Source: Patescibacteria group bacterium
GTDB lineage: Bacteria; Patescibacteriota; Minisyncoccia; Phycocordibacterales; JAACPR01
Length of the DNA: 64,000 bases
Reading direction: 5' to 3'
Assembly (NCBI GenBank): GCA_022711495.1
Contig: JAKLEX010000001.1
Location: 291,379 to 355,378 of the forward strand
A model generated the notes under the pieces. That model had not been told where the DNA came from. It saw nothing but the letters and a program-made list of their open reading frames with translations, and did no database searches. How positions within the stretch are numbered: position 1 is the stretch's first letter; each line of letters starts with the position of its first letter. A program made the translations under genes and the position numbers. Shown here one piece after another: positions 1-64,000 of the stretch.

Positions 1-125
1 ATTAGATAAATTATTGATGCAACAATTAGACCAAAACTAAAATGCAATATTGACCATAGGTCTATAATATTTTTGTTATTCCATAAATCCATCAGAATAT
101 TATATCAGAAATATTGTTAGATCTT

Positions 126-200
126 TGGCTCCGCGACCTGGATTCGAACCAGGAACCAACCGCTTAACAGGCGGTTGCTCTACCGTTGAGCTATCGCGGA
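126..200 (-). tRNA. tRNA-Asn (anticodon GTT)
   Basis: The reverse complement folds as a cloverleaf: TCCGCGA acceptor, GCTC/GAGC D-stem, ACCGC-CTGTTAA-GCGGT anticodon arm with anticodon GTT, CCTGG-TTCGAAT-CCAGG T-arm, discriminator G and an encoded CCA. Confidence 0.85.
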
Positions 201-323
201 ATGTTTTCTCTTGATCGCTGGACGATTTTAAGAGTGACCAAAATCATAGCAAAATAAACTGGAAAATCAAAGACCCGGTCGACGCTCTTTTATTGAAACT
301 TGATATAATAAATCACAGCTATT

Positions 324-548
324 ATGTATGTAAAAGTTAAAGTTACTCCAAACGCCAAAAGGGAAATCGTATCCAAAATTTCTGACAACGAATTTGAAAT
401 AAGTGTCAGAGAACCGGCCGAGCATAACTTGGCCAATAAAAAAATCTGTACTCTACTGGCTTCTCATTTTTCTAATCCGCTTGGCGGTGTTAAAATAATA
501 AATGGACATCATGCCAGGACGAAATTATTAAAAATTGGTAACGACTAA
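324..548 (+). CDS. DUF167/YggU-family small protein (UPF0235)
   Basis: 74 aa. The KVKVTPNAKR...REPAEHNLANKKICTLLA pattern is typical of YggU-like proteins. Confidence 0.6.
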   Translation: MYVKVKVTPNAKREIVSKISDNEFEISVREPAEHNLANKKICTLLASHFSNPLGGVKIINGHHARTKLLKIGND

Positions 549-551
549 AAT

Positions 552-947
552 ATGGAATCTATCAAGACAAATATTAAAGCCACAAATTTTGAATTAACTC
601 CCGAAGTTCGATCTCATGTTGAAAATAAAATCCACAGCATCGCCAAATATTTTAATATAAAAGAGGACACAGAAATTCTCGCCCATGTTGAGATTGATAA
701 AGTCGCTGGCGAGCACCACAAACACGGCAACATCTTTCGTGCGGAAATTAATCTAACTTATGAAGGTAAAACCTATCGTGCCGAGGAGACTAGGGAGGAC
801 ATTTTTGTCGCTATTGAAGAAGCCGGCCGGGAAATTTCTTACGAGATAAAAAAAGGCAAAAAGCGCCATATTGGTTTAGTTCGTCGTGGTGGCGCCGCTC
901 TGAAAAGACTCCTTCGCTTTGGTCAAAAAGACGAATCGGAAAGTTAA
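552..947 (+). CDS. hpf: ribosome hibernation promoting factor / ribosome-associated inhibitor (HPF/RaiA family)
   Basis: 131 aa. The N-terminus MESIKTNIKATNFELTPEVRSHVENKI and the beta-alpha-beta-beta-beta-alpha core are typical of the sigma-54 modulation protein/S30EA family. Confidence 0.75.
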   Translation: MESIKTNIKATNFELTPEVRSHVENKIHSIAKYFNIKEDTEILAHVEIDKVAGEHHKHGNIFRAEINLTYEGKTYRAEETREDIFVAIEEAGREISYEIKKGKKRHIGLVRRGGAALKRLLRFGQKDESES

Positions 948-969
948 TTTGAAAGAGCTTGCGTCGTCG

Positions 970-1884
970 TTAGTTTTGAATAAAACCTCTCTTAAAGTCC
1001 GCGTAGCTCATCTCTTTTTTGCCTTCCGGAATAACTTTTTCTATTTCTAGTTTACCGTTTTGAAATTTGGCCGAGGTTATTTTGACCCGGATCTTTTTTC
1101 CTTTATGTTCTATGAAAAAGTAAACGCCCGGCCACGGATTAAGCGCTTGAATTTTTAGAAAATTTGAATATTGCGCGGCTGAATCTTTTTCGTTCAACGC
1201 GGTTTCGCCGCCATTTAAATTTAAAGAAATTTCTCCGTCCTCTTTGTTGATCTTTTTTGTGAAAGTCGCTTTGTCATGATTCTGCGCGATGGGTGAAACT
1301 TTTCCTTCAGCAAATTTTGGAATGATTTCTGCCAATAATTCGCCGCCAATTGTTGCCAGCTCTTTCTCAACCTCAATTCGCGGCGGCCATTCTTTGAATG
1401 AGACTTTTTTTGAAGTTAAAATCGGGCCATGATCCATCTCCGCGTCCACCAGCATAATCGTTACGCCGGTTTCCTTTTCGTCAGCCAGCATGGCTGATTC
1501 AATCGGCGAAGCTCCACGGAATTTTGGCAATAGGGAAGGGTGGACGTTCAAAGAACCCAGCTGTGGCAACGCCAAAACGCCGTCGGGGATTATTTTTCCG
1601 TATGAAGCTACGATGAAAAAATCCCAAGCCTCTCGTTTCAATGAATTGACGAATTCAGAATCCAGTCTTGCCGGTTGCAGAACTTTTACGCCGTTTTTCG
1701 TCGCCCAGATTTTGCTTGGCGGTTGATGCAAATGCTGACCGCGCCCGCTCGGTTTATCTGGCGCAGTGACGATAATTTTCGGCGTGAAACCGGATAATTT
1801 TAATTTCTCAAGAACGACAACGGCAAAAGTGTCCGTTCCCAAAAAAACAAAATTTAACTTAGTTTTTGTCTTAATGCTTTTCAT
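970..1884 (-). CDS. fmt: methionyl-tRNA formyltransferase
   Basis: The N-terminal formyltransferase domain carries SLNVHPSLLPKFRGASPIESAML, the HxSLLPxxRG motif. The gene lies downstream of def and overlaps it by 14 nt. Confidence 0.9.
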   Translation of the reverse strand: MKSIKTKTKLNFVFLGTDTFAVVVLEKLKLSGFTPKIIVTAPDKPSGRGQHLHQPPSKIWATKNGVKVLQPARLDSEFVNSLKREAWDFFIVASYGKIIPDGVLALPQLGSLNVHPSLLPKFRGASPIESAMLADEKETGVTIMLVDAEMDHGPILTSKKVSFKEWPPRIEVEKELATIGGELLAEIIPKFAEGKVSPIAQNHDKATFTKKINKEDGEISLNLNGGETALNEKDSAAQYSNFLKIQALNPWPGVYFFIEHKGKKIRVKITSAKFQNGKLEIEKVIPEGKKEMSYADFKRGFIQN

Positions 1885-2386
1885 AAAATTCTTTCGGCAT
1901 TTCCATCAACTCTTTAGCTTTATCGGTGAAAAGTACGCCTTCCAAATGATCAGTTTCGTGTTGGAAAATTTGAGCTAGCAGGCCGGTGCTTTCCATGATG
2001 AATTTCTCACCCCGCTCGTCATAAGCTTCTATCGTCACGCGCGATGAACGGCGAACTTTTCCGTATAATGGCCGAACGGACAGACAACCTTCTTCCACTA
2101 ATTTCTTATCCTTGGATCTTTTTAAGATAACTGGATTTATAAAAACCAATTTCTTTTTCCCGGAGAAGTTCATGGCCTCATAAGCCATCGGCGAGACGAT
2201 GAATAACCGAAGAGATTCTCCGATTTGCGGCGCTGCCAAAGCCACGCCGTCCGGTTCTTTTTCCAGCGCCACCGTCATTTCGACGATCATTTTTTGAATC
2301 TTGGTCGTTGAAATTTCTTTAGGATCAATCGCTCTGGCGATTTTTCTTAAGGCCCGATGTTCTTTTTGGACGATTCTTTTTGTCAT
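1871..2386 (-). CDS. def: peptide deformylase
   Basis: The motifs GVALAAPQIG, EGCLSV and HETDHLEG are present, the three conserved PDF motifs. Confidence 0.9.
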   Translation of the reverse strand: MTKRIVQKEHRALRKIARAIDPKEISTTKIQKMIVEMTVALEKEPDGVALAAPQIGESLRLFIVSPMAYEAMNFSGKKKLVFINPVILKRSKDKKLVEEGCLSVRPLYGKVRRSSRVTIEAYDERGEKFIMESTGLLAQIFQHETDHLEGVLFTDKAKELMEMPKEFYEKH

Positions 2387-2447
2387 TTTAAATAAATACG
2401 CCGTTTCATTATATCATTTACTCGCTCCGATTTTTTGCGGACTTTTT

Positions 2448-4358
2448 CTATAAGATGCTTTCGGCGTCAACCTGAACTTTGAATTGCGGCGGCAGATTTT
2501 GCAATTGGTGAATCAGATATTTGTCCGGCCACTCTTCGCGCGGGATTTTTATCATCCCGTGGACGATTTTTTGCCCGCGAACCGTTTCAATAAAGGCCGG
2601 ATAAGTAACCAATTCGCCCGGCTTCAGCGCCTCAATGATTTCGGCGAATTGTTTTTCAATCTGCGCCGCGGTTTTGGCCGAGAGAGACAGTTTGATAATT
2701 ATGCTGAATGGCGGATAGTTGAATTTTTTTCTATCTATGAATTCCTGGCGGTAGAAATCAGTCAGGTTGCCTTCAATGATATTTTTGAAGAGGATTTCCT
2801 CCTTATTTCTGGTTTGGATGATAAACTCCTGCGAAGCTAAAGCTCGAGCGCGCAAAAGAATGTTCAGAATCCTTTCCTTGATTCGGAAATCGGGCAAAGC
2901 GAACATTGAATCAATGGAAATGATACCAACTCTTTCAACTTGTTGATGCAGATACAATAAAGCCATTTCTGTCCCAATCAGAATACCGGCCGGCGATTCA
3001 TTGAAAGCCGCGGCGATTTTTCGAGCCTTTTCCGGAGTTTCAGCGTGATCTTTATCCAAGATAAAAAGATTGGCTCCCGGGAATTCTTTTCTTATTTCAT
3101 TTTCAACTTTCTCAATCCCAATTCCGAGCAGATTCAATCTCCAGCCGCCGCAATTTTTGCAGACAAAATCCGTCTCTCTGGTCAAACCGCAAGCGTGGCA
3201 ACGTAAATGATTTCCGCGCTCTTTTAGACTTTTGCCATGTAAAACCGTCGGCGCGCTGCAGCGATCACAATGCACGATGGTTCCGCAATCAGCGCAGAGT
3301 ATAATCGGCGCGATTCCTCGGCGATTGCTTAGCAGAAAGACGCGCTCGTTTTTCTTCAAAGATTCGGCCAGAGTTTTTCTCAGTGTTTCGGAAACGGCCG
3401 CTTCGGCGGCAATAATCTCGTTTTTATCTTTGAGGTTTATTATTTTTTGATTGGCGTCAGTTACTGATCGAAATTTTATCGGCGCGTGTTCCAAAAATTC
3501 CTGCTGGCCGTATCGCCACAGAGTTTCAACCCGGAGCATCAAATCTCCCAGCAAATAGTTGACGCCCATCGCCTCGGCGTATTTTTCCAGGAAAAATCTG
3601 AAATCAAAATAAGGTCTTCGGCGGGTTTTATATGAAGCCGAACTTTCTCTTTCTACGATGATGACGCCGATCTTTTCCAGAGGAACGCCAACGAAGCCGA
3701 CGGTGGCGATGACCAAGCTCGGCCGGTCTCGGACGGTTATTTCTTTCCATCTTTCAATCATCTTGTTTTTGCTTACTTTGCTGTGTAAAACAAAAGTGTG
3801 TTTTTCAATTCCGCGCGCCAATTCTTCCTCGGCGTAGTTGGCATCTTCTATGGTCGGAGCGCAGAACAAAATAGATTTACCGCGGGCGAATTGTTCGCGG
3901 ATAATGCTTTTGTATTCGGAATAACGGTCCTTGTCTTCGGTCTGTAAAATATATTTAGGTCGCGAATCTTTGCCGGTTTCTTTATCTTTTTCTTTTGCTC
4001 CGAGATCTTTTTGAAATCTGGAAACATTTTTTAAAACCTCTTCCGGTATCAACGATTGGATAATCGTTCCGGTTCCGGTAGCGAAATAATGCGCTGTTTT
4101 TTCCGCCGCAGAAATAAATTCTTTGGAGAAGAGGGAATTTTTTGAAATGCTGCGGATTTTTTTCAAGGCAAACCGCGACGATTTAATTTCTGATTTTAGA
4201 TTTTTAACCTCGGAACAGCCGATGACCAGTCCCTTGGTCAGTTTGTTCCGCAAGGGAATAGTCACGATGGCGCCCGGCGAAACTTTTTGTCCGGAGAAAT
4301 AAGACAGAGAAGAACTCCGGACGGATCTTGAAAATGGCGTAACCTCAACAATATGCAT
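2448..4358 (-). CDS. priA: primosomal protein N' (replication restart helicase PriA)
   Basis: 636 aa. A helicase core is present with cysteine-rich zinc-binding insertions CADCG...CDRC...CHACG...CKNCGG. Confidence 0.8.
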   Translation of the reverse strand: MHIVEVTPFSRSVRSSSLSYFSGQKVSPGAIVTIPLRNKLTKGLVIGCSEVKNLKSEIKSSRFALKKIRSISKNSLFSKEFISAAEKTAHYFATGTGTIIQSLIPEEVLKNVSRFQKDLGAKEKDKETGKDSRPKYILQTEDKDRYSEYKSIIREQFARGKSILFCAPTIEDANYAEEELARGIEKHTFVLHSKVSKNKMIERWKEITVRDRPSLVIATVGFVGVPLEKIGVIIVERESSASYKTRRRPYFDFRFFLEKYAEAMGVNYLLGDLMLRVETLWRYGQQEFLEHAPIKFRSVTDANQKIINLKDKNEIIAAEAAVSETLRKTLAESLKKNERVFLLSNRRGIAPIILCADCGTIVHCDRCSAPTVLHGKSLKERGNHLRCHACGLTRETDFVCKNCGGWRLNLLGIGIEKVENEIRKEFPGANLFILDKDHAETPEKARKIAAAFNESPAGILIGTEMALLYLHQQVERVGIISIDSMFALPDFRIKERILNILLRARALASQEFIIQTRNKEEILFKNIIEGNLTDFYRQEFIDRKKFNYPPFSIIIKLSLSAKTAAQIEKQFAEIIEALKPGELVTYPAFIETVRGQKIVHGMIKIPREEWPDKYLIHQLQNLPPQFKVQVDAESIL

Positions 4359-4413
4359 TACCTATTTTTATTACTTTTTTGGCAAATTGTAAAATTTTAA
4401 AAAAAGTATTAGT

Positions 4414-5439
4414 ATGATGTCACTTATGGGAATCTTTACACCTAAATTGGGGATAGACCTTGGTACAGCCAACACTTTAGTCTTTGTTCCAGGTCGCGGC
4501 ATTGTTTTGAACGAACCATCCGTTGTGGCTGTTTCCGAACAGGACAATAAGATTTTAGCCGTCGGCGCTGAAGCTCGCGATATGATCGGCAAAACGCCGG
4601 GAAACATTGTGGCTTATCGTCCGATGCGCGATGGTGTCATTGCCGATTATCGCGTTACCGAGGCCATGCTCTCTTATTTTATAAACAAAGCTCTACCACG
4701 GTTTAATCTTTTCAAACCGGAAGTTTTGATTTCTGTTCCGGCCGGCATCACTTCCACGGAACGCCGCGCGGTCATAGAAGCGGCTATTAAATCCGGCGCC
4801 AAAAACGCCTATGTCGTAAAGGAACCAATTCTGGCGGCTATTGGTGCCGGCATCCCTATAAATGATGCTCAGGGACGAATGGTTGTTGATATCGGCGGAG
4901 GCACAACCGACGTGGCTGTTATTTCGTTGGGCGGAATTGTGGCCTCAACTTCAGTTAAAGTCGCTGGCGATAAAATTGACAATGCCATTGCTGATTATGT
5001 TAAGAAAACTTTCAATTTGGCCATTGGCGATAAGACGGCCGAACGAATAAAGATACGAATCGGCTCGGCGGTGTTGTTGGATGAAGAATTGAAGATGGAC
5101 ATAAAGGGCCGAGACTTTTTGACTGGGCTACCACGCTCTATTGAAATTAAAACCAACGAAATCGTCAAAGCCATAAACCGCGAACTCCGCGACATCATCA
5201 AGGCCATAAAAGATGTCTTGCAGGAAACTCCACCGGAATTGTCTTCAGACATTATTGATTTTGGAATTACTATGACTGGCGGAACGGCGCAATTGCGAAA
5301 CATGACCGAACTTGTTTTCCGTCGAACCGGCGTCAAAGCGCATCTGGCTAAAGATCCGTTATTCTGTGTCGCCAAAGGAACCGGCATTGCTCTCAACCAT
5401 CTTGATACTTATAAAAAGAGTATTATCGCCAAGAGATAA
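4414..5439 (+). CDS. mreB: rod shape-determining protein MreB (paralog 1)
   Basis: An actin-like ATPase with LGIDLGTANTLVFV phosphate-1 and DIGGGTTDVAV phosphate-2 motifs. The first ATG may be 3-15 nt downstream of the ORF start. Confidence 0.9.
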   Translation: MMSLMGIFTPKLGIDLGTANTLVFVPGRGIVLNEPSVVAVSEQDNKILAVGAEARDMIGKTPGNIVAYRPMRDGVIADYRVTEAMLSYFINKALPRFNLFKPEVLISVPAGITSTERRAVIEAAIKSGAKNAYVVKEPILAAIGAGIPINDAQGRMVVDIGGGTTDVAVISLGGIVASTSVKVAGDKIDNAIADYVKKTFNLAIGDKTAERIKIRIGSAVLLDEELKMDIKGRDFLTGLPRSIEIKTNEIVKAINRELRDIIKAIKDVLQETPPELSSDIIDFGITMTGGTAQLRNMTELVFRRTGVKAHLAKDPLFCVAKGTGIALNHLDTYKKSIIAKR

Positions 5440-6137
5440 TGGACGAAATAATTCAACAATACAAGAAAAGCGGGACACTGCACCATTTTTATATTATCGC
5501 TGGCCAGTCAGAATCGGCGATTGAGAAAGTTTTGAATTTTTGCCAAGCCTCTCTCGTGCCGAAAGGCAAGTTTGCTTCATCGGTTTTTCAGTATCAATTT
5601 GATCGTTTGGTAATCGCCGACGCTCGGGCCATTTGCGCCCGTGGTTTGATCAAGGCCGAGACGGGTAGCAAAACAATTTTTGTAATTTCTTTTAATTCGG
5701 TCACGGCTGAAGCGCAAAACTCTCTTCTGAAAAGCATTGAAGAGCCAACGGCCAACACGATTTTCTTTTTTATTGTGCCTGATTCAAAAATCTTTTTACC
5801 GACGGTTTTGTCTCGAGCCATTCTGGTTAAAGAGGAGGCCGCCGAAGAAACGGCCGGCAGCCGACAACTTTTGGATGAGCTACTTCGGAAAGATATCGCC
5901 GGCCGAATGAAGTTCGTTGAATCGGCCATAAAAGACATAAAAAACGAAAAACAATCTCGTGCTTACGCCCGGGAAATAGTTTTGTCTCTGATGACCGGTT
6001 TGCGCCACTCGCTGTCTGAAAAACCGGAATACGCCGTTTCTTTACGGAAATTACAAGAAGTGAACAAGTATCTTGCTGACCCAGCGGCTTCTTTAAAGAT
6101 TCTGCTGGAGCGGGCCATTTTGTCATTACCAAAATAA
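5439..6137 (+). CDS. DNA polymerase III delta-prime-like clamp-loader subunit (degenerate, no P-loop)
   Basis: 232 aa. The motifs T.EAQNSLLKSIEEP...TIFFF and LPTVLSRA match the HolB/DnaX sensor-1 and SRC regions. The Walker A site is replaced by IIAGQSE. The start codon overlaps the mreB stop (TAATG). Confidence 0.6.
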   Translation: MDEIIQQYKKSGTLHHFYIIAGQSESAIEKVLNFCQASLVPKGKFASSVFQYQFDRLVIADARAICARGLIKAETGSKTIFVISFNSVTAEAQNSLLKSIEEPTANTIFFFIVPDSKIFLPTVLSRAILVKEEAAEETAGSRQLLDELLRKDIAGRMKFVESAIKDIKNEKQSRAYAREIVLSLMTGLRHSLSEKPEYAVSLRKLQEVNKYLADPAASLKILLERAILSLPK

Positions 6138-6159
6138 TTTTCTTTGATATAATTTACTT

Positions 6160-6711
6160 ATGACATACGATTTCAAAAAATTTAAGTCTCATATGGATGA
6201 AGTTAAGACTTGGTTAAAAGGAGAATTGGCGACAATTCGAACCGGCCGAGCTTCTTCGGCATTACTGGATTCCGTGAAAGTGGATTTCTACGGCTCTCAC
6301 ACGCCCCTTAATCAAACGGCGGCGATTATTTCGGAAGATGCCCGAACCTTGAAAATTAATCCGTATGATAAGACTCAAACGAAAAATATTGAAAAAGCTC
6401 TGACTGATGCCGATTTGGGCGTTTCCGTGGTGGTGAACGATGCCGGAATCCGCGTGATTTTTCCGGAACTTACTTCCGAGAGACGAGATGCTTTGTTAAA
6501 ACAAGTCGGTAAAAGAGTTGAGGAAGCCCGTATTTCTGTTCGAAAGAACCGGGATGAAACTTGGAACGACATCCAAGAGCGAGAAAAATCTGGTGCTATC
6601 AGCGAGGATGAAAAATTCCGTGCCAAAGAAGAGATGCAGAAAATTGTTGATGAGGCTCAAAAACAATTTGAGGAGATGTCGACTCTGAAAGAAAGGGAAA
6701 TTAAATCCTAG
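6160..6711 (+). CDS. frr: ribosome recycling factor
   Basis: 183 aa. Full-length similarity to RRF, including LDSVKVDFYGSHTPLNQTAAI and ARISVRKNRDE. Confidence 0.9.
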   Translation: MTYDFKKFKSHMDEVKTWLKGELATIRTGRASSALLDSVKVDFYGSHTPLNQTAAIISEDARTLKINPYDKTQTKNIEKALTDADLGVSVVVNDAGIRVIFPELTSERRDALLKQVGKRVEEARISVRKNRDETWNDIQEREKSGAISEDEKFRAKEEMQKIVDEAQKQFEEMSTLKEREIKS

Positions 6712-6714
6712 AAA

Positions 6715-7815
6715 ATGTTCTTGGCGGCTATTTTGTTGATAGTAATTCTGGGAGTTCTGATTTTTGTTCACGAACTTGGCCATTTTTTAATCGCCAAAAA
6801 ATCTGGAATAAGAGTTGACGAATTTGCCCTCGGCTTTCCACCACGGTTGTTTAGTTTCAAAAAAGGGGAGACGAAATATTCCATAAATTTAATTCCGTTT
6901 GGCGGATTCGTGAAGATTTTTGGCGAGGATGTTGACGATGAAAGTTCCGATCCAAATCGGACCGACAGTTTCCTGAACAAATCTAAATTGACGCAAGCGG
7001 TGGTTTTATCCGCCGGAGTTTTATTTAATGTCTTTTTTGGCTATGTTTTGATTTCTATAAGTTTGATGGCCGGATTTCCTTCTATTATTACGGACAGAAA
7101 CTCGGATTGGGTTTCAGACGCTCGCGTGGTCGTGAGCGGCGTTTTACCGAACTCACCGGCGAAAATGGCTGGAATTGAGCCGGGCGATTCAATTTTGCGG
7201 GTTGTAAAAGGAGGGAAGACCTTGGGTCCAGAAGAGATCACCGTTTCTAATATTCAAAATATTATCGCCGGCGGCGAAGCCGGAGAAGTTTCTCTAACTT
7301 TGATCCGAAACGGAGAAGAGAGAAATGTCGTGGTGGATACGACTCCCGGGATAATCGCCGATAAACAGGCCATCGGCATCTCAATGGAAAAAATCGGCAC
7401 CGTGAAGTTTCCTTTTTTCCGTGCGCTCGGCGAAGGGATAATTTTGACTGGTCAGACAATTAAAGAAGTCGCCGTTGGTTTGGCAAGAATCATCGGAATG
7501 GCGGTTACCGGACGTGCTTCTCTGAATGATATCGCCGGTCCGGTAGGAATCGTCGGACTGGTGAATTCGGCTCGAAATTTTGGTTTCTTTTATTTGTTAA
7601 CTTTCACGGCGTTCATTTCTTTGAACTTGGCGGTTTTGAATATTTTGCCTTTGCCGGCGTTGGACGGCGGGCGGCTTTTGATGATTTTGATTGAAGCGAT
7701 CTCCCGCCGAAAAATAAAACCAGCCGTGGCCAATTGGCTAAACGGAATCGGCTTTGCTTTGCTGATGTTATTTATGATCGCCGTGACGGTCAATGATATT
7801 TTAAGGTTGGTTTAG
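6715..7815 (+). CDS. rseP: RIP site-2 zinc metalloprotease RseP
   Basis: HELGHF (HExxH) sits in the first transmembrane helix. A PDZ domain is present. The C-terminal LDGG motif is present. Confidence 0.85.
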   Translation: MFLAAILLIVILGVLIFVHELGHFLIAKKSGIRVDEFALGFPPRLFSFKKGETKYSINLIPFGGFVKIFGEDVDDESSDPNRTDSFLNKSKLTQAVVLSAGVLFNVFFGYVLISISLMAGFPSIITDRNSDWVSDARVVVSGVLPNSPAKMAGIEPGDSILRVVKGGKTLGPEEITVSNIQNIIAGGEAGEVSLTLIRNGEERNVVVDTTPGIIADKQAIGISMEKIGTVKFPFFRALGEGIILTGQTIKEVAVGLARIIGMAVTGRASLNDIAGPVGIVGLVNSARNFGFFYLLTFTAFISLNLAVLNILPLPALDGGRLLMILIEAISRRKIKPAVANWLNGIGFALLMLFMIAVTVNDILRLV

Positions 7816-7896
7816 GTTCGGGCTTTCATAATTGATTACGGCGCCCCCTCTCTTCTCGCTTCTCCTTTCACTCAGATTTTGCTATATTATTGAGCA

Positions 7897-9156
7897 ATGA
7901 GGCAATCAAAACTTTTTACTAAAACACGTCGTTCGGCGCCGAAAGACGAAATTTCCAAAAGTGCGCAATATTTAATCCGCGCCGGATTTATCCATAAACA
8001 AATGGCCGGCGTTTATACGTTGCTTCCGCTGGGATTGATGACCATGAAAAAAATTGAGCAGGTCATTCGCGAGGAGATGAACAAAATCGGCGGAGTTGAA
8101 TTAAGTCTGACCGCCCTTCAAGATCCGGAAGTTTGGAAGAAAACTGATCGCTGGGATGACGACAAAGTTGATAATTGGTTTAAGACAAAATTAAAAAACG
8201 GCACGCAACTTGGTCTCGGATTTACTCATGAAGAACCTTTGACGGAAATCATGACCAATCACATTCACTCTTATAAAGATTTACCGATCTATGCCTATCA
8301 GTTCCAAACCAAATTTCGCAATGAATTAAGGGCTAAATCGGGTATTTTGCGTGGTCGGGAATTCTTGATGAAAGACCTGTATTCTTTCTCTAAAAACCAA
8401 AAAGAGCACGACGAATTTTACAAAAAAGCCCAAGAAGCTTATAAAAATATTTTTCATCGTCTAGGAATCGGCGATCGAACTTATATGACTTTTGCTTCGG
8501 GCGGAGTCTTCAGCCAATTTTCGCATGAGTTTCAAACCTTAACTGAAACTGGCGAGGACACGATCTTTGTTGACGAGAAGAAGAAAATCGCCGTCAATAA
8601 AGAAGTTTGCACCGATGAAATCTTAGCCGAACTTGGTTTAAGCCGAAAAAACTTAAAAGAAGTTCGCGCCATTGAAGTCGGAAATATTTTTAATCTGGGC
8701 ACTCGATTTTCCGAACCACTGAGTCTGGTTTTTGACGATGAAAAAGGCGAGAAGCATCCGGTCATAATGGGCAGTTACGGAATCGGTTTGGGCAGAGTTA
8801 TGGGCACTCTTGCCGAAGTTTTATCTGATGAAAAAGGGCTAGTCTGGCCGGCAGAAGCTTCGCCCTTCGCTGTTCATCTAATAAACGTCTCGCCGGAAGA
8901 AGAGGCGGCCGTCAAAACCGCTGAAGACTTTTATGAGAATCTGGTCGCCAACGGTCTTTCTGTTTTATACGACGACCGCAAAATGGCCGTTGGAGAGAAA
9001 TTAGCCGACGCCGATTTAATTGGCATCAAGACTCAAATTATTGTCGGCGCCAAATCTATCCAATCCGGCGAGTTTGAAATTCGGGACAGGCAAACCGGTT
9101 CAATCAAAAAAATGAGCGAAGCCGATATTTTAAAAGGAAAGTTTGCAAAAGCCTAA
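7897..9156 (+). CDS. proS: prolyl-tRNA synthetase (short bacterial form without INS editing domain)
   Basis: 419 aa. Class II motifs YQFQTKFRNELRAKSGILRGREFLMKDLYSF and GSYGIGLGR are present. Confidence 0.85.
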   Translation: MRQSKLFTKTRRSAPKDEISKSAQYLIRAGFIHKQMAGVYTLLPLGLMTMKKIEQVIREEMNKIGGVELSLTALQDPEVWKKTDRWDDDKVDNWFKTKLKNGTQLGLGFTHEEPLTEIMTNHIHSYKDLPIYAYQFQTKFRNELRAKSGILRGREFLMKDLYSFSKNQKEHDEFYKKAQEAYKNIFHRLGIGDRTYMTFASGGVFSQFSHEFQTLTETGEDTIFVDEKKKIAVNKEVCTDEILAELGLSRKNLKEVRAIEVGNIFNLGTRFSEPLSLVFDDEKGEKHPVIMGSYGIGLGRVMGTLAEVLSDEKGLVWPAEASPFAVHLINVSPEEEAAVKTAEDFYENLVANGLSVLYDDRKMAVGEKLADADLIGIKTQIIVGAKSIQSGEFEIRDRQTGSIKKMSEADILKGKFAKA

Positions 9157-9178
9157 AAAATCTATAATCTGGTAACCA

Positions 9179-10261
9179 ATGAAAGATTTCTGGGGAAAAA
9201 TCAAGAAATATATAGAAAAAATCAAGCCGATGTTGTCTAACGATATCGGTATTGATTTGGGAACAGCCAATACCTTGGTTTATGTTCCGGGAAAAGGCGT
9301 GGTCATAAATGAGCCGTCGGTTGTAGCCGTTAATCAGAAAACCGGCCAAGTTGTGGCTGTCGGCGCCGAAGCCAAAAGGATGCTCGGTCGGACACCGGCC
9401 CACCTGATCGCCACTCGGCCGATTGTTGACGGAGTTATTTCTGATTTTGAAATTACGGAAGAAATGATTGCTTATTTGGTTAACAAATCGCAGGAGGGTA
9501 ATAAAAAACTTCTCGGTCCGCGAGTCGTCGTCGGGGTTCCCAGCGGCGTGACTAACGTTGAGGCCCGGGCCGCGCGGGACGCCGCTATCAATGCTGGCGC
9601 GCGCAAGGTTTTCATCGTGGAGGAGCCGATGGCCGCCGCCATTGGTATCAAATTACCGGTCAATGATCCCATCGGCAGTATGATTATTGACATCGGCGGT
9701 GGAACAACTGACATCGCCGTGATTTCGCTCGGTGGAATTGTCAGATCAAAGAATCTCAATGTCGCCGGTGACGAGATGAACGAGGACATCATCAACTATA
9801 TTCGCAATGAATTTAAAATTTTAATTGGCGAGAAAACGGCCGAACAAGTCAAAATTGATATTGGTAAAGTTCTTCCGGATGGCGAATCGCTCGAATCTTC
9901 CGTTCGCGGTCGCGATTTAGTTTCCGGTTTGCCGCGTGAGGTGATCATTACAGAATCTGATGTTCGGGAAGCCATCGCTCAATCAATTGACAACATTATA
10001 GAAGCCGCCCGTGAAGTTTTGGAAACGACTCCGCCTGAAATTGTCGCTGACGTTATGAAAGCGGGAATTAATTTGGTCGGCGGCGGAGCGCTGATTCGCG
10101 GGCTGGATAAATTGCTGACTCAAGAATTACAAATACCGGTAAAAGTCGCTCCAGATCCTTTAACCGCTGTGGCCAGGGGAGCGGGAATTATTTTGGAGAA
10201 CCTAAAATTATACGAAAGCGTTTTGTTAGAAAATGAGGACGAACTTCCCCCAAAGGAATAA
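9179..10261 (+). CDS. mreB: rod shape-determining protein MreB (paralog 2, in mreBCD-pbp2 operon)
   Basis: The motifs IGIDLGTANTLVYV and DIGGGTTDIAVISLGG are present. mreC and mreD follow. Confidence 0.9.
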   Translation: MKDFWGKIKKYIEKIKPMLSNDIGIDLGTANTLVYVPGKGVVINEPSVVAVNQKTGQVVAVGAEAKRMLGRTPAHLIATRPIVDGVISDFEITEEMIAYLVNKSQEGNKKLLGPRVVVGVPSGVTNVEARAARDAAINAGARKVFIVEEPMAAAIGIKLPVNDPIGSMIIDIGGGTTDIAVISLGGIVRSKNLNVAGDEMNEDIINYIRNEFKILIGEKTAEQVKIDIGKVLPDGESLESSVRGRDLVSGLPREVIITESDVREAIAQSIDNIIEAAREVLETTPPEIVADVMKAGINLVGGGALIRGLDKLLTQELQIPVKVAPDPLTAVARGAGIILENLKLYESVLLENEDELPPKE

Positions 10262-11015
10262 AAAACAAGAACTTAAGAGAAAAATTCATCAAGCAATTTT
10301 AGTTGTTGTTATTCTTGCCGCCCTGTTCTTTTTTGGTTCTTTTGTCAGAGGGCTTGTTCAATTTATCAATGCGCCAATTAGCGCCGCCAAAGAAATTATT
10401 ACGCGGCCGTTTGGAACTTTTTTTGGTTATTTTGCTTCAAAAAGCGAATTGGTAGAACGAAATCTAGCTTTGGATGGAGAGAACAAAAAATTAAAAATAG
10501 AGCTTCTGACCGTTGAATCTCTGCGTCGGGAAAACGATTCTTTAAAAGACCTTTTAAATTATAACCAGGAAAACCCGAATAATCTTTTGGCTAAAGTTTT
10601 AAATCGTCCGCCGGTTTCTCCCTACGATACCTTTGTCATAGACCTAGGTAGTGATAAAGTCGCTGTCGCTCAAGAAGTTTTCTATCAAAATATTCCCATT
10701 GGTCGGATCGCTGAAGTTTATAGTGGCAGTGCCATAGTTAGAATTTATTCTTCTTCCGGTGAGAAGATTTTTGTTGATATCGACGAAGATCTGACTAATA
10801 TTGAAGCCCTGGGAATCGGTGGCGGGACTTTCCGGGCCAAAATACCAAAAGACCTGATAATTGATGTTGGCGCCATGGTTACTCTGCCGGGCGGTGTCTT
10901 GCTTGGCCAGGTAGAAGGAATTGAGCCGGAACCTTCCGATACTTTCCAAAATCTATATTTCAGGTATCCATTTAAATTAAGCCAAATTGATTGGGTTACC
11001 GTTCAAGCGGATTAA
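10233..11015 (+). CDS. mreC: rod shape-determining protein MreC
   Basis: 260 aa. An N-terminal transmembrane segment is followed by a coiled coil (NLALDGENKKLKIELLTVESLRRENDSLKDL) and a beta-rich C-terminal domain. It sits between mreB and mreD. Confidence 0.75.
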   Translation: MRTNFPQRNKKQELKRKIHQAILVVVILAALFFFGSFVRGLVQFINAPISAAKEIITRPFGTFFGYFASKSELVERNLALDGENKKLKIELLTVESLRRENDSLKDLLNYNQENPNNLLAKVLNRPPVSPYDTFVIDLGSDKVAVAQEVFYQNIPIGRIAEVYSGSAIVRIYSSSGEKIFVDIDEDLTNIEALGIGGGTFRAKIPKDLIIDVGAMVTLPGGVLLGQVEGIEPEPSDTFQNLYFRYPFKLSQIDWVTVQAD

Positions 11016-11031
11016 ATTATAGAAAATCAAA

Positions 11032-11298
11032 ATGAAGACAAATATCTGGTGGAGAGTTTCGTATAGTTTGTTCATAATCCTGTGCGCTTTCGTCGCTCCG
11101 TGGTGGATCAGCGTCGTTTTTTCAATATTGGGGTTGTTATACTTTGAGAAATTATACGAAGTTATGGTCGTCGGAATTGTTCTGGATTCTCTGTATGGTT
11201 TCAATGTTGAGATCTTTAGTTTTGGCTTTATTTTCACTCTATTTTTAATTATTGTCTTTTATCTGATTTCTAATCTTAGAAAAAATTTGCTGATCTAA
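11032..11298 (+). CDS. mreD: MreD-like small integral membrane protein
   Basis: 88 aa and very hydrophobic. It sits between mreC and PBP2. Confidence 0.55.
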   Translation: MKTNIWWRVSYSLFIILCAFVAPWWISVVFSILGLLYFEKLYEVMVVGIVLDSLYGFNVEIFSFGFIFTLFLIIVFYLISNLRKNLLI

Positions 11299-11299
11299 T

Positions 11300-12994
11300 A
11301 TGTATTTTTTCAACAGAAAGAGGGGGCGAGTTAGACAAAGAAGGGAAATTGATCCCGATGAGATTTTAATTGACGCGGAAAATCTGCCGGGTTTTGATAC
11401 GGATCAATTTGAAGGTCGGATTGAAAAACCGATCGCCAAAAAAACATTTTTTATTGTCGGTTTAATTTTCCTGATTATCGGGGCGTCTTTTCTTTCTCGA
11501 ATTTGGTTTTTACAAATCACCGAAGGTCAAGAAAATGTTAAAATTAGCGAACAGAATCGTTTGCGACAGTCGGTGATTTTCGCCGATCGTGGAATCATTT
11601 ACGATATCAATAATAATCCGCTTGTTTGGAACGAAGCGGCAGCCAATCCCGGAGATGTCAGTCAGAGGCGATACATTGATCTGCCCGGTTTCGCCGATCT
11701 CTTGGGTTACGTAACTTATCCTAAAAAAGATAACGCCGGATTCTATTTTGCCGAGGAGACCATGGGGGTTGATGGTTTAGAGCTTATTTACAACGATTTT
11801 CTATCCGGAGAAAATGGTTCGGAGATTATTGAGACCAACGCCTTGGGTGAAACGGTTGATACCAGTACTATTCGTAAACCTGTTCACGGCGGAGATTTAC
11901 ACTTAACCATTGATCGCGACATCCAGAGTAAACTTCAAGAAGGCATGGCGCGAATTATTTCCGAAAGAGATTTCCGCGGTGGCGGCGGAGTAATCATGGA
12001 TGTTTGGACTGGCGACATCTTGGCACTGGTCAGTCTGCCCGAATATGACTCAAATGTCTTATCAGAAGGGCAAGATGAGGCCAAGATTCAATCTTATATA
12101 GATAATCCGCAGAATCCTTTTCTTGATAGAGTCACCAATGGTCAATACACTCCGGGCTCTATTGTTAAACCTTTTATCGCCCTGGCGGCCCTATCGGAAA
12201 ATATTATTAATCCACTCAAAGAGATTTATAGCGCTGGTAAAATGTACGTGCCCAATCCGTATGATCCCGAACATCCCTCGGTTTTTTCCGATTGGAAAGC
12301 TCATGGTGCGGTTGATATGAGAAAAGCCTTAGCGGTTTCCTCAAACATTTATTTTTATCAAGTTGGTGGTGGGTTTGAAGATCAACCCGGACTTGGCATT
12401 TCAAACATAAATAAATATATGCGAATGTTTGGTTTTGGCGAATCCATTTCTACCAATGAGTTTGATACGCCTTCTGGTGTAGTTCCAAATCCGGAATGGA
12501 AGAGAGAGACTTTTGATGATGACTGGCGCCTTGGCGACACATATTTTACCTCAATCGGTCAGTACGGCTTTTTGGTGAATCCACTACAAATGGTTGTGGC
12601 CGTCGCGACTATTGCTAATGAGGGGACGGTTCTTAACCCGCGGTTGGTTTCCGATCAAACCGGTTCGCCGGAGATTAAAAGACAGGTTTCTATTTCACGC
12701 GAAGATTTTCAAGTCGTGAAAGAGGGCATGCGACAGGGCGTGACTTCGGCTACAGTTCAAGGATTAAACTATCCCGATCTGGAAATCGCCGGTAAAACTG
12801 GAACGGCTGAATTGGGCGAATCCAAAGAAAGAGTCAATTCCTGGGTCACAGGATTCTTTCCATATAGAAATCCGCGATACGCATTCGTCTTGGTTTTGGA
12901 ACAGGGGCTGGTTAAAAACCAGGTCGGCGCCGTTTATGCCGCGAAAATTCTTTTTGACTGGTTGAAAGTTGAAAAACCAGAATATACTTATTAA
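11300..12994 (+). CDS. mrdA: penicillin-binding protein 2 (class B transpeptidase)
   Basis: SIVKP (SxxK), SSN and KTGTAE motifs are present. An N-terminal transmembrane segment and a dimerisation domain are present. The gene follows mreBCD. Confidence 0.85.
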   Translation: MYFFNRKRGRVRQRREIDPDEILIDAENLPGFDTDQFEGRIEKPIAKKTFFIVGLIFLIIGASFLSRIWFLQITEGQENVKISEQNRLRQSVIFADRGIIYDINNNPLVWNEAAANPGDVSQRRYIDLPGFADLLGYVTYPKKDNAGFYFAEETMGVDGLELIYNDFLSGENGSEIIETNALGETVDTSTIRKPVHGGDLHLTIDRDIQSKLQEGMARIISERDFRGGGGVIMDVWTGDILALVSLPEYDSNVLSEGQDEAKIQSYIDNPQNPFLDRVTNGQYTPGSIVKPFIALAALSENIINPLKEIYSAGKMYVPNPYDPEHPSVFSDWKAHGAVDMRKALAVSSNIYFYQVGGGFEDQPGLGISNINKYMRMFGFGESISTNEFDTPSGVVPNPEWKRETFDDDWRLGDTYFTSIGQYGFLVNPLQMVVAVATIANEGTVLNPRLVSDQTGSPEIKRQVSISREDFQVVKEGMRQGVTSATVQGLNYPDLEIAGKTGTAELGESKERVNSWVTGFFPYRNPRYAFVLVLEQGLVKNQVGAVYAAKILFDWLKVEKPEYTY

Positions 12995-13011
12995 AAATCC
13001 ACCATTCCTCT

Positions 13012-13039
13012 TTGACACCAAAAGGCAAGTGTGTATAAT
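13012..13039 (+). promoter_or_regulatory. sigma70-type promoter for greA: TTGACA-16 nt-TATAAT
   Basis: TTGACA lies at 13012-13017 and TATAAT at 13034-13039, with TGTG immediately upstream of the -10. The greA ATG at 13061 is about 15 nt after the predicted transcription start, so the leader is very short. Confidence 0.6.
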
Positions 13040-13060
13040 TGCCTAATCTTTTATTTTAAG

Positions 13061-13522
13061 ATGTCAAAAGAATACTTATCAAAAGAAAAATATAAAGAGC
13101 TTGAAGAAGAATTAAATTCGTTGGTTAGCGTTAAACGCCGGGAAATTGCCGAGCGTCTTGAATATGCCAGATCATTGGGCGATTTGGCGGAAAACGCCGA
13201 ATATCATTCCGCTCGCGATGAACAGGGCGAGATTGAATCGCGAATAGAGTTTTTAACGGAACTGTTAAAATCAGCGGAAATTATCGGCCACAAGAAATCC
13301 GATGAGGTCATTGTCGGTTCAATAGTGACTTTGAAAAAAGATAAAGACGGCGAGAAGGTCACTTATACTATTGTTGGCAGGGAAGAAGCCGACTTGTTGA
13401 ACGGCAAGATTTCCTACGTGTCTCCTCTGGGTCAAGCGATCATGGGTAAGACCAAAAAAGACAAAATCTCTTTGGAGACGCCCAAGGGCGTGATTGGCTA
13501 TTCCATAGTGGAGATTGATTAG
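13061..13522 (+). CDS. greA: transcription elongation factor GreA
   Basis: The N-terminal coiled coil (SLGDLAENAEYHSARDEQ) and C-terminal FKBP-like domain of Gre factors are present. Start taken at the ATG at 13061 because the GTG at 13031 overlaps the promoter -10. Confidence 0.85.
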   Translation: MSKEYLSKEKYKELEEELNSLVSVKRREIAERLEYARSLGDLAENAEYHSARDEQGEIESRIEFLTELLKSAEIIGHKKSDEVIVGSIVTLKKDKDGEKVTYTIVGREEADLLNGKISYVSPLGQAIMGKTKKDKISLETPKGVIGYSIVEID

Positions 13523-13552
13523 ATTCTCGTCATATTTCCAGATAAAGAACTA

Positions 13553-13580
13553 AAAACCGGCCAGCTATTGGTCGGTTTTT
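13553..13580 (+). terminator. rho-independent terminator after greA
   Basis: AAAACCGGCC...GGTCGGTTTTT forms a hairpin followed by a T-run. Confidence 0.6.
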
Positions 13581-13604
13581 AGTCTATTTCAATGAAATTG
13601 GTGA

Positions 13605-13676
13605 AAAGTGGATAACTTTATTATTGTTTTGGTATCGGGTGGTGTATTATAGTAGATAAGTGGGATAGAGTGGGAA
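13605..13676 (+). promoter_or_regulatory. MraZ-box-like direct repeats upstream of mraZ
   Basis: Three copies of AAGTGG(G/A)A are present: aagtggataa at 13605, aagtgggata at 13657 and agtgggaaa at 13668. The last two sit 10 nt apart. A tattat -10-like hexamer lies at 13645. MraZ is known to bind GTGGG direct repeats in its own promoter. Confidence 0.5.
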
Positions 13677-13701
13677 ACAAGAAGAGAGTCCGCTTAAGCA
13701 T

Positions 13702-14136
13702 ATGTTAATCGGCGAATACAAACACACACTGGATGACAAAAAACGAATCTCTCTGCCGATGAGATTTCGCAAAGAAATCGGCAGGAAGGTCGTGGTTACG
13801 CACGGATTAGACCAATGTTTGTTCATGTATTCGGTAGGAGAGTGGGAAAAAATCTCTCAGAAAATCGGAGAGCTTGGCATGGGACAGGCCGATCGCCGAG
13901 GCTTTAACCGTTTTATGTTGGCTGGAGCCTCGGAGCTATCGGTTGATTCTGTCGGCCGAATCTTGCTCCCGGAACATTTACGAAAATTTGCTCGAATCAG
14001 TTCCAAGGTGGTTTTTGCCGGAGTTTATAACCGAATAGAAGTTTGGGACGAAACGGCCTGGGAGCAATACAAAGCAAAAGTTGTCAGAGGTGCCGATGAT
14101 ATTGCTCAAAAGCTTGGTGATATCGGAGCTCTGTAG
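13702..14136 (+). CDS. mraZ: transcriptional regulator MraZ
   Basis: 144 aa. A duplicated DxxxR motif (DDKKRISLP and DSVGRILLP) is present. It is the first gene of the dcw cluster. Confidence 0.9.
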   Translation: MLIGEYKHTLDDKKRISLPMRFRKEIGRKVVVTHGLDQCLFMYSVGEWEKISQKIGELGMGQADRRGFNRFMLAGASELSVDSVGRILLPEHLRKFARISSKVVFAGVYNRIEVWDETAWEQYKAKVVRGADDIAQKLGDIGAL

Positions 14137-14169
14137 AGATTGAAGTAACGTCTGAAGAAAAGTTAGGCC

Positions 14170-15081
14170 ATGGGGCACATACCTGTTCTTTTAAAAGAAA
14201 TCATAAATCATCTTTCACTGAAAGACGGCGAAGTCGTGGTGGACATGACTATCGGCAATGGCGGTCACGCCCGAGCGCTTTTGCAGAGTGGCGCTCGTCG
14301 GCTGACGTTGCTTGGAGTTGATGCCGACAAGACGGCTATTGAATCGGCGCGCAAAAATCTTTCCGAAATTTTCGCTGAAATAGAATCGCTGGGCCATCGT
14401 CTGATTTTGGAAAATCATTATTTTGACGCGTTGCCAAAAATTTTAGAGAAACACGCCGTTTCAAAAATTGACAAAGTTCTCTTTGATCTAGGATTTCGTT
14501 CCGATCAAATAGAGACGCCGACTCGCGGATTTTCTTTCAACGAAGAAGGTCCGCTGGACATGTCCTTTCTGGAAAATGCCACGGTTGATGCCAAGATCAT
14601 TGTCAATGAATGGGAAGAAGATCTCTTAGCCAAAATTATTTACGGATTTGGCGAAGAAAGATTTTCTCGTCGAATCGCCAAGGCCATCGTTTCGGCCAGG
14701 CGAGAAGGACCGATAGAAACGACGACCCAATTGGCCGAGATCATCAAAAAAGCCGTACCAGTCTTTTACCGCCGAAGCAAAATCCACCCCGCCACCAAAA
14801 CCTTTCAGGCCTTGAGAATTGCCGTTAACAGAGAGCTGGAACGATTAGAAAAAGTTTTACCAGTTGTCTTTTCCAGCCTTAATCCTGGCGGCCGAATCGC
14901 GGTTATCAGCTTCCATTCGTTGGAAGACAGAATTGTCAAAAACTTCTTCAGGGATAAGTTCAAAGCCGGCCAGGCAACTTTACTTACCAAAAAACCTATA
15001 GTTGCCAGCCGAGAAGAAGTTCTAGAAAACCCTCGTTCCCGTAGCGCTAAGCTAAGAGTTTTAGAAAAAAATGACCATTAA
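14170..15081 (+). CDS. rsmH: 16S rRNA (cytosine1402-N4)-methyltransferase RsmH
   Basis: HIPVLLKE and VVDMTIGNGGHA (SAM binding) are present. The gene follows mraZ. Confidence 0.9.
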   Translation: MGHIPVLLKEIINHLSLKDGEVVVDMTIGNGGHARALLQSGARRLTLLGVDADKTAIESARKNLSEIFAEIESLGHRLILENHYFDALPKILEKHAVSKIDKVLFDLGFRSDQIETPTRGFSFNEEGPLDMSFLENATVDAKIIVNEWEEDLLAKIIYGFGEERFSRRIAKAIVSARREGPIETTTQLAEIIKKAVPVFYRRSKIHPATKTFQALRIAVNRELERLEKVLPVVFSSLNPGGRIAVISFHSLEDRIVKNFFRDKFKAGQATLLTKKPIVASREEVLENPRSRSAKLRVLEKNDH

Positions 15082-15388
15082 AACATTACAAATAAATATA
15101 AATCGAACCGGATGCGTTAAGACTTTGTCCATGGTGATTCTGGGCGTGGTTTTCAGCTACGTTTATATGATCAACGCCATTTCTTTTAATACCGCCTCCA
15201 GAGAAAAGGTTAGCGACTTGATTTCAATGAGACAATCGGAGATCAGCGAATTGGAAAGCCAATTTTTGTCGGAAAGCAAAAAAATTGATTTGCCAGTGGC
15301 GAAAAGCCTAGGCCTGGTTAAATCAATGGAAAACGAAACTTTTGTTGTCGTTCGCCAGAGCAATAGCCGCTTGACCCTTAATGAATAA
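15071..15388 (+). CDS. ftsL: FtsL-like cell division protein
   Basis: 105 aa with a single transmembrane segment and a short coiled coil. It sits between rsmH and ftsI. Confidence 0.55.
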   Translation: MTIKTLQININRTGCVKTLSMVILGVVFSYVYMINAISFNTASREKVSDLISMRQSEISELESQFLSESKKIDLPVAKSLGLVKSMENETFVVVRQSNSRLTLNE

Positions 15389-17126
15389 AAAGAATCTAGT
15401 CGCAAAAGGGAGGGTTTATTTTGTTTTTGCCGTTTTCATTTTAATAAGTCTTCTTTTGATTTCTAAATTGTATTTGGTGCAGATTGTTGAAGGCGAATTT
15501 TATTCTCAAAGAGCCGATCGGCAACACATTCGACCAACGGCCAGCATTTTTGATCGCGGTTCCATTTTTTTCACCACTAAAGACGGCGAGAAGATAAACG
15601 CCGCGACTTTAAAGTCGGGCTTCAAAGTCGCCATTAGTCCGAGCCTGATTATTCATCCAGAAGATGTTTTTAATAATTTAAGTTTATATTTGGCCATTCC
15701 GGAAGAATCTTATTTGAATCACGCGGAGAAAATTGGTGACCCGTACGAAGAAATTGCTCGTCGAGTTCCGTATGAAATCGGCCAGCAGATTAAAGATCTA
15801 AATATCAACGGAGTATCGGTTATTGATGAAAATTGGCGTTCTTATCCTGGTGATGAACTGGCCGCGCAAACTGTCGGTTTTGTGGCTTACGGCGATGATG
15901 ACGACATAAAGGGACGCTATGGCTTGGAAAGACAATACGAAGACATTCTTGGTCGTGATCATAGAAATATCTTTACTAACTTTTTTGTTGAAATTTTTTC
16001 CGAAGCGGCGGAAGCTTTGAAAGACGAGAATAGCATGGAAGGCTCCATTGTTACCACAATAGAACCGGAAGTTCAGCTATTTGTTGATAATGAACTTAAA
16101 ACCGTGCGAGAGACCTGGTCTCCGAAAAAGGCTGGAGCGATTGTTATGGACCCAAACGATGGAGCTATTCGCGCCCTGTCTCTTAGCCCCAACTTTGATC
16201 TTAACCAATTTAATTTAGTCTCTGACCCAGCTATTTACAAAAACGACCTGATTGAAAGCGTCTATGAGATGGGTTCAATTATAAAACCCCTAACTTTGTC
16301 AGTTGGTCTTGACGTTGGTGCCATCACGCCCAATTCGACTTATGAAGACCGGGGTTATATTTCTTTAAACAACAAAACCATTTGGAATCATGATAAAAAA
16401 GCTCACGGAGTCGTCAGCATGCAAGAAGTTCTCAATAAATCTTTAAATACCGGCGCCGGTTTTGTTGAACAGAAAATGGGCAATGAAATTTTTGCGGATT
16501 ATATGAAAAAACTTTTTGACCAGAAAACCGGCGTTGATTTACCTAATGAAGCCAAATCAATTCTTTATCCGAATTTAAGTAGCAATACTGACATTGAATA
16601 TGTCACGGCCTCTTATGGGCAGGGCATCGCCATGAGTCCGATTAGCGTTATTCGAGCGCTGGCCGCCCTGGGTAACGGTGGCAAATTAGTGACTCCTCAC
16701 TTGGTTGAGCAAATAGAATACGATCTGGGTTTTTCTAAAGATTTAGATTGGCCAGAACCAGTTTCGGTTTTCAAACCGGAGACGTCTGAAAACATTACGC
16801 GGATGTTGGTTGAGACAGTGGACACGGCTTTGCGCGGTGGACAATTTTCTCTTAGAAATTACAGCATCGCCGCCAAAACCGGCACGGCGCAGATCCCGAA
16901 AAGTTACGAGGCCGGGTATTACGACGATCGTTTTCTGCACTCATTTTTCGGATATTTTCCCGCTTACGATCCACAATTTATAATTTTTCTATATCAGCTT
17001 GAACCGGTTGGCGGACAATACGCTGCCGATACTTTAACCGAACCCTTTATGAATATTACTAAATTTCTGATAAATTATTATTCAATACCGGCCGATAGGC
17101 AAAACTCAAATGAAAGCATTAATTAG
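15381..17126 (+). CDS. ftsI: peptidoglycan D,D-transpeptidase FtsI (PBP3-like class B PBP)
   Basis: 581 aa. An N-terminal transmembrane segment, SIIKP (SxxK), SLN and KTGTAQ motifs are present. dcw position. Confidence 0.8.
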   Translation: MNKKNLVAKGRVYFVFAVFILISLLLISKLYLVQIVEGEFYSQRADRQHIRPTASIFDRGSIFFTTKDGEKINAATLKSGFKVAISPSLIIHPEDVFNNLSLYLAIPEESYLNHAEKIGDPYEEIARRVPYEIGQQIKDLNINGVSVIDENWRSYPGDELAAQTVGFVAYGDDDDIKGRYGLERQYEDILGRDHRNIFTNFFVEIFSEAAEALKDENSMEGSIVTTIEPEVQLFVDNELKTVRETWSPKKAGAIVMDPNDGAIRALSLSPNFDLNQFNLVSDPAIYKNDLIESVYEMGSIIKPLTLSVGLDVGAITPNSTYEDRGYISLNNKTIWNHDKKAHGVVSMQEVLNKSLNTGAGFVEQKMGNEIFADYMKKLFDQKTGVDLPNEAKSILYPNLSSNTDIEYVTASYGQGIAMSPISVIRALAALGNGGKLVTPHLVEQIEYDLGFSKDLDWPEPVSVFKPETSENITRMLVETVDTALRGGQFSLRNYSIAAKTGTAQIPKSYEAGYYDDRFLHSFFGYFPAYDPQFIIFLYQLEPVGGQYAADTLTEPFMNITKFLINYYSIPADRQNSNESIN

Positions 17127-18417
17127 AAAAGTCATATTTATAATACTAACGATTGAAGCAAAAATTGTTCTTTTGCGTTATCGTCCGAAGATTATCGTTG
17201 TTAGTGGCACGGTTGGTAAGACGACGACCAAGGATGCCATTTTCTCGGCCCTCTCAAAGACTTTTCATGTTAGAAAGAATTCTAAAAGTTTGAACAGTGA
17301 AATTGGTGTGCCCTTAACTATTTTGGGTCTGGAAACCGGTTGGAATAATCCGTGGCGCTGGTTGTCTAATCTAGTCATTGGATTTTTGGAGATAATCTAT
17401 TATCCAAAATATCCCGAGTGGTTAGTAATTGAAGTCGGAATTGATCATCCGGGAGACATGAAAAAAACTGCTTCATGGCTTAAGCCGAATGTTGCGGTTT
17501 TGACGGCCTTTGGCCAAGTTCCGGTTCACGTAGAATTTTTTGAAGGACCAGACGATGTCACGAAAGAAGAAGCTGATATCATCAATTATTTACGCCGAGA
17601 CGGAATTATTGTCTTGAACGCCGACGACGAAAAAGCTCTGCGGTTGAAAGGGAAGACGAATCACAAAGTTTATACTTTCGGTAAGGGAGAGAATGCCGAC
17701 CTGGTTGCTTCTCATTATTCGGTGGTTTATGAATCTGTAAATGGCCGACCAGTTCCGCGCGGCGTTTCTTTCAAGGTCAGTTATTTGGGCAGTATTCTGC
17801 CGATTTCAGTAAGAAATGTTGTTGGCGATCAATTTGTTTATCCGATTCTGGCGGCGCTTTCCGTTGGCGTAGCGGTTAATTCATCGTTGGTTTCTTCTTT
17901 GGAGGGTTTGCGAAATTTTAAAGCGCCAAAAGGTCGCATGAATTTACTGGCTGGTGAAAACGAGACGATTATTATTGACGACAGTTACAATTCTTCACCG
18001 ATGGCGGCGACCAGCGCCATTCGCAATTTAGCCGAAATAGAAACGGCGGGGTCAAGAATCGCGGTGCTTGGCGATATGGCAGAAATCGGGCGATTCTCCG
18101 CCAGTGAACATCGCAAAATCGGAGCTTTAATTAAACAAAAGAAAATTGATATTTTGATAACTGTCGGCCGCGCTTCGGAATTGATGAATGAGCAGGCGAT
18201 TGAAGAGGGCATGGCTCAATCGCGCAATTATCATTTCAGTCATTCGGAAGAAGCTATCGCGACAGTTAAGAGATATTTAAAGCCGGGCAATATTATTTTG
18301 GTTAAGGGATCGCAATCAATGCGGATGGAAAGAATCACTAAGGCGATTATTTTGGAAAAGGATTCGGCTTCGGATTTGATTGTTAGGCAGGAAAAAGAAT
18401 GGCTAGCGAGAAGTTAA
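17110..18417 (+). CDS. murF: UDP-N-acetylmuramoyl-tripeptide--D-alanyl-D-alanine ligase MurF
   Basis: The Mur ligase P-loop GTVGKTTTKD and the IIDDSYNSSP motif (the DDSYN signature of MurF) are present. Confidence 0.75.
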   Translation: MKALIRKVIFIILTIEAKIVLLRYRPKIIVVSGTVGKTTTKDAIFSALSKTFHVRKNSKSLNSEIGVPLTILGLETGWNNPWRWLSNLVIGFLEIIYYPKYPEWLVIEVGIDHPGDMKKTASWLKPNVAVLTAFGQVPVHVEFFEGPDDVTKEEADIINYLRRDGIIVLNADDEKALRLKGKTNHKVYTFGKGENADLVASHYSVVYESVNGRPVPRGVSFKVSYLGSILPISVRNVVGDQFVYPILAALSVGVAVNSSLVSSLEGLRNFKAPKGRMNLLAGENETIIIDDSYNSSPMAATSAIRNLAEIETAGSRIAVLGDMAEIGRFSASEHRKIGALIKQKKIDILITVGRASELMNEQAIEEGMAQSRNYHFSHSEEAIATVKRYLKPGNIILVKGSQSMRMERITKAIILEKDSASDLIVRQEKEWLARS

Positions 18418-18582
18418 GAAGTAACAAAACTCCAAAGCATTTTTCAAGACACGCGTCGGCTCCTCCAGCGAGGAGCCGCGCTACTCTCGGTCGGTTTTCG
18501 GCACTCTTCGGTGCCGACCAAGCAAAACCGACCTGCGAGAGTCTCTCAAAATGCTTTGGAGTTTTGTTAGGGAGCTTAACTT
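18411..18582. ncRNA. highly structured palindromic element (candidate ncRNA / MITE-like repeat): 8+22 bp perfect closing stem enclosing three internal hairpins
   Basis: AAGTTAAG..GTAACAAAACTCCAAAGCATTTT at 18411-18443 pairs perfectly with AAAATGCTTTGGAGTTTTGTTA..CTTAACTT at 18550-18582. The internal hairpins are CGGCTCCTC-cagcg-GAGGAGCCG, GTCGGTTTT[CGGCAC-tcttcg-GTGCCG]...AAAACCGAC and GAGA-gtc-TCTC. The overlapping 68 aa ORF has no RBS and is judged non-coding. Confidence 0.5.
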
Positions 18583-18613
18583 CTCATTTAAAAATGCTAT
18601 ATTAATTGCCACT

Positions 18614-18687
18614 GGCCCTATCGTCTAACGGTTAGGACATCGCCTTCTCAAGGCGGAAATCAGAGTTCGATTCTCTGTAGGGTCACC
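18614..18687 (+). tRNA. tRNA-Glu (anticodon CTC)
   Basis: GGCCCTA acceptor (G2-U71 wobble), TCGCC-TTCTCAA-GGCGG anticodon arm with anticodon CTC, a 4 nt variable loop, CAGAG-TTCGATT-CTCTG T-arm, discriminator A and an encoded CC. Confidence 0.85.
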
Positions 18688-18706
18688 TAAACATTCTCAC
18701 TCACAG

Positions 18707-18734
18707 TTGACAGAATAAGTTCAAGTGATACAAT
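18707..18734 (+). promoter_or_regulatory. sigma70-type promoter TTGACA-16-TACAAT for the SemiSWEET-like gene
   Basis: TTGACA lies at 18707-18712 and TACAAT at 18729-18734. A GGGGG Shine-Dalgarno site sits 8 nt upstream of the ATG at 18778. Confidence 0.55.
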
Positions 18735-18777
18735 ATCTCAAGAAACTAAGGATCTTTAGAGATGAAAGGGGGATAGA

Positions 18778-19056
18778 ATGTCCTCGATACTCGGTGCTCT
18801 GGCGATGCTTGTCTCGCTGGCAGTTGTTTTCTTTGGCTTGACTTCTCAAGCCTGGAAAAATTACAAGAGAAAAACTTGCGAAGGTTTGTCCATAACACTG
18901 ATACTGGTTACGCTACTGGCCTATTCGGTTTGGCTGGCGTATGGAATATCCAAACCGGACTGGTTTTTGATTGCCTCGCAAACCCCGGGCGTAATAATGG
19001 GGCTGATAATCTTGAGCCAGTATTTGGTCTATGATTCCAAAAAGAAGAAGTCGTGA
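18778..19056 (+). CDS. SemiSWEET-like PQ-loop family small transporter (3 TM)
   Basis: 92 aa. QAWKNYKRKTCEGLS and LAYGISKPDWFLIAS...G.I match the PQ-loop/SemiSWEET signature (PQ..K.K....G.S and YG....D..LIAS). PQ is replaced by SQ here. Confidence 0.6.
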   Translation: MSSILGALAMLVSLAVVFFGLTSQAWKNYKRKTCEGLSITLILVTLLAYSVWLAYGISKPDWFLIASQTPGVIMGLIILSQYLVYDSKKKKS

Positions 19057-19089
19057 TCAGCGATAAACCCAATAAAAAAGGAGACTGCC

Positions 19090-19272
19090 ATGTCCAGAAA
19101 AAGATGCGGTATGAAAGGACGAATCCGGCTCTGCTTGCGGAACGGGATGATATTTTGCCACCGGCTGAAATGCAAGGTGCCGATCGTTGTGGACGACAAC
19201 GAAGGTAACTATTGCGTTGAGCCGAGCTGTCCCTGCAACCCACATCTGCGCCCGAAAGAAGCGGCGCAGTAG
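19090..19272 (+). CDS. small cysteine-rich protein (7 Cys in 60 aa), function unknown
   Basis: An AGGAG Shine-Dalgarno site lies 6 nt upstream of the ATG. The terminator follows immediately. Cysteines sit at positions 6, 15, 23, 28, 42, 47 and 49. The protein is basic. Confidence 0.45.
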   Translation: MSRKRCGMKGRIRLCLRNGMIFCHRLKCKVPIVVDDNEGNYCVEPSCPCNPHLRPKEAAQ

Positions 19273-19294
19273 GCAACTCTATTCCAAGAAACAA

Positions 19295-19327
19295 AACACT
19301 CGTGGCTATGCCCGGGTGTTTTTTATT
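19295..19327 (+). terminator. rho-independent terminator
   Basis: AACACTCG...CGGGTGTT forms a hairpin followed by TTTTTTATTT. Confidence 0.6.
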
Positions 19328-19355
19328 TGACACGTTGAATGTTTATTTGTACTAT
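19327..19355 (+). promoter_or_regulatory. sigma70-type promoter TTGACA-17-TACTAT
   Basis: TTGACA lies at 19327-19332 and TACTAT at 19350-19355. It is followed by an untranslated leader of about 75 nt before the GAGGAG RBS. Confidence 0.5.
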
Positions 19356-19431
19356 TTTACCCCAGAACAGTGGAACTTGAAGCACAACGTTTCAGGCCAT
19401 TGAGGAAAGTACGTTATAACAAGAGGAGAAG

Positions 19432-20367
19432 GTGGACATGAACAAGGGGACAAAGTTGGCGATAGCGCTATTTGTCGGGGCCGTCTTTGGCGAAGCTGTC
19501 GGTTATTATCTTCTGGTCAGTACACTCGGCCTTTCCATGATCTGGATTTTGCCGACGACTCTGATCGGGATGCTCGCTGGCAGTTGCGCCGTCTTGGGCG
19601 TCGAACCGTTGGTCCTGATTATCTGCACGATCGGTCTCTGGCTGACAAGTCTGGAGCCCGGCCAAAAAATCCGTGCGTGGAAACAGGGCCTGATTAGCAG
19701 TTGGCGTGCCTTCCGCGACGATCATCCGTGGTGGAGAACTTTACGGACGATCTGCCTCATTCTGTATTGGGCATCGTGGATCTGGGCGTATTTCAAAGCC
19801 GCCATGTTTATGTGGCATGGAAGTCACAGCCTATTCTTGGCTCTTACTGTGCCGGTTGGCGTTGGTGCGTTTTTGTTCGTCTCATCTATATTGCTCGTTG
19901 AGCGATATGGTCTGGAAGAAGTCCTTTTTCAGAAAATGTTGGTCCGGCGCTCGCCAAAGAGGTTATTTCGGAGAGACAAGGTGGTGGATTTCGTGATAGA
20001 GGAGATAACATTCCTATTGGCGGCCAACCCGTTTTCGGTGGTGACCATTGATATCTTCCTCGGCGGGTTTTTTGTGGTGAAAACCACTGCTGTCTGGCTC
20101 ATCAACCTTTTCTGGAATATTCTGGAGACGGTCAATTCCAGTAACCTTGTAGTGATTGCGACCGGCGGCGCGATCGGCCTGATCGTCTCGCAAGTATGTG
20201 GATATCCTCCGTTGATCTCTTGTGTCGTCGGCGGAGTCGGCGGACTTCTCGTGAAGCTCGCAATCAACGCGATCCTGTTCGTGTTTGTCTTCATCGTTCT
20301 GATGATCATGAGTTGGTTACTTGGTTCTGATATTATCTGGGAAGCAACATCGTGCGATTCGGACTAA
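19432..20367 (+). CDS. polytopic integral membrane protein (about 8 TM), unknown function
   Basis: 311 aa and strongly hydrophobic. A strong RBS AAGAGGAGAAGG is present. The start is either the GTG at 19432 or the ATG at 19438. The segment is GC-richer than its surroundings. Confidence 0.5.
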   Translation: MDMNKGTKLAIALFVGAVFGEAVGYYLLVSTLGLSMIWILPTTLIGMLAGSCAVLGVEPLVLIICTIGLWLTSLEPGQKIRAWKQGLISSWRAFRDDHPWWRTLRTICLILYWASWIWAYFKAAMFMWHGSHSLFLALTVPVGVGAFLFVSSILLVERYGLEEVLFQKMLVRRSPKRLFRRDKVVDFVIEEITFLLAANPFSVVTIDIFLGGFFVVKTTAVWLINLFWNILETVNSSNLVVIATGGAIGLIVSQVCGYPPLISCVVGGVGGLLVKLAINAILFVFVFIVLMIMSWLLGSDIIWEATSCDSD

Positions 20368-20409
20368 TGGTCGATTAGTTTGCTGGCACCTAATCGGTTC
20401 GTTAATTCC

Positions 20410-20448
20410 AAAGCTCGGAAGATGGCAATCTTTCGAGCTTTTATTTTT
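20410..20448 (+). terminator. rho-independent terminator
   Basis: AAAGCTCGGAAGAT-ggca-ATCTTTCGAGCTTT forms a hairpin followed by TATTTTT. Confidence 0.65.
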
Positions 20449-20474
20449 GACATACTTTTTAAAACTTGTAGTAT
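20447..20474 (+). promoter_or_regulatory. sigma70-type promoter TTGACA-16-TAGTAT
   Basis: TTGACA lies at 20447-20452 and TAGTAT at 20469-20474. An AAGGAG RBS sits 7 nt upstream of the ATG at 20520. Confidence 0.5.
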
Positions 20475-20519
20475 CTATCTTGAATAGTTCATAAGAATCC
20501 AAATATAAGGAGAAAACAG

Positions 20520-21167
20520 ATGAACCTGTTGATAGCTGATATTGCCGCTTGGATGAAGGAGAAGGGGCTGATCGGTCTGCATTTTGATACCACGGTTGAA
20601 GACGGAGTTTATGTTTATCATGTTTACGTTCATGGTCGAGTTTCGGCCGTCAGGGGCGACGACTATCAGTCGAACATTGAAGCTGTTGTGTTTTGGCATA
20701 AACCCGGCCGGCCGTTAAACGCCGATCAGATTGCCTCTTCTTTGTCTCCCGGAACTCGTAAGAAGATTCTTGACGAGTTGGAAGAATTGCAAGCCGCGAA
20801 TCGTCTTGATGCGTGCGATCAAATCGCATACACGGAGGCCTTTGAGTTCAAACTGCAGGAGCGGGTCATGGACGATTATCGTGAAAAATGTATGGTCGTC
20901 GGTCAGCGCGACGAAGAAGCTCTTCACATGTTTTTTAGCCCGGCCCGAGTGGTCGCTGGGCTGACTGACAGGGAGGTGCGGCTCTGCATTCTAATGTCTT
21001 CTTTACGCGATCAGCAGAAAAGGCTTTTTCCTTTGATGAGGCCACCGATGTTGTCCGAGAAGTTACTAAGATTTCCGGATATTTCTTTGCCCAGAGGGGA
21101 GGCACTGAAGGAGGCGATCTACGATATCCTCCTGGATATTGCCGAAAGCCAAATTCTTCCTTTTTGA
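20520..21167 (+). CDS. hypothetical cytoplasmic protein (215 aa)
   Basis: A good RBS is present with its own promoter and terminator. No recognisable domain was found. It contains an R-x5-H stretch (RDEEALH), which is weak HEPN-like evidence only. Confidence 0.45.
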   Translation: MNLLIADIAAWMKEKGLIGLHFDTTVEDGVYVYHVYVHGRVSAVRGDDYQSNIEAVVFWHKPGRPLNADQIASSLSPGTRKKILDELEELQAANRLDACDQIAYTEAFEFKLQERVMDDYREKCMVVGQRDEEALHMFFSPARVVAGLTDREVRLCILMSSLRDQQKRLFPLMRPPMLSEKLLRFPDISLPRGEALKEAIYDILLDIAESQILPF

Positions 21168-21179
21168 TCTCTTCGCTAC

Positions 21180-21214
21180 GACCAGAGCTAGTCTCTGGTC
21201 TTTTTATTTTTTTG
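21180..21214 (+). terminator. rho-independent terminator
   Basis: GACCAGAG-ctagt-CTCTGGTC is a perfect 8 bp hairpin followed by TTTTTATTTTTTT. Confidence 0.7.
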
Positions 21215-21229
21215 AGAGAATAATCACGT

Positions 21230-21656
21230 TGTTTTTTAAATAAAATCATTGCAAATAAAAATCACCCCTGAAAGATGAGGTGATGAAAATGGTCGGTGCC
21301 TTCTAGGCGGCACCGGTAGCCCCTAACTCTGCACTGAACTGCCATTAATGGCGGAGACCGGCGGAAATTGGTTTTTCCGCACCGCCGTACCTTTCTCGGT
21401 ACGTGTCCACGTTGGATTTTTACTGCCTTCTCCATTATGCAACCGGTTGGACGCCGGGACCCCAGTCCACGCGTGCGTTTCCAGGATCAACCAGAAACGA
21501 TCACTCGCTTAAACCGGAAAGTCGGTGCTTTTCAAGAAGAGTTCACAAACCCAACTGAACTTACGGCCTCCATATTTTCTAGACAAGAGAATAGCAAAAC
21601 TTGGTTTTGTGTCAAGAGGTTGCGGATCTCGGTCAATTTGCCGATTTGGGCAAATA
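21230..21656. other. GC-rich, hairpin-dense non-coding region (candidate structured RNA, unidentified)
   Basis: There is no credible ORF; 21368..21730 overlaps the thrS 3' end and lacks signals. Multiple stable hairpins are present: ATCACC...GGTGAT, CGGTGCC...GGCACCG, the palindrome GCCATTAATGGC, GCGGAAA...TTTCCGC, GTACC...GGTAC and TTGCC...GGCAA. Confidence 0.35.
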
Positions 21657-23387
21657 TTATTTTAGATCTTCAACCAATTTTTCCAAATCTAGCATTCCGA
21701 TATTACCTTTGTCGCGACTTTCCAGTGTGAACTTATCTTCCGCGATTTCTTTATCTCCAATTACGACGAAATAGGGAACTTTTTCAATCTTGGCCTTTCT
21801 AACTTTTTTACCAAAACCGTCGTTGGAATCGTCAATCTCAGCGCGGATTTTTCTTTTCTTAAACTCCGCCAAAAGCTCAAGAGCTTTTTCATTGTGAGTT
21901 TCTCCAACTGGCAGAATCTTCACTTGAACTGGAGCGATCCAGAAAGGGAAATTGCCAGCGAAATGTTCAATCAAAATCGCCAGAAATCTTTCATAAGAAC
22001 CCAGAATTGCTCGGTGAATCATGACCGGCGGTTTCTTTTGACCGTCTTTGTCCGTATATTCCAAACCGAATCTCTTTGGCATATTAAAGTCCAGCTGAAT
22101 CGTCGCCAACTGCCATTCGCGACCGAGAGAATCCTTAAACATATAGTCTATTTTTGGTCCATAAAGCGCCGCTTCGCCCTCCATGGTTTTGGCGCCTAAA
22201 TTAAGTTCTTCAGAGATTTCTTTCAAAATTTGCTCAGACTTTTTCCAAGTCTCTGGATCGCCGATGTATTTTTCCGGATGTTTTTTGTCGCTAGTAGAGA
22301 GCGAAACCCAATGAGAGCCAAACAAGCCGATGTCCGTATAAAATTCTTCAATAATTTTAGCGATACTTTTAACTTCATTTTTAACCTGTTCCGGCGTGCA
22401 GAAAATATGGCCGTCATCGCAGGTAATTGATCGAACGCGCGTTAGACCGCTGATTTCACCAGGCATTTCATCGCGATATTGCATGGTTGATTCCATCAGA
22501 CGAACTGGCAGATCGCGATAACTTCTTGGAATTGAAGCATAAATTTGGGTGTGATGTGGACAATTAACTGGCTTCAAAACGAATTCATCGTAATGGCTAA
22601 CAACTTTTATCAATTCATCGGAAAATTTAGCCGCATGACCGGAAATTTCGTAAAGTTTTTTCTTGGCTAAGTGAGGGATAGTAACTTCTTGCATGTCATA
22701 TCTGGCACTAATTTCAAAAAGGCGATTTTTCAAAGCGTTGCGAATAGCCGTGCCTTTAGGCGTGAACAATGGCAAGCCGGCGCCAACTAATTCGGAAAAA
22801 GTGTACAGATTCATTTCTTTGCTGATCTTGCGATGATCTCGTTCGGCCGCTTCAGCCATTTTCTTTTTGTGTTCTTCTAAGGCCGCGGCATTTTCAAAAG
22901 CCAGACCGTAAATACGAGTCAACATCTTATTTTTTTCATCGCCTCGCCAATAGGCGCCAGCCATTTTGTTGATTTCAAAAGCTTCGGCGTCAATCTCTTT
23001 GGTGTTCTCTATATGAGGGCCGGAACACAAGTCAACAAAATCTCCGGTTGAGTAAATAGAAATTTTTTGCCCGTCATTAACAATCTCGTCAATTAACTCT
23101 AGTTTATATGGATTGTCTTTAAAAATTTCGCGCGCCTCTTTTTCTGAAACCTCTTTTCTCTCAAAATCAAGCTTTTTATTGATAAGTTTTTTAATGGTTT
23201 TTTGAAAAGTTTTTAAGTCTTTTTCAGTCGGAGTTTTACCGTCACTGAAATCAAAGTCATAATAAAAACCGTTATCAATAACTGGCCCGATGGTGACCTT
23301 AACCTTGGGGTCAAAATCTAATACTGCCATAGCTAATAAATGAGCCAGCGAATGACGAATCTTAAATATCTTGTCTTCTTTATTCAT
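21657..23387 (-). CDS. thrS: threonyl-tRNA synthetase (short form lacking N-terminal TGS domain)
   Basis: 576 aa. It begins with the second additional domain (HSLAHLL). The class II catalytic core and a C-terminal anticodon-binding domain are present. Confidence 0.85.
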   Translation of the reverse strand: MNKEDKIFKIRHSLAHLLAMAVLDFDPKVKVTIGPVIDNGFYYDFDFSDGKTPTEKDLKTFQKTIKKLINKKLDFERKEVSEKEAREIFKDNPYKLELIDEIVNDGQKISIYSTGDFVDLCSGPHIENTKEIDAEAFEINKMAGAYWRGDEKNKMLTRIYGLAFENAAALEEHKKKMAEAAERDHRKISKEMNLYTFSELVGAGLPLFTPKGTAIRNALKNRLFEISARYDMQEVTIPHLAKKKLYEISGHAAKFSDELIKVVSHYDEFVLKPVNCPHHTQIYASIPRSYRDLPVRLMESTMQYRDEMPGEISGLTRVRSITCDDGHIFCTPEQVKNEVKSIAKIIEEFYTDIGLFGSHWVSLSTSDKKHPEKYIGDPETWKKSEQILKEISEELNLGAKTMEGEAALYGPKIDYMFKDSLGREWQLATIQLDFNMPKRFGLEYTDKDGQKKPPVMIHRAILGSYERFLAILIEHFAGNFPFWIAPVQVKILPVGETHNEKALELLAEFKKRKIRAEIDDSNDGFGKKVRKAKIEKVPYFVVIGDKEIAEDKFTLESRDKGNIGMLDLEKLVEDLK

Positions 23388-23431
23388 ATGGGGTGAATTA
23401 TGCCCGAAAATAGCGGAGATGTAAATTCATA

Positions 23432-26400
23432 TTAAAGCGCCTTCAGAACATCGGCGATCAGTCCAATTTCGCCATTTCTGTCGGACAACTTGCCCTTGAT
23501 GGCTAAACAATTTTTGGGCTGAATTATATCTCTATATTTATCAAATATTTTTGGAAAGACCACGACCTCTATTTTGTCCGACAAATCGCTGACTTTCACG
23601 AAAGCCATCTCACTGTTGTTTTTTGTCCTAATGATCCGGATATCGTCAATATGTCCGGCCAGAACGGCAGTCATTCCCGGTTTCAGTCGTTCTTTGCTTT
23701 TTCTAATAGGCGGGGTCTTTTCCAATTTGGCACGGAATTTATCAAGCGGATGTCCGGAAATATAAAGACCAAGCAGTTCTTTTTCCCAGGCCAGCTTTTC
23801 TGAATCGCTTACTGGTGCGGTTTTTTTAAGCCGTAACTTTGGCAGAACTGTTTCTGAGCCGGCAAACAAAGAATTTTGATTTTTTAAGCCATTACCGTTC
23901 GCTTCTTTTGAATAATGCAGAAGTTCTTCCAGATTTCCAATTAGTTCGCCACGGTCGGCGAATTTATCTAGGGCGCCAACTTTAATTAGAGCTTCCAGCG
24001 ATTTCTTATTAAGATTTCGATCGTTTATTCGGTGGAGAAAATCTTCCAATGATTGGAAAGAGCCGTTTTGTTTTCTCTCGCGGATAATTGAGTGAGCGAT
24101 GCCGTCGCCGAAATTCTTGATGCTGGTCAGGCCGAATCGAATTTTTGACTTTTCGCCACTTATTGTTTTTTCTCCGTGAACCTTATCTATTATTTCATCC
24201 TCCGCTTTGTTTGTTGTTTCATCCACCGATTTGTTTACCAGAGCCGTGAAATCGGTAAAGCTTTCATTGATATCCGGAGGCAGAACCTCAATATTCATCC
24301 GCCGAGCTTCTTCAACCATTTCGGCGATTTTATCCACATCTCCCGAATCAGCCGTTAAAACAGCGGCCATGTAAATAACGGGATAGTTCGCTTTTAGATA
24401 AGAAGTCAAATAGGCGATTCGCCCGTAACTAGCCGCGTGGGCCTTGTTGAATCCGTAAGCGGCGAAAGTTTCAATTGATTCCCAAAGCTTTTTGATTTGT
24501 CCGTCGTTTAAACCGCTGTGTTTTTTGCAACCTAGGGCGAATTTCTCTTTCTGCGCCTCCATGATCTCCGGAATTTTCTTTCCCATGGCTTTGCGGAATT
24601 TATCGGCTTCTCCCCAAGAATAACCGGCGAATTTAACCGCGATCATCATAATATCGTCTTGGTAAATCAAGATTCCGAATGTCGGCTCTAGAATTTCTTG
24701 GAAACGTGCATCAATGTATTTAACCTTTTGCGGATTATGTTTTCTTTCAATGTAATCCGGGATAAAAGCCATCGGACCTGGTCGGTAAAGCGCCACCATG
24801 GCATTGATGTCGTTAACGTTCGTCGGCTTAAGCTCTTTCAAGAATCTGGTCATACCTTGACCGTTTAATTGAAAGGTCGCCGCCGTTTCTCCGCGCGTCA
24901 GCATTTCAAAAGTCTTTTTGTCATCCAACGGAATCTTATCTAAGTCAATTTTTTCCCCATGAATAATTTCAATTCGTCTTAGAGTTTCGGCCATGATCGT
25001 CAGATTTTTTAGTCCCAGAAAGTCAAATTTCAAAAGTCCAATACCGTCTTCGCCGACCGAATACATATCATATTGGGTAATTAGCTTCTCGCTTCCTTTT
25101 GGGTCATATTGTAAAGGCACGTCTTCAATTAGCGGGTCCGGAGAGATAACCACGCCGGCGGCGTGGACGCCAATATGGCGGGCGCAACCCTCAATTTTTC
25201 TGGCCATGTCTAGGATTTTCTTAGCGTCGTTTTCAGATTTATAGACAGTGGCTAATTCCGGAACCTCTTCCAAGGCTCGATCAATAGTCATCGGGAAACC
25301 TTGTTTGCCAAAAGGAATTAATTTGGCGATTCTATCGGCGACGCGCACTTCGTAACCCATGGCTCTGGCTGCGTCGCGAACTGAACCACGCGCCATCATC
25401 GTTCCGAAAGTCCCGATTTGTGCTACGCGATCCTTGCCGTATTTTTCTCTGACGTAATCTAGCAATTCATCACGACGATTGTCGGCGATGTCCATATCTA
25501 TATCTGGTGCCGAGGGCCTCTCCGGGTTCAGAAATCGTTCAAACGGCAGATTCAGTTTTATTGGATCAACCGTGGTAATCCCAATTAAATAAGAAACTAA
25601 GGAACCCGCCGCCGAACCCCTGGTGTTGCTTAAGATTCCTTTCTCCCTCGCCGCCCGCAAAAAATCGGCCACTGCCAAAAAGTAATTTGAATAACCTTTC
25701 GTGGCGATGATTTCCAATTCGTAATTTATTCTATCAATCACCGCCGGTGATTTTTCCATTCCTCTAAAACCTATTCCTTCATAAGCCAGTCTTTTAAGCT
25801 CTTCATCTGAAGTTAAGCCACTCTCAATTTTGAAATCCGGAAATTTCCACTTACCGATCTCAATTTCCAAATCGCAAGCATCCACGATTTTCTGAATATT
25901 TTGCAGAGCTTCCGGCTCATCTTTGAAAAGTTCGGTCATTTTTTCCGGACCGATGAAAGAGAAATCAGCATTGTCGCGCATAAAAGTTGAATCGCTGCCG
26001 CCGAAACTTGATTGAACCATCAACAAAGTTCGGCGAGCTTCTTTATCATCCTCATTCATGTAATAAACGTCTTGGCTGGCAACCAGTTGAAAATTATTTT
26101 CTCGCGCAAAAGTCTTTATCTTTTGCGTCAATTCGGCGAAGTCTTCAATTTCTGGATGATGACAGATTTCCATGAAAACGTTTTCTTTTCCAAACTGTTC
26201 CTCGTAAAACTTTATAATTTGCTTAGCTTTATCAAAATCATTTACTCGCAGGGCGTTGGCGACTTCGCCACCAAAAGCGGGAGAGACGCAGATCAATTCG
26301 GACGAATATTTTTGGATAAGTTCTTTGTCTATCCTTGGTTTGTAATAGAAACCTTCCAGGTGCGAATAAGTAACGAGTTTAATCAGATTTTTATAGCCGA

Positions 26401-26740
26401 CCTTATTTTTGGCCAGTAAAACTAATCGGCTGCGGGCCGTGTCTATTCGCGGCTCTTTGTCGTGACGAGTTCTGTTGGCCACGTAAAAATCAACACCCAG
26501 AATCGGCTTTATTTCGTTTTCAATGCACTCTTGATAAAAGGGAATTGCTCCGTACAAATTACCATTATCTGTTAGCGCCAGGGCCATCATTCCAAGTTCT
26601 TTAGCTCGTCCGACCAACTCCGGAATTTTGGGCAGAGCCGACAGAAGACTATAATGGCTGTGGACATGGAGATGTGTCGGATTCAATTTCATGCTGGTAT
26701 TATAAGAGTCCGAAGAGTATTTCGCAAAATTTTTTAACAT
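23432..26740 (-). CDS. dnaE: DNA polymerase III alpha subunit
   Basis: 1102 aa. The PHP domain HLHVHSHYSLL is at the N-terminus. Polymerase core and OB fold are present. The true start may be the MKLNP codon 48 nt downstream. Confidence 0.85.
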   Translation of the reverse strand: MLKNFAKYSSDSYNTSMKLNPTHLHVHSHYSLLSALPKIPELVGRAKELGMMALALTDNGNLYGAIPFYQECIENEIKPILGVDFYVANRTRHDKEPRIDTARSRLVLLAKNKVGYKNLIKLVTYSHLEGFYYKPRIDKELIQKYSSELICVSPAFGGEVANALRVNDFDKAKQIIKFYEEQFGKENVFMEICHHPEIEDFAELTQKIKTFARENNFQLVASQDVYYMNEDDKEARRTLLMVQSSFGGSDSTFMRDNADFSFIGPEKMTELFKDEPEALQNIQKIVDACDLEIEIGKWKFPDFKIESGLTSDEELKRLAYEGIGFRGMEKSPAVIDRINYELEIIATKGYSNYFLAVADFLRAAREKGILSNTRGSAAGSLVSYLIGITTVDPIKLNLPFERFLNPERPSAPDIDMDIADNRRDELLDYVREKYGKDRVAQIGTFGTMMARGSVRDAARAMGYEVRVADRIAKLIPFGKQGFPMTIDRALEEVPELATVYKSENDAKKILDMARKIEGCARHIGVHAAGVVISPDPLIEDVPLQYDPKGSEKLITQYDMYSVGEDGIGLLKFDFLGLKNLTIMAETLRRIEIIHGEKIDLDKIPLDDKKTFEMLTRGETAATFQLNGQGMTRFLKELKPTNVNDINAMVALYRPGPMAFIPDYIERKHNPQKVKYIDARFQEILEPTFGILIYQDDIMMIAVKFAGYSWGEADKFRKAMGKKIPEIMEAQKEKFALGCKKHSGLNDGQIKKLWESIETFAAYGFNKAHAASYGRIAYLTSYLKANYPVIYMAAVLTADSGDVDKIAEMVEEARRMNIEVLPPDINESFTDFTALVNKSVDETTNKAEDEIIDKVHGEKTISGEKSKIRFGLTSIKNFGDGIAHSIIRERKQNGSFQSLEDFLHRINDRNLNKKSLEALIKVGALDKFADRGELIGNLEELLHYSKEANGNGLKNQNSLFAGSETVLPKLRLKKTAPVSDSEKLAWEKELLGLYISGHPLDKFRAKLEKTPPIRKSKERLKPGMTAVLAGHIDDIRIIRTKNNSEMAFVKVSDLSDKIEVVVFPKIFDKYRDIIQPKNCLAIKGKLSDRNGEIGLIADVLKAL

Positions 26741-26753
26741 TTCACAACAAAAA

Positions 26754-27386
26754 ATGTATAAGAAAAAGGTGCAGAAAATAATTGTCGGTATAGATGAGGT
26801 CGGTCGCGGCCCGTTGGCGGGACCGGTTTCAGTCTGTGTTTTAAAGATGTTAGCGGGGAATTATGGCCGATTTCTAAAATCGCTCGAAAGAAAATTTTTG
26901 CGTGATTCAAAAAAATTATCAGAAAAAAAGAGACAGACTTGGTTTTCTAAAATAAGAAGATGGCAAAAGGAAGAGCTTTTGGATTTTTCTTATCAAACGG
27001 TTTCGGCCCGAGAGATTGACCGCATTGGTATTAGCTCGGCCATTGCCAAAGCTTTAAATGCCGGACTTCGGGAATTGCGAATTCCGAGTAGCGCGGCTAT
27101 TTTATTAGACGGGTCTTTGTTCGCGCCAAAAAGATTTAAAAAACAAAAGACCATTATTCGTGGCGATGAAAAGGAACCAATCATCTCCTTAGCTTCTATT
27201 GTGGCTAAAGTTCGGCGTGATGATTTTATGGTTCGGTTGGCGAAGAAATCTCCTAAAAAATATCGCCAATATGATTTTAAAAATAATAAAGGTTATGGAA
27301 CTCTGGCCCATCGCCGGGCGATTAGAAAACTTGGACTAAGTTCTATTCATAGAAAGAGTTTTTGTAAGGGGATAATAAGTGTTTAA
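26754..27386 (+). CDS. rnhB: ribonuclease HII
   Basis: IVGIDEVGRGPLAGPV at the N-terminus carries the RNase HII D-E-D active-site signature. Confidence 0.85.
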   Translation: MYKKKVQKIIVGIDEVGRGPLAGPVSVCVLKMLAGNYGRFLKSLERKFLRDSKKLSEKKRQTWFSKIRRWQKEELLDFSYQTVSAREIDRIGISSAIAKALNAGLRELRIPSSAAILLDGSLFAPKRFKKQKTIIRGDEKEPIISLASIVAKVRRDDFMVRLAKKSPKKYRQYDFKNNKGYGTLAHRRAIRKLGLSSIHRKSFCKGIISV

Positions 27387-27437
27387 ACCCACAGCTACTT
27401 GCCTTTGTTTTTTGCTTCTGCTAAACTCTTGGTCACT

Positions 27438-27656
27438 ATGGTTGTAAGAATGCGTAGCAATAGTTCTCATACGGGTAATCGCCGATCTCATATTAAATTG
27501 AGCAAGCCGGCGTTAACTCGCGACCAAAATGGCGCTCTATCGTTGCGCCATCGTGTTTCTCCGATTTCTGGAATGTACAAAGGAAAACAGGTTCTTGATT
27601 TAACTAAGAAGCTTACTAAGAAAGCCAAGAAGATAGAAGAGACAGAAAAGAAATAG
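27438..27656 (+). CDS. rpmF: 50S ribosomal protein bL32 (cysteine-free form)
   Basis: RRSHIKLSKPAL...LRHRVSPISGMYKGKQVL aligns with the bL32 consensus RRSHxALxxPAL..C..CG...LxHRVCPxCGYYKGxxV. All four zinc-ligand positions are substituted. Start taken at the MVVRMRS codon. Confidence 0.6.
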   Translation: MVVRMRSNSSHTGNRRSHIKLSKPALTRDQNGALSLRHRVSPISGMYKGKQVLDLTKKLTKKAKKIEETEKK

Positions 27657-27657
27657 G

Positions 27658-27717
27658 AAATTGGCAAAACACTTTTGAGAGACTCTCGCGTGTCTCGAAA
27701 AAGTGTTTTGCCAATTT
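27658..27717. terminator. giant near-perfect hairpin (about 27 bp stem) between rpmF and nusB; likely terminator/palindromic repeat
   Basis: AAATTGGCAAAACACTTTTGAGAGAC-tctcgcgt-GTCTCGAAAAAGTGTTTTGCCAATTT. A T-rich tract follows. The centre shares the core GCGAGAGTCTCTCAAAA with the element at 18535. Confidence 0.5.
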
Positions 27718-27768
27718 TCCCTTTACTTTTCTGTATAAAAAGTTAAAATTGTCCTGTACCTTAAAAGC

Positions 27769-28683
27769 ATGGCGAATCGGCACCTTTCACGATCAATAGT
27801 GTTGCAGTCTCTCTTCGAATGGGATTTTCGGGGAGATGCCAAATTTGATGTTGATGAAACTATTTTGCGCAATGCTACGGAATTTGCTCCGGGAATCAGC
27901 GACGCGCCCTTTATGAAGAAGTTGCTTGAAACAGTTCTGGCCAAAAAATCCGAGCTGGATAAAATTATTACCAAAGCCGCGCCCGATTGGCCCCTAGATA
28001 AAATCTCCATTGTTGATAGAAATATTTTGCGTATTGGTCTGGCCGAACTGCTTTTTGCTGACCGAGAAGAAGTCCCGTCTAAAGTCGCCATAAACGAAGC
28101 TATTGAATTGGCTAAAACTTTCGGCGGCGAATCTTCCAGTAAGTTTGTTAACGGCGTTTTAGGCGCAGTTTATAAAGAGCTGGGAGAGCCAGGTAAAGAC
28201 GAATCAAAATCCAAAAAGCGTCGCGATATACCTTTTGAACAGATGCCTGTTGAGAAAAAGGCCGGCGCGGTTATTTATTCTGTTCATGACGGAGGAATCT
28301 ATATTGCTTTGGTGCATGATGTTTTCGGCCACTGGACTTTATCAAAAGGTGGAATTGAGTCTGGTGAAACCGACGAGGTCGGGGCCGTTCGCGCCATTAA
28401 GCAAGAACTTGGTCTGGACATAGAAATCGTTGACAGAATCGGGGAGAACGAATACGTTGCCAATCATCCGGAAAAAGGACAGCACCGTAAGCAAGTTGTT
28501 TACTTTTTAGCCAAGTCCAAATTTGAAGAACTTAAATTGAGTCAGTCTGGCGGTCTTGATAACGCGCAGTGGTTTAAGCTGGCCGACATCCTTGACCTTA
28601 ATTTTTATGATGATATTCTGCCTCTAGTTACTAAGGCGTTGAAGAAATTAGCGGAAATAAATGTCCGAGTAACGACTACTTAA
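27769..28683 (+). CDS. nusB: NusB-NUDIX fusion protein (N-terminal NusB antitermination fold, C-terminal NUDIX hydrolase-like domain with degenerate Nudix box)
   Basis: The N-terminal 130 aa are NusB-like (SRSIVLQSLFEWDF...RNILRIGLAELLF). A lysine-rich linker follows. The C-terminus has GGIESGETDEVGAVRAIKQELGL, matching GX5EX7R.UX.EXGU with REUxEE replaced by RAIKQE. Confidence 0.6.
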   Translation: MANRHLSRSIVLQSLFEWDFRGDAKFDVDETILRNATEFAPGISDAPFMKKLLETVLAKKSELDKIITKAAPDWPLDKISIVDRNILRIGLAELLFADREEVPSKVAINEAIELAKTFGGESSSKFVNGVLGAVYKELGEPGKDESKSKKRRDIPFEQMPVEKKAGAVIYSVHDGGIYIALVHDVFGHWTLSKGGIESGETDEVGAVRAIKQELGLDIEIVDRIGENEYVANHPEKGQHRKQVVYFLAKSKFEELKLSQSGGLDNAQWFKLADILDLNFYDDILPLVTKALKKLAEINVRVTTT

Positions 28684-29379
28684 ATGAATTACAAAAAAAT
28701 AGCTGAAAAGCTCGGCGTAGATTTTAATGATGAGAGTCTGTTAAAACAGGCTTTTACTCACCGTTCTTATTTGAATGAAAACCGCGGCAGCAATCTTCAA
28801 CATAATGAACGTCTGGAATTTTTAGGTGACGCGGTTATGGAACTGGCTACAACCGATTACTTATATCGTAGCTTTCCGAATAAAACCGAGGGCGATCTGA
28901 CGGCTTTACGCGCTTCGCTGGTCAACACCCAAACGATTTCCAATGTCGCCAACGAGCTTGGTTTAAATGAATATTTGTTGTTATCTAAAGGTGAAGCTAA
29001 AGATCGGGGTCGTGCTCGACAATATATTTTAGCCAACACTTTTGAATCAATTATTGGCGCCATTTATCTGGATCAAGGGTACGAACGAGCCAAATTATTT
29101 ATTTATCAAAACCTTATGAGTCGATTGGAAGAAATTCTAACTCAAGGTTCTTGGATTGACGCCAAAAGCAAATTACAAGAAATAGTTCAAGAAAAATTAG
29201 GAATTACTCCGACTTACAAAACTATAAAAGAAGAAGGCCCGGACCATGACAAAAAGTTCACTGTTGCCCTATTCTATGGCGAAAAAGAAATCAATATTGG
29301 TCAGGGGAAATCCAAACAGGAAGCCGAACAAAGTGTGGCTCAGAAGGTGTTGCTGGAAGAAGCCGCTTCTTCAAAATAA
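28684..29379 (+). CDS. rnc: ribonuclease III
   Basis: ERLEFLGDAV is the RNase III signature. A C-terminal dsRBD is present. Confidence 0.9.
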   Translation: MNYKKIAEKLGVDFNDESLLKQAFTHRSYLNENRGSNLQHNERLEFLGDAVMELATTDYLYRSFPNKTEGDLTALRASLVNTQTISNVANELGLNEYLLLSKGEAKDRGRARQYILANTFESIIGAIYLDQGYERAKLFIYQNLMSRLEEILTQGSWIDAKSKLQEIVQEKLGITPTYKTIKEEGPDHDKKFTVALFYGEKEINIGQGKSKQEAEQSVAQKVLLEEAASSK

Positions 29380-29406
29380 ATTCGGCTCTGTTATAATACC
29401 TTTCTA

Positions 29407-31650
29407 ATGTACCTGAAAGAGCTAGAAATCCTCGGTTTCAAGTCCTTTGCCAAAAAGGCGAATCTCAAATTCAATTTTCCCATTTCCGCTATTGTTGGAC
29501 CGAATGGTTCGGGCAAATCAAACATTGCCGAGGCCTTTCGTTTTGTTCTTGGTGAGCAGTCTTTTAAATCCATGCGCGGGAAAAGAGGTGAAGACTTAAT
29601 TTTTAGCGGTACGCCGACTCTGCCCAGACAATCCCGAGCTTCTGTTAAACTAGTTTTTGATAATTCCAGAAAGATTTTGCCGGTTGATTTTGAGGACGTT
29701 ACCTTAGAGAGAATTGTTCATCGAGATGGCATAAATCAGTACATAATTAATGGCTCGGAGGTTCGCTTGAAAGATCTAATTGAACTTTTGGCCTCGGCCA
29801 ATATTGGTTCTAGCGGCCACCATATTATTTCTCAAGGCGAAGCGGACCGCATTTTAAGCTCAAGTCCAAAAGAGAGGAAGACCATGCTAGAAGACGCTCT
29901 CGGACTTAAAATTTTTCAATATAAAAAAGTTGAAAGCGAAAGAAAACTGATCAAAACGGAGGAAAATATCAAACAGGTTCAGTCGTTGAGAAGGGAGATT
30001 GCTCCACATATTAAATTCCTGAAAAAGCAAGTTGAGAAGATAGAAGAGGGCGAGAAGTTAAAGGGAACTTTGCTGACTTTTTACAAAGAGTATTTGAAGA
30101 CTGAAACCGAGTATTTGAAATCTAAAAAAGCCGAACTTGGAAAAAATATTGATGGTCCGCAAAAACGTTTGCGCGAAATAGCCACAGAAATCGCCGCTGC
30201 GGAAAAGTTAACGCAAAATCAAACTCATCATGATTTGACGATTAAGATAAAAGATCTAGAGAATCAGATCTCTTCTATTACCAAAGAAAAAGAAGATCTG
30301 TTGAAAGAAGATGGCCGAATTGAAGGACAGCTTTCTTCTTTAACAAGACTTATTGAAAAACAAAAAGCTGAAGATAAATCGGTCTCATTAACCAAGTCGG
30401 AGCTTAATGAAATTAAAAATAAAATTGAAGACCTTGATAAAGAATCCGCCGGAGCTTCAGACGTGGCCATTTTGCGAGAGGTTGTTAAGAAAATTATCAA
30501 TTTCGTCAAAGAGTTTTTGATCAGTAAAATAGCCGGTCATGGTCCAGTGGACGAGATGCAAGCGGAAGTCGAGAAATGTCGCGAGAGAAAAGAGGAAATT
30601 AATTCGGCGCTTGATTCCATAAAAAACCGAGAAAGTTTTTGCCGCGAGGAAATTAAAAATCTTCGACAAAAGTTAGATCAAGACAAATCAAGCTCTTTGG
30701 CGGCCGAAAAAAAGATTGTCACATTAATGTCAGAGAAAAATGACATTCAACAGGAGATTTCTAAACATTCCATTGCTATAGACACGCTCAATCGCGACGA
30801 GACGGCCTTCAAGCAGGAATTGACCGAAGCTGTTGTCTTGGTCGGTCGAGAGGTCTTAAATTACGAGTCTGCGCCTATTTCCGTCGAAAGCCCTGAAATT
30901 TCCAGAGAAGAGCAGCTTGAAAAGCGCAAAAAATTGGAACGCCTGAAAATTCGTGTTGAAGAATCAGCTGGCGGCGTGGTCAGCGAGGACGTCCTGCGCG
31001 AATATAAAGACGCGTCCGAACGAGATGAATTTTTAGCTCGGGAGATTGAAGACCTGGAGAAATCCTCTATTTCTCTAAAAAGTCTGATTGAAGAACTTGG
31101 ACAGAAAATTGAAACTAAGTTTCACGAGGGCGTAGCAAAAATAAACAATGAATTTCAAAAGTTCTTTGAACTAATGTTCGGCGGCGGTACGGCCGGAATC
31201 AAAGTTATAAAGACTGAAATCCGCCGAAGAAAAGAAACTGACTTGTCGTTTGATGAAGGCGACCTTGAATCGGCACCGGAGGAAGAAGAGGAACCAGAAG
31301 AGGGAATTGACATAAAAGTTAATTTGCCAAGAAAAAAGATAAACGGCCTGATGATGCTTTCCGGTGGAGAAAGAGCTCTAACTTCCATTGCCTTGTTGTT
31401 TGCTATTTCTCAAGTTAATCCACCACCGTTCATTATTTTGGATGAAACTGACGCCGCTCTCGATGAAGCCAACAGCCGAAAATATGGCGATATGATAGAA
31501 AATCTTTCCAAAAGTTCTCAGCTAATTTTAATTACTCATAATCGCGAAACTATGAGTCGCGCCGGTGTTTTATACGGAGTTACCATGATCGGCGGAGCTT
31601 CTCAGCTGTTGTCAGTGGCTTTTGACGAAGGAACTCAGTGGGCAAAGTAG
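29407..31650 (+). CDS. smc: SMC-family chromosome segregation ATPase (short, 747 aa)
   Basis: N-terminal Walker A GPNGSGKSN. A long coiled coil. C-terminal LSGGERALTSIALLFA signature with Walker B ILDETDAALD. An acidic insertion EEEEEPEEG is present. No obvious hinge glycine motif was found. Confidence 0.65.
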   Translation: MYLKELEILGFKSFAKKANLKFNFPISAIVGPNGSGKSNIAEAFRFVLGEQSFKSMRGKRGEDLIFSGTPTLPRQSRASVKLVFDNSRKILPVDFEDVTLERIVHRDGINQYIINGSEVRLKDLIELLASANIGSSGHHIISQGEADRILSSSPKERKTMLEDALGLKIFQYKKVESERKLIKTEENIKQVQSLRREIAPHIKFLKKQVEKIEEGEKLKGTLLTFYKEYLKTETEYLKSKKAELGKNIDGPQKRLREIATEIAAAEKLTQNQTHHDLTIKIKDLENQISSITKEKEDLLKEDGRIEGQLSSLTRLIEKQKAEDKSVSLTKSELNEIKNKIEDLDKESAGASDVAILREVVKKIINFVKEFLISKIAGHGPVDEMQAEVEKCRERKEEINSALDSIKNRESFCREEIKNLRQKLDQDKSSSLAAEKKIVTLMSEKNDIQQEISKHSIAIDTLNRDETAFKQELTEAVVLVGREVLNYESAPISVESPEISREEQLEKRKKLERLKIRVEESAGGVVSEDVLREYKDASERDEFLAREIEDLEKSSISLKSLIEELGQKIETKFHEGVAKINNEFQKFFELMFGGGTAGIKVIKTEIRRRKETDLSFDEGDLESAPEEEEEPEEGIDIKVNLPRKKINGLMMLSGGERALTSIALLFAISQVNPPPFIILDETDAALDEANSRKYGDMIENLSKSSQLILITHNRETMSRAGVLYGVTMIGGASQLLSVAFDEGTQWAK

Positions 31651-31669
31651 AGATATCGGCTCCAGTGGA

Positions 31670-33619
31670 TTATCGCACCAAACTCATGTTAATGGCATTA
31701 CGATCCATGTCAATTGAGTCAATTTTTACTTTGACGGAATCCATCAATTTAAAGACTTTTTTAGTTTTGTCGCCGACTATTTGATATTTATTCTCTTCTA
31801 ATCTGAAGTAATCGCTGCCAAGTTTTGAAATATGAACCATTCCTTCTGACAGAGTATCTTTTAACTGAACGTAAACTCCCCACGAAGCCACGCCAGAAAT
31901 TACTCCATCAAAAATTTCTCCGATATGATTGGCCATATACTCGGCTTGTTTGTATTTTATTGATTCTCTTTCTGCTTCAGCCGCGGCGATTTCTCTTTCA
32001 GTGGCCAATTCGGCTCCTCTTTCCAGTCGCAGAATTTCTTTTTTATCTAATTTCTGATCGTTTAAAAATTTTTCTAAAATCCGATGAACTAGCAAATCAG
32101 GGTATCTTCGAATTGGAGAAGTAAAGTGAGTGTAGTGTTCAAAAGCCAAGCCGAAATGCCCGGTGTTTTCGGTTGAATAAATCGCTTTGCTCATCGTCTT
32201 TACGGCGGCCGATTTTATCAATTGTTCTTCGTCTCTTCCCTCAATCTCGGCGAACAAATCGTTTAAATCTTTGGCCGAAATTTCACCGGCGGAATTTGTC
32301 TTTAAGTGATAACCAAGGGCCTTCAAGAAAATCGCCAGATCGGAAATTTTTTCTTTGCTTGGAACATCGTGAACGCGGTACATCAGGGTGTTTTGCTCAC
32401 CGCCTAATTTTTGACCCCTGTCATGGATGAATTTAGCGACTTCGCGGTTAGACAAGAGCATCATATTTTCTACCAATTTGTGAGTTTCTAGTGGCTCCTT
32501 TTTGATTATCTGGATTGGTCGGCCATCTTTGTCCAAGACGAATTTTATTTCATCTTTTTCAAATTCAATGGCGCCTTCCAATTTATTTTTCTTATTCAAA
32601 ATTTTTGCTAGACGATTTAATGTTTCCAGTTCTTCGTAAAAAGGACCCTGTTTAGCATCTAATACCGCTTGAGCTTCCTCATAAGTGAATCTTTTTTTTG
32701 ATTTTATGATTGTCTTGCCAAACCAGCGATTGGTAACTTTGCCGTCATTGGTCATTTCAAAAATTGAACTGAAAGAAAGTTTTTCTTCGTTAGGATTAAG
32801 GCTGCACAAATCGTTGGATAGAATTTCTGGCAACATCGGAATTGTTCTGTCCACCAAGTAAACCGACGAACCTCTTTGGAAAGCTTCTTCGTCAAGAGCG
32901 GTACCCAACCTAACATAATGCGATACGTCGGCGATATGAACTCCGATTTCAAGATTGCCATTGGCCAGTTGTTTGTAGTGAATGGCGTCGTCAAAGTCTT
33001 TCGCATCAATCGGGTCAATGGTCATGACATTTTCATCACGCAAATCGCGTCTTTTGCGAATTTCGTCCTCAGGAATTTTCGACCAGTTTATTTTCAATTG
33101 TTCGGCTTCTGCTTCAACCGCTGTTGGGAATCTGGAATCAAATCCCTTTTCAAAAATTATTGACTGTATTTCAACTTCATGAATTCCTTTCTGGCCGAAA
33201 ACTTTTAATAAACTGACCTCCGGGCCCGGTTCGCCCTTATCCCAGCGCACAAACTTAACCAGGACCTTATCGTTTTGTTTAACTTTCTCCGAATCGGAAT
33301 TTGTCAAAATGAAATCGGTGTAAATTTTAGGATTGGCCGGTTTGATGGTTGAGATATTTTCGTTTTTTTGTACAGTGCCGACAAATTGTTCTCTGGCCCG
33401 ACTCAAAATTGCGACCACTTCGGCTAACAATCTATCGTTATCACGCTCACCGGTTAGAACAACCCTGACCTTATCTCCCGGCAGGGCGGTGTTTATCTTG
33501 TCTGCTTTTATGAGGATGTCTTCGCCGCCTTGCGGGTTCTCAATAAAACCTAAGCCTTTTCCCGTAGTGGAAATTTTGCCTTCTATTTCTCTTTTTCCTT
33601 TAGTCATATTTATTATCAT
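31670..33619 (-). CDS. rnr: ribonuclease R (RNB-family 3'-5' exoribonuclease)
   Basis: N-terminal cold-shock/OB domains. RNB catalytic motif IDPIDAKDFDDAIH. C-terminal S1 domain. Confidence 0.85.
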   Translation of the reverse strand: MIINMTKGKREIEGKISTTGKGLGFIENPQGGEDILIKADKINTALPGDKVRVVLTGERDNDRLLAEVVAILSRAREQFVGTVQKNENISTIKPANPKIYTDFILTNSDSEKVKQNDKVLVKFVRWDKGEPGPEVSLLKVFGQKGIHEVEIQSIIFEKGFDSRFPTAVEAEAEQLKINWSKIPEDEIRKRRDLRDENVMTIDPIDAKDFDDAIHYKQLANGNLEIGVHIADVSHYVRLGTALDEEAFQRGSSVYLVDRTIPMLPEILSNDLCSLNPNEEKLSFSSIFEMTNDGKVTNRWFGKTIIKSKKRFTYEEAQAVLDAKQGPFYEELETLNRLAKILNKKNKLEGAIEFEKDEIKFVLDKDGRPIQIIKKEPLETHKLVENMMLLSNREVAKFIHDRGQKLGGEQNTLMYRVHDVPSKEKISDLAIFLKALGYHLKTNSAGEISAKDLNDLFAEIEGRDEEQLIKSAAVKTMSKAIYSTENTGHFGLAFEHYTHFTSPIRRYPDLLVHRILEKFLNDQKLDKKEILRLERGAELATEREIAAAEAERESIKYKQAEYMANHIGEIFDGVISGVASWGVYVQLKDTLSEGMVHISKLGSDYFRLEENKYQIVGDKTKKVFKLMDSVKVKIDSIDMDRNAINMSLVR

Positions 33620-33666
33620 AAAACTGTATCAGATTTATGTTGACGAGACAAAGGAGACTTGCTAGT

Positions 33667-34077
33667 ATGACGCACATGTTAATGATAAGGTTGCAACGAG
33701 TTGGCAAGAAGAACGAACCGACTTTTCGCATTGTTTTGACCGATTCAAAGAATAGCTCAAAAAGCGGAAAGTTTTTGGAAGTTTTAGGCTCTTATGACGC
33801 TCGAGATAAAAACCAAACCAAAATTGATTCTGACAGAGCTCAATACTGGATATCAAAAGGGGCCAAACTTTCGGATACCATAAACAACCTTTTTATAAAT
33901 AAGAAAATTATTGTTGGTAAAAAAATCAATGTTTTGCCGAAGAAAAGCCCAATCAAAAAAGAAGTAAAAGCCGAAGAGGGTGCCGCACCCAAAACTCCTG
34001 AAGTCGCCGGTGTTCAGACCGAATCTAAACCGAAAGAGGAGCCAAAGGAAGGACCAAAAGAAAAGCCGATTGTTTAA
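33667..34077 (+). CDS. rpsP: 30S ribosomal protein bS16 with Lys/Glu/Pro-rich C-terminal extension
   Basis: MIRLQRVGKKNEPTFRIVL matches the bS16 N-terminus. An AAAGGAG RBS sits 9 nt upstream of the ATG at 33667. The C-terminal tail is roughly 55 aa and rich in lysine, glutamate and proline (KPKEEPKEGPKEKP). Confidence 0.8.
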   Translation: MTHMLMIRLQRVGKKNEPTFRIVLTDSKNSSKSGKFLEVLGSYDARDKNQTKIDSDRAQYWISKGAKLSDTINNLFINKKIIVGKKINVLPKKSPIKKEVKAEEGAAPKTPEVAGVQTESKPKEEPKEGPKEKPIV

Positions 34078-34154
34078 CTCCTAACTTGTATTATAATATC
34101 CAGCAAGCAGTTACCGACTCGGGCGCTGCCATTATTGGTCTAATCAGATAGAAA

Positions 34155-34463
34155 ATGTCAGGAAGAGAACTAGATTATCAATTTTTGGAGTATGTAGTCA
34201 AAACTCTCGTTGATAATCCAAAAGATGTAAAAATTGATAGAACGGTTGATGAAATGGGCGTGTTGTTGACGCTGACGGTTAATCCGGAAGATATGGGCAA
34301 GATAATCGGACGACAGGGAAATACCGCCAAGGCCATTAGAACCCTTTTGAGAGTTGTCGGCATGAAAAATAATGCTCGCGTTAATCTAAAAATAAATGAG
34401 CCGGAAGGTGGTAAGAAATCGGCCACTTCGGTTGACGAGGCGGTTGAAGATTTGAAGCTGTAA
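34155..34463 (+). CDS. KH-domain RNA-binding protein (YlqC/UPF0109 family)
   Basis: IGRQGNTAKAIRTLL carries the GxxG KH loop. Its position directly after rpsP is conserved. Confidence 0.75.
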   Translation: MSGRELDYQFLEYVVKTLVDNPKDVKIDRTVDEMGVLLTLTVNPEDMGKIIGRQGNTAKAIRTLLRVVGMKNNARVNLKINEPEGGKKSATSVDEAVEDLKL

Positions 34464-34503
34464 AAAACCCAATCAAAACCTCTAAACTATTTTTTCGAGA
34501 TGT

Positions 34504-34538
34504 GCGTCAGCTCCCCCAGTAGGGAGCTGCGCTTTTTT
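34504..34538 (+). terminator. rho-independent terminator after the KH gene
   Basis: GCGTCAGCTCCC-ccagta-GGGAGCTGCGC forms a hairpin followed by TTTTTT. Confidence 0.6.
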
Positions 34539-34656
34539 GGGACGATTTTTCACCTTCGGTGAAACCAAGAAGAATCATCCTGCGGAAGTTTCTTAAAAAG
34601 TGTTTGGAATTATTTATTTGTTTTATAGTTTGAAATGAGCTAATCTGAACTTTAAT

Positions 34657-35298
34657 ATGAATTTCCATATAATCTCACTTTTTCCAAATTCCATGAGCTC
34701 TTATATTAAGGAGTCTATTATCGGTCGCGCCATAAAGGATAAAAAAATTAGAGTTAAATTTTATAACCCAAGAGATTTTACCAGGGACAAATGGCGCCGG
34801 ATTGATCAAAAGCCGTATGGCGGTGGACCGGGCATGGTTATTCAAGCCGAGCCGGTTATTCGCGCAATCTCCAAGGCCATTGCTCGAAAAAATAAATACA
34901 AAATTGTTTTTCTGTCTCCTGGCGGTAAGCAGTTTGATACTAAAACCGCTCGACAAATCGCCCAATCTATAAAAGATTTGGTAATCATCGCCGGCCGCTA
35001 TGAAGGGATCGATGAAAGGGTTAATAAAGTTTTTAAGACCGAGAAAATTTCCGTTGGTCCGTATGTTTTGACTGGCGGGGAATTGCCGGCCCTGATTTTG
35101 GTTGATTCAATTTCTCGCCAGATTGAGGGCGTTTTGGGCAACGATTTGTCATTAGAAGAACGGCGGATTTCTTCAAACAAAGTTTATACGCGTCCGGAGA
35201 TCTTCAAAATAAAAGATAAAAATTACCGTGTGCCAAAAGTTCTTCTAAGCGGTGACCATAAGAAAATCAACATGTGGAAAAACGCCGGTAACAAATAA
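34657..35298 (+). CDS. trmD: tRNA (guanine37-N1)-methyltransferase TrmD
   Basis: SPOUT knot motifs YGGGPGMV and IAGRYEGIDERV are present. Confidence 0.9.
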   Translation: MNFHIISLFPNSMSSYIKESIIGRAIKDKKIRVKFYNPRDFTRDKWRRIDQKPYGGGPGMVIQAEPVIRAISKAIARKNKYKIVFLSPGGKQFDTKTARQIAQSIKDLVIIAGRYEGIDERVNKVFKTEKISVGPYVLTGGELPALILVDSISRQIEGVLGNDLSLEERRISSNKVYTRPEIFKIKDKNYRVPKVLLSGDHKKINMWKNAGNK

Positions 35299-35371
35299 AG
35301 ACGCATTTTGCTCGTCGTGGTACAATATCCACATAGGTTTTTATAATTTAGTTCACAATATAATTATCCTC

Positions 35372-36640
35372 ATGTTTTTTTCTAGATCATTAAGACGAAA
35401 CACCTCAAAAGGTTTCACTCTCCTGGAAATGCTCTTGGTCATCGCCATCATCGCCATCTTAGCTGCTATCGTTATCGTGGCCATCAACCCAGCGCGGCAA
35501 CTAGCCCAAGCTCGAAATGCTCAAAGAGCTAGTGATCTCAATGCTATCCATAAAGCTGTCCAACAGTACTACATAGATAACCTGGAATACCCAGACGGTT
35601 TAGATAGTAGTCTGCAAGAAATCTGCAATACTGGCGGAGGAGAAGATTGTATTGATATTGAAGACGCTTTAGTACCAACTTATCTTTCTGCTCTACCAGA
35701 AAATCCAAATGGTGGTAATTACGAAATCGCTCTACAGACTGGCAACAAACTAGCTTTAGTTGCTCCTGGTTCAAAAGAACAAGGACTTGGCGGCATTGTC
35801 ATTGGAACTTCAACTTCGTTAGTTGAAGAAGAAGGTGGTGGAGGGGGAGAAGAATGTGATGTTACTGCTGCCGGATCCTATGACTCCGCTACTGATGGCG
35901 ATTACACAGTTTTAACTTTTGATGGGGCCGGCACGTTCACAGTTAACTCTGGTACCTGTGATGCTGATATTCTTGTTGTTGGCGGTGGAGGAGGAGGAGG
36001 GCAGAAACATTCCGGAGGTGGTGGAGGCGGCGGCGTTATAGAAGAAAGCGTATCTGGTTTATCTGGTGAAATAGGAATCTCTGTTGGTTCTGGTGGCGCA
36101 GGTGGGCCAGCTGGTGATCCTTATAATGCTGGAGAAAACGGCGGAGATAGCTCTTTTGGTGATGATTATATTGCAATTGGTGGCGGTGGAGGAGGGGGTT
36201 ATAGTACAGCAAATGAAGCCGGTGACGGTGGTTCTGGGGGAGGCGCCGGGCAGAATAATGATGATCCGCCAGGACTTGGTGAAGCTGGACAAGGTAATAA
36301 TGGAGGTGACGAGTCTAGCGGCCGAGGCGGAGGCGGTGGTGGGGCCGGCGCGGTTGGAGAGGACTCTGATGGCACTAACGGCGGAACCGGAGGTGATGGC
36401 ATTTCTTCTGATATAACAGGTGTCGCCACCTATTATGGTGGTGGCGGAGGTGGAGTTGGTCCATCCCAAGCCGCTGGCGGACAGGGAGGCGGTGGTTCTG
36501 GTGCAAATTACAGCGATGAAGGATCGTTTCCGGCGGAAGATGGAACGGATGGACTTGGTGGTGGCGGAGGTGGAGGTCAAGATGCCGCAGGCGGAGATGG
36601 CGGTGATGGTGTTGTTATAGTCCGATATATAGCCAGCTAG
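35372..36640 (+). CDS. type IV pilin-like protein with very large glycine/aspartate-rich low-complexity C-terminal domain
   Basis: A prepilin class III signal MFFSRSLRRNTSKG|FTLLEMLLVIAIIAILAAIVIVAINP is present. A pilin head domain follows (QQYYIDNLEYPDG). About 250 aa are made of runs such as GGGGGGG, GSGGAGG and GGDGGDG. Start chosen at the ATG at 35372 because the ORF's upstream part overlaps trmD. Confidence 0.65.
   Translation: MFFSRSLRRNTSKGFTLLEMLLVIAIIAILAAIVIVAINPARQLAQARNAQRASDLNAIHKAVQQYYIDNLEYPDGLDSSLQEICNTGGGEDCIDIEDALVPTYLSALPENPNGGNYEIALQTGNKLALVAPGSKEQGLGGIVIGTSTSLVEEEGGGGGEECDVTAAGSYDSATDGDYTVLTFDGAGTFTVNSGTCDADILVVGGGGGGGQKHSGGGGGGGVIEESVSGLSGEIGISVGSGGAGGPAGDPYNAGENGGDSSFGDDYIAIGGGGGGGYSTANEAGDGGSGGGAGQNNDDPPGLGEAGQGNNGGDESSGRGGGGGGAGAVGEDSDGTNGGTGGDGISSDITGVATYYGGGGGGVGPSQAAGGQGGGGSGANYSDEGSFPAEDGTDGLGGGGGGGQDAAGGDGGDGVVIVRYIAS
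35980..36600 (+). repeat. degenerate GGN-codon tandem repeats (low-complexity DNA encoding the Gly-rich tail)
   Basis: Reiterated ggtgg(a/t)gg(a/c)gg units occur throughout. Confidence 0.6.
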
Positions 36641-36885
36641 TTGATTTTAGTTAAAATTCACCGCCATTTTCTGTGGAAAACTCGTTGACGCGGGTTTACT
36701 TTTAGTTTATCCTATCTTTAACGCTAAAGGGGATTGAGTTCGGGCAGAAATTGCGGTTTAAATATTAAAAATAATAAAAGCTAGCGGATGCGGCTTTTGG
36801 AAAATTATAAAAGTTAATTAATCATAAGAGGCGAAACTCTGAAAGGGGAGAGTTCCGCCCAATTTTTGCGTCTGCATAATTAAAT

Positions 36886-39800
36886 ATGAAAAACACCAAG
36901 TTTGCTAAAGACGAAGCCAAAACTGTCGGCCAAAGAGAAAAAAAGTATTTCTCAAAGTATCGAAAACCTCCGATAGAATTACCTAATTTGTTTGAAGGTC
37001 AAATTGAATCTTTTAATTGGCTTATAAACGACGGCTTGAAAGAAGTTTTCAAGGAATTTTCAGAGATCTCTGATTATTCCGGGAAAAAATTTGATCTTAA
37101 ATTAGGCGAACTGATTTTTGAGAAACCGAAATTGACTAGCCGCGAAGCCCGATTCAATCATCTAACTTACGAAGCTCCTCTTAAAGTTCGAGCCACCCTT
37201 GTAAACAAAGCCCTTAATACGACCAAAGAACAAGACATCTTCCTGTCCGAGTTTCCAATAATGACTCGCCACGGAACTTTTATCATCAATGGCGTTGAAA
37301 GAGTTATCGTTCCACAACTAGCCCGTTCTTACGGGATTTTATTTACAACAAATTTGATCCGCGGCCGAATTTTATTCGGTGCCAAAATAATTCCATCCAG
37401 AGGTGCTTGGATAGAATTTGAGACCGATGCCGATAATGTTGTCTATGTCCGAATCGATCGAAACCGCAAGTTCCCAGTCACGACCCTTTTACGAGTTTTA
37501 GGCACGGCGACAGATGAAGCCATATTAAAATTATTTAAAGGTCATGACTTTGTTGTTGAGGCGATTAAGAAAACTTTGGCCAAAGATTCGGTCAAAGAGC
37601 TAGAACACGCATATCTTGATATTTATAAAAGATTGCGCGATGGCGATTTGGCGACCTTGGAAAATGCCAGAGAATTTGTTGATTCTATCTTAGACGAAGA
37701 TCGTTATGACTTATCAGAAGTTGGTCGTTTCAAGTTCAACAACCGTTTTGGTCTACCGACTGATAAAAAAGCTCTGCAAAAGAGAGTTATTGACAAAGAC
37801 GACTTAGCCATCATCATCTCTCATATTGTTGAGTTAAATCATACGCCAGATGCCATAGAAGACGATATTGATCACCTTGGTTCTCGTCGAGTTAGATTTG
37901 TTGGCGAACTGCTTCAACAGAAAGTTCGAACGGGTCTAGCTCAAATGCGTCGAAACATCCAAAATCGAATGTCTACCATGGACACCTCGACGACCTTGCC
38001 GGCCAATTTTATCACCCCGAGACCGTTGCAAGCTCGAATTAAGGAATTTTTCACCACCAGTCAGCTGTCTCAATTCATGCAGCAAGAAAATATCTTGACG
38101 GAGATTGAACACCTAAGAACTGTTTCTGCTCTTGGACCCGGAGGTTTGACTAGAGAGAGAGCCGGACTTGAAGTTAGAGACGTTCATCCTTCTCATTACG
38201 GCAGAGTTTGTCCGATTCAAACTCCTGAAGGACCAAACATCGGTTTGATTTTGAGACTTTCTTGTTACGCTAGAACCAACAAATATGGAATGATTGAGAC
38301 GCCTTATTTGAAGGTTGAGGACGGAAAAGTTACAAACGAAATCGTTTATCTCAACGCTCACGAAGAGGAAAAATATTCTATCGCTCATGCCGCGTTGAAA
38401 TTAGATGAAAACGGACATTTTACCGACAAATATGTCAATGCCCGGGTTCATGGCGTTCCAAATGTCGTTAAAAATACTGAAATAAATTTCATGGACGTTG
38501 CTCCTTACCAAGCGTTTTCTGTCGCCACATCCATGGTGCCATTTTTGGATCACGATGATGCCAACCGTGCTCTGATGGCCTCAAACATGCAGAAACAAGC
38601 TGTTCCGCTGTTAAAAACAGAAGCTCCACTCGTGGCGACTGGTATTGAAGAAGACTCGCTTAAGTATTCAAATCGCGTTATTCGCGCCGAAGAGGCGGGA
38701 GTCGTTGAGGCGGTTGACGGCAGAAGAATTATCGTTAACTCTGGTCGAGAGAAAAAAGAATATGAATTGGAAAACCTTCGCCGAACAAATAGTTTTACGG
38801 CTTTCGGACATAAGCCGATTGTTAATGTCGGAGACAAAGTGAAAAAAGGCGGGCTTTTGGCTGATAGTTCAACCAGTGACCACGGACAAGTTGCGTTTGG
38901 TAAAAACTTGCTTGTGGCTTTTATGTCCTGGTCCGGTTCAAACTACGAAGATGCCATTATCATTTCGCAGAAGTTAGTAAAAGACGATACCTTAACTTCT
39001 ATTCATTTAGAAGAAGTCGTCGTTAATGTTCGGGATACACGGCTTGGTCCGGAAGAAACGACATCTGATATTCCAAATGTCAGCGACATCAAATTAAAAA
39101 ATCTTGATGAGGAAGGAATCATCCGTGTTGGCGCTGAGGTTCGTCCCGGAGATATTCTCGTTGGAAAAATCACGCCAAAAAGCGAAACCCAACTTACGCC
39201 GGAAGAAAGATTACTCAGATCAATTTTCGGAGAAAAGTCTCGTGATGTTAAGGATTCATCAAAAAGAGCCGAGGGCGGACTTTGTGGTCGTGTCGTCGGC
39301 GTTAAAATTTTTACTAGGGAAAAGGGAGATAAACTTGATTCTGGAATTATCAAGAGAATTCATGTTGAGGTTGCTCAACTCCGAGCAATCCAGGTTGGTG
39401 ACAAATTAGCCGGGCGTCACGGTAACAAGGGCGTGATTTCCAGGATTCTACCGGTTGAGGACATGCCTTACACGGAAGACGGAACAGCGGTTGATATAGT
39501 TTTAACTCCTCTAGGTGTACCGAGTCGTATGAACCTTGGCCAGATTTTGGAGTTACACCTTGGTCTAGCGGCAAATTCACTTAATTATCAAGCTATCTGT
39601 CCGCCATTCTCTGGGGCAACTGTTGAAGAAATCCGCTCGGAATTAGCTCAGGCCGGTTTCAACACAAATGGCAAAATGCCTTTGTACGATGGCCGAACAG
39701 GTGAAAAATTTGAACAAGACATCGCTGTTGGTTATATGTACATGCTTAAACTTCACCACATGGTTGAAGATAAAATCCACATGCGCTCTATTGGGCCTTA

Positions 39801-40113
39801 CTCATTAATTACCCAACAACCTTTGGGTGGTAAAGCGCAAAACGGTGGACAGAGATTCGGAGAAATGGAAGTCTGGGCACTGCTTGGTCACGGCGCTGCT
39901 CATACCCTTCGCGAAGTTTTGACTTACAAGTCGGACGACATTGTCGGACGATCGGCGGCTTTTGACGCTATTGTTAAAGGACAACCAATAACTCAAACCA
40001 ATGTTCCGGCCTCGTTTAATGTTTTAGTTAATAATATGCGAGGTTTGGGGCTAGATGTTGACATTAAATACGCAGACAAAAAGGCAGAAGATGATGAGAA
40101 CAATAAAAAATAA
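36886..40113 (+). CDS. rpoB: DNA-directed RNA polymerase subunit beta (compact form)
   Basis: 1075 aa. Conserved Rpb2 blocks are present: GDKLAGRHGNKGVIS, NMQKQAVP and ARFNHLTYEAPL. Confidence 0.95.
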   Translation: MKNTKFAKDEAKTVGQREKKYFSKYRKPPIELPNLFEGQIESFNWLINDGLKEVFKEFSEISDYSGKKFDLKLGELIFEKPKLTSREARFNHLTYEAPLKVRATLVNKALNTTKEQDIFLSEFPIMTRHGTFIINGVERVIVPQLARSYGILFTTNLIRGRILFGAKIIPSRGAWIEFETDADNVVYVRIDRNRKFPVTTLLRVLGTATDEAILKLFKGHDFVVEAIKKTLAKDSVKELEHAYLDIYKRLRDGDLATLENAREFVDSILDEDRYDLSEVGRFKFNNRFGLPTDKKALQKRVIDKDDLAIIISHIVELNHTPDAIEDDIDHLGSRRVRFVGELLQQKVRTGLAQMRRNIQNRMSTMDTSTTLPANFITPRPLQARIKEFFTTSQLSQFMQQENILTEIEHLRTVSALGPGGLTRERAGLEVRDVHPSHYGRVCPIQTPEGPNIGLILRLSCYARTNKYGMIETPYLKVEDGKVTNEIVYLNAHEEEKYSIAHAALKLDENGHFTDKYVNARVHGVPNVVKNTEINFMDVAPYQAFSVATSMVPFLDHDDANRALMASNMQKQAVPLLKTEAPLVATGIEEDSLKYSNRVIRAEEAGVVEAVDGRRIIVNSGREKKEYELENLRRTNSFTAFGHKPIVNVGDKVKKGGLLADSSTSDHGQVAFGKNLLVAFMSWSGSNYEDAIIISQKLVKDDTLTSIHLEEVVVNVRDTRLGPEETTSDIPNVSDIKLKNLDEEGIIRVGAEVRPGDILVGKITPKSETQLTPEERLLRSIFGEKSRDVKDSSKRAEGGLCGRVVGVKIFTREKGDKLDSGIIKRIHVEVAQLRAIQVGDKLAGRHGNKGVISRILPVEDMPYTEDGTAVDIVLTPLGVPSRMNLGQILELHLGLAANSLNYQAICPPFSGATVEEIRSELAQAGFNTNGKMPLYDGRTGEKFEQDIAVGYMYMLKLHHMVEDKIHMRSIGPYSLITQQPLGGKAQNGGQRFGEMEVWALLGHGAAHTLREVLTYKSDDIVGRSAAFDAIVKGQPITQTNVPASFNVLVNNMRGLGLDVDIKYADKKAEDDENNKK

Positions 40114-40126
40114 TTAATAATCAACC

Positions 40127-43100
40127 ATGCAAAGAAAAACTTATAAAAAACCATCTATAGACAAAATCTTTTTAAGATTGGCTTCACCCGATCGGATTTT
40201 GGAGTGGTCGCACGGCGAAGTAACAAAACCGGAAACGGTCAATTACCGAACACAACGTTCTGAAAAGAATGGACTGTTTGACGAAAGAATTTTCGGTCCG
40301 GAGAGAGACTATGAATGTTACTGCGGAAAATATCGAGGCATTCGCTATAAGGGAATTGTCTGCGAAAAATGTGGCGTTGAAATAACTCGATCAATTGTTC
40401 GTCGCGAGAGGATGGGGCACATTACTCTGGCTAGTCCGGTCGCCCACATCTGGTTTTTGAGAAGTATTCCGTCAAGAATTAGCACTTTGCTTGGTATGAG
40501 TTCTTCCGACGTTGAAAAAGTCGTCTATTTCGCCGGTTATCTTGTAACCGAAGTGAATGAAACAGAGAAAAAAAGAATTCTTGGTGATCTTGAATCTGAA
40601 TATAAAAATAAAAGTAAAACCGCCCAAGATGAAAAGACTAAAGAAAAGCTAAAATCGCTTTATCTCCAGACTAAACAAGAAATTGACAGTTTGGTTAAAG
40701 GCCAGGTCTTGGATGAAGTTGTGTATCACAAATTTTCAATGAGATATGGCTCTGTTTTTGAAGCAGAAATCGGCGCGGAAGCTGTCTTTGAACTGTTCAA
40801 ATCTTTGAATTTGGAAAGTTTATTAAAAAATCTTGAAGAGCAAAGCACAACCGCGACAGGACCACAGAAAGACAAACTCAACCGTCGAATCAGTTTAATT
40901 CGAGCCATGATCAAATCAGAGATTCGTCCGGAGTGGATGTTTTTACAGCATATTCCAGTTATACCACCGGCGCTTCGACCGATGGTTGCACTTGATGGCG
41001 GAAGACAAGCAACTTCTGACATTAACGATCTTTATCGCCGAGTCATCAACAGAAATAATCGTTTGAAAAAATTACAAGATATTGGCGCGCCAGACGTAAT
41101 TTTGCGAAACGAAAAGAGAATTCTTCAGGAGGCCGTCGATGCTTTGGTAGATAATAATATTCGTCACAGTTCAAGTTCCAGCATGGCCAATCAAGCTCAA
41201 AAAAGGGCGCTAAAATCTTTGGCCGACAACTTAAAAGGTAAACGTGGTTTTTTCAGAGGTAATTTGCTGGGAAAAAGAGTTGATTACTCCGGTCGCTCTG
41301 TCATCGTTATTGGTCCTGATTTAGCCTTAAACCAATGCGGATTACCAAAACTTATGGCGCTTGAGTTATTCCGACCGTTTATCATTTCTAAACTTTTGAA
41401 AGATGAATTGGCTTTCAATATCCGAGGAGCTGGACGATTAATCGATGAAAAGGCTCCAGAGGTTTGGGAAATCCTGGATGAGGTTATTCAAAATAAATAT
41501 GTTTTGTTAAACCGCGCGCCGACTCTTCACCGTCTGGGCATCCAAGCCTTTAAGCCGGTTTTGATTGAAGGTAATGCCATTCAAATCCATCCGTTAGTTT
41601 GTACCGCCTTTAACGCCGACTTCGACGGTGACCAAATGGCCGTTCACGTTCCATTGTCGGTTGTCGCTCAATATGAAGCTCGCGAAATCATGGCCGCGGA
41701 TAAAAATGTTCTAAAGCCTGGTTCCGGTGATCCGGTTGTGGCCGCGAAGCTTCTGGATATTTTGCTAGGTTGTTTCTGGATGACCAAGATGGTCGCCGGC
41801 GAAAGAGGGGAAGGAATGCGGTTCCCTGGTCCAAATTTGGCCATGACAGCTTATGATTATGGCCTTGTTGGATTGAGAGCTAAAGTTTTGGTCAAAACAA
41901 AAAGTGGCACGAAATACGTAAATGGCGACAAAGATGTTCTTGAAACGACCGTGGGTCGGATTATGTTCAATTCTATATTGCCACACGACTACAAGTTTAT
42001 AAACGAAGAAATTGACAAGAAGAAGATGTCCAAGGTTGTAAACGACTTTATCAATAAATACGGACTTCATGGTTTGCCGGAGATTTTAGACAAGATAAAG
42101 AAATTCGGCTTCACTTATGCCACGACTTCCGGGATAACTTGGGCCATCGATGATCTGCAAATTCCAGAAGGAAAACAAAAAATTATTGAGGCCTCTTTGG
42201 AAGAAGTTAAAAAAGTCAAAAGTCAGTATAACGAAGGTTTGCTTTCTGAAGCCGAAAAGAAGAGAAAACTAACAACGATCTGGCACGAGGCTAAAAATAA
42301 AATTGAAGCTCTGATTCCGGCAACTCTTGATCCAAACGGACCAGTTTACGACATGTGGAAATCTGGCGCCCGAGGTTCGCTCGGTCAGATTACTAACATG
42401 GCCGGCATGAAGGGATTGATTGTTAACTCAAGAGGAGAGGAAATTGAAACTCCGATTCTATCAAACAGTAAAGAAGGATTCAGCCCGATTGAATACTTCA
42501 CCTCAACCCACGGTTCTCGAAAGGGCCTCACCGACACGGCGCTTAACACGGCCCGAGCGGGTTACTTAACCAGGAGACTCTTTGATGTGGCGCAAGACAT
42601 CGTAGTTAGAGAAAAGGATTGTAAGACAAAGAAATCTATCACTATCAAAAAGCGCGGTAGCGATTCCGGTATAGAAATTTCTCTATCAAAGAAAATTCGC
42701 GGTCGTGTTTTGGCTGAAGATCTCAAGGATGATAACGGCAAGAAGATGTTTGAAAAAGGCCATCTAATTAGCAAAGATGATGCTCAAACCATTGAGGATT
42801 CAAATATTTCAGAAATCAAAGTTAGATCACCTCTAACTTGCGAGACAAGTCACGGCGTTTGCAGTCTGTGCTACGGAATGGATCTTGGAAATGACGAGAT
42901 CGTTGATTTGGGTGAGGCAGTTGGCACAGTCGCCGCTCAAGCCATCGGTGAGCCTGGCACACAGCTGACAATGCGTACTTTCCATGCCGGTGGAACCGCT
43001 TCTGTCGGTGGCGATATTACCCAAGGTTTGCCTAGAGTTGAGGAGGTTTTTGAAAGAAGAAAACCGAAAAGTCCTTGCTTGATCGCAAAGACTGATGGAA

Positions 43101-43810
43101 TTGTTTCCGAAATTCGGGAAGAAGGAAAAGACAAGATTATTGTTATTTCACCAAAAGAAGGAGGTAAAACTAAATCAAAGAAAAACAGCGAATATGTGGT
43201 GACTCATATTAGAACACCGCTGGTAAAAGTTGGTGATGAGGTATTAAAAGGCCAGATGTTAACCGATGGTTCCGCCGATATTGCTGAAATATTCAAATAT
43301 GCTGGCAGAGAAAGAGCCGAGGAATATATTATTCACCAGATCAACAAAGTTTATGAACTCCAGGGCGAATCTGTTTCCCGCAAGCACATAGAATTAATCG
43401 TTCGCCAGATGTTTTCTAGAGTTAAGGTCATTGACGGGGGCGATACGAAATATACAGTTGGAGATGTTGTTAATCAGGACGATTTGATTGAAGAGAATCG
43501 CTTGGTTAGTGAGGATGACGGCATGAAAGCAAAGGCCGAACCAATAGTCTTGGGAATTACGGAAGTTTCTCTTTCTAGAAAAAGCTTCTTGTCAGCCGCT
43601 TCATTCCAACACACAACAAAGGTTCTTATCAATTCAGCCATTCGCGGCGCCGAAGATAATCTGACTGGCTTGAAAGAAAATGTGATCTTGGGCCGACTAA
43701 TTCCCGCCGGCACCGGCTTTTCTGGCAGTAAGAAACATGAGGAGGCTAAAAAAATAGAAGAGGCTGCCCTGGCTGAATATGAAACGGCTCGGGCGATGGA
43801 GGAAGAATAA
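40127..43810 (+). CDS. rpoC: DNA-directed RNA polymerase subunit beta'
   Basis: 1227 aa. The zinc finger CYCGKYRGIRYKGIVCEKCG, the catalytic NADFDGDQMAVH and the trigger loop region are present. Confidence 0.95.
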   Translation: MQRKTYKKPSIDKIFLRLASPDRILEWSHGEVTKPETVNYRTQRSEKNGLFDERIFGPERDYECYCGKYRGIRYKGIVCEKCGVEITRSIVRRERMGHITLASPVAHIWFLRSIPSRISTLLGMSSSDVEKVVYFAGYLVTEVNETEKKRILGDLESEYKNKSKTAQDEKTKEKLKSLYLQTKQEIDSLVKGQVLDEVVYHKFSMRYGSVFEAEIGAEAVFELFKSLNLESLLKNLEEQSTTATGPQKDKLNRRISLIRAMIKSEIRPEWMFLQHIPVIPPALRPMVALDGGRQATSDINDLYRRVINRNNRLKKLQDIGAPDVILRNEKRILQEAVDALVDNNIRHSSSSSMANQAQKRALKSLADNLKGKRGFFRGNLLGKRVDYSGRSVIVIGPDLALNQCGLPKLMALELFRPFIISKLLKDELAFNIRGAGRLIDEKAPEVWEILDEVIQNKYVLLNRAPTLHRLGIQAFKPVLIEGNAIQIHPLVCTAFNADFDGDQMAVHVPLSVVAQYEAREIMAADKNVLKPGSGDPVVAAKLLDILLGCFWMTKMVAGERGEGMRFPGPNLAMTAYDYGLVGLRAKVLVKTKSGTKYVNGDKDVLETTVGRIMFNSILPHDYKFINEEIDKKKMSKVVNDFINKYGLHGLPEILDKIKKFGFTYATTSGITWAIDDLQIPEGKQKIIEASLEEVKKVKSQYNEGLLSEAEKKRKLTTIWHEAKNKIEALIPATLDPNGPVYDMWKSGARGSLGQITNMAGMKGLIVNSRGEEIETPILSNSKEGFSPIEYFTSTHGSRKGLTDTALNTARAGYLTRRLFDVAQDIVVREKDCKTKKSITIKKRGSDSGIEISLSKKIRGRVLAEDLKDDNGKKMFEKGHLISKDDAQTIEDSNISEIKVRSPLTCETSHGVCSLCYGMDLGNDEIVDLGEAVGTVAAQAIGEPGTQLTMRTFHAGGTASVGGDITQGLPRVEEVFERRKPKSPCLIAKTDGIVSEIREEGKDKIIVISPKEGGKTKSKKNSEYVVTHIRTPLVKVGDEVLKGQMLTDGSADIAEIFKYAGRERAEEYIIHQINKVYELQGESVSRKHIELIVRQMFSRVKVIDGGDTKYTVGDVVNQDDLIEENRLVSEDDGMKAKAEPIVLGITEVSLSRKSFLSAASFQHTTKVLINSAIRGAEDNLTGLKENVILGRLIPAGTGFSGSKKHEEAKKIEEAALAEYETARAMEEE

Positions 43811-43822
43811 TACCCAACAGTA

Positions 43823-45535
43823 ATGTCGCATCGTGATGTAGAAAAAATAAAAGAGCGATTGGGCATAAAGGAAGTCGTTGAATCATACATAAAGTTAGAA
43901 AAGACAGGCAAGAATTATCGCGGACGATGTCCCTTTCACAATGAAAAAACCCCGTCTTTTTTCATTTCGCCCGAACGGGACAGTTATTATTGTTTCGGCT
44001 GCGGAGCCAAGGGCGATATTTTTTCTTTCGTTCAGCAGTTTGAATCAACTGATTTTGTTGGCTCGCTGAAAATCCTGGCTGAACGGGCCGGTGTTGAAAT
44101 CACTCATGAATCAAGCGGCGCGGAAACTAAAAATAAGCAGCTTAAAAAAATATTGGAGGAGGCGACTAGCCATTTTCAGGAAAATCTCTCGGGAAACAAA
44201 CTCGCTCTAGAGTACTTAAAAAAACGAGGTCTAAAGGAAGATACCATCAAAAGCTGGCGAATTGGATTCGCCGCGGATAGTTGGCGGGAGCTATACGATT
44301 TTTTACTGAAGAAAGGCCACAAAGATTCGGCGCTTATTGATGCCGGGGTCGTGAAGAGAGGCGAAAAGGGCGGTTTGTATGATTATTTTAGAAGCCGCGT
44401 AATGTTTCCCATCTTTAATTCTTCCGGCGAACCAGTAGCTTTTTCCGGCAGAATCTTCGGCGCGGAAGAATCAGAAACGGCCAAATACATAAACAGCCCT
44501 GAAACAGAGTTGTTCAAAAAGTCGGAGGTTCTTTATGGATTTGACCGCGCCAAGAGTCATATCAGAAAGAACGATTTTTCAATTTTAGTGGAAGGGCAAA
44601 TGGACCTCATAATGTGTCATCAGGCTGGCTACAAAAATGCCGTGGCATCAAGTGGAACGGCGCTGACCGAGAGGCAATTGGGAATGATATCCAGAATCTC
44701 ACCCAAATTAGTCATCGCCTATGATTCTGACAGTGCTGGATTCAAGGCTTCGGAAAGAGCATGGCAGATGGCCTTGGGTCTGGGAATGGATGTGAAGATC
44801 GCCGATTTAGTTGGCGGCAAGGATCCGGCCGACATTATTCTTGCCGACGTAAAAAAGTGGCGTGAAGCTGTAAAAAATTCAAAACACATAATTGAAATCT
44901 TAATTCAAAAAATTGAAAACGAAGTTAAGGGCAAAAGAGAAGCCGGCCTGGAAGTTTCAGAAAAAATAATACCGTATCTGTTCATGATAAAAAACAAGAT
45001 AGATCAAGCACACTTCGTAAAGGCTGTGAGCGATAGACTAGGAATCCGTGAGGAAGCCATTTACACCGATTTGCAAAATTATAAGCCAGATATTATTTCA
45101 AATTCGACCGACAGGAAAAACAAGGCCATTCTCTCTGTAGGCAAAGATCAGATGGCCGTGGAAAAGAGACTCTTCGGCTTGATCTTATGGCAGGAGAGAT
45201 TGCCGAATCCGACAATTGATGTTGAATCTGCGCGAAATGAAATTCGAGAAATTTTAGGTGAAGAATATGAAGTCATTTGGGAATCAGTTAAAGATTTTAT
45301 AGACGACGTTTTATTCGCCATTGAAAGTAGTTATGGCGATGAAAAAATTATTAAAAAAGAATTTAAAGAGTTGATCGTTAATCTACGGCTCAAATACTTG
45401 ATAAAAAAGCGCGAGCGATTACTGCTGGAACTCAAACGCCAGGAACAAAATAATAACGAGAAGGAGTCGGATCAATTACTGGGAAAAATTAATGAGATTT
45501 CAAAAGAGATAAACGCCATTAATAGGGAATTATAA
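43823..45535 (+). CDS. dnaG: DNA primase DnaG
   Basis: Zinc ribbon CPFHNEKTPSF...CFGCG. TOPRIM domain (EGQMDLI, DSDSAG). Confidence 0.9.
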   Translation: MSHRDVEKIKERLGIKEVVESYIKLEKTGKNYRGRCPFHNEKTPSFFISPERDSYYCFGCGAKGDIFSFVQQFESTDFVGSLKILAERAGVEITHESSGAETKNKQLKKILEEATSHFQENLSGNKLALEYLKKRGLKEDTIKSWRIGFAADSWRELYDFLLKKGHKDSALIDAGVVKRGEKGGLYDYFRSRVMFPIFNSSGEPVAFSGRIFGAEESETAKYINSPETELFKKSEVLYGFDRAKSHIRKNDFSILVEGQMDLIMCHQAGYKNAVASSGTALTERQLGMISRISPKLVIAYDSDSAGFKASERAWQMALGLGMDVKIADLVGGKDPADIILADVKKWREAVKNSKHIIEILIQKIENEVKGKREAGLEVSEKIIPYLFMIKNKIDQAHFVKAVSDRLGIREEAIYTDLQNYKPDIISNSTDRKNKAILSVGKDQMAVEKRLFGLILWQERLPNPTIDVESARNEIREILGEEYEVIWESVKDFIDDVLFAIESSYGDEKIIKKEFKELIVNLRLKYLIKKRERLLLELKRQEQNNNEKESDQLLGKINEISKEINAINREL

Positions 45536-45555
45536 ATTTGATATAATAAATTTTT

Positions 45556-46746
45556 ATGTCTAAAAAAAGAGCGGTATCAAAAAAGCAGCGAGTAGTAAAA
45601 AGAAAAAAATCTAAGAGAGTTTTAAATAAATCTAAAAAGAACTCCGCATCAGCCGCAAAGAAAACTTCTCCTATTTCTAAAAAAGATAAGGAAGTGCGCA
45701 TCGCCGGTTTGTTGGATAAGGGCAAGGAGAGGGGGTTTGTTACTTACGATGAGATTCTAAAACATTTTCCAACTATAGAAACCGACGTTCCCTTACTGAC
45801 TGCCTTGTACGAAAAATTTGAGACAGCCGGCATTGATATTTTAGAAGGGGGCGGCTTTTTAGAGATGAAAGAAGAGGATGAAACTAAAAAATACATGGCT
45901 GGGAAATCTCCCTCGCAGTTTGATTCAATTCAGATGTATTTGAAAGAAATCGGACAATTTCCGCTCATTTTGGCCCATGAAGAAAAAGAATTGGCCAAAA
46001 GAATTGAAACCGGAGATAATGATGCTAAGACGCTTCTAGCCCGAGCCAACCTTCGTCTGGTCGTTTCTATTGCTAAAAAATACGTCGGCCGAAGTCCTGA
46101 TTTAACTCTGCTTGATTTGATTCAAGAGGGGAATATCGGCTTATTTAAGGCCGTGGATAAGTTTGATTGGACTAAAGGCTACAAGTTTTCTACATATGCT
46201 ACCTGGTGGATTCGTCAAGCCATTACCAGGGCCCTGGCCGATCAGTCCAGAACGATCCGCGTGCCGGTGCACATGGTTGAAACTATAGCCAAATATAAAC
46301 AAGTTTTTCGTAGACTGTCGCAAGACCTTGGTCGCGAACCTTTGCCAAGCGAAATTTCCATAGAAATGAGCTTAGAGTTGGAGAAAATTTACACGATTGA
46401 AAAGATAGACCAAAGCACCGTCTCACTGGAAAATCCCGTCGGTGACGAAGGCGATGAAAAATCAACCCTGGGAGATTTCATTCCAGATGAAAATATTTCT
46501 TCTCCGGATCAGGATTCGTCTCATAGAATTCTGCGAGATCAGGTTTTAGAAATTCTCAACGATTTATCCGAAAAAGAAAGAAAAATTTTAGAATTGCGGC
46601 ACGGTCTTATAGACGGCGTACAACACACCCTTGAAGAAGTCGGCAAAAAGTTCGGCGTTACTCGTGAAAGAATTCGACAGATTGAATCAAAGGCGCACGA
46701 AAAGATCCGACAGCACAGCGCTTCTGACAAACTTAAAAATTATTGA
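45556..46746 (+). CDS. rpoD: RNA polymerase sigma factor RpoD (sigma70 family)
   Basis: Region 2 [36 protein letters not shown]. Region 4 [20 protein letters not shown] lysine-rich N-terminus is present. dnaG-rpoD arrangement. Confidence 0.9.
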
Positions 46747-47453
46747 GGAGTCTTATTTAAAAGCTGACTGACAATTTCCTTTAGATAGGAAAAATCTTGT
46801 GCGCCGATCATTTCTACTTGATCTCCACTTTGAGTGACAATAATAGTATATGGGGTTCCAAAATCAGAATCGTATTTGTATATTATTAACCCATCTTCAA
46901 TTGATTTTTTAATCTTATCTCTAAATTTTTGGTCGGCCAGACATTCGTCGTACTTTTCTTTCTCAATGGATAGGCTCATTGCGACATCTTCTAGGTCATC
47001 TTGAGTAAAAGATGCGGGCAGCTCCTGATTTACTTTTGAGACAAACTGCCAAAATTTTGGTTCTCCGCCGATGTCTGCGACACATTCGGCGGCAACGGCT
47101 GAAATCGTAGAGAGGGAGTTGTTATCTTGGAGCGCGTCTTCTCTAGGGAAATGCCTGTACACCCAGGCTAAATCTCCGTTTTTTCCGAATTCTTCTACTA
47201 ATTTTTCCATTGTTGAATGAAATTCCCGGCAGAATGAGCATTTAAAATCGGCGTATTCAATAAAAATAACTTCGGCTTCGGGATTACCCAGAATATGATC
47301 GTCATCTGTTACCGGACTTATGGCATATCTAATTTCCTCATCGCTGATTTTTTCCGGAAGAGGCGCGTTTTTTTGACCCAAAATTATTCCGCTGGCAACA
47401 ACAACTCCAATTAATATTAAAATTATTCCAAAAAATGTAGCGTTTCTGTTCAT
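46740..47453 (-). CDS. DsbA-like thiol:disulfide oxidoreductase with N-terminal TM anchor
   Basis: Thioredoxin fold with CSFC active site ([15 protein letters not shown]). An N-terminal hydrophobic segment is present. Confidence 0.75.
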
Positions 47454-47491
47454 AGATTAACTGCCGGCAATTATAACATTCAAAGATTACT

Positions 47492-48073
47492 TTAAAAAAG
47501 CGACTTGGTTGATTTTGGCGTGTCAGTTGATTTTTTCCACTCCGAAGTGTCAATGGGGACCTCTATCACATTGTCGCTAAATTTATCTTTCACTAAAACC
47601 TTTTTATTTTTAAGAGCGTATTCAAATATTTCTTTTGTGATTAAGACATCCTCTTCGCAGTATTTCTTGATTTGATCAATTTTACCTTGTTTCCACCACT
47701 CTACGGCGTTAAGTCCTTCGGCGATTTTATTTCTGCCCAAGGTGCCAGCCGCCACGTTATCCAATTTGGGTCTACGACCAAGATTTTTCTTTATGCTGGC
47801 CATTAGATCCACCCCCTTAAAACGTGACAAATCGCCGGAATAGTATTTATTAAGCAAGGGAATATCAAAATGCTCCGAGTTATATCCGACGATTATATCC
47901 GCCCGTTCAAAAATCGGCCACATTTCATGGAAATCTTGCTCTAAAAAACTTTTAACAGTATCAGAATCCTTCTCATAAACAGAAACTACCGATATATCCA
48001 AATCTCTTGGATCGTTAGATTCAACTTCACTGAAGGTGTTTTTAGTTTCGACGTCAAAGACGATGTAATTCAT
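47492..48073 (-). CDS. DEDDh-family 3'-5' exonuclease (DnaQ-like)
   Basis: FDVET (Exo I) and YNSEHFDIPLL (Exo III with His) motifs. 193 aa. Confidence 0.7.
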   Translation of the reverse strand: MNYIVFDVETKNTFSEVESNDPRDLDISVVSVYEKDSDTVKSFLEQDFHEMWPIFERADIIVGYNSEHFDIPLLNKYYSGDLSRFKGVDLMASIKKNLGRRPKLDNVAAGTLGRNKIAEGLNAVEWWKQGKIDQIKKYCEEDVLITKEIFEYALKNKKVLVKDKFSDNVIEVPIDTSEWKKSTDTPKSTKSLF

Positions 48074-48088
48074 GAATAAATTAAGCGC

Positions 48089-49324
48089 TTAGCGTTCCGA
48101 AAGCGTTTTAGAGACAAAATCCGCGATCTGTTCCACAGGTAATTCTTTTTCTTTGCCTGATTTTAGATATTTAACTTTGAAAATATTTTTTCCGATTTCT
48201 TCATCACCCACACAGATGATAAAGGGTATGCCTTTTTTGTCGGCTCTTTTAATTTGCTCGCCGATTTTTTTGCCGTCGTAATTGACCAACGCGTCAATTC
48301 CGGCGACTCTTAATCTGTTGGCTAGGGAAGCGGCATAATCAAAAGCTAATTCATTAGTCGGGCAGATCGCAACATGGGCCGGACATAATCTATTTGGTAG
48401 AAGATTTCGTAGTTCCAAAGCTTCTCGGATTGTCACGTCTCCCATTCCAAAACCGGCTGTACCAATTTTTTCGCCACCAAACAGAGTCAGAAGATTGTCA
48501 TAACGACCGCCGCCAAAAAGAGAACGGCCATTGTCTTTGTTTGTGTCAAAAATTTCAAAGACAATTCCGGTGTAGTAATCAAACCCGCGAATTAACATCG
48601 GCTCGAAAACAACATTTGAAATTCCGCGAGCTTTTAGTTTTCTGGTTAATTCTTGAATCTTTTCGTTCGGCTGCAATATTTTCTCAAAACTTTGTCCAAC
48701 CAGCTCAATCATCTGTTCTTCAAAATCTTTCGTTTTGTCTTTTCGATCTAAGAGCTTTCTGACTAGAATTTTTTTATTTTCGTCCAATCCCAAACCAGCC
48801 AGAGCTTCCTCCAGAATTTTGCGATCGTTTATTTTTATAATGAAATCACCGTCTTTCAATCCGAAATTTCGCATTATCGCTGACGCGATTTCAATTAATT
48901 CGGCCTCGGCCTCAAGTCCGTCTAGGCCGAAAATGTCAACATTTAGTTGCCAGTGCTCTCGCAAGCGACCGCGTTGTGGTCTCTCATATCTGAAAACATT
49001 CGGTATTGAGTACCAGCGCAACGGAAAAGATAAGCTCTTTTGTTTTTTAGCTACCATTCTAGTTATGGTCGGAGTCATCTCCGGCCTCAAAGTGACTCGG
49101 CGGTCACCGCGATCTTTAAAAGTATAAGTCTGTTCAGAGACGATTTCGGCGCTAGTTTTGCCTTCGTAGATCTCCGATGGTTCCAGCACTGAAGCAGAGT
49201 AATGTTCATATCCGTAACTTTGCAAAACAGAATGCCAAACAGAATAGATATAATCTTGGATAAACATATCCTCCGGATAAAAATCTCTCACGCCCTTGTA
49301 ACTATCGGTTTTAAGATTATTCAT
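48089..49324 (-). CDS. hisS: histidyl-tRNA synthetase
   Basis: Class II motifs RWYSIPNVFRYERPQRGRLREHWQ and GGGRYD. A C-terminal anticodon-binding domain is present. Confidence 0.9.
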   Translation of the reverse strand: MNNLKTDSYKGVRDFYPEDMFIQDYIYSVWHSVLQSYGYEHYSASVLEPSEIYEGKTSAEIVSEQTYTFKDRGDRRVTLRPEMTPTITRMVAKKQKSLSFPLRWYSIPNVFRYERPQRGRLREHWQLNVDIFGLDGLEAEAELIEIASAIMRNFGLKDGDFIIKINDRKILEEALAGLGLDENKKILVRKLLDRKDKTKDFEEQMIELVGQSFEKILQPNEKIQELTRKLKARGISNVVFEPMLIRGFDYYTGIVFEIFDTNKDNGRSLFGGGRYDNLLTLFGGEKIGTAGFGMGDVTIREALELRNLLPNRLCPAHVAICPTNELAFDYAASLANRLRVAGIDALVNYDGKKIGEQIKRADKKGIPFIICVGDEEIGKNIFKVKYLKSGKEKELPVEQIADFVSKTLSER

Positions 49325-49356
49325 GACCTACCAATTTTAGCAAAAAATCATTTTTA

Positions 49357-49608
49357 TTGCTAAAATTCTATCTGATGGTCGGTAAAGACAAGATTATAGA
49401 TCTACCAATCGCTCCAGAGTTTCTTTGGTTTATTTTAGCTTTTCTTATTATTCTTTTTATCGCGATTTATTTGATATTAATCTATCACTGGAAAAGTTAT
49501 GGCCTGGAACATAATCCCCGAATATTCGCCCGAACGATTTTTTGGATTATAGCCATAGTTTTGATTTTAATTATGGCTTTTTCTATAACTGGATTTGAAT
49601 ATTCATGA
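49357..49608 (+). CDS. small hypothetical membrane protein (2 TM)
   Basis: 83 aa and hydrophobic. Translationally coupled to the downstream bPH gene. Confidence 0.4.
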   Translation: MLKFYLMVGKDKIIDLPIAPEFLWFILAFLIILFIAIYLILIYHWKSYGLEHNPRIFARTIFWIIAIVLILIMAFSITGFEYS

Positions 49609-50144
49609 TCGTATTAGACAAAAACGAACATCTTGTTTTACAGATAAGGCAACATTGGTTTATCTTCTTTTCACAATTAATAGTTTTGCTTTTCTTGGCA
49701 TTACTGCCATTAATCGTTATTGAAATCATCAAATTATTACCGGTTGAAATAATTTCTTCTGGCCGAAGCATTTTGGCTCTGGTAATTTTCTTTTATTCTG
49801 CCTGGTTATTTATCCTTTGGATGGTGGGCTTTGTAATTTGGACAGACTATTACTTGGATATTTGGTTTGTCACGAATACCAAAGTTATTAATATTGAACA
49901 AAAAGGACTATTTCGAAGGGAAATTTCCGTTTTACACTTAGATAAGATCCAAGATGTCACCAGCGATGTTCGGGGCATGTTGAAAACTCTGATTGATTAT
50001 GGAAATATTTCTGTTCACACCGCCGGGCAAAAACTAGATTTTGTCATTAGAAATGTGCCTCAACCCGATATTATAAGAGAGAAACTTAGCGAGACCATAA
50101 AACTCTTTAGAGAAACTGCCGAAGAAACAGGCGACAATAGTTGA
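49605..50144 (+). CDS. bacterial PH-domain membrane protein (YdbS/YdbT-like, bPH_2/DUF304)
   Basis: Two transmembrane helices are followed by a PH-like domain (DYYLDIWFVTNTKVINIEQKGLFRREISVLHLDKIQDV). Confidence 0.6.
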   Translation: MIVLDKNEHLVLQIRQHWFIFFSQLIVLLFLALLPLIVIEIIKLLPVEIISSGRSILALVIFFYSAWLFILWMVGFVIWTDYYLDIWFVTNTKVINIEQKGLFRREISVLHLDKIQDVTSDVRGMLKTLIDYGNISVHTAGQKLDFVIRNVPQPDIIREKLSETIKLFRETAEETGDNS

Positions 50145-50161
50145 CGAAAATAAGTTGAGGT

Positions 50162-50851
50162 CTAATCTTCCAGCCGGATCGGGGCGCTTTTAATAATTTC
50201 AATAATCTTATCCTCATCGTCAGTGATTTCATACAAAGATAGGTCGCTTTCGCTTATCTTTTTATTCGCAAGCAAGTTTTTCCTTAAAAAGGCATCAAAA
50301 TTGTTCCAAAAATATGAACCGACGAGAATGACGGGAGCCGATGGAATTTTTTTGGTCTGCACCAATGTTAATATCTCAAACAACTCATCCAGAGTTCCAA
50401 ATCCACCGGGGAAGAAAACATAGGCCTCAGCAGAAAAGGATAGACAGACTTTTCGACTGAAAAAGTAATTAAATTCAAGGGCTTCTGTCAGAAATGAATT
50501 GGTTTTTTGCTCCTTAGGCAATTTAATGTTTAATCCTAGAGACCTTCCTCCGGCAGTGAAAGCGCCGCGGTTAGCCGCCTCCATAATACCCACTGAACCA
50601 CCGGTTAATACCGAATAGCCCAATTCTCGGCAGATTCGTCCGGCCAATTTTTCCGCCGTAATATAATCTTGATCAACAGAGGGAGTTCTAGCTGATCCGA
50701 AAAAAGTTACGCTTCGCGGATGATTTCTTATGAAGTCAAAACCGGCCTTAAATTCTTTCTCTATTTTATCAATCCGTTGATTAATATCCTGGCTAATTTC
50801 TTTAAAATTAATCAATTTATATTCTGGTTTTTTGGGCGTTTTATTCATCAT
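50162..50851 (-). CDS. LOG-family protein (TIGR00730; cytokinin riboside 5'-monophosphate phosphoribohydrolase-like)
   Basis: GGSVGIMEAANRGA and FPGGFGTLDELFE carry the PGGxGTxxE motif. Confidence 0.8.
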   Translation of the reverse strand: MMNKTPKKPEYKLINFKEISQDINQRIDKIEKEFKAGFDFIRNHPRSVTFFGSARTPSVDQDYITAEKLAGRICRELGYSVLTGGSVGIMEAANRGAFTAGGRSLGLNIKLPKEQKTNSFLTEALEFNYFFSRKVCLSFSAEAYVFFPGGFGTLDELFEILTLVQTKKIPSAPVILVGSYFWNNFDAFLRKNLLANKKISESDLSLYEITDDEDKIIEIIKSAPIRLED

Positions 50852-50950
50852 ATGAACAATATTCTAAACCAGAGAAGCGTCTTTGCAAAATCGCCATTCT
50901 CTTATATGCTTTCTTTTGTGTCGGCTATTGATTTCAAAATTATCAAAAAA

Positions 50951-52150
50951 ATGAAAGAGCCTAAGGCGTTGGGACGAGCCGGGGTTTTAAAAACCGCTCA
51001 CGGAAAAATTCAGACTCCGGCATTTGTGGCGGTAGGAACAAAGGCAACAATCAAATCTTTGACCCCAGAACAGGTCAAAGACCTTGGCGTAGAGGTGATT
51101 TTGGCCAATACTTATCATCTCCATTTACAACCGGGTGAAGATCGTATCGCTTGCGCTGGCGGACTCAACAAAATAATGGGCTGGAATGGTCCGACCATGA
51201 CAGACTCCGGCGGTTTTCAAGTTTTTTCTCTGGGGGCTGCTTTTGGTAAAAACATCACGAAAATAACCAAAAATCACGCCGAAGAAATTTTGCTTGAAGA
51301 TTTTACCGAGACAACTAGAAAAAACCGTGGCCCAATCGTGGAAAATTTTAAACCAGCCAAGGTTAAAGAGGATGGTGTTTATTTTAGATCTCATATTGAC
51401 GGTTCGGCCCATTATTTTTCTCCCGAGAAATCAATTGAGATACAAAATAAAATTGGGGCGGATATTATTTTCGCTTTTGATGAATGCACTTCGCCCAACG
51501 AATCAATTCATTATCAGAGAGAGTCTTTGGATCGAACTCATCGGTGGGCAAAAAAATCTTTGAAATATCATCGCGCTCAACCGATTTCAAAAAAGCAGGC
51601 GATTTTTGGTATCGTTCAGGGCGGTCGGCACGAGGAATTGCGTAAGAAGAGCGCCGAGGTTATTTCCAAAATGGATTTTGATGGTTTTGGTATCGGTGGC
51701 AGCTTTCAAAAAGTCGATATGTCAAACGCCGTCCGCTGGGTCAATGAGATTTTACCGGAAGAAAAACCAAGACATTTACTTGGTATTGGCGAACCGGAAG
51801 ATCTCTTCATGGCCGTGGAAAACGGTTGCGATTTATTTGATTGCGTGGCGCCGACCAGAATCGCTCGAACGGGGCAGGTCTATACTTCTTCAGGTAAGAT
51901 TAATTTGAATAACTCAGCCTTTCAGGAAGATTTATCGCCGATTGAAAAGACTTGCGGATGTTACACTTGCAAAAAATACACCCGGGCTTATTTGGCGCAT
52001 CTCTTCCGGGCTGACGAAATTTTAGCCGCGACCCTGGCTTCTATTCATAATTTGTATTTTATCGTCAACTTGGTCAAAAAGATGAGAAGGGCTATTTTGA
52101 ATAACACTTTCAGCAAACTTAAAAAAGAATTTCTGAAGAAATATAATTAG
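50951..52150 (+). CDS. tgt: queuine tRNA-ribosyltransferase (tRNA-guanine transglycosylase)
   Basis: AFVAVGTKATIK...LANTYHL...DSGGFQV and the zinc site CGCYTC...H. Start set at the MKEPKALGRAG codon because the upstream part of the ORF overlaps the LOG gene. Confidence 0.85.
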   Translation: MKEPKALGRAGVLKTAHGKIQTPAFVAVGTKATIKSLTPEQVKDLGVEVILANTYHLHLQPGEDRIACAGGLNKIMGWNGPTMTDSGGFQVFSLGAAFGKNITKITKNHAEEILLEDFTETTRKNRGPIVENFKPAKVKEDGVYFRSHIDGSAHYFSPEKSIEIQNKIGADIIFAFDECTSPNESIHYQRESLDRTHRWAKKSLKYHRAQPISKKQAIFGIVQGGRHEELRKKSAEVISKMDFDGFGIGGSFQKVDMSNAVRWVNEILPEEKPRHLLGIGEPEDLFMAVENGCDLFDCVAPTRIARTGQVYTSSGKINLNNSAFQEDLSPIEKTCGCYTCKKYTRAYLAHLFRADEILAATLASIHNLYFIVNLVKKMRRAILNNTFSKLKKEFLKKYN

Positions 52151-52202
52151 TCCGCTTAAACGAATTTAACTCTTGGGTTTTGGTGTGTTAAAATTTATTC
52201 CA

Positions 52203-53168
52203 ATGAGAAGAAAAATCATAGTTCTCCGAGGTGGGCCGTCCAGCGAATACGAGGTTTCAATGAAAACTGGGCGGGCAGTTATTGACGAGCTATCAAAAAA
52301 GCACGAAATTTTGGACGTTGTCATTGACAAACAGGGCAAATGGATTTCGCGCGGTCGAGAAGTTCGACCGGAGATCATCTGTCAAAACTGCGATTTGGTT
52401 TTCAACGCTTTGCATGGCGAATTCGGCGAAGATGGGCAGGTTCAAAAAATTCTGGAAACTACCGGCGTCTGTTTCACCGGCCCGCAAAAATTGGCCGCGG
52501 CCCTTTCCATGAACAAAGCACAAACCAAAGACATTTATAAAAAGTTTGGAATTAAAACCCCATATTATAAGGTAGTTAACAGAGAAGACGGCGATATAGA
52601 TAAATTGGCAACTGATATTTTTAGAACTTTTCCGATGCCAGTAATTATTAAGCCGGTTAACCTCGGATCTTCGGTGGGAATCTCTATTGCTCGTGATTAC
52701 AAATCTTTGAAGGAGACTTTAACAAGTTTGTTTATTCGATACGATAAATTACTGGTAGAAGAATATATAAAAGGCAAGGAAGCCACCGTCGCGGTTGTTG
52801 AGAGCTTTAGAAATAAAGATTTCTACTCTCTTTTCCCGGTAGAAATCCGCATACCATCAAGTTCGGAGTTTTTTGATTACAACGCGAAATACTCTGGTGA
52901 AACGCAGGAAATTTGCCCCGGCAATTTTAGCGCCAAAGAAAGTGAAATTATGCAGGATCTCGCCATTAAAGCTCACCAGGCCCTTGGATTACGACACTAC
53001 TCGCGAACTGATTTCATTATTTCTCCGACCCGCGGAGTATATGTTATTGAAACAAACTCGTTGCCAGGCCTAACGAATGAATCTCTTTTGCCAAAGTCTT
53101 TGTTAGCAATTGGTTCAAATTACGGAGAGTTTCTCCAACATATAGTGGAATTGGCGATCGACAAATAA
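52203..53168 (+). CDS. ddl: D-alanine--D-alanine ligase
   Basis: N-terminal IIVLRGGPSSEYEVS. ATP-grasp fold. Start at the MRRKII codon. Confidence 0.85.
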   Translation: MRRKIIVLRGGPSSEYEVSMKTGRAVIDELSKKHEILDVVIDKQGKWISRGREVRPEIICQNCDLVFNALHGEFGEDGQVQKILETTGVCFTGPQKLAAALSMNKAQTKDIYKKFGIKTPYYKVVNREDGDIDKLATDIFRTFPMPVIIKPVNLGSSVGISIARDYKSLKETLTSLFIRYDKLLVEEYIKGKEATVAVVESFRNKDFYSLFPVEIRIPSSSEFFDYNAKYSGETQEICPGNFSAKESEIMQDLAIKAHQALGLRHYSRTDFIISPTRGVYVIETNSLPGLTNESLLPKSLLAIGSNYGEFLQHIVELAIDK

Positions 53169-53170
53169 TT

Positions 53171-53246
53171 TGGTGGACCGGACAGGACTTGAACCCGCTA
53201 CCTCCTCAGTGCAAATGAGGCGCTCTACCAGCTGAGCTACCGGCCC
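53171..53246 (-). tRNA. tRNA-Ala (anticodon TGC)
   Basis: The reverse complement is GGGCCGGTAGCTCAGCTGGTAGAGCGCCTCATTTGCACTGAGG...GGTTCAAGTCC...CCGGTCCACCA. The G3:U70 alanine identity pair is present. The anticodon is TGC. CCA is encoded. Confidence 0.85.
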
Positions 53247-53323
53247 ATTTCAAGCTCCACGATTATATCCATAATACATTAAAAAATCTAGTCTGGTCGT
53301 AATGTTGTGATACAATTCCATTT

Positions 53324-53644
53324 ATGTTAATTATCAGAATCATTTTTGTCTTACTGATCTTTGCCCTTGGCCTGCTTTTCAGTTTTCAAAACATTGCTCC
53401 GGCGCAAATCGTTTTTTTGGCTTGGAACTTCCAAAGTCCAACTTGGTTGGTCATCGCTGTGTCATTTTTTCTTGGGTTTATTATTCCGCTTGGAATATTG
53501 CTGCCGATGGTTTTAGTTCGCAACTTAAAAATAAGAAAACTTGAGAAAGAAAAAGCCGTGGCTGAAAAAAGATTAAATGATTCCGGTTTGTTGTTTGAAT
53601 CTCCGGGGCTTGGAACAGAAGGCGAGAAATACAAGAACAGTTAA
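53324..53644 (+). CDS. LapA-like inner membrane protein (DUF1049)
   Basis: 106 aa. Two transmembrane helices are followed by a charged coiled segment (KIRKLEKEKAVAEKRL). Confidence 0.5.
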   Translation: MLIIRIIFVLLIFALGLLFSFQNIAPAQIVFLAWNFQSPTWLVIAVSFFLGFIIPLGILLPMVLVRNLKIRKLEKEKAVAEKRLNDSGLLFESPGLGTEGEKYKNS

Positions 53645-53669
53645 TTTTAATAGACGTAACCCAAACAAA

Positions 53670-53888
53670 ATGAATTTCTTAATGAAAGCTCTATTAAAAA
53701 GACAGTTAAAAAATATTCCTTCCGATCAGCAGGACAAAATTATTGCCGCTCTTGAAAAGGATCCGCATTTTTTTCAAGATTTGGCTAAACAAATACAAGA
53801 CAAAGTTAAAGAAGGAAGGGATCAACAAGCCGCCGCCTCGGAAGTACTGTTGGCGAATCAACACAAATTATCTGAGATTTTTAAATAA
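53670..53888 (+). CDS. small hypothetical protein (72 aa)
   Basis: ORF from the ATG at 53670. Charged and helical. No recognisable domain. Confidence 0.35.
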   Translation: MNFLMKALLKRQLKNIPSDQQDKIIAALEKDPHFFQDLAKQIQDKVKEGRDQQAAASEVLLANQHKLSEIFK

Positions 53889-53952
53889 AATCGCGTTTTT
53901 GCGACTTTTACACAGCCTTTCATGGGGTTCTAGCGCGACTTGAACCTATATA

Positions 53953-53961
53953 TGGTATAAT
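53953..53961 (+). promoter_or_regulatory. extended -10 promoter element TGgTATAAT upstream of the major pilin gene
   Basis: tggtataat lies at 53953-53961, about 40 nt upstream of the ATG at 54002. The upstream TTGAAC is only 10 nt away and so is not a usable -35. Confidence 0.4.
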
Positions 53962-54001
53962 TTCGTCATTAAAAGTTAAGTTATTTTTACGGATTAAAAT
54001 T

Positions 54002-54544
54002 ATGAATCAATTAAGAAAAGAGAGAGGTTTCACTTTATTGGAAATGCTTTTGGTTATAGCCATCATCGCCATCTTGGCAGCCATCGTCATCGTGGCTATC
54101 AACCCGGCTAAACAACTGGGCGATGCTAACAACGCTCAAAGACAATCAGATGTTTTGGCAATCTTAAACGCCGTTCACCAGTATTCCATTGACAATGAGG
54201 GCGATATCAGTGGTTTAGGCATTGTGAGCATTGCTGCCGCAGCTGATGAATGCGAAACCAGCGCCGATGCCACCAGCTATATTTGTCTCTACGATGCCGA
54301 TTGTGTTGACGGAACTGATTTAGATGATTTAATCGGTGACGATGACGAAGCGAGTTATTTGACTGATATTCCGATGGACCCTCTAGCCACTTCATCAGAT
54401 GAATTTGATACTTTCGGGTTTGATGACGAAGACCATAATGGATACATTATTCTACAAGATGACGATAACGGTCGTATTACTGTCTGTGCCCCACTTACAG
54501 AAAATCAGGATATAGGTGAAGAAATTATTACTGTAACTAGATAA
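54002..54544 (+). CDS. pilA: type IV pilin (candidate major pilin)
   Basis: MNQLRKERG|FTLLEMLLVIAIIAILAAIVIVAINP is a class III prepilin signal with Glu5. It is the first gene of the pilus operon. The C-terminus is acidic. Confidence 0.8.
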   Translation: MNQLRKERGFTLLEMLLVIAIIAILAAIVIVAINPAKQLGDANNAQRQSDVLAILNAVHQYSIDNEGDISGLGIVSIAAAADECETSADATSYICLYDADCVDGTDLDDLIGDDDEASYLTDIPMDPLATSSDEFDTFGFDDEDHNGYIILQDDDNGRITVCAPLTENQDIGEEIITVTR

Positions 54545-54618
54545 AGACAGAGTATTATTGGTTGAACGAGCGACGAACTTCTGCTGTGGGCAGATTGGGA
54601 ACCTTAACAAAGAACTTA

Positions 54619-56295
54619 ATGTCAGAGGAACAAATCAAACAAGCGTTAATAAACGGCAAAAAAATCACGCCGGATAATTTTGAAAAAGCTGCCGCGGCCG
54701 CCCAGAAAGAAAATATCTCTCTGGAAAAGGCACTGATAAAAGGTGGCTTTCTGACCGAACAAATTCTTGGCGCCACGTTGGCTGAACTAATCGGGTTTCC
54801 TTACATTGATCTTGATCACGAAAGCATCCAAGACAGTTATCTAACTTATCTGCCTGAAGAAGTCGCTACTGCCCAACAAGCCTTGATTTTCAACGAATCC
54901 TCTGATTCATTCAAAATCGCCACGACAAATCCCAATAACTTTAAATTGATTAAGGATTTGGAAAAAGTCGTCGGTAAAAAAGCCGAAGTTTTCTTTGCCA
55001 CCAAGACAGCCATTGAAAAATTTCTCCTATTCTACAAAAATAACTTGCCACAAGATTTCCGGGAGTTCGTTGAAGAATTCAAAAAAAGTGGAGACGAAAA
55101 CATCATCGTAAAAATGGTTGATCGCCTAGTTGACTACGCTTATGAAAATAAGGCCTCGGACATTCACATTGAGCCGAGCACCAAAGACGTTGGAGTTCGG
55201 GTTCGTGTTGATGGTTTGCTTCGTCGCGTCGCATCTTATCCGCTTGATCTCCATCCTAAAATAGTCTTTCTCATCAAAATCTTGTCTCACTTGAAAACTG
55301 ATGAACACGGTATGACACAGGACGGACGATTCGATCGCGTCTCAAAAAACGAAAAGTTTGATATTCGTGTTTCAATTTTGCCGGTAACCAACGGCGAAAA
55401 TATCGTTATGCGTATTCTGGCGGAAAAATCTCGTCGCCTGTCTCTTGAAGAACTTGGTCTGATGCCGGAAGAGCTAAGAAAATTAAAAGAGATGATTGCT
55501 CGACCTTACGGAATGATTATCGCCACTGGAGCAACTGGTTCCGGAAAGACCACAACTTTGTACGCAATTTTGCAATTAGTTGATAAGAAAAAGTTAAATG
55601 TCGTCACTATTGAGGATCCGGTGGAATACGCCATGGAAGGCATTCAACAAATTCAGGTTAACGAAAAGAAAAACTTAACTTTCGCCAATGGTTTGCGTTC
55701 CATCGTCAGACAGGACCCGGACATGATCATGGTCGGAGAAATTCGTGACGCCGAGACAGCCTCCATCGCCATAAACGCCGCTCTTACCGGCCACGTCCTG
55801 TTTTCCACTCTCCACGCCAACGATACCGCCACGGTTTTCTCTCGTCTGACCGAATTGGAAATTGATCAAACTCTTATCGCCACGTCTCTAAGTTTGATTA
55901 TCGCCCAAAGATTGGTTCGTCGAGTTTGTCCGTATTGTAAAGTAGCTCACAAACCAACATCGGCGGAGATGGCTTATCTTAAAGCCAATAAGCATGTTGA
56001 GGCGATTATCAAAGAAAGCCCTGACGGCAAAAAACGGAATCTTGATGATATAAATTTCTACGAGGGCACGGGTTGTTCAATGTGCGGTAATACCGGCTTT
56101 TTAGGTCGCGTTGGTATTTTTGAAGTCATGATGCTCGACGATGAAATAAGGTCATTGGTTGTCAAAAACTCTCTAGCCCAAGATATCAAAAAATTGTCAA
56201 TTCAAAAGGGGATGAAGCCCATGGAATATTGGGAGGCTTACCATTTGATAAACGGTACGACGACTCTTAATGAATTATTAAATCCAATTGCATAA
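54619..56295 (+). CDS. pilB: type IV pilus assembly ATPase PilB/GspE family
   Basis: Walker A GATGSGKTT. Asp box. His box. The C-terminal tetracysteine CPYC...CSMCG is present. The start could alternatively be the TTG at 54562. Confidence 0.85.
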   Translation: MSEEQIKQALINGKKITPDNFEKAAAAAQKENISLEKALIKGGFLTEQILGATLAELIGFPYIDLDHESIQDSYLTYLPEEVATAQQALIFNESSDSFKIATTNPNNFKLIKDLEKVVGKKAEVFFATKTAIEKFLLFYKNNLPQDFREFVEEFKKSGDENIIVKMVDRLVDYAYENKASDIHIEPSTKDVGVRVRVDGLLRRVASYPLDLHPKIVFLIKILSHLKTDEHGMTQDGRFDRVSKNEKFDIRVSILPVTNGENIVMRILAEKSRRLSLEELGLMPEELRKLKEMIARPYGMIIATGATGSGKTTTLYAILQLVDKKKLNVVTIEDPVEYAMEGIQQIQVNEKKNLTFANGLRSIVRQDPDMIMVGEIRDAETASIAINAALTGHVLFSTLHANDTATVFSRLTELEIDQTLIATSLSLIIAQRLVRRVCPYCKVAHKPTSAEMAYLKANKHVEAIIKESPDGKKRNLDDINFYEGTGCSMCGNTGFLGRVGIFEVMMLDDEIRSLVVKNSLAQDIKKLSIQKGMKPMEYWEAYHLINGTTTLNELLNPIA

Positions 56296-56302
56296 TTTTA
56301 TG

Positions 56303-57367
56303 TCATCAAAATTTTTATCTTTTCAACAAAATGCTTCTCAACGAGATCAAATAAATTTTGCCAGAGATTTGGCTATTCTTTTACGCAGCGGAGTAACTCT
56401 AAATGAAGCTATTCGGCTTTTGCAATCGCAAGCTAAATCGAGCGCCATGAAAAAGTTGTTAAGCGAGGCCATTGAGAATGTCAGCCGGGGAACGACTTTA
56501 TCGGTTACTTTGCAAGAATCTAGCGTCAGATTAAGAAGCGTCTTTATCAGTATGGTACACGCCGGCGAGATCAGCGGTACCCTAGTCTCAAACCTTTTGT
56601 TTTTGGCTGATTGGTTGGAAAGAAACTTGCAATTGAAGCAAGAAGTAAAATCGGTAACTTTGTATCCAAAGATTGTTTTCAGCGCGGCCATTTTACTGGG
56701 CGCCGGATTAGCGATTTTCATTCTGCCAAGATTGATACCGGTTTTTCAGGGCATGAAGATTGCTTTGCCGCTCATAACTCGGATGGTTTTGGCCACGGCA
56801 GTTTTTGTTCGGTCGTATTCAATCTGGATTATTTTGGGAATTCTAGTCTTTATAGTTGTCTTTACGGCTCTATCCAGAATTACGCTGACTCGCCGCTGGT
56901 TACAAAAATTTTATTTAAAAATCCCGTTTTTTGGAGAACTTATTCGGGCTTATGAATTGGCCTTATATTCTCAATTGATGCACGTTTTATTGAAGAGCGG
57001 TCTAACTATAAATGAATCTTTTGAAATCGCCAGCACGGAAAGTTCCAGCGTTCCATATCAAGATTCATTTATCATAATCAAAGAAAGATTGATTAAGGGC
57101 GTCAGTTTGTCCGATTCAATCGCTGATTTTCCTAAATTATATCCACCGAATTTTATCAGCATTATCGCCGTCGGAGAAAAAACCGGTACAATTGAAGGCT
57201 CTTTTGAAAGTCTTTCCGCTTTTTACAACAGGGAAATTAACACTAAGACAAAAAACTTACCGACAATTTTGGAGCCGATTCTTTTGGTTGGCATTGGACT
57301 TGTTGTCGGTATTGTAGCTTTGTCAATTATCTTGCCGATCTACACTTTGTCGGGAAGTCTTAGATAA
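56303..57367 (+). CDS. pilC: type IV pilus inner-membrane platform protein PilC/GspF family
   Basis: Two GspF repeats. Three transmembrane segments. The ORF is 359 aa; the chosen start is the MSSKFLSF codon at 56303, which gives about 354 aa. Confidence 0.8.
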   Translation, partial: SSKFLSFQQNASQRDQINFARDLAILLRSGVTLNEAIRLLQSQAKSSAMKKLLSEAIENVSRGTTLSVTLQESSVRLRSVFISMVHAGEISGTLVSNLLFLADWLERNLQLKQEVKSVTLYPKIVFSAAILLGAGLAIFILPRLIPVFQGMKIALPLITRMVLATAVFVRSYSIWIILGILVFIVVFTALSRITLTRRWLQKFYLKIPFFGELIRAYELALYSQLMHVLLKSGLTINESFEIASTESSSVPYQDSFIIIKERLIKGVSLSDSIADFPKLYPPNFISIIAVGEKTGTIEGSFESLSAFYNREINTKTKNLPTILEPILLVGIGLVVGIVALSIILPIYTLSGSLR

Positions 57368-57378
57368 ATAAGCCGCAA

Positions 57379-57855
57379 ATGAAATCTTATGGATTCACAC
57401 TAATAGAAATCTTAATTACCATTGGCATTGTGCTGGTAATTGCCGCATTAGCTTTGCCTATATCCATTGACTTCTACAACAATCAAATAACCAGAAGCGC
57501 TACCGATGAAATTTTTTCGGCCCTCAAAAAAGCCCAGGCTTTTTCTCTTTACAGGCGAGACGACAGTTCTTATGGAGTGGCCTTTGATTCGGGCGAAGAC
57601 GTCTATGTGATATTTGACGGTGATTACAACGATGTCCCGGCAGATTATGACGAAGTTTACGACTTACAGAGTATATCTGTCAGTTTTGATCCGGAAGCCG
57701 ACCCGGTAAATGAGATTTCTTTTGAAAAAGGGACGGGATTACCGAACGAAGGATCAATCACAACAATTACTCTTACCAAAGGCGCCGTTGAGCAATTCAT
57801 ATCAGTCTGCGAATCCGGTCTTGTAGAGTTGGGCGAAAATTGCGACGAAATTTAA
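57379..57855 (+). CDS. prepilin-type minor pilin / pseudopilin
   Basis: MKSYG|FTLIEILITIGIVLVIAALA signal with Glu5. Confidence 0.7.
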   Translation: MKSYGFTLIEILITIGIVLVIAALALPISIDFYNNQITRSATDEIFSALKKAQAFSLYRRDDSSYGVAFDSGEDVYVIFDGDYNDVPADYDEVYDLQSISVSFDPEADPVNEISFEKGTGLPNEGSITTITLTKGAVEQFISVCESGLVELGENCDEI

Positions 57856-57858
57856 ATC

Positions 57859-58341
57859 ATGAAATTCTTAAATGAAAAAAATAAAACTGGCGATGGAGGA
57901 TTCAGTCTGCTGGAAGTCATCTTATCTATTGCCGTATTTACCATCGGAATCGTGGGCATTGGCTTGTTCATGATAGACATTATGACCACGGCCGAAAGAG
58001 CTAGAAACTTAGACCAAGGAATTTTGCTTGCCGAGGAGGGATTAGAGGCGGTTAAACTCATTCGGGACGAAGATTTTGACGAAATTGCGGAAGGAGCATA
58101 TGGGCTATTATTGTCCGAAGATGATACCTGGACATTGGATCCCGGAAATCCGGACGTCACCGATCTGGGAAAAAATTTCACCAGAACGATTATTATCACC
58201 ACTTCGGAGGAATACACGGAAGAACCAGTGAGTGCCACGACTTCCGTTATGGTCATAGAAAGCCAGGTTTCTTGGCCAATCCGAGATGCTACGATTACCA
58301 TAAGTCTGTTTACTTTCCTCACCAATTGGTATCGTGAATGA
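57859..58341 (+). CDS. prepilin-type minor pilin
   Basis: GDGG|FSLLEVILSIAVFTIGIV signal with Glu5. Confidence 0.65.
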   Translation: MKFLNEKNKTGDGGFSLLEVILSIAVFTIGIVGIGLFMIDIMTTAERARNLDQGILLAEEGLEAVKLIRDEDFDEIAEGAYGLLLSEDDTWTLDPGNPDVTDLGKNFTRTIIITTSEEYTEEPVSATTSVMVIESQVSWPIRDATITISLFTFLTNWYRE

Positions 58342-58350
58342 TTTGTTATA

Positions 58351-58602
58351 ATGAGCAAAATGCCGACTGAAAAAAAATTACAAAAAGGTTTCACTCTTCT
58401 GGAATTTTTAATCTATTTCGCCATTACTTTAATAATGTTGGGCGTCATTACGCAAGTCTCGCTTAATATTTTGGACGGCAAAGAAAAAATTCGGGCTTAC
58501 GAGGAAGTCAGTCGTAGCGGCCGAAGTTCGTTAAACGCCATGATTGAAGCCATTTCCGAAGCCGACGAGGTTCTCGGAACTTCCGGAGAAGAACCAGAAT
58601 AA
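58351..58602 (+). CDS. prepilin-type minor pilin (small)
   Basis: KG|FTLLEFLIYFAITLIML signal with Glu5. 83 aa. Confidence 0.65.
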   Translation: MSKMPTEKKLQKGFTLLEFLIYFAITLIMLGVITQVSLNILDGKEKIRAYEEVSRSGRSSLNAMIEAISEADEVLGTSGEEPE

Positions 58603-58606
58603 ATTT

Positions 58607-59020
58607 ATGTTTCTATATTTTTCAAACAAAAGAAATCGGGGATTCGTCGCTTTGACGGCGGTTTTGTTGTTAAGTGCCGTTATTCTTTTTATCATCACCA
58701 GTCTTTCCATGCAGGTTCTGGATGAGGCGGAAGTCAGTTTGGCTCATGAGCAATCAAATAAGGCAAATTATTTGGCAGAAGCCTGCGCTGAATATGTGCT
58801 TCTGAAACTTTCCAATGATTCTAGTTATGACGTTGACGACGAACTTACTTTGGATGATGAGACGTGTTCTTACGTCATTGATGGTGAATACCCAGATAAA
58901 ATTATTCGGGTTACCAGCGTCGTTGGAGATCATTCTTACACCGCCGAAATGGAAATAGAAATATCAACCACGACTCCGTCGGTCACCATTGAATCTTTTA
59001 ATCGTAATGCGGATTTTTAG
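58607..59020 (+). CDS. PilX-like minor pilin (prepilin-like N-terminus lacking Glu5)
   Basis: MFLYFSNKRNRG|FVALTAVLLLSAVILFI. Start at the ATG at 58607; the longer ORF version overlaps the previous gene. Confidence 0.55.
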   Translation: MFLYFSNKRNRGFVALTAVLLLSAVILFIITSLSMQVLDEAEVSLAHEQSNKANYLAEACAEYVLLKLSNDSSYDVDDELTLDDETCSYVIDGEYPDKIIRVTSVVGDHSYTAEMEIEISTTTPSVTIESFNRNADF

Positions 59021-59062
59021 CTTCCTTCACTGCTTGAGCTTTGTTATAATGATTTGAAATAA

Positions 59063-60415
59063 ATGTTTGACAAGAAAAAAACAGAAGAAAAAAAAGCGCC
59101 GGTGGAGAAAACAGCAGAGAAAACGATAGAAAAAAAAGAAGACTTAGATTCAGTGAGAAAAACTTCTTTAAGATCTTTTGCTAAAAGAAAAATTGACTCA
59201 GCTTTTGGGATGAGCATCTCTGACAGTTCAATAGAATTGCTTGAATTTAGGCCATTTTTAACTCATAAACCAAGTTCTTATTCCAGAATCACTCTGGAAG
59301 AGGGGATTGTTTTGAGGGGCAAAATCATAGATAAAGATCGGCTAGTTGATAAAATTAAGACTTTACTTTTGAATGCTAAACCGGGAAAAGTCTCAACCAA
59401 CCGCGTTGTTCTGTCACTGCCGGAAGAACAGGTTTTTACCTGGAGTGTGGCCATCAGCCGATCAATTTCTGGCTCCGAACTTAGGGCTAAGATCCTAGAA
59501 GAAGCCAAAAAAATCGTTCCTCTTGATTTTAAGAAAGTTTACTGGGATTTTGTTTCTTATCCATTAAGACAAAAGGAGTTGCAATACGTAACTTTTGTCG
59601 GGATTTCGCGGGACATTCTTGATGGTTATTTTAATGTTTGCAGTGAATTAGGTCTGGAGGTTGTTGATTTCTCATTGGAAAGCATGAGCTTGGCTCGGGT
59701 ATTTTTACCACCTTCAGACAAAGATGACTACGTTTTGCTCAATATCGGCGGCGAGACTAGCACCGTTAGCATCATCGGCGGCAATCAGTTGTTGAAATTA
59801 TCTTTCACTTTGCCACTAGCCGGTGACGCCATAACGGACGCGATTGCCAAATCTTTGAATGTCACGAAACTTGAGGCGGAGCAACTAAAAATGAAGTTTG
59901 GGGTCGGCGACAGCCCAAATCCTTCTTACAAAACGGCCGTTGAATCTGTTTTGAACGAGCTCTTAAAGCAAGTCAGTGAGGCCATCGCTTATTACGAAAA
60001 AAACAGCGGGGAAACCGTGGACGCGATTTATCTAACTGGCGGAAGCTCGCTTCTAAATGGTTTGGATGGTTATGTCGCCCAACAGACCGGCAAAAATATC
60101 CAGGCTCTAGCTTCTTTACCGTTTATCGTCAGAAGTCCGATTTTTAAGAAAGAAATAAACATAAAACTATTTGCCGACGCCGTGGGGTTAGCCATCATCG
60201 GTATTTCGCAGGATTACAAAATCTTATCTTTCAGAAAACAAATCTCTATAAAAGGTTCCAAACCAAGCTTCTTTAAAAAATTAAGGAGCGGTTATTTTAG
60301 CAAAACAAAGATGATCTTTTCTCCGGCTCACATAACTTATGGTTTGTTATTTTTGTTAATCGTTGGCTTAACAACCGTCTTCACGCTCATGTGGTTGAAC
60401 ATCAGGCAGGGGTAG
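59063..60415 (+). CDS. pilM: type IV pilus assembly protein PilM (actin-like) with C-terminal transmembrane segment (PilM-PilN-like fusion)
   Basis: Actin/FtsA-like fold (FGMSISDSSIELLEF, NIGGETSTVSIIGG). A charged N-terminal extension is present. C-terminal hydrophobic helix GLLFLLIVGLTTVFTLMWL. Confidence 0.7.
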   Translation: MFDKKKTEEKKAPVEKTAEKTIEKKEDLDSVRKTSLRSFAKRKIDSAFGMSISDSSIELLEFRPFLTHKPSSYSRITLEEGIVLRGKIIDKDRLVDKIKTLLLNAKPGKVSTNRVVLSLPEEQVFTWSVAISRSISGSELRAKILEEAKKIVPLDFKKVYWDFVSYPLRQKELQYVTFVGISRDILDGYFNVCSELGLEVVDFSLESMSLARVFLPPSDKDDYVLLNIGGETSTVSIIGGNQLLKLSFTLPLAGDAITDAIAKSLNVTKLEAEQLKMKFGVGDSPNPSYKTAVESVLNELLKQVSEAIAYYEKNSGETVDAIYLTGGSSLLNGLDGYVAQQTGKNIQALASLPFIVRSPIFKKEINIKLFADAVGLAIIGISQDYKILSFRKQISIKGSKPSFFKKLRSGYFSKTKMIFSPAHITYGLLFLLIVGLTTVFTLMWLNIRQG

Positions 60416-60459
60416 AAATTGGGCTGTATTTACGCAGTCGAATTTGTTAAAATCGCGGA

Positions 60460-61554
60460 ATGTCACTATCAATCGGCATTGTCGGTCTACCAAACGTTGG
60501 AAAATCAACGCTTTTTAACGCATTAACCAGAAAATGCGTTCCCTCAGAAAACTATCCTTTTTGTACCATTGATCCGTCGGTTGGCATCGTGCCGGTACCG
60601 GATGAGAGATTGCAAAAACTGGCGACCATGTCCAAATCCGAGAAAGTTATCCCGGCTGTGGTGGAATTTATTGACATCGCCGGATTGGTGAAGGGCGCGG
60701 CTGGCGGGGAAGGGTTGGGAAATAAATTTCTTTCTCATATTCGCGAAGTTGATGCCATCGCCGAAGTCGTGCGCATCTTTGAAGACGACAGAATCACGCA
60801 CGTTTCCAATGAAATTAATCCGTTATCGGACATAGAAGTTATAAATTTGGAACTTATTTTGGCTGATCGCGAGACCGTTTCAAAAAGATTGGCTAACATA
60901 ACTAAAGACGTAAAAGGCGGGAAAAAAGAAGCGGCTATTGAAAAAACCGCGCTGGAAAAAATTGATAAAGCCCTTGGAGAAGGAAAGTTGGCTAGCGATG
61001 TTGTTTTATCCGAGGAGGAAGAAAGTTTGGTTAAGGGTTTGCATTTATTGTCCAAAAAGCCGATTTTGTATGTTTTAAATAAGAAAACTGGCGGAAAAAA
61101 TTTAGACGAATCCAATGACAAGCGCCATCAAGATCTTTTGAAATTCTTCAAGGAAACAAATTCAAGATATGTCATAGTGGATGCCGGGTTTGAAGCGGAA
61201 ATTAAAGACCTGAATCTGGACGAAAAAAAAGATTTTAGAAAAGAATCTGGGGTTGATACCAACGTGGACAATCTAATCGTTGAGGGCTATAAAATATTGG
61301 ATTTAATCACTTTTTTAACAACCGGAACAGACGAAACTCGAGCGTGGACAACTAAAAGAAATTCAACCGCACCAGTGGCTGGACGAGCGCTTCACTCGGA
61401 TTTTCATGATAAGTTTATTCGAGCCGAAGTTATTGGTTCTGATGAACTTCTACAATTTGGTTCTTATGCAACTGCGCGCGAACATGGAAAAGTTCGAACA
61501 GAAGGGAAGAGTTATATTGTCCAGGACGGTGATGTCATTGAGTTTAAGATTTGA
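60460..61554 (+). CDS. ychF: ribosome-binding ATPase YchF (Obg-like)
   Basis: GIVGLPNVGKSTLFNALT P-loop. C-terminal TGS domain. Confidence 0.9.
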   Translation: MSLSIGIVGLPNVGKSTLFNALTRKCVPSENYPFCTIDPSVGIVPVPDERLQKLATMSKSEKVIPAVVEFIDIAGLVKGAAGGEGLGNKFLSHIREVDAIAEVVRIFEDDRITHVSNEINPLSDIEVINLELILADRETVSKRLANITKDVKGGKKEAAIEKTALEKIDKALGEGKLASDVVLSEEEESLVKGLHLLSKKPILYVLNKKTGGKNLDESNDKRHQDLLKFFKETNSRYVIVDAGFEAEIKDLNLDEKKDFRKESGVDTNVDNLIVEGYKILDLITFLTTGTDETRAWTTKRNSTAPVAGRALHSDFHDKFIRAEVIGSDELLQFGSYATAREHGKVRTEGKSYIVQDGDVIEFKI

Positions 61555-61615
61555 CAAAAAGCTCCATCTTTTGGGCTCTCCCATAAATCTGTTATAATTT
61601 GTTCCGAATAAATCG

Positions 61616-64000
61616 TGAGCGAATACGACCATAAAAAAATAGAGAAAAAATGGCAAGAAGCTTGGGCAAAAAACGAAATCTATAAAACCGCCGATAAAAG
61701 TTCAAAACCCAAGTATTACATTTTAGACATGTTTCCTTATCCGTCCGGCTCGGGGCTTCATGTCGGCCACCCGAAAGGTTACATTGCCAGCGACATTCTT
61801 TCTCGTTTTTATCGCATGAGCGGTTTTAATGTTCTTCATCCAATGGGCTGGGACGCATTTGGTTTACCGGCGGAAAATTATGCTTTAAAAACAAAGACTC
61901 ATCCAAAAGTATCTACTGATAAAAATGTTCAGGTTTTCAAAAAACAAATCGGCATCATTGGTCTGGATTACGATTGGGGCCGAGAAATTAATACGACCGA
62001 TCCGGAATATTATAAATGGACGCAGTGGATTTTCCTTAAGCTTTTTGAAAAGGGATTGGCTTATGAATCAAACGAGCCGATAAATTGGTGTCCTTCGTGC
62101 AAAACGGGCTTAGCCAACGAGGATTTGGAAAACGGCAAATGCGAAAGGTGCGGATCGGATATTGAAAAGAAGCCAATGCGCCAATGGGTTCTTAAAATAC
62201 GAGAATACGCTGACAGATTATTGAACGATATTGACCAATTAGATTGGCCAGAATCAATTAAAGAGCTACAGAAAAATTGGATCGGCCGAAGCGAGGGGGC
62301 ACAAATATCTTTTAAAATAAAAGATGGTCAAGACAAAATAGATGTTTTCACAACTCGAGTTGACACGCTTCTTGGCGCGACTTATGTTGTCTTGTCGCCA
62401 GAGCATCCATTAGTAGCAAAATTATCAGCTCAAGCTAAAAATAAAAACGAGATTGAAAAATACGTAAGAGCAGCGGCGAATAAAACTGATGCGGAGAGGT
62501 TGATAGAAAATAAAGATAAAACCGGCGTCAAAATAGATGGCGTTTTGGCTATTAATCCTTCAAACGACGAGGCGATACCAGTTTTCATCGCCGATTACGT
62601 TTTGGCGCAATATGGAACTGGTGCGGTTATGGCCGTACCGGCCCATGATCTAAGAGATTTTGACTTCGCCAAAAAATATTCCATACCGATCAAAAAAGTC
62701 ATCGCGCCGGCGGGAGAAAAGCAAAATAACGAAGAATGCTTTGTCGAGGACGGAGTTTTGATAAATTCCGGTCAATTTACCGGCTTATCATCCTCTGAGG
62801 CCAGAAAAAAAATAACTAAATTTTGCGGTGGCAAATTGACTACTAATTATAAACTTCGCGACTGGGTTTTTTCTCGTCAAAGATATTGGGGCGAACCGAT
62901 TCCAATAATTCACTGCCAAAAATGTGGAGTTGCCCCGGTTCCGGAAAAAGATTTGCCAGTTTTGCTCCCAGAAGTCGCTTCTTATGAGCCAACTGGCACC
63001 GGGGAATCGCCATTGGCCGGCATAGATGAGTGGGTCAACACGACTTGTCCAAAGTGTGGTGGCAAAGCAAAAAGAGAAACTAATACCATGCCTCAATGGG
63101 CCGGCTCTTCTTGGTATTATCTACGTTATATTGATCCTAAAAACGCCAAGGCACTGGTGGATGAAAAAAAGGAGAAATATTGGTCTCCGGTAGATATGTA
63201 TATCGGCGGAGCGGAGCACGCCACCAGACACCTTATTTACGCTCGATTTTGGCACAAATTCCTAAAAGACATCGGCGTGGTTTCTTATGATGAGCCATTT
63301 AAAAAATTACAGCATGTCGGATTAATCAACGGCGAAGACGGTCGGAAAATGGGTAAGCGTTGGGGCAATGTGGTTAATCCGGACGACATTGTGGCAACTT
63401 ACGGTGCCGATACCCTAAGACTTTTTGAGATGTTCCTTGGCCCATTTGACAAGTCGGCCAATTGGAATACCGCCGGCATAATCGGGCCAAGAAGATTTTT
63501 GGAAAGAGTTTGGAAAATGTCCGGCGTCGTGACAAAAGAAACCGGCGAGGAAAACGCTAGAATTGAAAGTCTTTATCACGCGACTCTTAAAAAAGTCGGC
63601 AACGACATCAGAACCCTTAATTTCAATACGGCCATCTCTGAAATGATGATCTTCGTAAATAAAGTTGAAGAAATAGGGAAGATTTCAAAAACTATTTACA
63701 TGGAATTTTTGCAAATTTTAGCGCCATTCGCTCCGCACATGACGGAAGAATTGTGGCATCAGCTTGGACAAAAGAAGTCCATTCATTTGTCCGATTGGCC
63801 AAAATACGACGAGAAAAAGATTGTTTCGGAGTTAAAGAAAATCGCGGTTCAGGTCAACGGCCGAGTCCGAGGAGAAATCAAGCTTGAACAAAATTGCGAC
63901 GGAAAAATCACCCAGAAAATGGTTCTTGAAATGCCCGAGATACAAAAGTGGGTTCCGGACGGAAAGTTCAAAAAATTCATCTACATAGAGGGGAAAATTA
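61616..64000 (+). CDS. leuS: leucyl-tRNA synthetase (5' partial; continues beyond window)
   Basis: GTG start at 61616. The translation is VSEYDHKKIEKKWQEAWAKNEIYK...YILDMFPYPSGSGLHVGHPKGY (HIGH motif). CP1 and zinc motifs are present, and VDMYIGGAEHATRHLIYARFW further along. No stop before position 64000. The -10 TGtTATAAT lies at 61591-61599. Confidence 0.85.

Follow-up and report, generated by a model that had tools for sequence, protein, structure and literature searches.

NusB, a universal and well-studied factor, pairs with S10/NusE and binds BoxA within the rRNA antitermination complex. In the patescibacterial genome analysed here it is joined in a single reading frame to a C-terminal NUDIX domain, and this NusB-NUDIX fusion is real and ancient. 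The NUDIX half is under strong purifying selection and hence functional. The reading that we tentatively favour is that it may be a non-catalytic 'reader' module, tethered to NusB, that binds a phosphate-rich nucleotide and is descended from an enzyme of the ApnA-hydrolase/RppH type. The features on which this account draws, all within a 64-kb window (the whole stretch of DNA that was analysed), are as follows.

27438-27656, forward strand: rpmF (ribosomal protein L32), the upstream neighbour, from Pfam and a JGI gene call
27656-27719, forward strand: strong hairpin of 21+5 bp with a U-rich tract after it, lying between rpmF and nusB::nudix-rnc
27769-28683, forward strand: nusB::nudix fusion gene, a single ORF of 304 aa plus TAA stop with both Pfam domains
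27769-28182, forward strand: NusB domain, residues 1-138, all-helical (Pfam match to residues 7-136)
28183-28248, forward strand: linker, residues 139-160, with an invariant G-E-P-x-K, a Lys/Arg-rich SKSKKRRD and a conserved IPFExMP that includes Met159
28249-28662, forward strand: NUDIX-fold domain of ApnA-hydrolase/RppH type, residues 161-298 (Pfam match to residues 179-279)
28348-28416, forward strand: degenerate Nudix box GGIESGETDEVGAVRAIKQELGL, residues 194-216, with A209 for E16, Q212 for E19 and E213 (E20) kept
28552-28554, forward strand: codon of Gly262, which occupies the site of the fourth Mg-ligand Glu (E-x5-W; E110 of NUDT2 and, by pattern, E120 of RppH)
28684-29379, forward strand: rnc (RNase III), the conserved downstream partner, with Pfam Ribonuclease_3 and dsrm domains

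The first-pass annotation had described one continuous frame, and this was borne out, the ORF running from ATG to TAA with no internal stop. The ATG at 27769 is taken to be the true start because the N-terminal MANRHLSRS shows at least 90% conservation among homologs. One JGI gene call (P0001) places the start at GTG/Val11 instead. Relatives were searched for the same architecture, a check that the first-pass annotation had proposed, and all 120 of the best database matches carried both domains (approximately 300 aa, 64-100% identity, many independent assemblies); the full-length fusion was present in at least 595 GTDB species genomes of Patescibacteria (Paceibacteria/Parcubacteria). These findings exclude a lost stop or a frameshift. 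Fused members were found down to approximately 30% identity in the NUDIX half with the gene context unchanged (dnaE/rnhB-(rpmF)-nusB::nudix-rnc). The architecture had been called unusual, which is correct in comparison with model organisms and the literature, whereas hundreds of species within the Paceibacteria have it as their standard NusB. The fusion proteins of this group carry a plain NusB annotation in which the second domain is hidden. Literature searches on NusB-NUDIX, on Nudix proteins in Parcubacteria and on SuhB in CPR bacteria returned no relevant report, and the architecture appears to be undescribed.

The NusB half matches PF01029 at residues 7-136 (E 5e-34) and scores 126.8 bits against the TIGR01951 nusB equivalog, for which the curated cut-off is 88.35. 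This all-helical fold is complete, in agreement with the earlier description, and it is highly conserved among homologs with many invariant columns. A second nusB was not found within the 64-kb window. The fusion gene is probably the organism's housekeeping NusB, predicted to bind BoxA RNA and S10 in the complex that transcribes and processes rRNA. The basic linker that had been noted beyond it is present as SKSKKRRD. In an AF2 model linker residues 141-152 have a pLDDT below 50 and the pTM of the whole protein is 0.49, which argues against any fixed packing between the domains; on the model, the linker is Lys-rich and disordered and the NUDIX half is flexibly tethered.

The presence of a NUDIX fold in the C-terminal half, also claimed previously, was confirmed by a match to PF00293 at residues 179-279 (E 1e-13) and by the alpha/beta/alpha fold of the Nudix hydrolase superfamily. 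Its nearest neighbours in sequence and structure are the Ap4A/Ap6A hydrolases, MutT1, CT771 and NUDT2, with 9cxx, 3i7u, 1kt9, 1vc8, 4ilq and NUDT2 as the top PDB matches. These neighbours and the W-T-x-x-K-G lead-in to the box, in which HWTLSKG aligns to HWTPPKG of NUDT2, place it in the ApnA hydrolase/RppH subgroup, and on this sequence evidence the NUDIX half is descended from an enzyme of that type. The sensor domains of NrtR, AraR and NadQ are also among its structural neighbours. NUDT2 and RppH act on 5'-PPP RNA (PMC8616924), and RppH can in addition bind NTPs and (p)ppGpp (PMC7144940). No second NUDIX gene was found within the 64-kb window. A standalone canonical relative (P0222) sits among unrelated metabolic genes in a genome from outside the CPR and is uninformative on context.

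The Nudix box reads exactly as the first-pass annotation gave it, with its glutamates partly replaced, and it does not become canonical on re-alignment: A209 and Q212 stand. G1, E7, R15 and E20 of the motif are kept while Ala replaces E16 and Gln replaces E19, and in place of the canonical GX5EX7REUXEEXGU, with its three REUXEE glutamates, the protein has G-x5-E-x7-R-A-I-K-Q-E-L-G-L. The Mg ligands of RppH are E53, E56, E57 and E120 (PMC6061855). By alignment the first three of these correspond to E58, E61 and E62 of NUDT2 and to A209, Q212 and E213 of the fusion. At the position of the fourth, six residues before a conserved Trp, Gly262 is found instead; HMMER alignments place the Glu of the Aquifex and MutT1 proteins on it, and RppH E120 was mapped to it solely by the E-x5-W pattern, the RppH portion of the HMM alignment being confined to the box region. 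One of the four Mg-binding glutamates is therefore left in the window protein (A209, Q212, E213, G262). Position 262 is Gly in 228 of 233 fused proteins and Glu in 14 of 25 standalone relatives, and all four glutamates occur together in none of the 233 as against 14 of the 25. A fully canonical REUxEE box is nevertheless present in 72 of 238 fused homologs (approximately 30%), P0021 and P0023 with REIKEEL among them, and the degeneracy that had been described thus holds for the window protein but not as a constant of the family. It has been shown that the E58A mutation abolishes the activity of NUDT2 (PMC8616924), and A209 occupies the equivalent position in the alignment. The RILGEE box of NUDT9 and the RILRQE box of TRPM2 are inactive (PMC6461439). 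Since three of the four Mg-binding glutamates are gone (A209, Q212, G262), hydrolysis has most likely been lost, and that the NUDIX half is a canonical hydrolase is, on its sequence, very unlikely. The earlier suggestion that the domain is rather not a hydrolase is strengthened by Gly262 and by the equivalence to NUDT2 E58A. Asp264 and Asp265, which are conserved near Gly262, could stand in for the missing fourth ligand. It has also been reported that the catalytic base varies among Nudix enzymes (PMC4974056). The two aspartates together with the canonical boxes of some 30% of homologs make weak or altered catalysis conceivable in some members, and even in this one.

In the clade that carries the RAIKQE (dead) box, dN/dS of the NUDIX half is 0.045-0.062, equal to that of the NusB half, and this indicates that the domain is still functional. 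Position 209, the first box Glu, has an entropy of 2.4 bits and ranks 25 of 137, within the most variable fifth of the domain. At least 41 parsimony changes are required at this position, compared with 72 when the tips are shuffled, and among 504 close pairs 248 differ there while none differs at W189, K193 or W268. Such variability, with flips between close relatives, suggests that catalysis is not selected across the family. W189, K193, K241, W268 and Y280 are near-invariant, and G194, E200, R208 and E213 are well conserved, as is a basic set consisting of K211, K236/K238 and R240. Dozens of residues are invariant across at least 233 non-redundant fused sequences, and the invariant motifs VHDxFG, NEYxA, GGLD and LNFYxDILP are peculiar to the fused family. 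In sequence alignments H188, W189, K193, K241 and Y280 fall on residues that contact phosphate or base in Ap4A hydrolases, and they form a putative ligand site. The residues aligned with the ligand site are conserved to an equal degree in the canonical-box and degenerate-box subsets. These same residues could equally serve fold stability or a protein interface.

The loss of most catalytic residues from a domain that is otherwise tightly conserved suggests that the NUDIX half probably binds rather than cuts, and by analogy it is best read as a counterpart of the NUDT9-H domain of TRPM2 or of NrtR. The most likely ligand would be the 5'-tri- or diphosphate, or the Np4-capped end, of a nascent leader RNA bearing BoxA; alternatively, the domain might bind ApnA, (p)ppGpp or another nucleotide in free form. 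Such a reader would bind its phosphate-rich ligand via H188, W189, K193, K241, Y280 and the basic set, and binding would give NusB a second point of anchoring or sensing that would act while rRNA folds co-transcriptionally and is cleaved by RNase III.

The neighbouring genes are consistent with a connection to RNase III. The ATG of rnc (28684) follows immediately on the TAA of the fusion (28681-28683). This abutment, noted previously, holds in the present genome but is not a conserved trait, adjacency alone being kept: rnc lies directly downstream in 80 of 80 related loci examined, with gaps of variable length, and the arrangement persists in a member whose NUDIX half is just 31% identical. 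Almost all of these 80 loci have rpmF upstream. The hairpin between rpmF and the fusion gene has an MFE of -40.2 kcal/mol (z -7.2, with 0 of 200 shuffles folding as well) and may be a terminator or a processing site. It was rejected as a conserved element, stable hairpins being frequent in that spacer and not uniform. No rRNA operon or BoxA was found in the 64-kb window, in which an Rfam scan identified three tRNAs only. It has been shown elsewhere that rnc mutations suppress nusB defects (PMC4807359) and that rrnTAC boosts RNase III processing (bioRxiv 10.64898/2026.03.17.712431). The NUDIX half probably works on the rRNA leader jointly with RNase III.

A more specific and, in our estimation, improbable form of the reader is a dedicated 5'-end reader of the nascent pre-rRNA leader that forms a two-point clamp with NusB-S10 on BoxA and replaces the loop that SuhB mediates in E. 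coli. The 5' end bound would be a triphosphate, a diphosphate or an Np4 cap, the NUDIX half and NusB-S10 would hold the leader on the elongating polymerase, and the leader-trailer helix would be presented to the co-encoded RNase III. If correct, this would represent a coupling of rRNA transcription to processing that is specific to CPR bacteria, so far unknown, and founded on a pseudo-enzyme with an RppH-like decapping enzyme as its ancestor.

The alternative that survives best, although we consider it rather unlikely, is that the NUDIX fold acts like SuhB as a structural scaffold, a protein-protein subunit of an antitermination and rRNA-chaperone complex with no small-molecule or RNA-end ligand, for example by bridging NusB-S10-BoxA to RNAP, NusA or NusG. 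The free variation of catalytic positions beside many invariant residues specific to the fused family (V182, H183, F186, L191, N227, A231, P234, G237, Y245, G262, L263, F269, L277 and D282) would fit such a subunit. However, W189, K193, E200, R208, E213, K241, W268 and Y280, which lie around the substrate site and are shared with active ApnA hydrolases, are equally conserved, and it is not obvious why a pure scaffold should need them; furthermore, the AF2 model (pTM 0.49) does not place the domain in fixed contact with the NusB half.

Less probable again is an active tethered enzyme, either an RNA 5'-pyrophosphohydrolase or an ApnA/(p)ppGpp hydrolase, that NusB would bring to transcripts containing BoxA and whose conversion of the leader from 5'-PPP to 5'-P would license processing dependent on the 5' end. 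The closest relatives are active ApnA hydrolases, NUDT2 and RppH dephosphorylate PPP-RNA, and it is plausible that the enzyme was active in the ancestral fusion; the conservation of G194, E200, R208 and E213, the canonical box of 72 of 238 fused members and the possible substitute ligands Asp264 and Asp265 point in the same direction. Against this, the window protein has one of the four Mg-ligand glutamates and no member of the 233 has all of them, A209 matches the inactivating NUDT2 E58A, the RILGEE and RILRQE boxes are inactive, and the variability of position 209 cannot be reconciled with family-wide selection for catalysis.

It is very improbable that the domain is a decaying passenger without function, left over from a housekeeping Nudix gene that chance had joined to nusB in a streamlined genome. 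Its catalytic residues are indeed eroding through many independent substitutions, and a short contig (L087) that is annotated as two genes has an in-frame stop between the halves. However, a dN/dS of approximately 0.05, the same as that of the NusB half, dozens of invariant residues in at least 233 non-redundant sequences and retention in hundreds of species down to approximately 30% identity are at odds with decay, and in L087 the frame and motifs downstream of the stop are intact, which suggests that the stop is recent or a sequencing error. L087 was rejected as a split ancestor, being one frame with a single TAA at the invariant Tyr135, and P0123 was likewise rejected, being a fragment cut off by the end of a 992-bp contig; a genuine two-gene state, with separate nusB and nudix, was not found among the short representatives starting at Met159. 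That an assembly or annotation artefact merged nusB and nudix, through a sequencing error that removed a stop or shifted the frame, has prior probability and the two-gene annotation of L087 in its favour and can be dismissed, given the continuous ORF and conserved linker in hundreds of independent NCBI, JGI, ENA and Logan assemblies and the single frame, with its one TAA, of L087 itself.

To our knowledge no accessory domain on NusB has been described before, and we understand many canonical regulators to be absent from the ultra-small CPR bacteria. Here a whole bacterial class of tiny uncultured cells, the Paceibacteria, has NusB joined to a domain from a family of enzymes that remove RNA 5' phosphates and caps, its catalytic residues left to decay and the remainder conserved. 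Should the NUDIX half indeed read either the 5' end of an RNA or a nucleotide resembling an alarmone, it would constitute a new regulatory input to rRNA transcription and processing and would show how ultra-small CPR bacteria organise ribosome biogenesis. The fused family is also a clean natural case of the passage from enzyme to pseudoenzyme, and is experimentally tractable because active-looking and dead-looking orthologs stand side by side and can be compared as recombinant proteins.

The characterised NusB proteins of E. coli, Aquifex, T. maritima and M. tuberculosis are single-domain proteins of 139-156 aa, to which the fusion adds a conserved basic linker of approximately 22 aa and a NUDIX domain of approximately 140 aa. 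The NUDIX half was compared with the Aquifex aq_158 Ap4A hydrolase, Thermus Ndx1, M. tuberculosis Rv2985/MutT1, Chlamydia CT771, human NUDT2 and E. coli RppH. Unlike the ApnA hydrolases and RppH it has A209, Q212 and G262 in place of three of the four Mg-ligand glutamates, with Gly262 family-wide, and it is joined to NusB and has its own motifs (VHDxFG, NEYxA, GGLD and LNFYxDILP).

A degenerate motif, purifying selection and a fused effector or nucleic acid-binding domain make the NUDIX half a candidate for the non-catalytic NUDIX sensors of the TRPM2, NrtR, AraR and NadQ type, which are a functional class and not a homologous family. As in TRPM2 NUDT9-H, a NUDIX domain is joined to an effector and is canonical in some lineages and vestigial in others, catalysis in the former and ligand binding in the latter being putative for the fusion. 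The human TRPM2 NUDT9-H domain has the box RILRQE, is inactive and binds ADPR, whereas its invertebrate orthologs are canonical and active (PMC6461439, PMC4974056). RILRQE and the RAIKQE of the fusion match in lacking Glu at the same two box positions and in retaining the final one. NUDT9-H differs in belonging to the ADPR pyrophosphatase subfamily and in being eukaryotic with an ion channel as its partner, and in TRPM2 the loss occurred a single time, at the vertebrate root, whereas the box residues of the NusB fusion have changed many times. In NrtR, AraR and NadQ a non-catalytic NUDIX effector domain, with ADP-ribose, sugars or NAD-related compounds as ligands, is combined with a winged-helix DNA-binding domain; the fusion instead has an RNA-binding elongation factor as partner and a NUDIX domain of the ApnA/RppH subfamily. 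SuhB of the E. coli rrnTAC is similarly an enzyme fold inside a rRNA complex that contains NusB, on the RNase III axis (PMC4807359), the role of the NUDIX half there being putative; SuhB is, however, a separate protein with an inositol-monophosphatase fold and no homology to the NUDIX half. Finally, in the 16S rRNA m5C967 methyltransferase RsmB/Fmu the NusB-like domain is a paralog and its partner is an active methyltransferase, whereas the N-terminal half of the fusion is NusB proper, at equivalog level.

The fusion gene nusB::nudix lies within a densely packed block of information-processing genes, the features of which that concern us here are as follows.

27769-28683, + strand: nusB::nudix, one unbroken ORF of 304 codons with an ATG start and a TAA stop
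21657-45535: information-processing block comprising thrS(-), dnaE(-), rnhB, rpmF, nusB::nudix, rnc, smc, RNase R(-), rpsP, trmD, a type IV pilin-like gene, rpoB, rpoC and dnaG
35252-36640: the type IV pilin-like gene of this block, which includes a glycine-rich domain
27656-27719, + strand: very stable hairpin of 21+5 bp that begins at the stop codon of rpmF; a U-rich tract comes after it, and nusB::nudix-rnc lies a short way downstream
29407-31650, + strand: smc, 747 aa, both head halves kept

Within the window protein Pfam places a NusB domain at residues 7-136 (E 5e-34) and a NUDIX domain at residues 179-279 (E 1e-13), with an SKSKKRRD run in the linker, in agreement with the in-frame fusion and basic linker described in the first-pass annotation. 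The continuity of the frame, the letters reported for the Nudix box (GGIESGETDEVGAVRAIKQELGL, residues 194-216) and the abutment to rnc, the ATG of which follows the fusion stop codon immediately at 28684, were likewise borne out. The protein also exceeds the cut-off of the NCBIfam nusB equivalog TIGR01951 (126.8 bits against 88.35). An AlphaFold2 model built with 109 sequences contains two confident domains (mean pLDDT 83.5), a NusB half made of helices over residues 4-138 and an alpha/beta/alpha NUDIX fold over residues 161-296, with disorder predicted between them at residues 141-152 (pLDDT below 50). The pTM was 0.49 and a fixed packing of the domains is therefore not predicted. By modelled fold and HMM match the N-terminal half is a NusB member, with binding of S10 and BoxA being putative. 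The linker shows conserved features: G139-E140-P141-x-K143 is invariant, a Lys-rich run is present, and in the IPFExMP motif Met159 is 93% conserved over the fused family. The Met159 codon (window 28243-28245) opens the NUDIX half and is precisely where several fragmentary gene calls begin; the start codon of the ancestral Nudix gene may survive in it, or translation may initiate internally at this point to give a free NUDIX domain. At the other end of the gene (window 27769-27800), the otherwise identical JGI gene call P0001 (294 aa) begins at a GTG (Val11). Since the N-terminal MANRHLSRS is at least 90% conserved in homologues, translation starts at the ATG at 27769, and 10 residues are missing from the public gene model.

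Whether relatives carry the same fusion, a question raised at the first pass, was answered by searching 5.8 billion proteins. The best 120 matches, drawn from NCBI, JGI, ENA and Logan assemblies, are 64-100% identical, about 300 aa long and each contain both Pfam domains; where a name is attached it is 'NusB', from Paceibacterota, Parcubacteria or Kaiserbacteria. When one genome was scanned for each GTDB species, at least 595 genomes encoded a full-length relative; the taxa listed are all Patescibacteria, and of the Paceibacteria kind (Kaiser-, Adler-, Nomura-, Taylor- and Zambryskibacteria, Minisyncoccia). When the NUDIX half alone was compared with 1.84 billion 50%-cluster representatives, proteins of fused length were recovered down to about 30% identity, among them P0263, a fused protein (31% identity, box CDGIKNELNI) with the gene context of the window locus. 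A 552,797-bp JGI metagenome contig matches the window. These clade-wide full-length fusions from independent assemblies exclude a lost stop, frameshift or assembly artefact. The only 'split' example met, L087 542-1459 (NCBI JACCDV010735530.1), is annotated as two genes, a nusB of 133 aa and a nudix of 141 aa. Both lie in a single frame that is broken by one in-frame TAA in place of the invariant Tyr135, and the linker and NUDIX motifs downstream are intact; the stop reflects either a nonsense mutation of recent date or an error in sequencing, and not an ancestral split. The databases file the fusion under plain 'NusB', and no description of a NusB-NUDIX protein was found in the literature.

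Phmmer and Foldseek agree on the neighbours of the NUDIX half: the Aquifex Ap4A hydrolase (TMt 0.92), mycobacterial MutT1/Rv2985, the C. elegans and human Ap4A hydrolases and Chlamydia CT771. Their Nudix subgroup also includes RppH. The C-terminal half belongs to the Nudix fold superfamily and derives from the ApnA/RppH subgroup. Both NUDT2 and RppH dephosphorylate 5'-PPP RNA (PMC8616924), and NTPs and (p)ppGpp are further ligands of RppH (PMC7144940). Close NUDIX relatives include further unusual architectures: P0207 (sigma-70 region 4, DnaA C-terminal HTH and NUDIX), P0254 (Ham1/ITPase and NUDIX), P0128, a NusB..NUDIX protein ending in a Rho_N-like tail, and P0201 (577 aa), in which about 310 additional aa precede NusB and NUDIX.

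Against the consensus GX5EX7REUXEEXGU the window box keeps G1, E7, R15, E20 and G22, while E16 is replaced by Ala209 and E19 by Gln212. In E. coli RppH, Mg is held by four glutamates, E53, E56 and E57 of REUxEE and E120 on a loop (PMC6061855). By HMM alignment the RppH box glutamates fall at positions 209, 212 and 213, and NUDT2 E58, E61, E62 and E110 at 209, 212, 213 and 262; HMMER alignments place the corresponding Glu of the Aquifex hydrolase and MutT1 also at 262, and RppH E120 was mapped there solely by the common E-x5-W pattern. The numbering of the RppH and NUDT2 query sequences matches the residues named in the papers. These four sites read A, Q, E and G in the window protein, which leaves it one ligand of the four.

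Mg-ligand glutamates (positions 209, 212, 213 and 262) kept among 233 non-redundant fused proteins
All four: 0 proteins
Three: 82 proteins
Two: 95 proteins
One: 53 proteins
None: 3 proteins

Position 262 is Gly in 228 of the 233, and full-length standalone relatives keep four of the glutamates in 14 of 25 cases and three in 10. A fully canonical box (E7, R15, E16, E19, E20) is present in 72 of 238 fused as against 24 of 31 standalone proteins. In NUDT2 the substitution E58A, which corresponds exactly to Ala209, leaves an inactive protein (PMC8616924). NUDT9 carrying the box RILGEE is inactive too, as is human TRPM2 NUDT9-H, whose box is RILRQE (PMC6461439). Because both the REUXEE glutamates and the fourth Glu fail, the C-terminal half should not be filed as a hydrolase. 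Residual or altered catalysis may nevertheless be retained, as Asp264 and Asp265 lie close to Gly262 and the catalytic base differs among Nudix enzymes (PMC4974056).

Position 209 has an entropy of 2.4 bits (rank 25 of 137 positions) and is E in 39%, A in 24%, K in 13% and V in 11% of sequences, with S and I also found. On an NJ tree made without the box columns it requires no fewer than 41 changes between E and non-E, where shuffled tips gave a mean of 72 and a minimum of 60; position 212 requires 34, compared with 0-2 for W189, K193, F186 and W268. Independently of the tree, 209 differs in 248 of 504 pairs at Kimura distance below 0.15, and W189, K193 and W268 in none. Within the RAIK(Q/S)E clade that contains the window protein (window, L001, L002) the NUDIX half gave pN 0.06-0.11, pS 0.61-0.73 and dN/dS 0.045-0.062, not distinguishable from the NusB half (0.040-0.060), these ratios being rough because dS nears saturation. 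Judged from these sequences, selection maintains the NUDIX domain but not catalysis. The family-wide loss of the fourth ligand, the hypervariability of E16 and this purifying selection support and extend the original proposal of a binding module rather than a hydrolase.

Alignment to NUDT2 pairs H188 with H37, W189 with W38, K193 with K42, Y229 with Y82 and K241 with K89, and Y280 pairs with Y121 of the C. elegans enzyme. We take these substrate-site residues of Ap4A hydrolases (H37, W38, K42 etc.) to be phosphate or base contacts. They are equally conserved in the degenerate-box and canonical-box subsets. Motifs invariant in the fused family and absent from standalone relatives are VHDxFG, NEYxA, P234, G237, Y245, GGLD and LNFYxDILP.

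In the scheme we propose as the simplest, an ApnA-hydrolase/RppH-type enzyme would have been joined to NusB in the clade ancestor and have lost its fourth Mg ligand early. The domain would since have been kept for a property other than hydrolysis, with the remaining box glutamates drifting except E20 (E213), which may stay for structure or for Mg-mediated ligand binding. Most likely, the property is that the old active site binds a phosphate-rich nucleotide ligand. As a serious rival, the NUDIX half may be a scaffold that takes no ligand, in a role resembling that of SuhB, an enzyme fold put to structural use in the same complex (PMC4807359). If a ligand is bound, we infer that the 5' end of the BoxA-bearing leader would be the most attractive, since NusB, the fusion partner, is an elongation factor that binds RNA, the linker between the halves is basic, and RNA 5' ends are substrates of the parent family. 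The alternative ligand is a free nucleotide, ApnA or (p)ppGpp.

A regulatory link is putative. The rnc gene is immediately downstream of nusB::nudix in 80 of 80 loci fetched, nearly all in the order dnaE(-), then rnhB - rpmF - nusB::nudix - rnc - smc. This invariant adjacency fits the established NusB-RNase III functional axis, as nusB defects are suppressed by rnc mutations, and the rrnTAC, which contains NusB, both loops the leader to RNAP and enhances RNase III cleavage during transcription (PMC4807359; bioRxiv 10.64898/2026.03.17.712431). No rRNA operon was found within the window, where the RNA genes are three tRNAs only. The rpmF-nusB hairpin (-40.2 kcal/mol, z -7.2; equally good folds in 0 of 200 shuffles) may serve as the terminator of rpmF or as a site for RNase III-type processing or autoregulation of the rnc-containing transcript; the same spacer has stems of at least 12 bp in 25 of 73 related loci, stable hairpins thus being common and not uniform. 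Downstream, the smc product, at only 747 aa compared with about 1,100-1,200 aa in a typical bacterial SMC, still keeps the N-terminal Walker A and the C-terminal LSGGE signature and Walker B. As an smc of about 2.2 kb recurs in related loci, the Paceibacteria SMC seems to have a much shortened coiled coil.

Ligand binding of the kind proposed would match known non-catalytic NUDIX sensors. TRPM2 NUDT9-H is active in invertebrates and inactive yet ligand-binding in vertebrates (PMC6461439, PMC4974056), and NrtR, AraR and NadQ, also non-catalytic sensors, are structural neighbours of the window NUDIX half. Fusion of a NusB-like domain to an enzyme fold is likewise seen in RsmB/Fmu, although there the NusB-like part is a paralog and the partner an active methyltransferase. 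The NusB-NUDIX architecture is real, widespread and experimentally tractable, and lies within known categories.

Follow-up and report, generated by a model that had tools for sequence, protein, structure and literature searches.

Within the 64-kb stretch of DNA that was analysed (hereafter, the window), an open reading frame of 422 codons, with an ATG at 35372 and a TAG at 36638-36640, encodes a protein that resembles type IV pilins and has a large additional C-terminal part. As the original prediction had stated, the gene lies between trmD and rpoB, and both flanks were named by Pfam (TrmD, 34657-35298; RpoB, 36886-40113). The gene array in this region comprises RNase III, SMC, RNase R (on the minus strand), S16, KhpA, TrmD, the pilin, RpoB, RpoC, DnaG and RpoD. 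An upstream GTG at 35252 was considered as the start of the pilin gene and rejected because the homologues begin identically, their N-termini agreeing with the ATG at 35372. The best database matches of RpoB were 78-90% identical, and all of the named ones belong to Paceibacterota or Parcubacteria. The source organism is therefore a CPR bacterium, as had been suspected earlier. The features discussed below are collected in Table 1.

Table 1. Features of the modular pilin gene, its flanks and the pilus cluster in the window.
Feature	Position	Strand	Basis
trmD, left flank of the slot	34657-35298	+	Pfam tRNA_m1G_MT, E=1.6e-39
Class III prepilin leader, residues 1-14, MFFSRSLRRNTSKG, ends in Gly-1	35372-35413	+	Sequence; N_methyl and TIGR02532 above cut-offs
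Mature carrier pilin, residues 15-145: hydrophobic alpha1 (Phe+1, Glu+5) and GspG/PilA-like head	35414-35806	+	
Acidic poly-Gly linker, residues 146-161 (TSLVEEEGGGGGEE...)	35807-35854	+	pLDDT, end of BLASTP similarity, paralogue comparison
Gly_rich_2 domain (PF21722), residues 162-422, ends in conserved strand GVVIVRY	35855-36637	+	
Conserved rpoB upstream region, right boundary of the pilin insertion	36670-36885	+	Aligns with trmD-rpoB spacer of pilin-less relatives
180-aa pilin heading the pilus cluster, probable major pilin	54002-54544	+	alpha1N identical to that of the 422-aa pilin
PilB-type ATPase	54562-56295	+	Pfam T2SSE
PilC platform	56288-57367	+	Pfam T2SSF
Pilin-like genes	57379, 57859, 58360, 58608	+	Pfam N_methyl, motif scan, sequence
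PilM	59063-60415	+	Pfam PilM_2

Several other genes in the window deserve mention. Two full-length MreB paralogues, MreC and a PBP2-type transpeptidase (4414-5439, 9179-10261, 10233-11015 and 11300-12994) occur together in this small-genome CPR organism. A 304-aa ORF (27769-28683) joins NusB (residues 7-136) to a NUDIX hydrolase (residues 179-279), which is an unusual fusion. The queuine tRNA-ribosyltransferase (50720-52150) is 476 aa long, with the best TGT match at residues 211-475 and one more matched stretch, pointing to an insertion or an N-terminal extension.

The N-terminus of the 422-aa protein consists of MFFSRSLRRNTSKG followed by FTLLEMLLVIAIIAILAAIVIVAINP, with Gly at -1, Phe at +1 and Glu at +5. 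It matched Pfam N_methyl (PF07963) with 32.6 bits (cut-off 21.2) and NCBIfam TIGR02532 (IV_pilin_GFxxxE) with 30.9 (cut-off 16.3). Sequence and both profiles thus confirm the class III leader with Glu5 that had been claimed for this protein, and the signal expected of a type IV pilin is present as MFFSRSLRRNTSKG/FTLLE. About 20 hydrophobic residues form the extended alpha1 helix and are followed by a small, globular alpha-beta head with a Cys85/Cys92 pair. Structure prediction for the head, which the original prediction had proposed as a check, gave a pilin-like result: the N-terminal part of the AlphaFold2 model matched EpsG, PilJ and PilA1, and Foldseek returned the same top three. The Cys pair of the head is kept in 55 of 58 homologues, a second Cys pair stands at the start of the glycine-rich domain, and a DsbA-like gene is found at 46740-47453, all of which is consistent with an extracytoplasmic location.

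Beyond the head, the similarity to carrier-pilin paralogues that bear other modules stops at the linker junction. In the AlphaFold2 model, pLDDT fell below 50 only in leader residues 1-10 and linker residues 146-157. The linker would be a flexible, acidic, poly-Gly segment of about 12-16 residues. It is followed by a domain that matched Gly_rich_2 over residues 185-419 with full-length coverage of the model (positions 4-225/226) and a score well above the gathering threshold (80.9 bits versus 24.3, E=1.8e-22). With a pilin module at residues 15-145, a low-pLDDT linker and a PF21722 match in this order, the protein is probably a modular type IV pilin, composed of a carrier pilin, an acidic poly-Gly linker and a folded Gly_rich_2 module. 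Residues 171-422 contain 38% Gly and 9.5% Asp. The glycine-rich strings quoted in the original prediction are present (GGGGGGGQKHSGGGGGGG at 204-221, GGDGGDGVV at 407-415), as is the C-terminus VIVRYIAS; the Gly runs, given there as 6-9 residues, actually range from 3 to 7 residues. The domain is strongly acidic, with 35 D/E versus 3 K/R, and DNA binding by the module was rejected on this account.

The conservation of the domain was analysed in an alignment of 58 homologues that share its architecture. Ten Gly residues never vary, dozens more reach at least 90% conservation, and the entry strands (...TFT...LVV) and the terminal strand GxGVVIVRY are conserved to the same degree. Insertions and deletions occur only between the glycine motifs, and domain length ranges from 240 to 332 residues. 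AlphaFold2, run with the homologue alignment, gave a mean pLDDT of 88.7, and nearly all of residues 160-422 exceeded 90. Residues 162-422 form a distinct, conserved domain with a predicted fold. The model predicts a TNF-like beta-sandwich with about 13 glycine-rich motifs, and the alignment shows a conserved stem and variable tips as in the fibre of cyanophage Pam3, which the family profile also reached by sequence (E about 1e-3). In such a fold, the conserved glycine-rich strands would extend from the beta-sandwich and pack side by side, capped by the variable loop tips. The structure entries of Pam3 and of mycobacteriophage Bxb1 were released in 2022 and 2024, later than the AlphaFold2 training data, so the agreement with these folds should not be memorised.

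Gly_rich_2 is a very large family, with 11,239 cluster representatives at E≤1e-3, some of them giant multi-copy proteins. It also occurs outside pili, in giant multidomain proteins and very commonly in phage proteins; Foldseek gave 225 matches at E≤1e-3 against viral structures, and the PHROG family phrog_2295 matched with E=2.8e-42. Three giant proteins from the metagenome representative library, P0121 (6043 aa), P0122 (7335 aa) and P0132 (5009 aa), carry the domain in up to 10 matched stretches.

A search for homologues with a pilin N-terminus and a glycine-rich C-terminus had been recommended at the outset, and it yielded the expected architecture. Among the 120 best database homologues, 43 or more combine N_methyl with Gly_rich_2, with similar lengths and from many independent assemblies. 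A mis-assembled or collapsed repeat was rejected as the source of the glycine-rich region; the same architecture recurs in these assemblies. A further 12 of the best 120 have the same carrier head (52-68% identity) joined to LamG, and still others bear PF22434, PF09603 or PF07603. Over residues 1-175, P0002 (Gly_rich_2) and P0013 (LamG) share 86% identity, and past this point the two proteins are unrelated. The closest homologue of the window's pilin, P0001, is 85-86% identical in carrier and linker, and identity then falls off sharply in the domain, to 52%, or to 30% when Gly-Gly matches are left out. This divergence of the domain relative to the carrier would speak for a fast-evolving or swapped module. 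It is thus likely that carrier and linker work together as a socket for interchangeable effector modules.

A profile search of genome contigs with the family alignment was used only for taxonomic distribution. Among the matches listed, which did not include the window's own genome, most were Patescibacteria pilin heads, and only L052 (query residues 7-420) covered both modules. In one relative, contig L070 holds a LamG-bearing and a Gly_rich_2-bearing paralogue of the carrier pilin (7270-8568 and 10001-11494), with nothing but an alanine racemase gene between them. At least six carrier-pilin paralogues (P0004, P0023, P0032, P0042, P0057 and P0061) are suggested on a single 744-kb contig.

The loci of relatives were reached via RpoB orthologues on six contigs, which represent five distinct relatives, L073 and L074 (same RpoB sequence, identical spacer) being counted as one. 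L072 (RpoB 85% identical) has an identical gene order, with a 390-aa pilin between trmD and rpoB. This pilin shares the carrier (65% identity, residues 13-151), has a similar acidic poly-Gly-Cys linker and ends in a LamG module; BLASTP similarity to it stops at residue 151. In L073/L074 (RpoB 90%) and in L075, L076 and L077 (78-79%), rpoB directly follows trmD. Of the five distinct syntenic relatives, four therefore lack the pilin gene (five of the six contigs), and the 245 nt downstream of this gene in the window align with the whole 216-nt spacer of the empty genomes. The trmD-rpoB spacer (35299-36669) appears as a presence/absence site for a modular pilin gene, being either empty or occupied by a LamG or a Gly_rich_2 pilin. 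The closest Gly_rich_2 pilins, P0001, P0002 and P0004, sit in unrelated housekeeping contexts, and no synteny was found between their loci and the locus in the window. Because occupancy of the slot varies among relatives and the closest pilins sit elsewhere, the gene can be regarded as an accessory, mobile or recombining element, and its adjacency to the RNA polymerase genes therefore has no functional meaning.

The region upstream of rpoB that bounds the insertion contains a promoter-like TTGAC box, a leader stem-loop and then a T-run. Its counterparts lie at 7760-8000 in L072, 5776-5991 in L073, 3721-4000 in L075, 2226-2470 in L076 and 3791-4000 in L077. In six Paceibacterota sequences the boxes TTGAC, TAGTTTAT-like, GGGGATTGAGTT and AATGCAG recur. 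The stem-loop is placed 20-55 nt before the ATG; its stems differ, yet all six fold singly (-8.7 to -28.8 kcal/mol). RNAalifold on a MAFFT alignment did not recover this hairpin, and the region gave no Rfam match. The stem-loop may be an attenuator or terminator.

The pilus cluster (54002-60415) lies 17 kb downstream of the modular pilin gene, and the earlier remark that this gene is located away from the pilus operon was correct. The cluster encodes cognate assembly machinery, namely T2SSE, T2SSF and PilM_2 proteins together with further pilin-like genes. The 180-aa pilin at its head holds the usual position of a major pilin beside pilB and is probably the major pilin. Residues 7-70 of the modular pilin are 75% identical to it, and the 28-residue alpha1N is identical in the two, which argues that both use the same peptidase and assembly platform. 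The globular part of the 180-aa pilin is unusually acidic and Asp-rich (...DDLIGDDDEASYL...FGFDDEDHNGYIILQDDDNG...), and only alpha1 is common to both proteins. Within the cluster, an 80-aa mini-pilin (58360-58602) directly precedes a 137-aa pilin-like protein (58608-59020), which starts with MFLYFSNKRNRG/FVALT and is devoid of Glu at +5, as in GspK/PilX-type subunits. What first resembled a frameshift at this place was due to an overlapping TTG-start ORF in the mechanical ORF list. No prepilin peptidase (Peptidase_A24) gene was found within the 64-kb window. Two proteins of 311 aa (19432-20367, apparently multi-membrane-spanning by sequence) and 215 aa (20520-21167) had no Pfam match at E≤1e-5; the former may be a divergent prepilin peptidase.

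Modular pilins are an established class: more than 1,200 of them, with 264 architectures, have been described, and CPR bacteria account for many (Raynaud et al. 2021, PMC8179133). The view that the protein is unlike known minor pilins is therefore not supported, all the more as further CPR examples are on record (PMC11623550). In Streptococcus sanguinis, PilB (vWA) and PilC (lectin) show the same order of leader, pilin module, short linker and bulky C-terminal domain (PMC8179133; PMC9934059). The C-terminal domain is not pilus-specific in any of these proteins, and in both systems the carrier presents an effector; LamG (PF13385) modules are found on the same carrier in relatives of the gene described here. 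The pilin encoded by this gene differs from the S. sanguinis proteins in its effector, Gly_rich_2 being absent from the modules discussed in PMC8179133, and in its occurrence in a CPR bacterium outside the pilus operon. In the Saccharibacteria strain TM7x, deletion of PilX2 lowers host binding (PMC11623550). PilX1 (beta-jelly-roll) and PilX2 (beta-propeller) of TM7x are also CPR pilins with added C-terminal domains, although the folds of these domains differ. They are encoded inside pilus loci and are devoid of the canonical PilD signal, whereas the window's pilin has the canonical signal and lies in a housekeeping array.

Glycine-rich receptor-binding domains are known from cyanophage Pam3 gp24 (7YPX/7YFW), Salmonella phage S16 gp38 (6F45) and, reportedly, mycobacteriophage Bxb1 gp33 and gp29 (9D93). 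S16 gp38 was not among the structure matches listed for the window's pilin. The gp24 domain of Pam3 is a TNF-like sandwich with 12 glycine-rich motifs that extend into a four-layer lattice; it forms the distal, receptor-recognizing part of the protein, with a conserved stem and hypervariable tips that were proposed to bind the receptor (PMC9608196). Glycine-rich domains of the Pam3 kind were later classed as PPII-helix bundles (PMC13243192). Fibre or baseplate-docking parts make up the N-termini of the phage proteins, which form trimers and often depend on chaperones, whereas the domain described here hangs from a pilin that shows no sign of a need for trimerisation or a chaperone. Neither is the protein itself a phage receptor-binding protein: its N-terminus is that of a pilin, its neighbours are trmD and rpoB, and there are no phage genes nearby. 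The extracellular glycine-rich domain of ALK/LTK (7LRZ, 7NX3 and 7LIR; TNF-like with polyglycine-II) bears a distant resemblance only, ALK being a eukaryotic receptor for a cytokine ligand; we take this domain to represent a different Pfam family, Gly_rich (PF12810). The known ligands of the comparison domains, OmpC for gp38 and cytokines for ALK, are no guide to the ligand class of the acidic module.

By analogy with the phage domains, the S. sanguinis PilB and PilC proteins and TM7x PilX2, the most reasonable function of the window's modular pilin would be that of a pilus-displayed adhesin. Prepilin peptidase would remove the 14-residue leader after Gly14, and the PilB/PilC/PilM machinery encoded at 54-60 kb would build the carrier into the pilus as a low-abundance subunit, for which the tip is the most likely place. 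The glycine-rich module would then face outward from the pilus, and the variable acidic loop tips of the module would bind a surface ligand. For a CPR episymbiont, this ligand could plausibly be a component of the host cell envelope.

The original prediction had regarded the C-terminal region as a low-complexity tail or flexible spacer. In this reading, the last 250 residues would be a disordered spacer or 'brush' of Gly and Asp, with no role other than to lengthen the pilus surface or keep it hydrated. The region is very acidic and dominated by Gly, DSSP assigned no regular secondary structure within the Gly runs, and phmmer, with the domain as a single sequence, found no match among the PDB sequences, all of which agrees with a spacer. 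The PF21722 match, the conserved Gly positions and the high pLDDT are those of a folded domain and leave a disordered spacer with hardly any credibility. Equally little can be said for the proposal that reiterated GGN codons act as slipping simple repeats and give a phase- or length-variable protein. The gene is rich in GGN codons, which cause a local GC peak of 0.61, and it contains one (GGA)4 and a T7 run in codons 2-4. However, all four Gly codons occur intermingled (GGT 44, GGA 36, GGC 27, GGG 8), and (GGA)4, with 12 nt the longest perfect triplet repeat in the gene, is the sole perfect triplet repeat of at least four units in 64 kb. Slippage at this site would stay in frame and therefore could not switch the gene off. 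TRF gave only two matches, each of 20 nt and 2.2 copies, T7 runs are ordinary in this genome (55 A/T runs of at least 7 in the window), and the indels among homologues lie between the Gly motifs rather than inside them. These are not the features of a simple-sequence-repeat contingency gene.

Two further alternatives differ from the adhesin model in where the module is displayed. The pilin part might be a secretion or anchoring device that holds the module on a very short pseudopilus or on the membrane and not in long pili, after the model of archaeal 'bindosome' proteins and T2SS pseudopilins. This appears unlikely, since the protein has the same alpha1N as the operon pilin and a complete carrier head, and the modular pilins of S. 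sanguinis and TM7x work in real pili. Even less probable is that the protein is a major or abundant subunit whose module covers the sides of the entire filament, perhaps as a coat that protects it or keeps phages off. The identical alpha1N and the flexible linker would suit such a role, and a flexible linker could allow a location in the filament body (Raynaud et al., PMC8179133). However, the gene is accessory, being missing in most of the distinct syntenic relatives, the 180-aa pilin already occupies the usual place of the major pilin, and a 261-aa module on each subunit would be sterically demanding.

Both building blocks of the protein and the design principle are already known. In the literature searched, no description of Gly_rich_2 (PF21722) on pilins was found, nor any that brings together Patescibacteria, pilins and glycine-rich domains, and the exchange of modules in an orthologous slot adds a new observation, modest but concrete. 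A broader reading, put forward only tentatively, is that of a pilus-adhesin cassette system in Paceibacterota and other CPR bacteria. Carrier and linker might serve as a recombination socket in which binding modules, among them LamG and the phage-type glycine-rich domain, are shuffled, and genes might enter and leave hot spots such as the trmD-rpoB spacer; the glycine-rich module, possibly exchanged with phages, might decide to which host cell the episymbiont attaches.

Among the devices by which CPR/Patescibacteria episymbionts may attach to their hosts, type IV pili have so far the best experimental support. The present domain also serves as a warning against masking very Gly-rich parts of bacterial surface proteins as low complexity, since such parts can be folded domains. 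If the cassette reading is true, the module would correspond directly to the determinants of phage host range. If the carriers present interchangeable modules, among them the domain with which phages recognise receptors, partner specificity could be predicted from the modules that a genome encodes, and strain-level differences could easily be followed at the variable trmD-rpoB slot.
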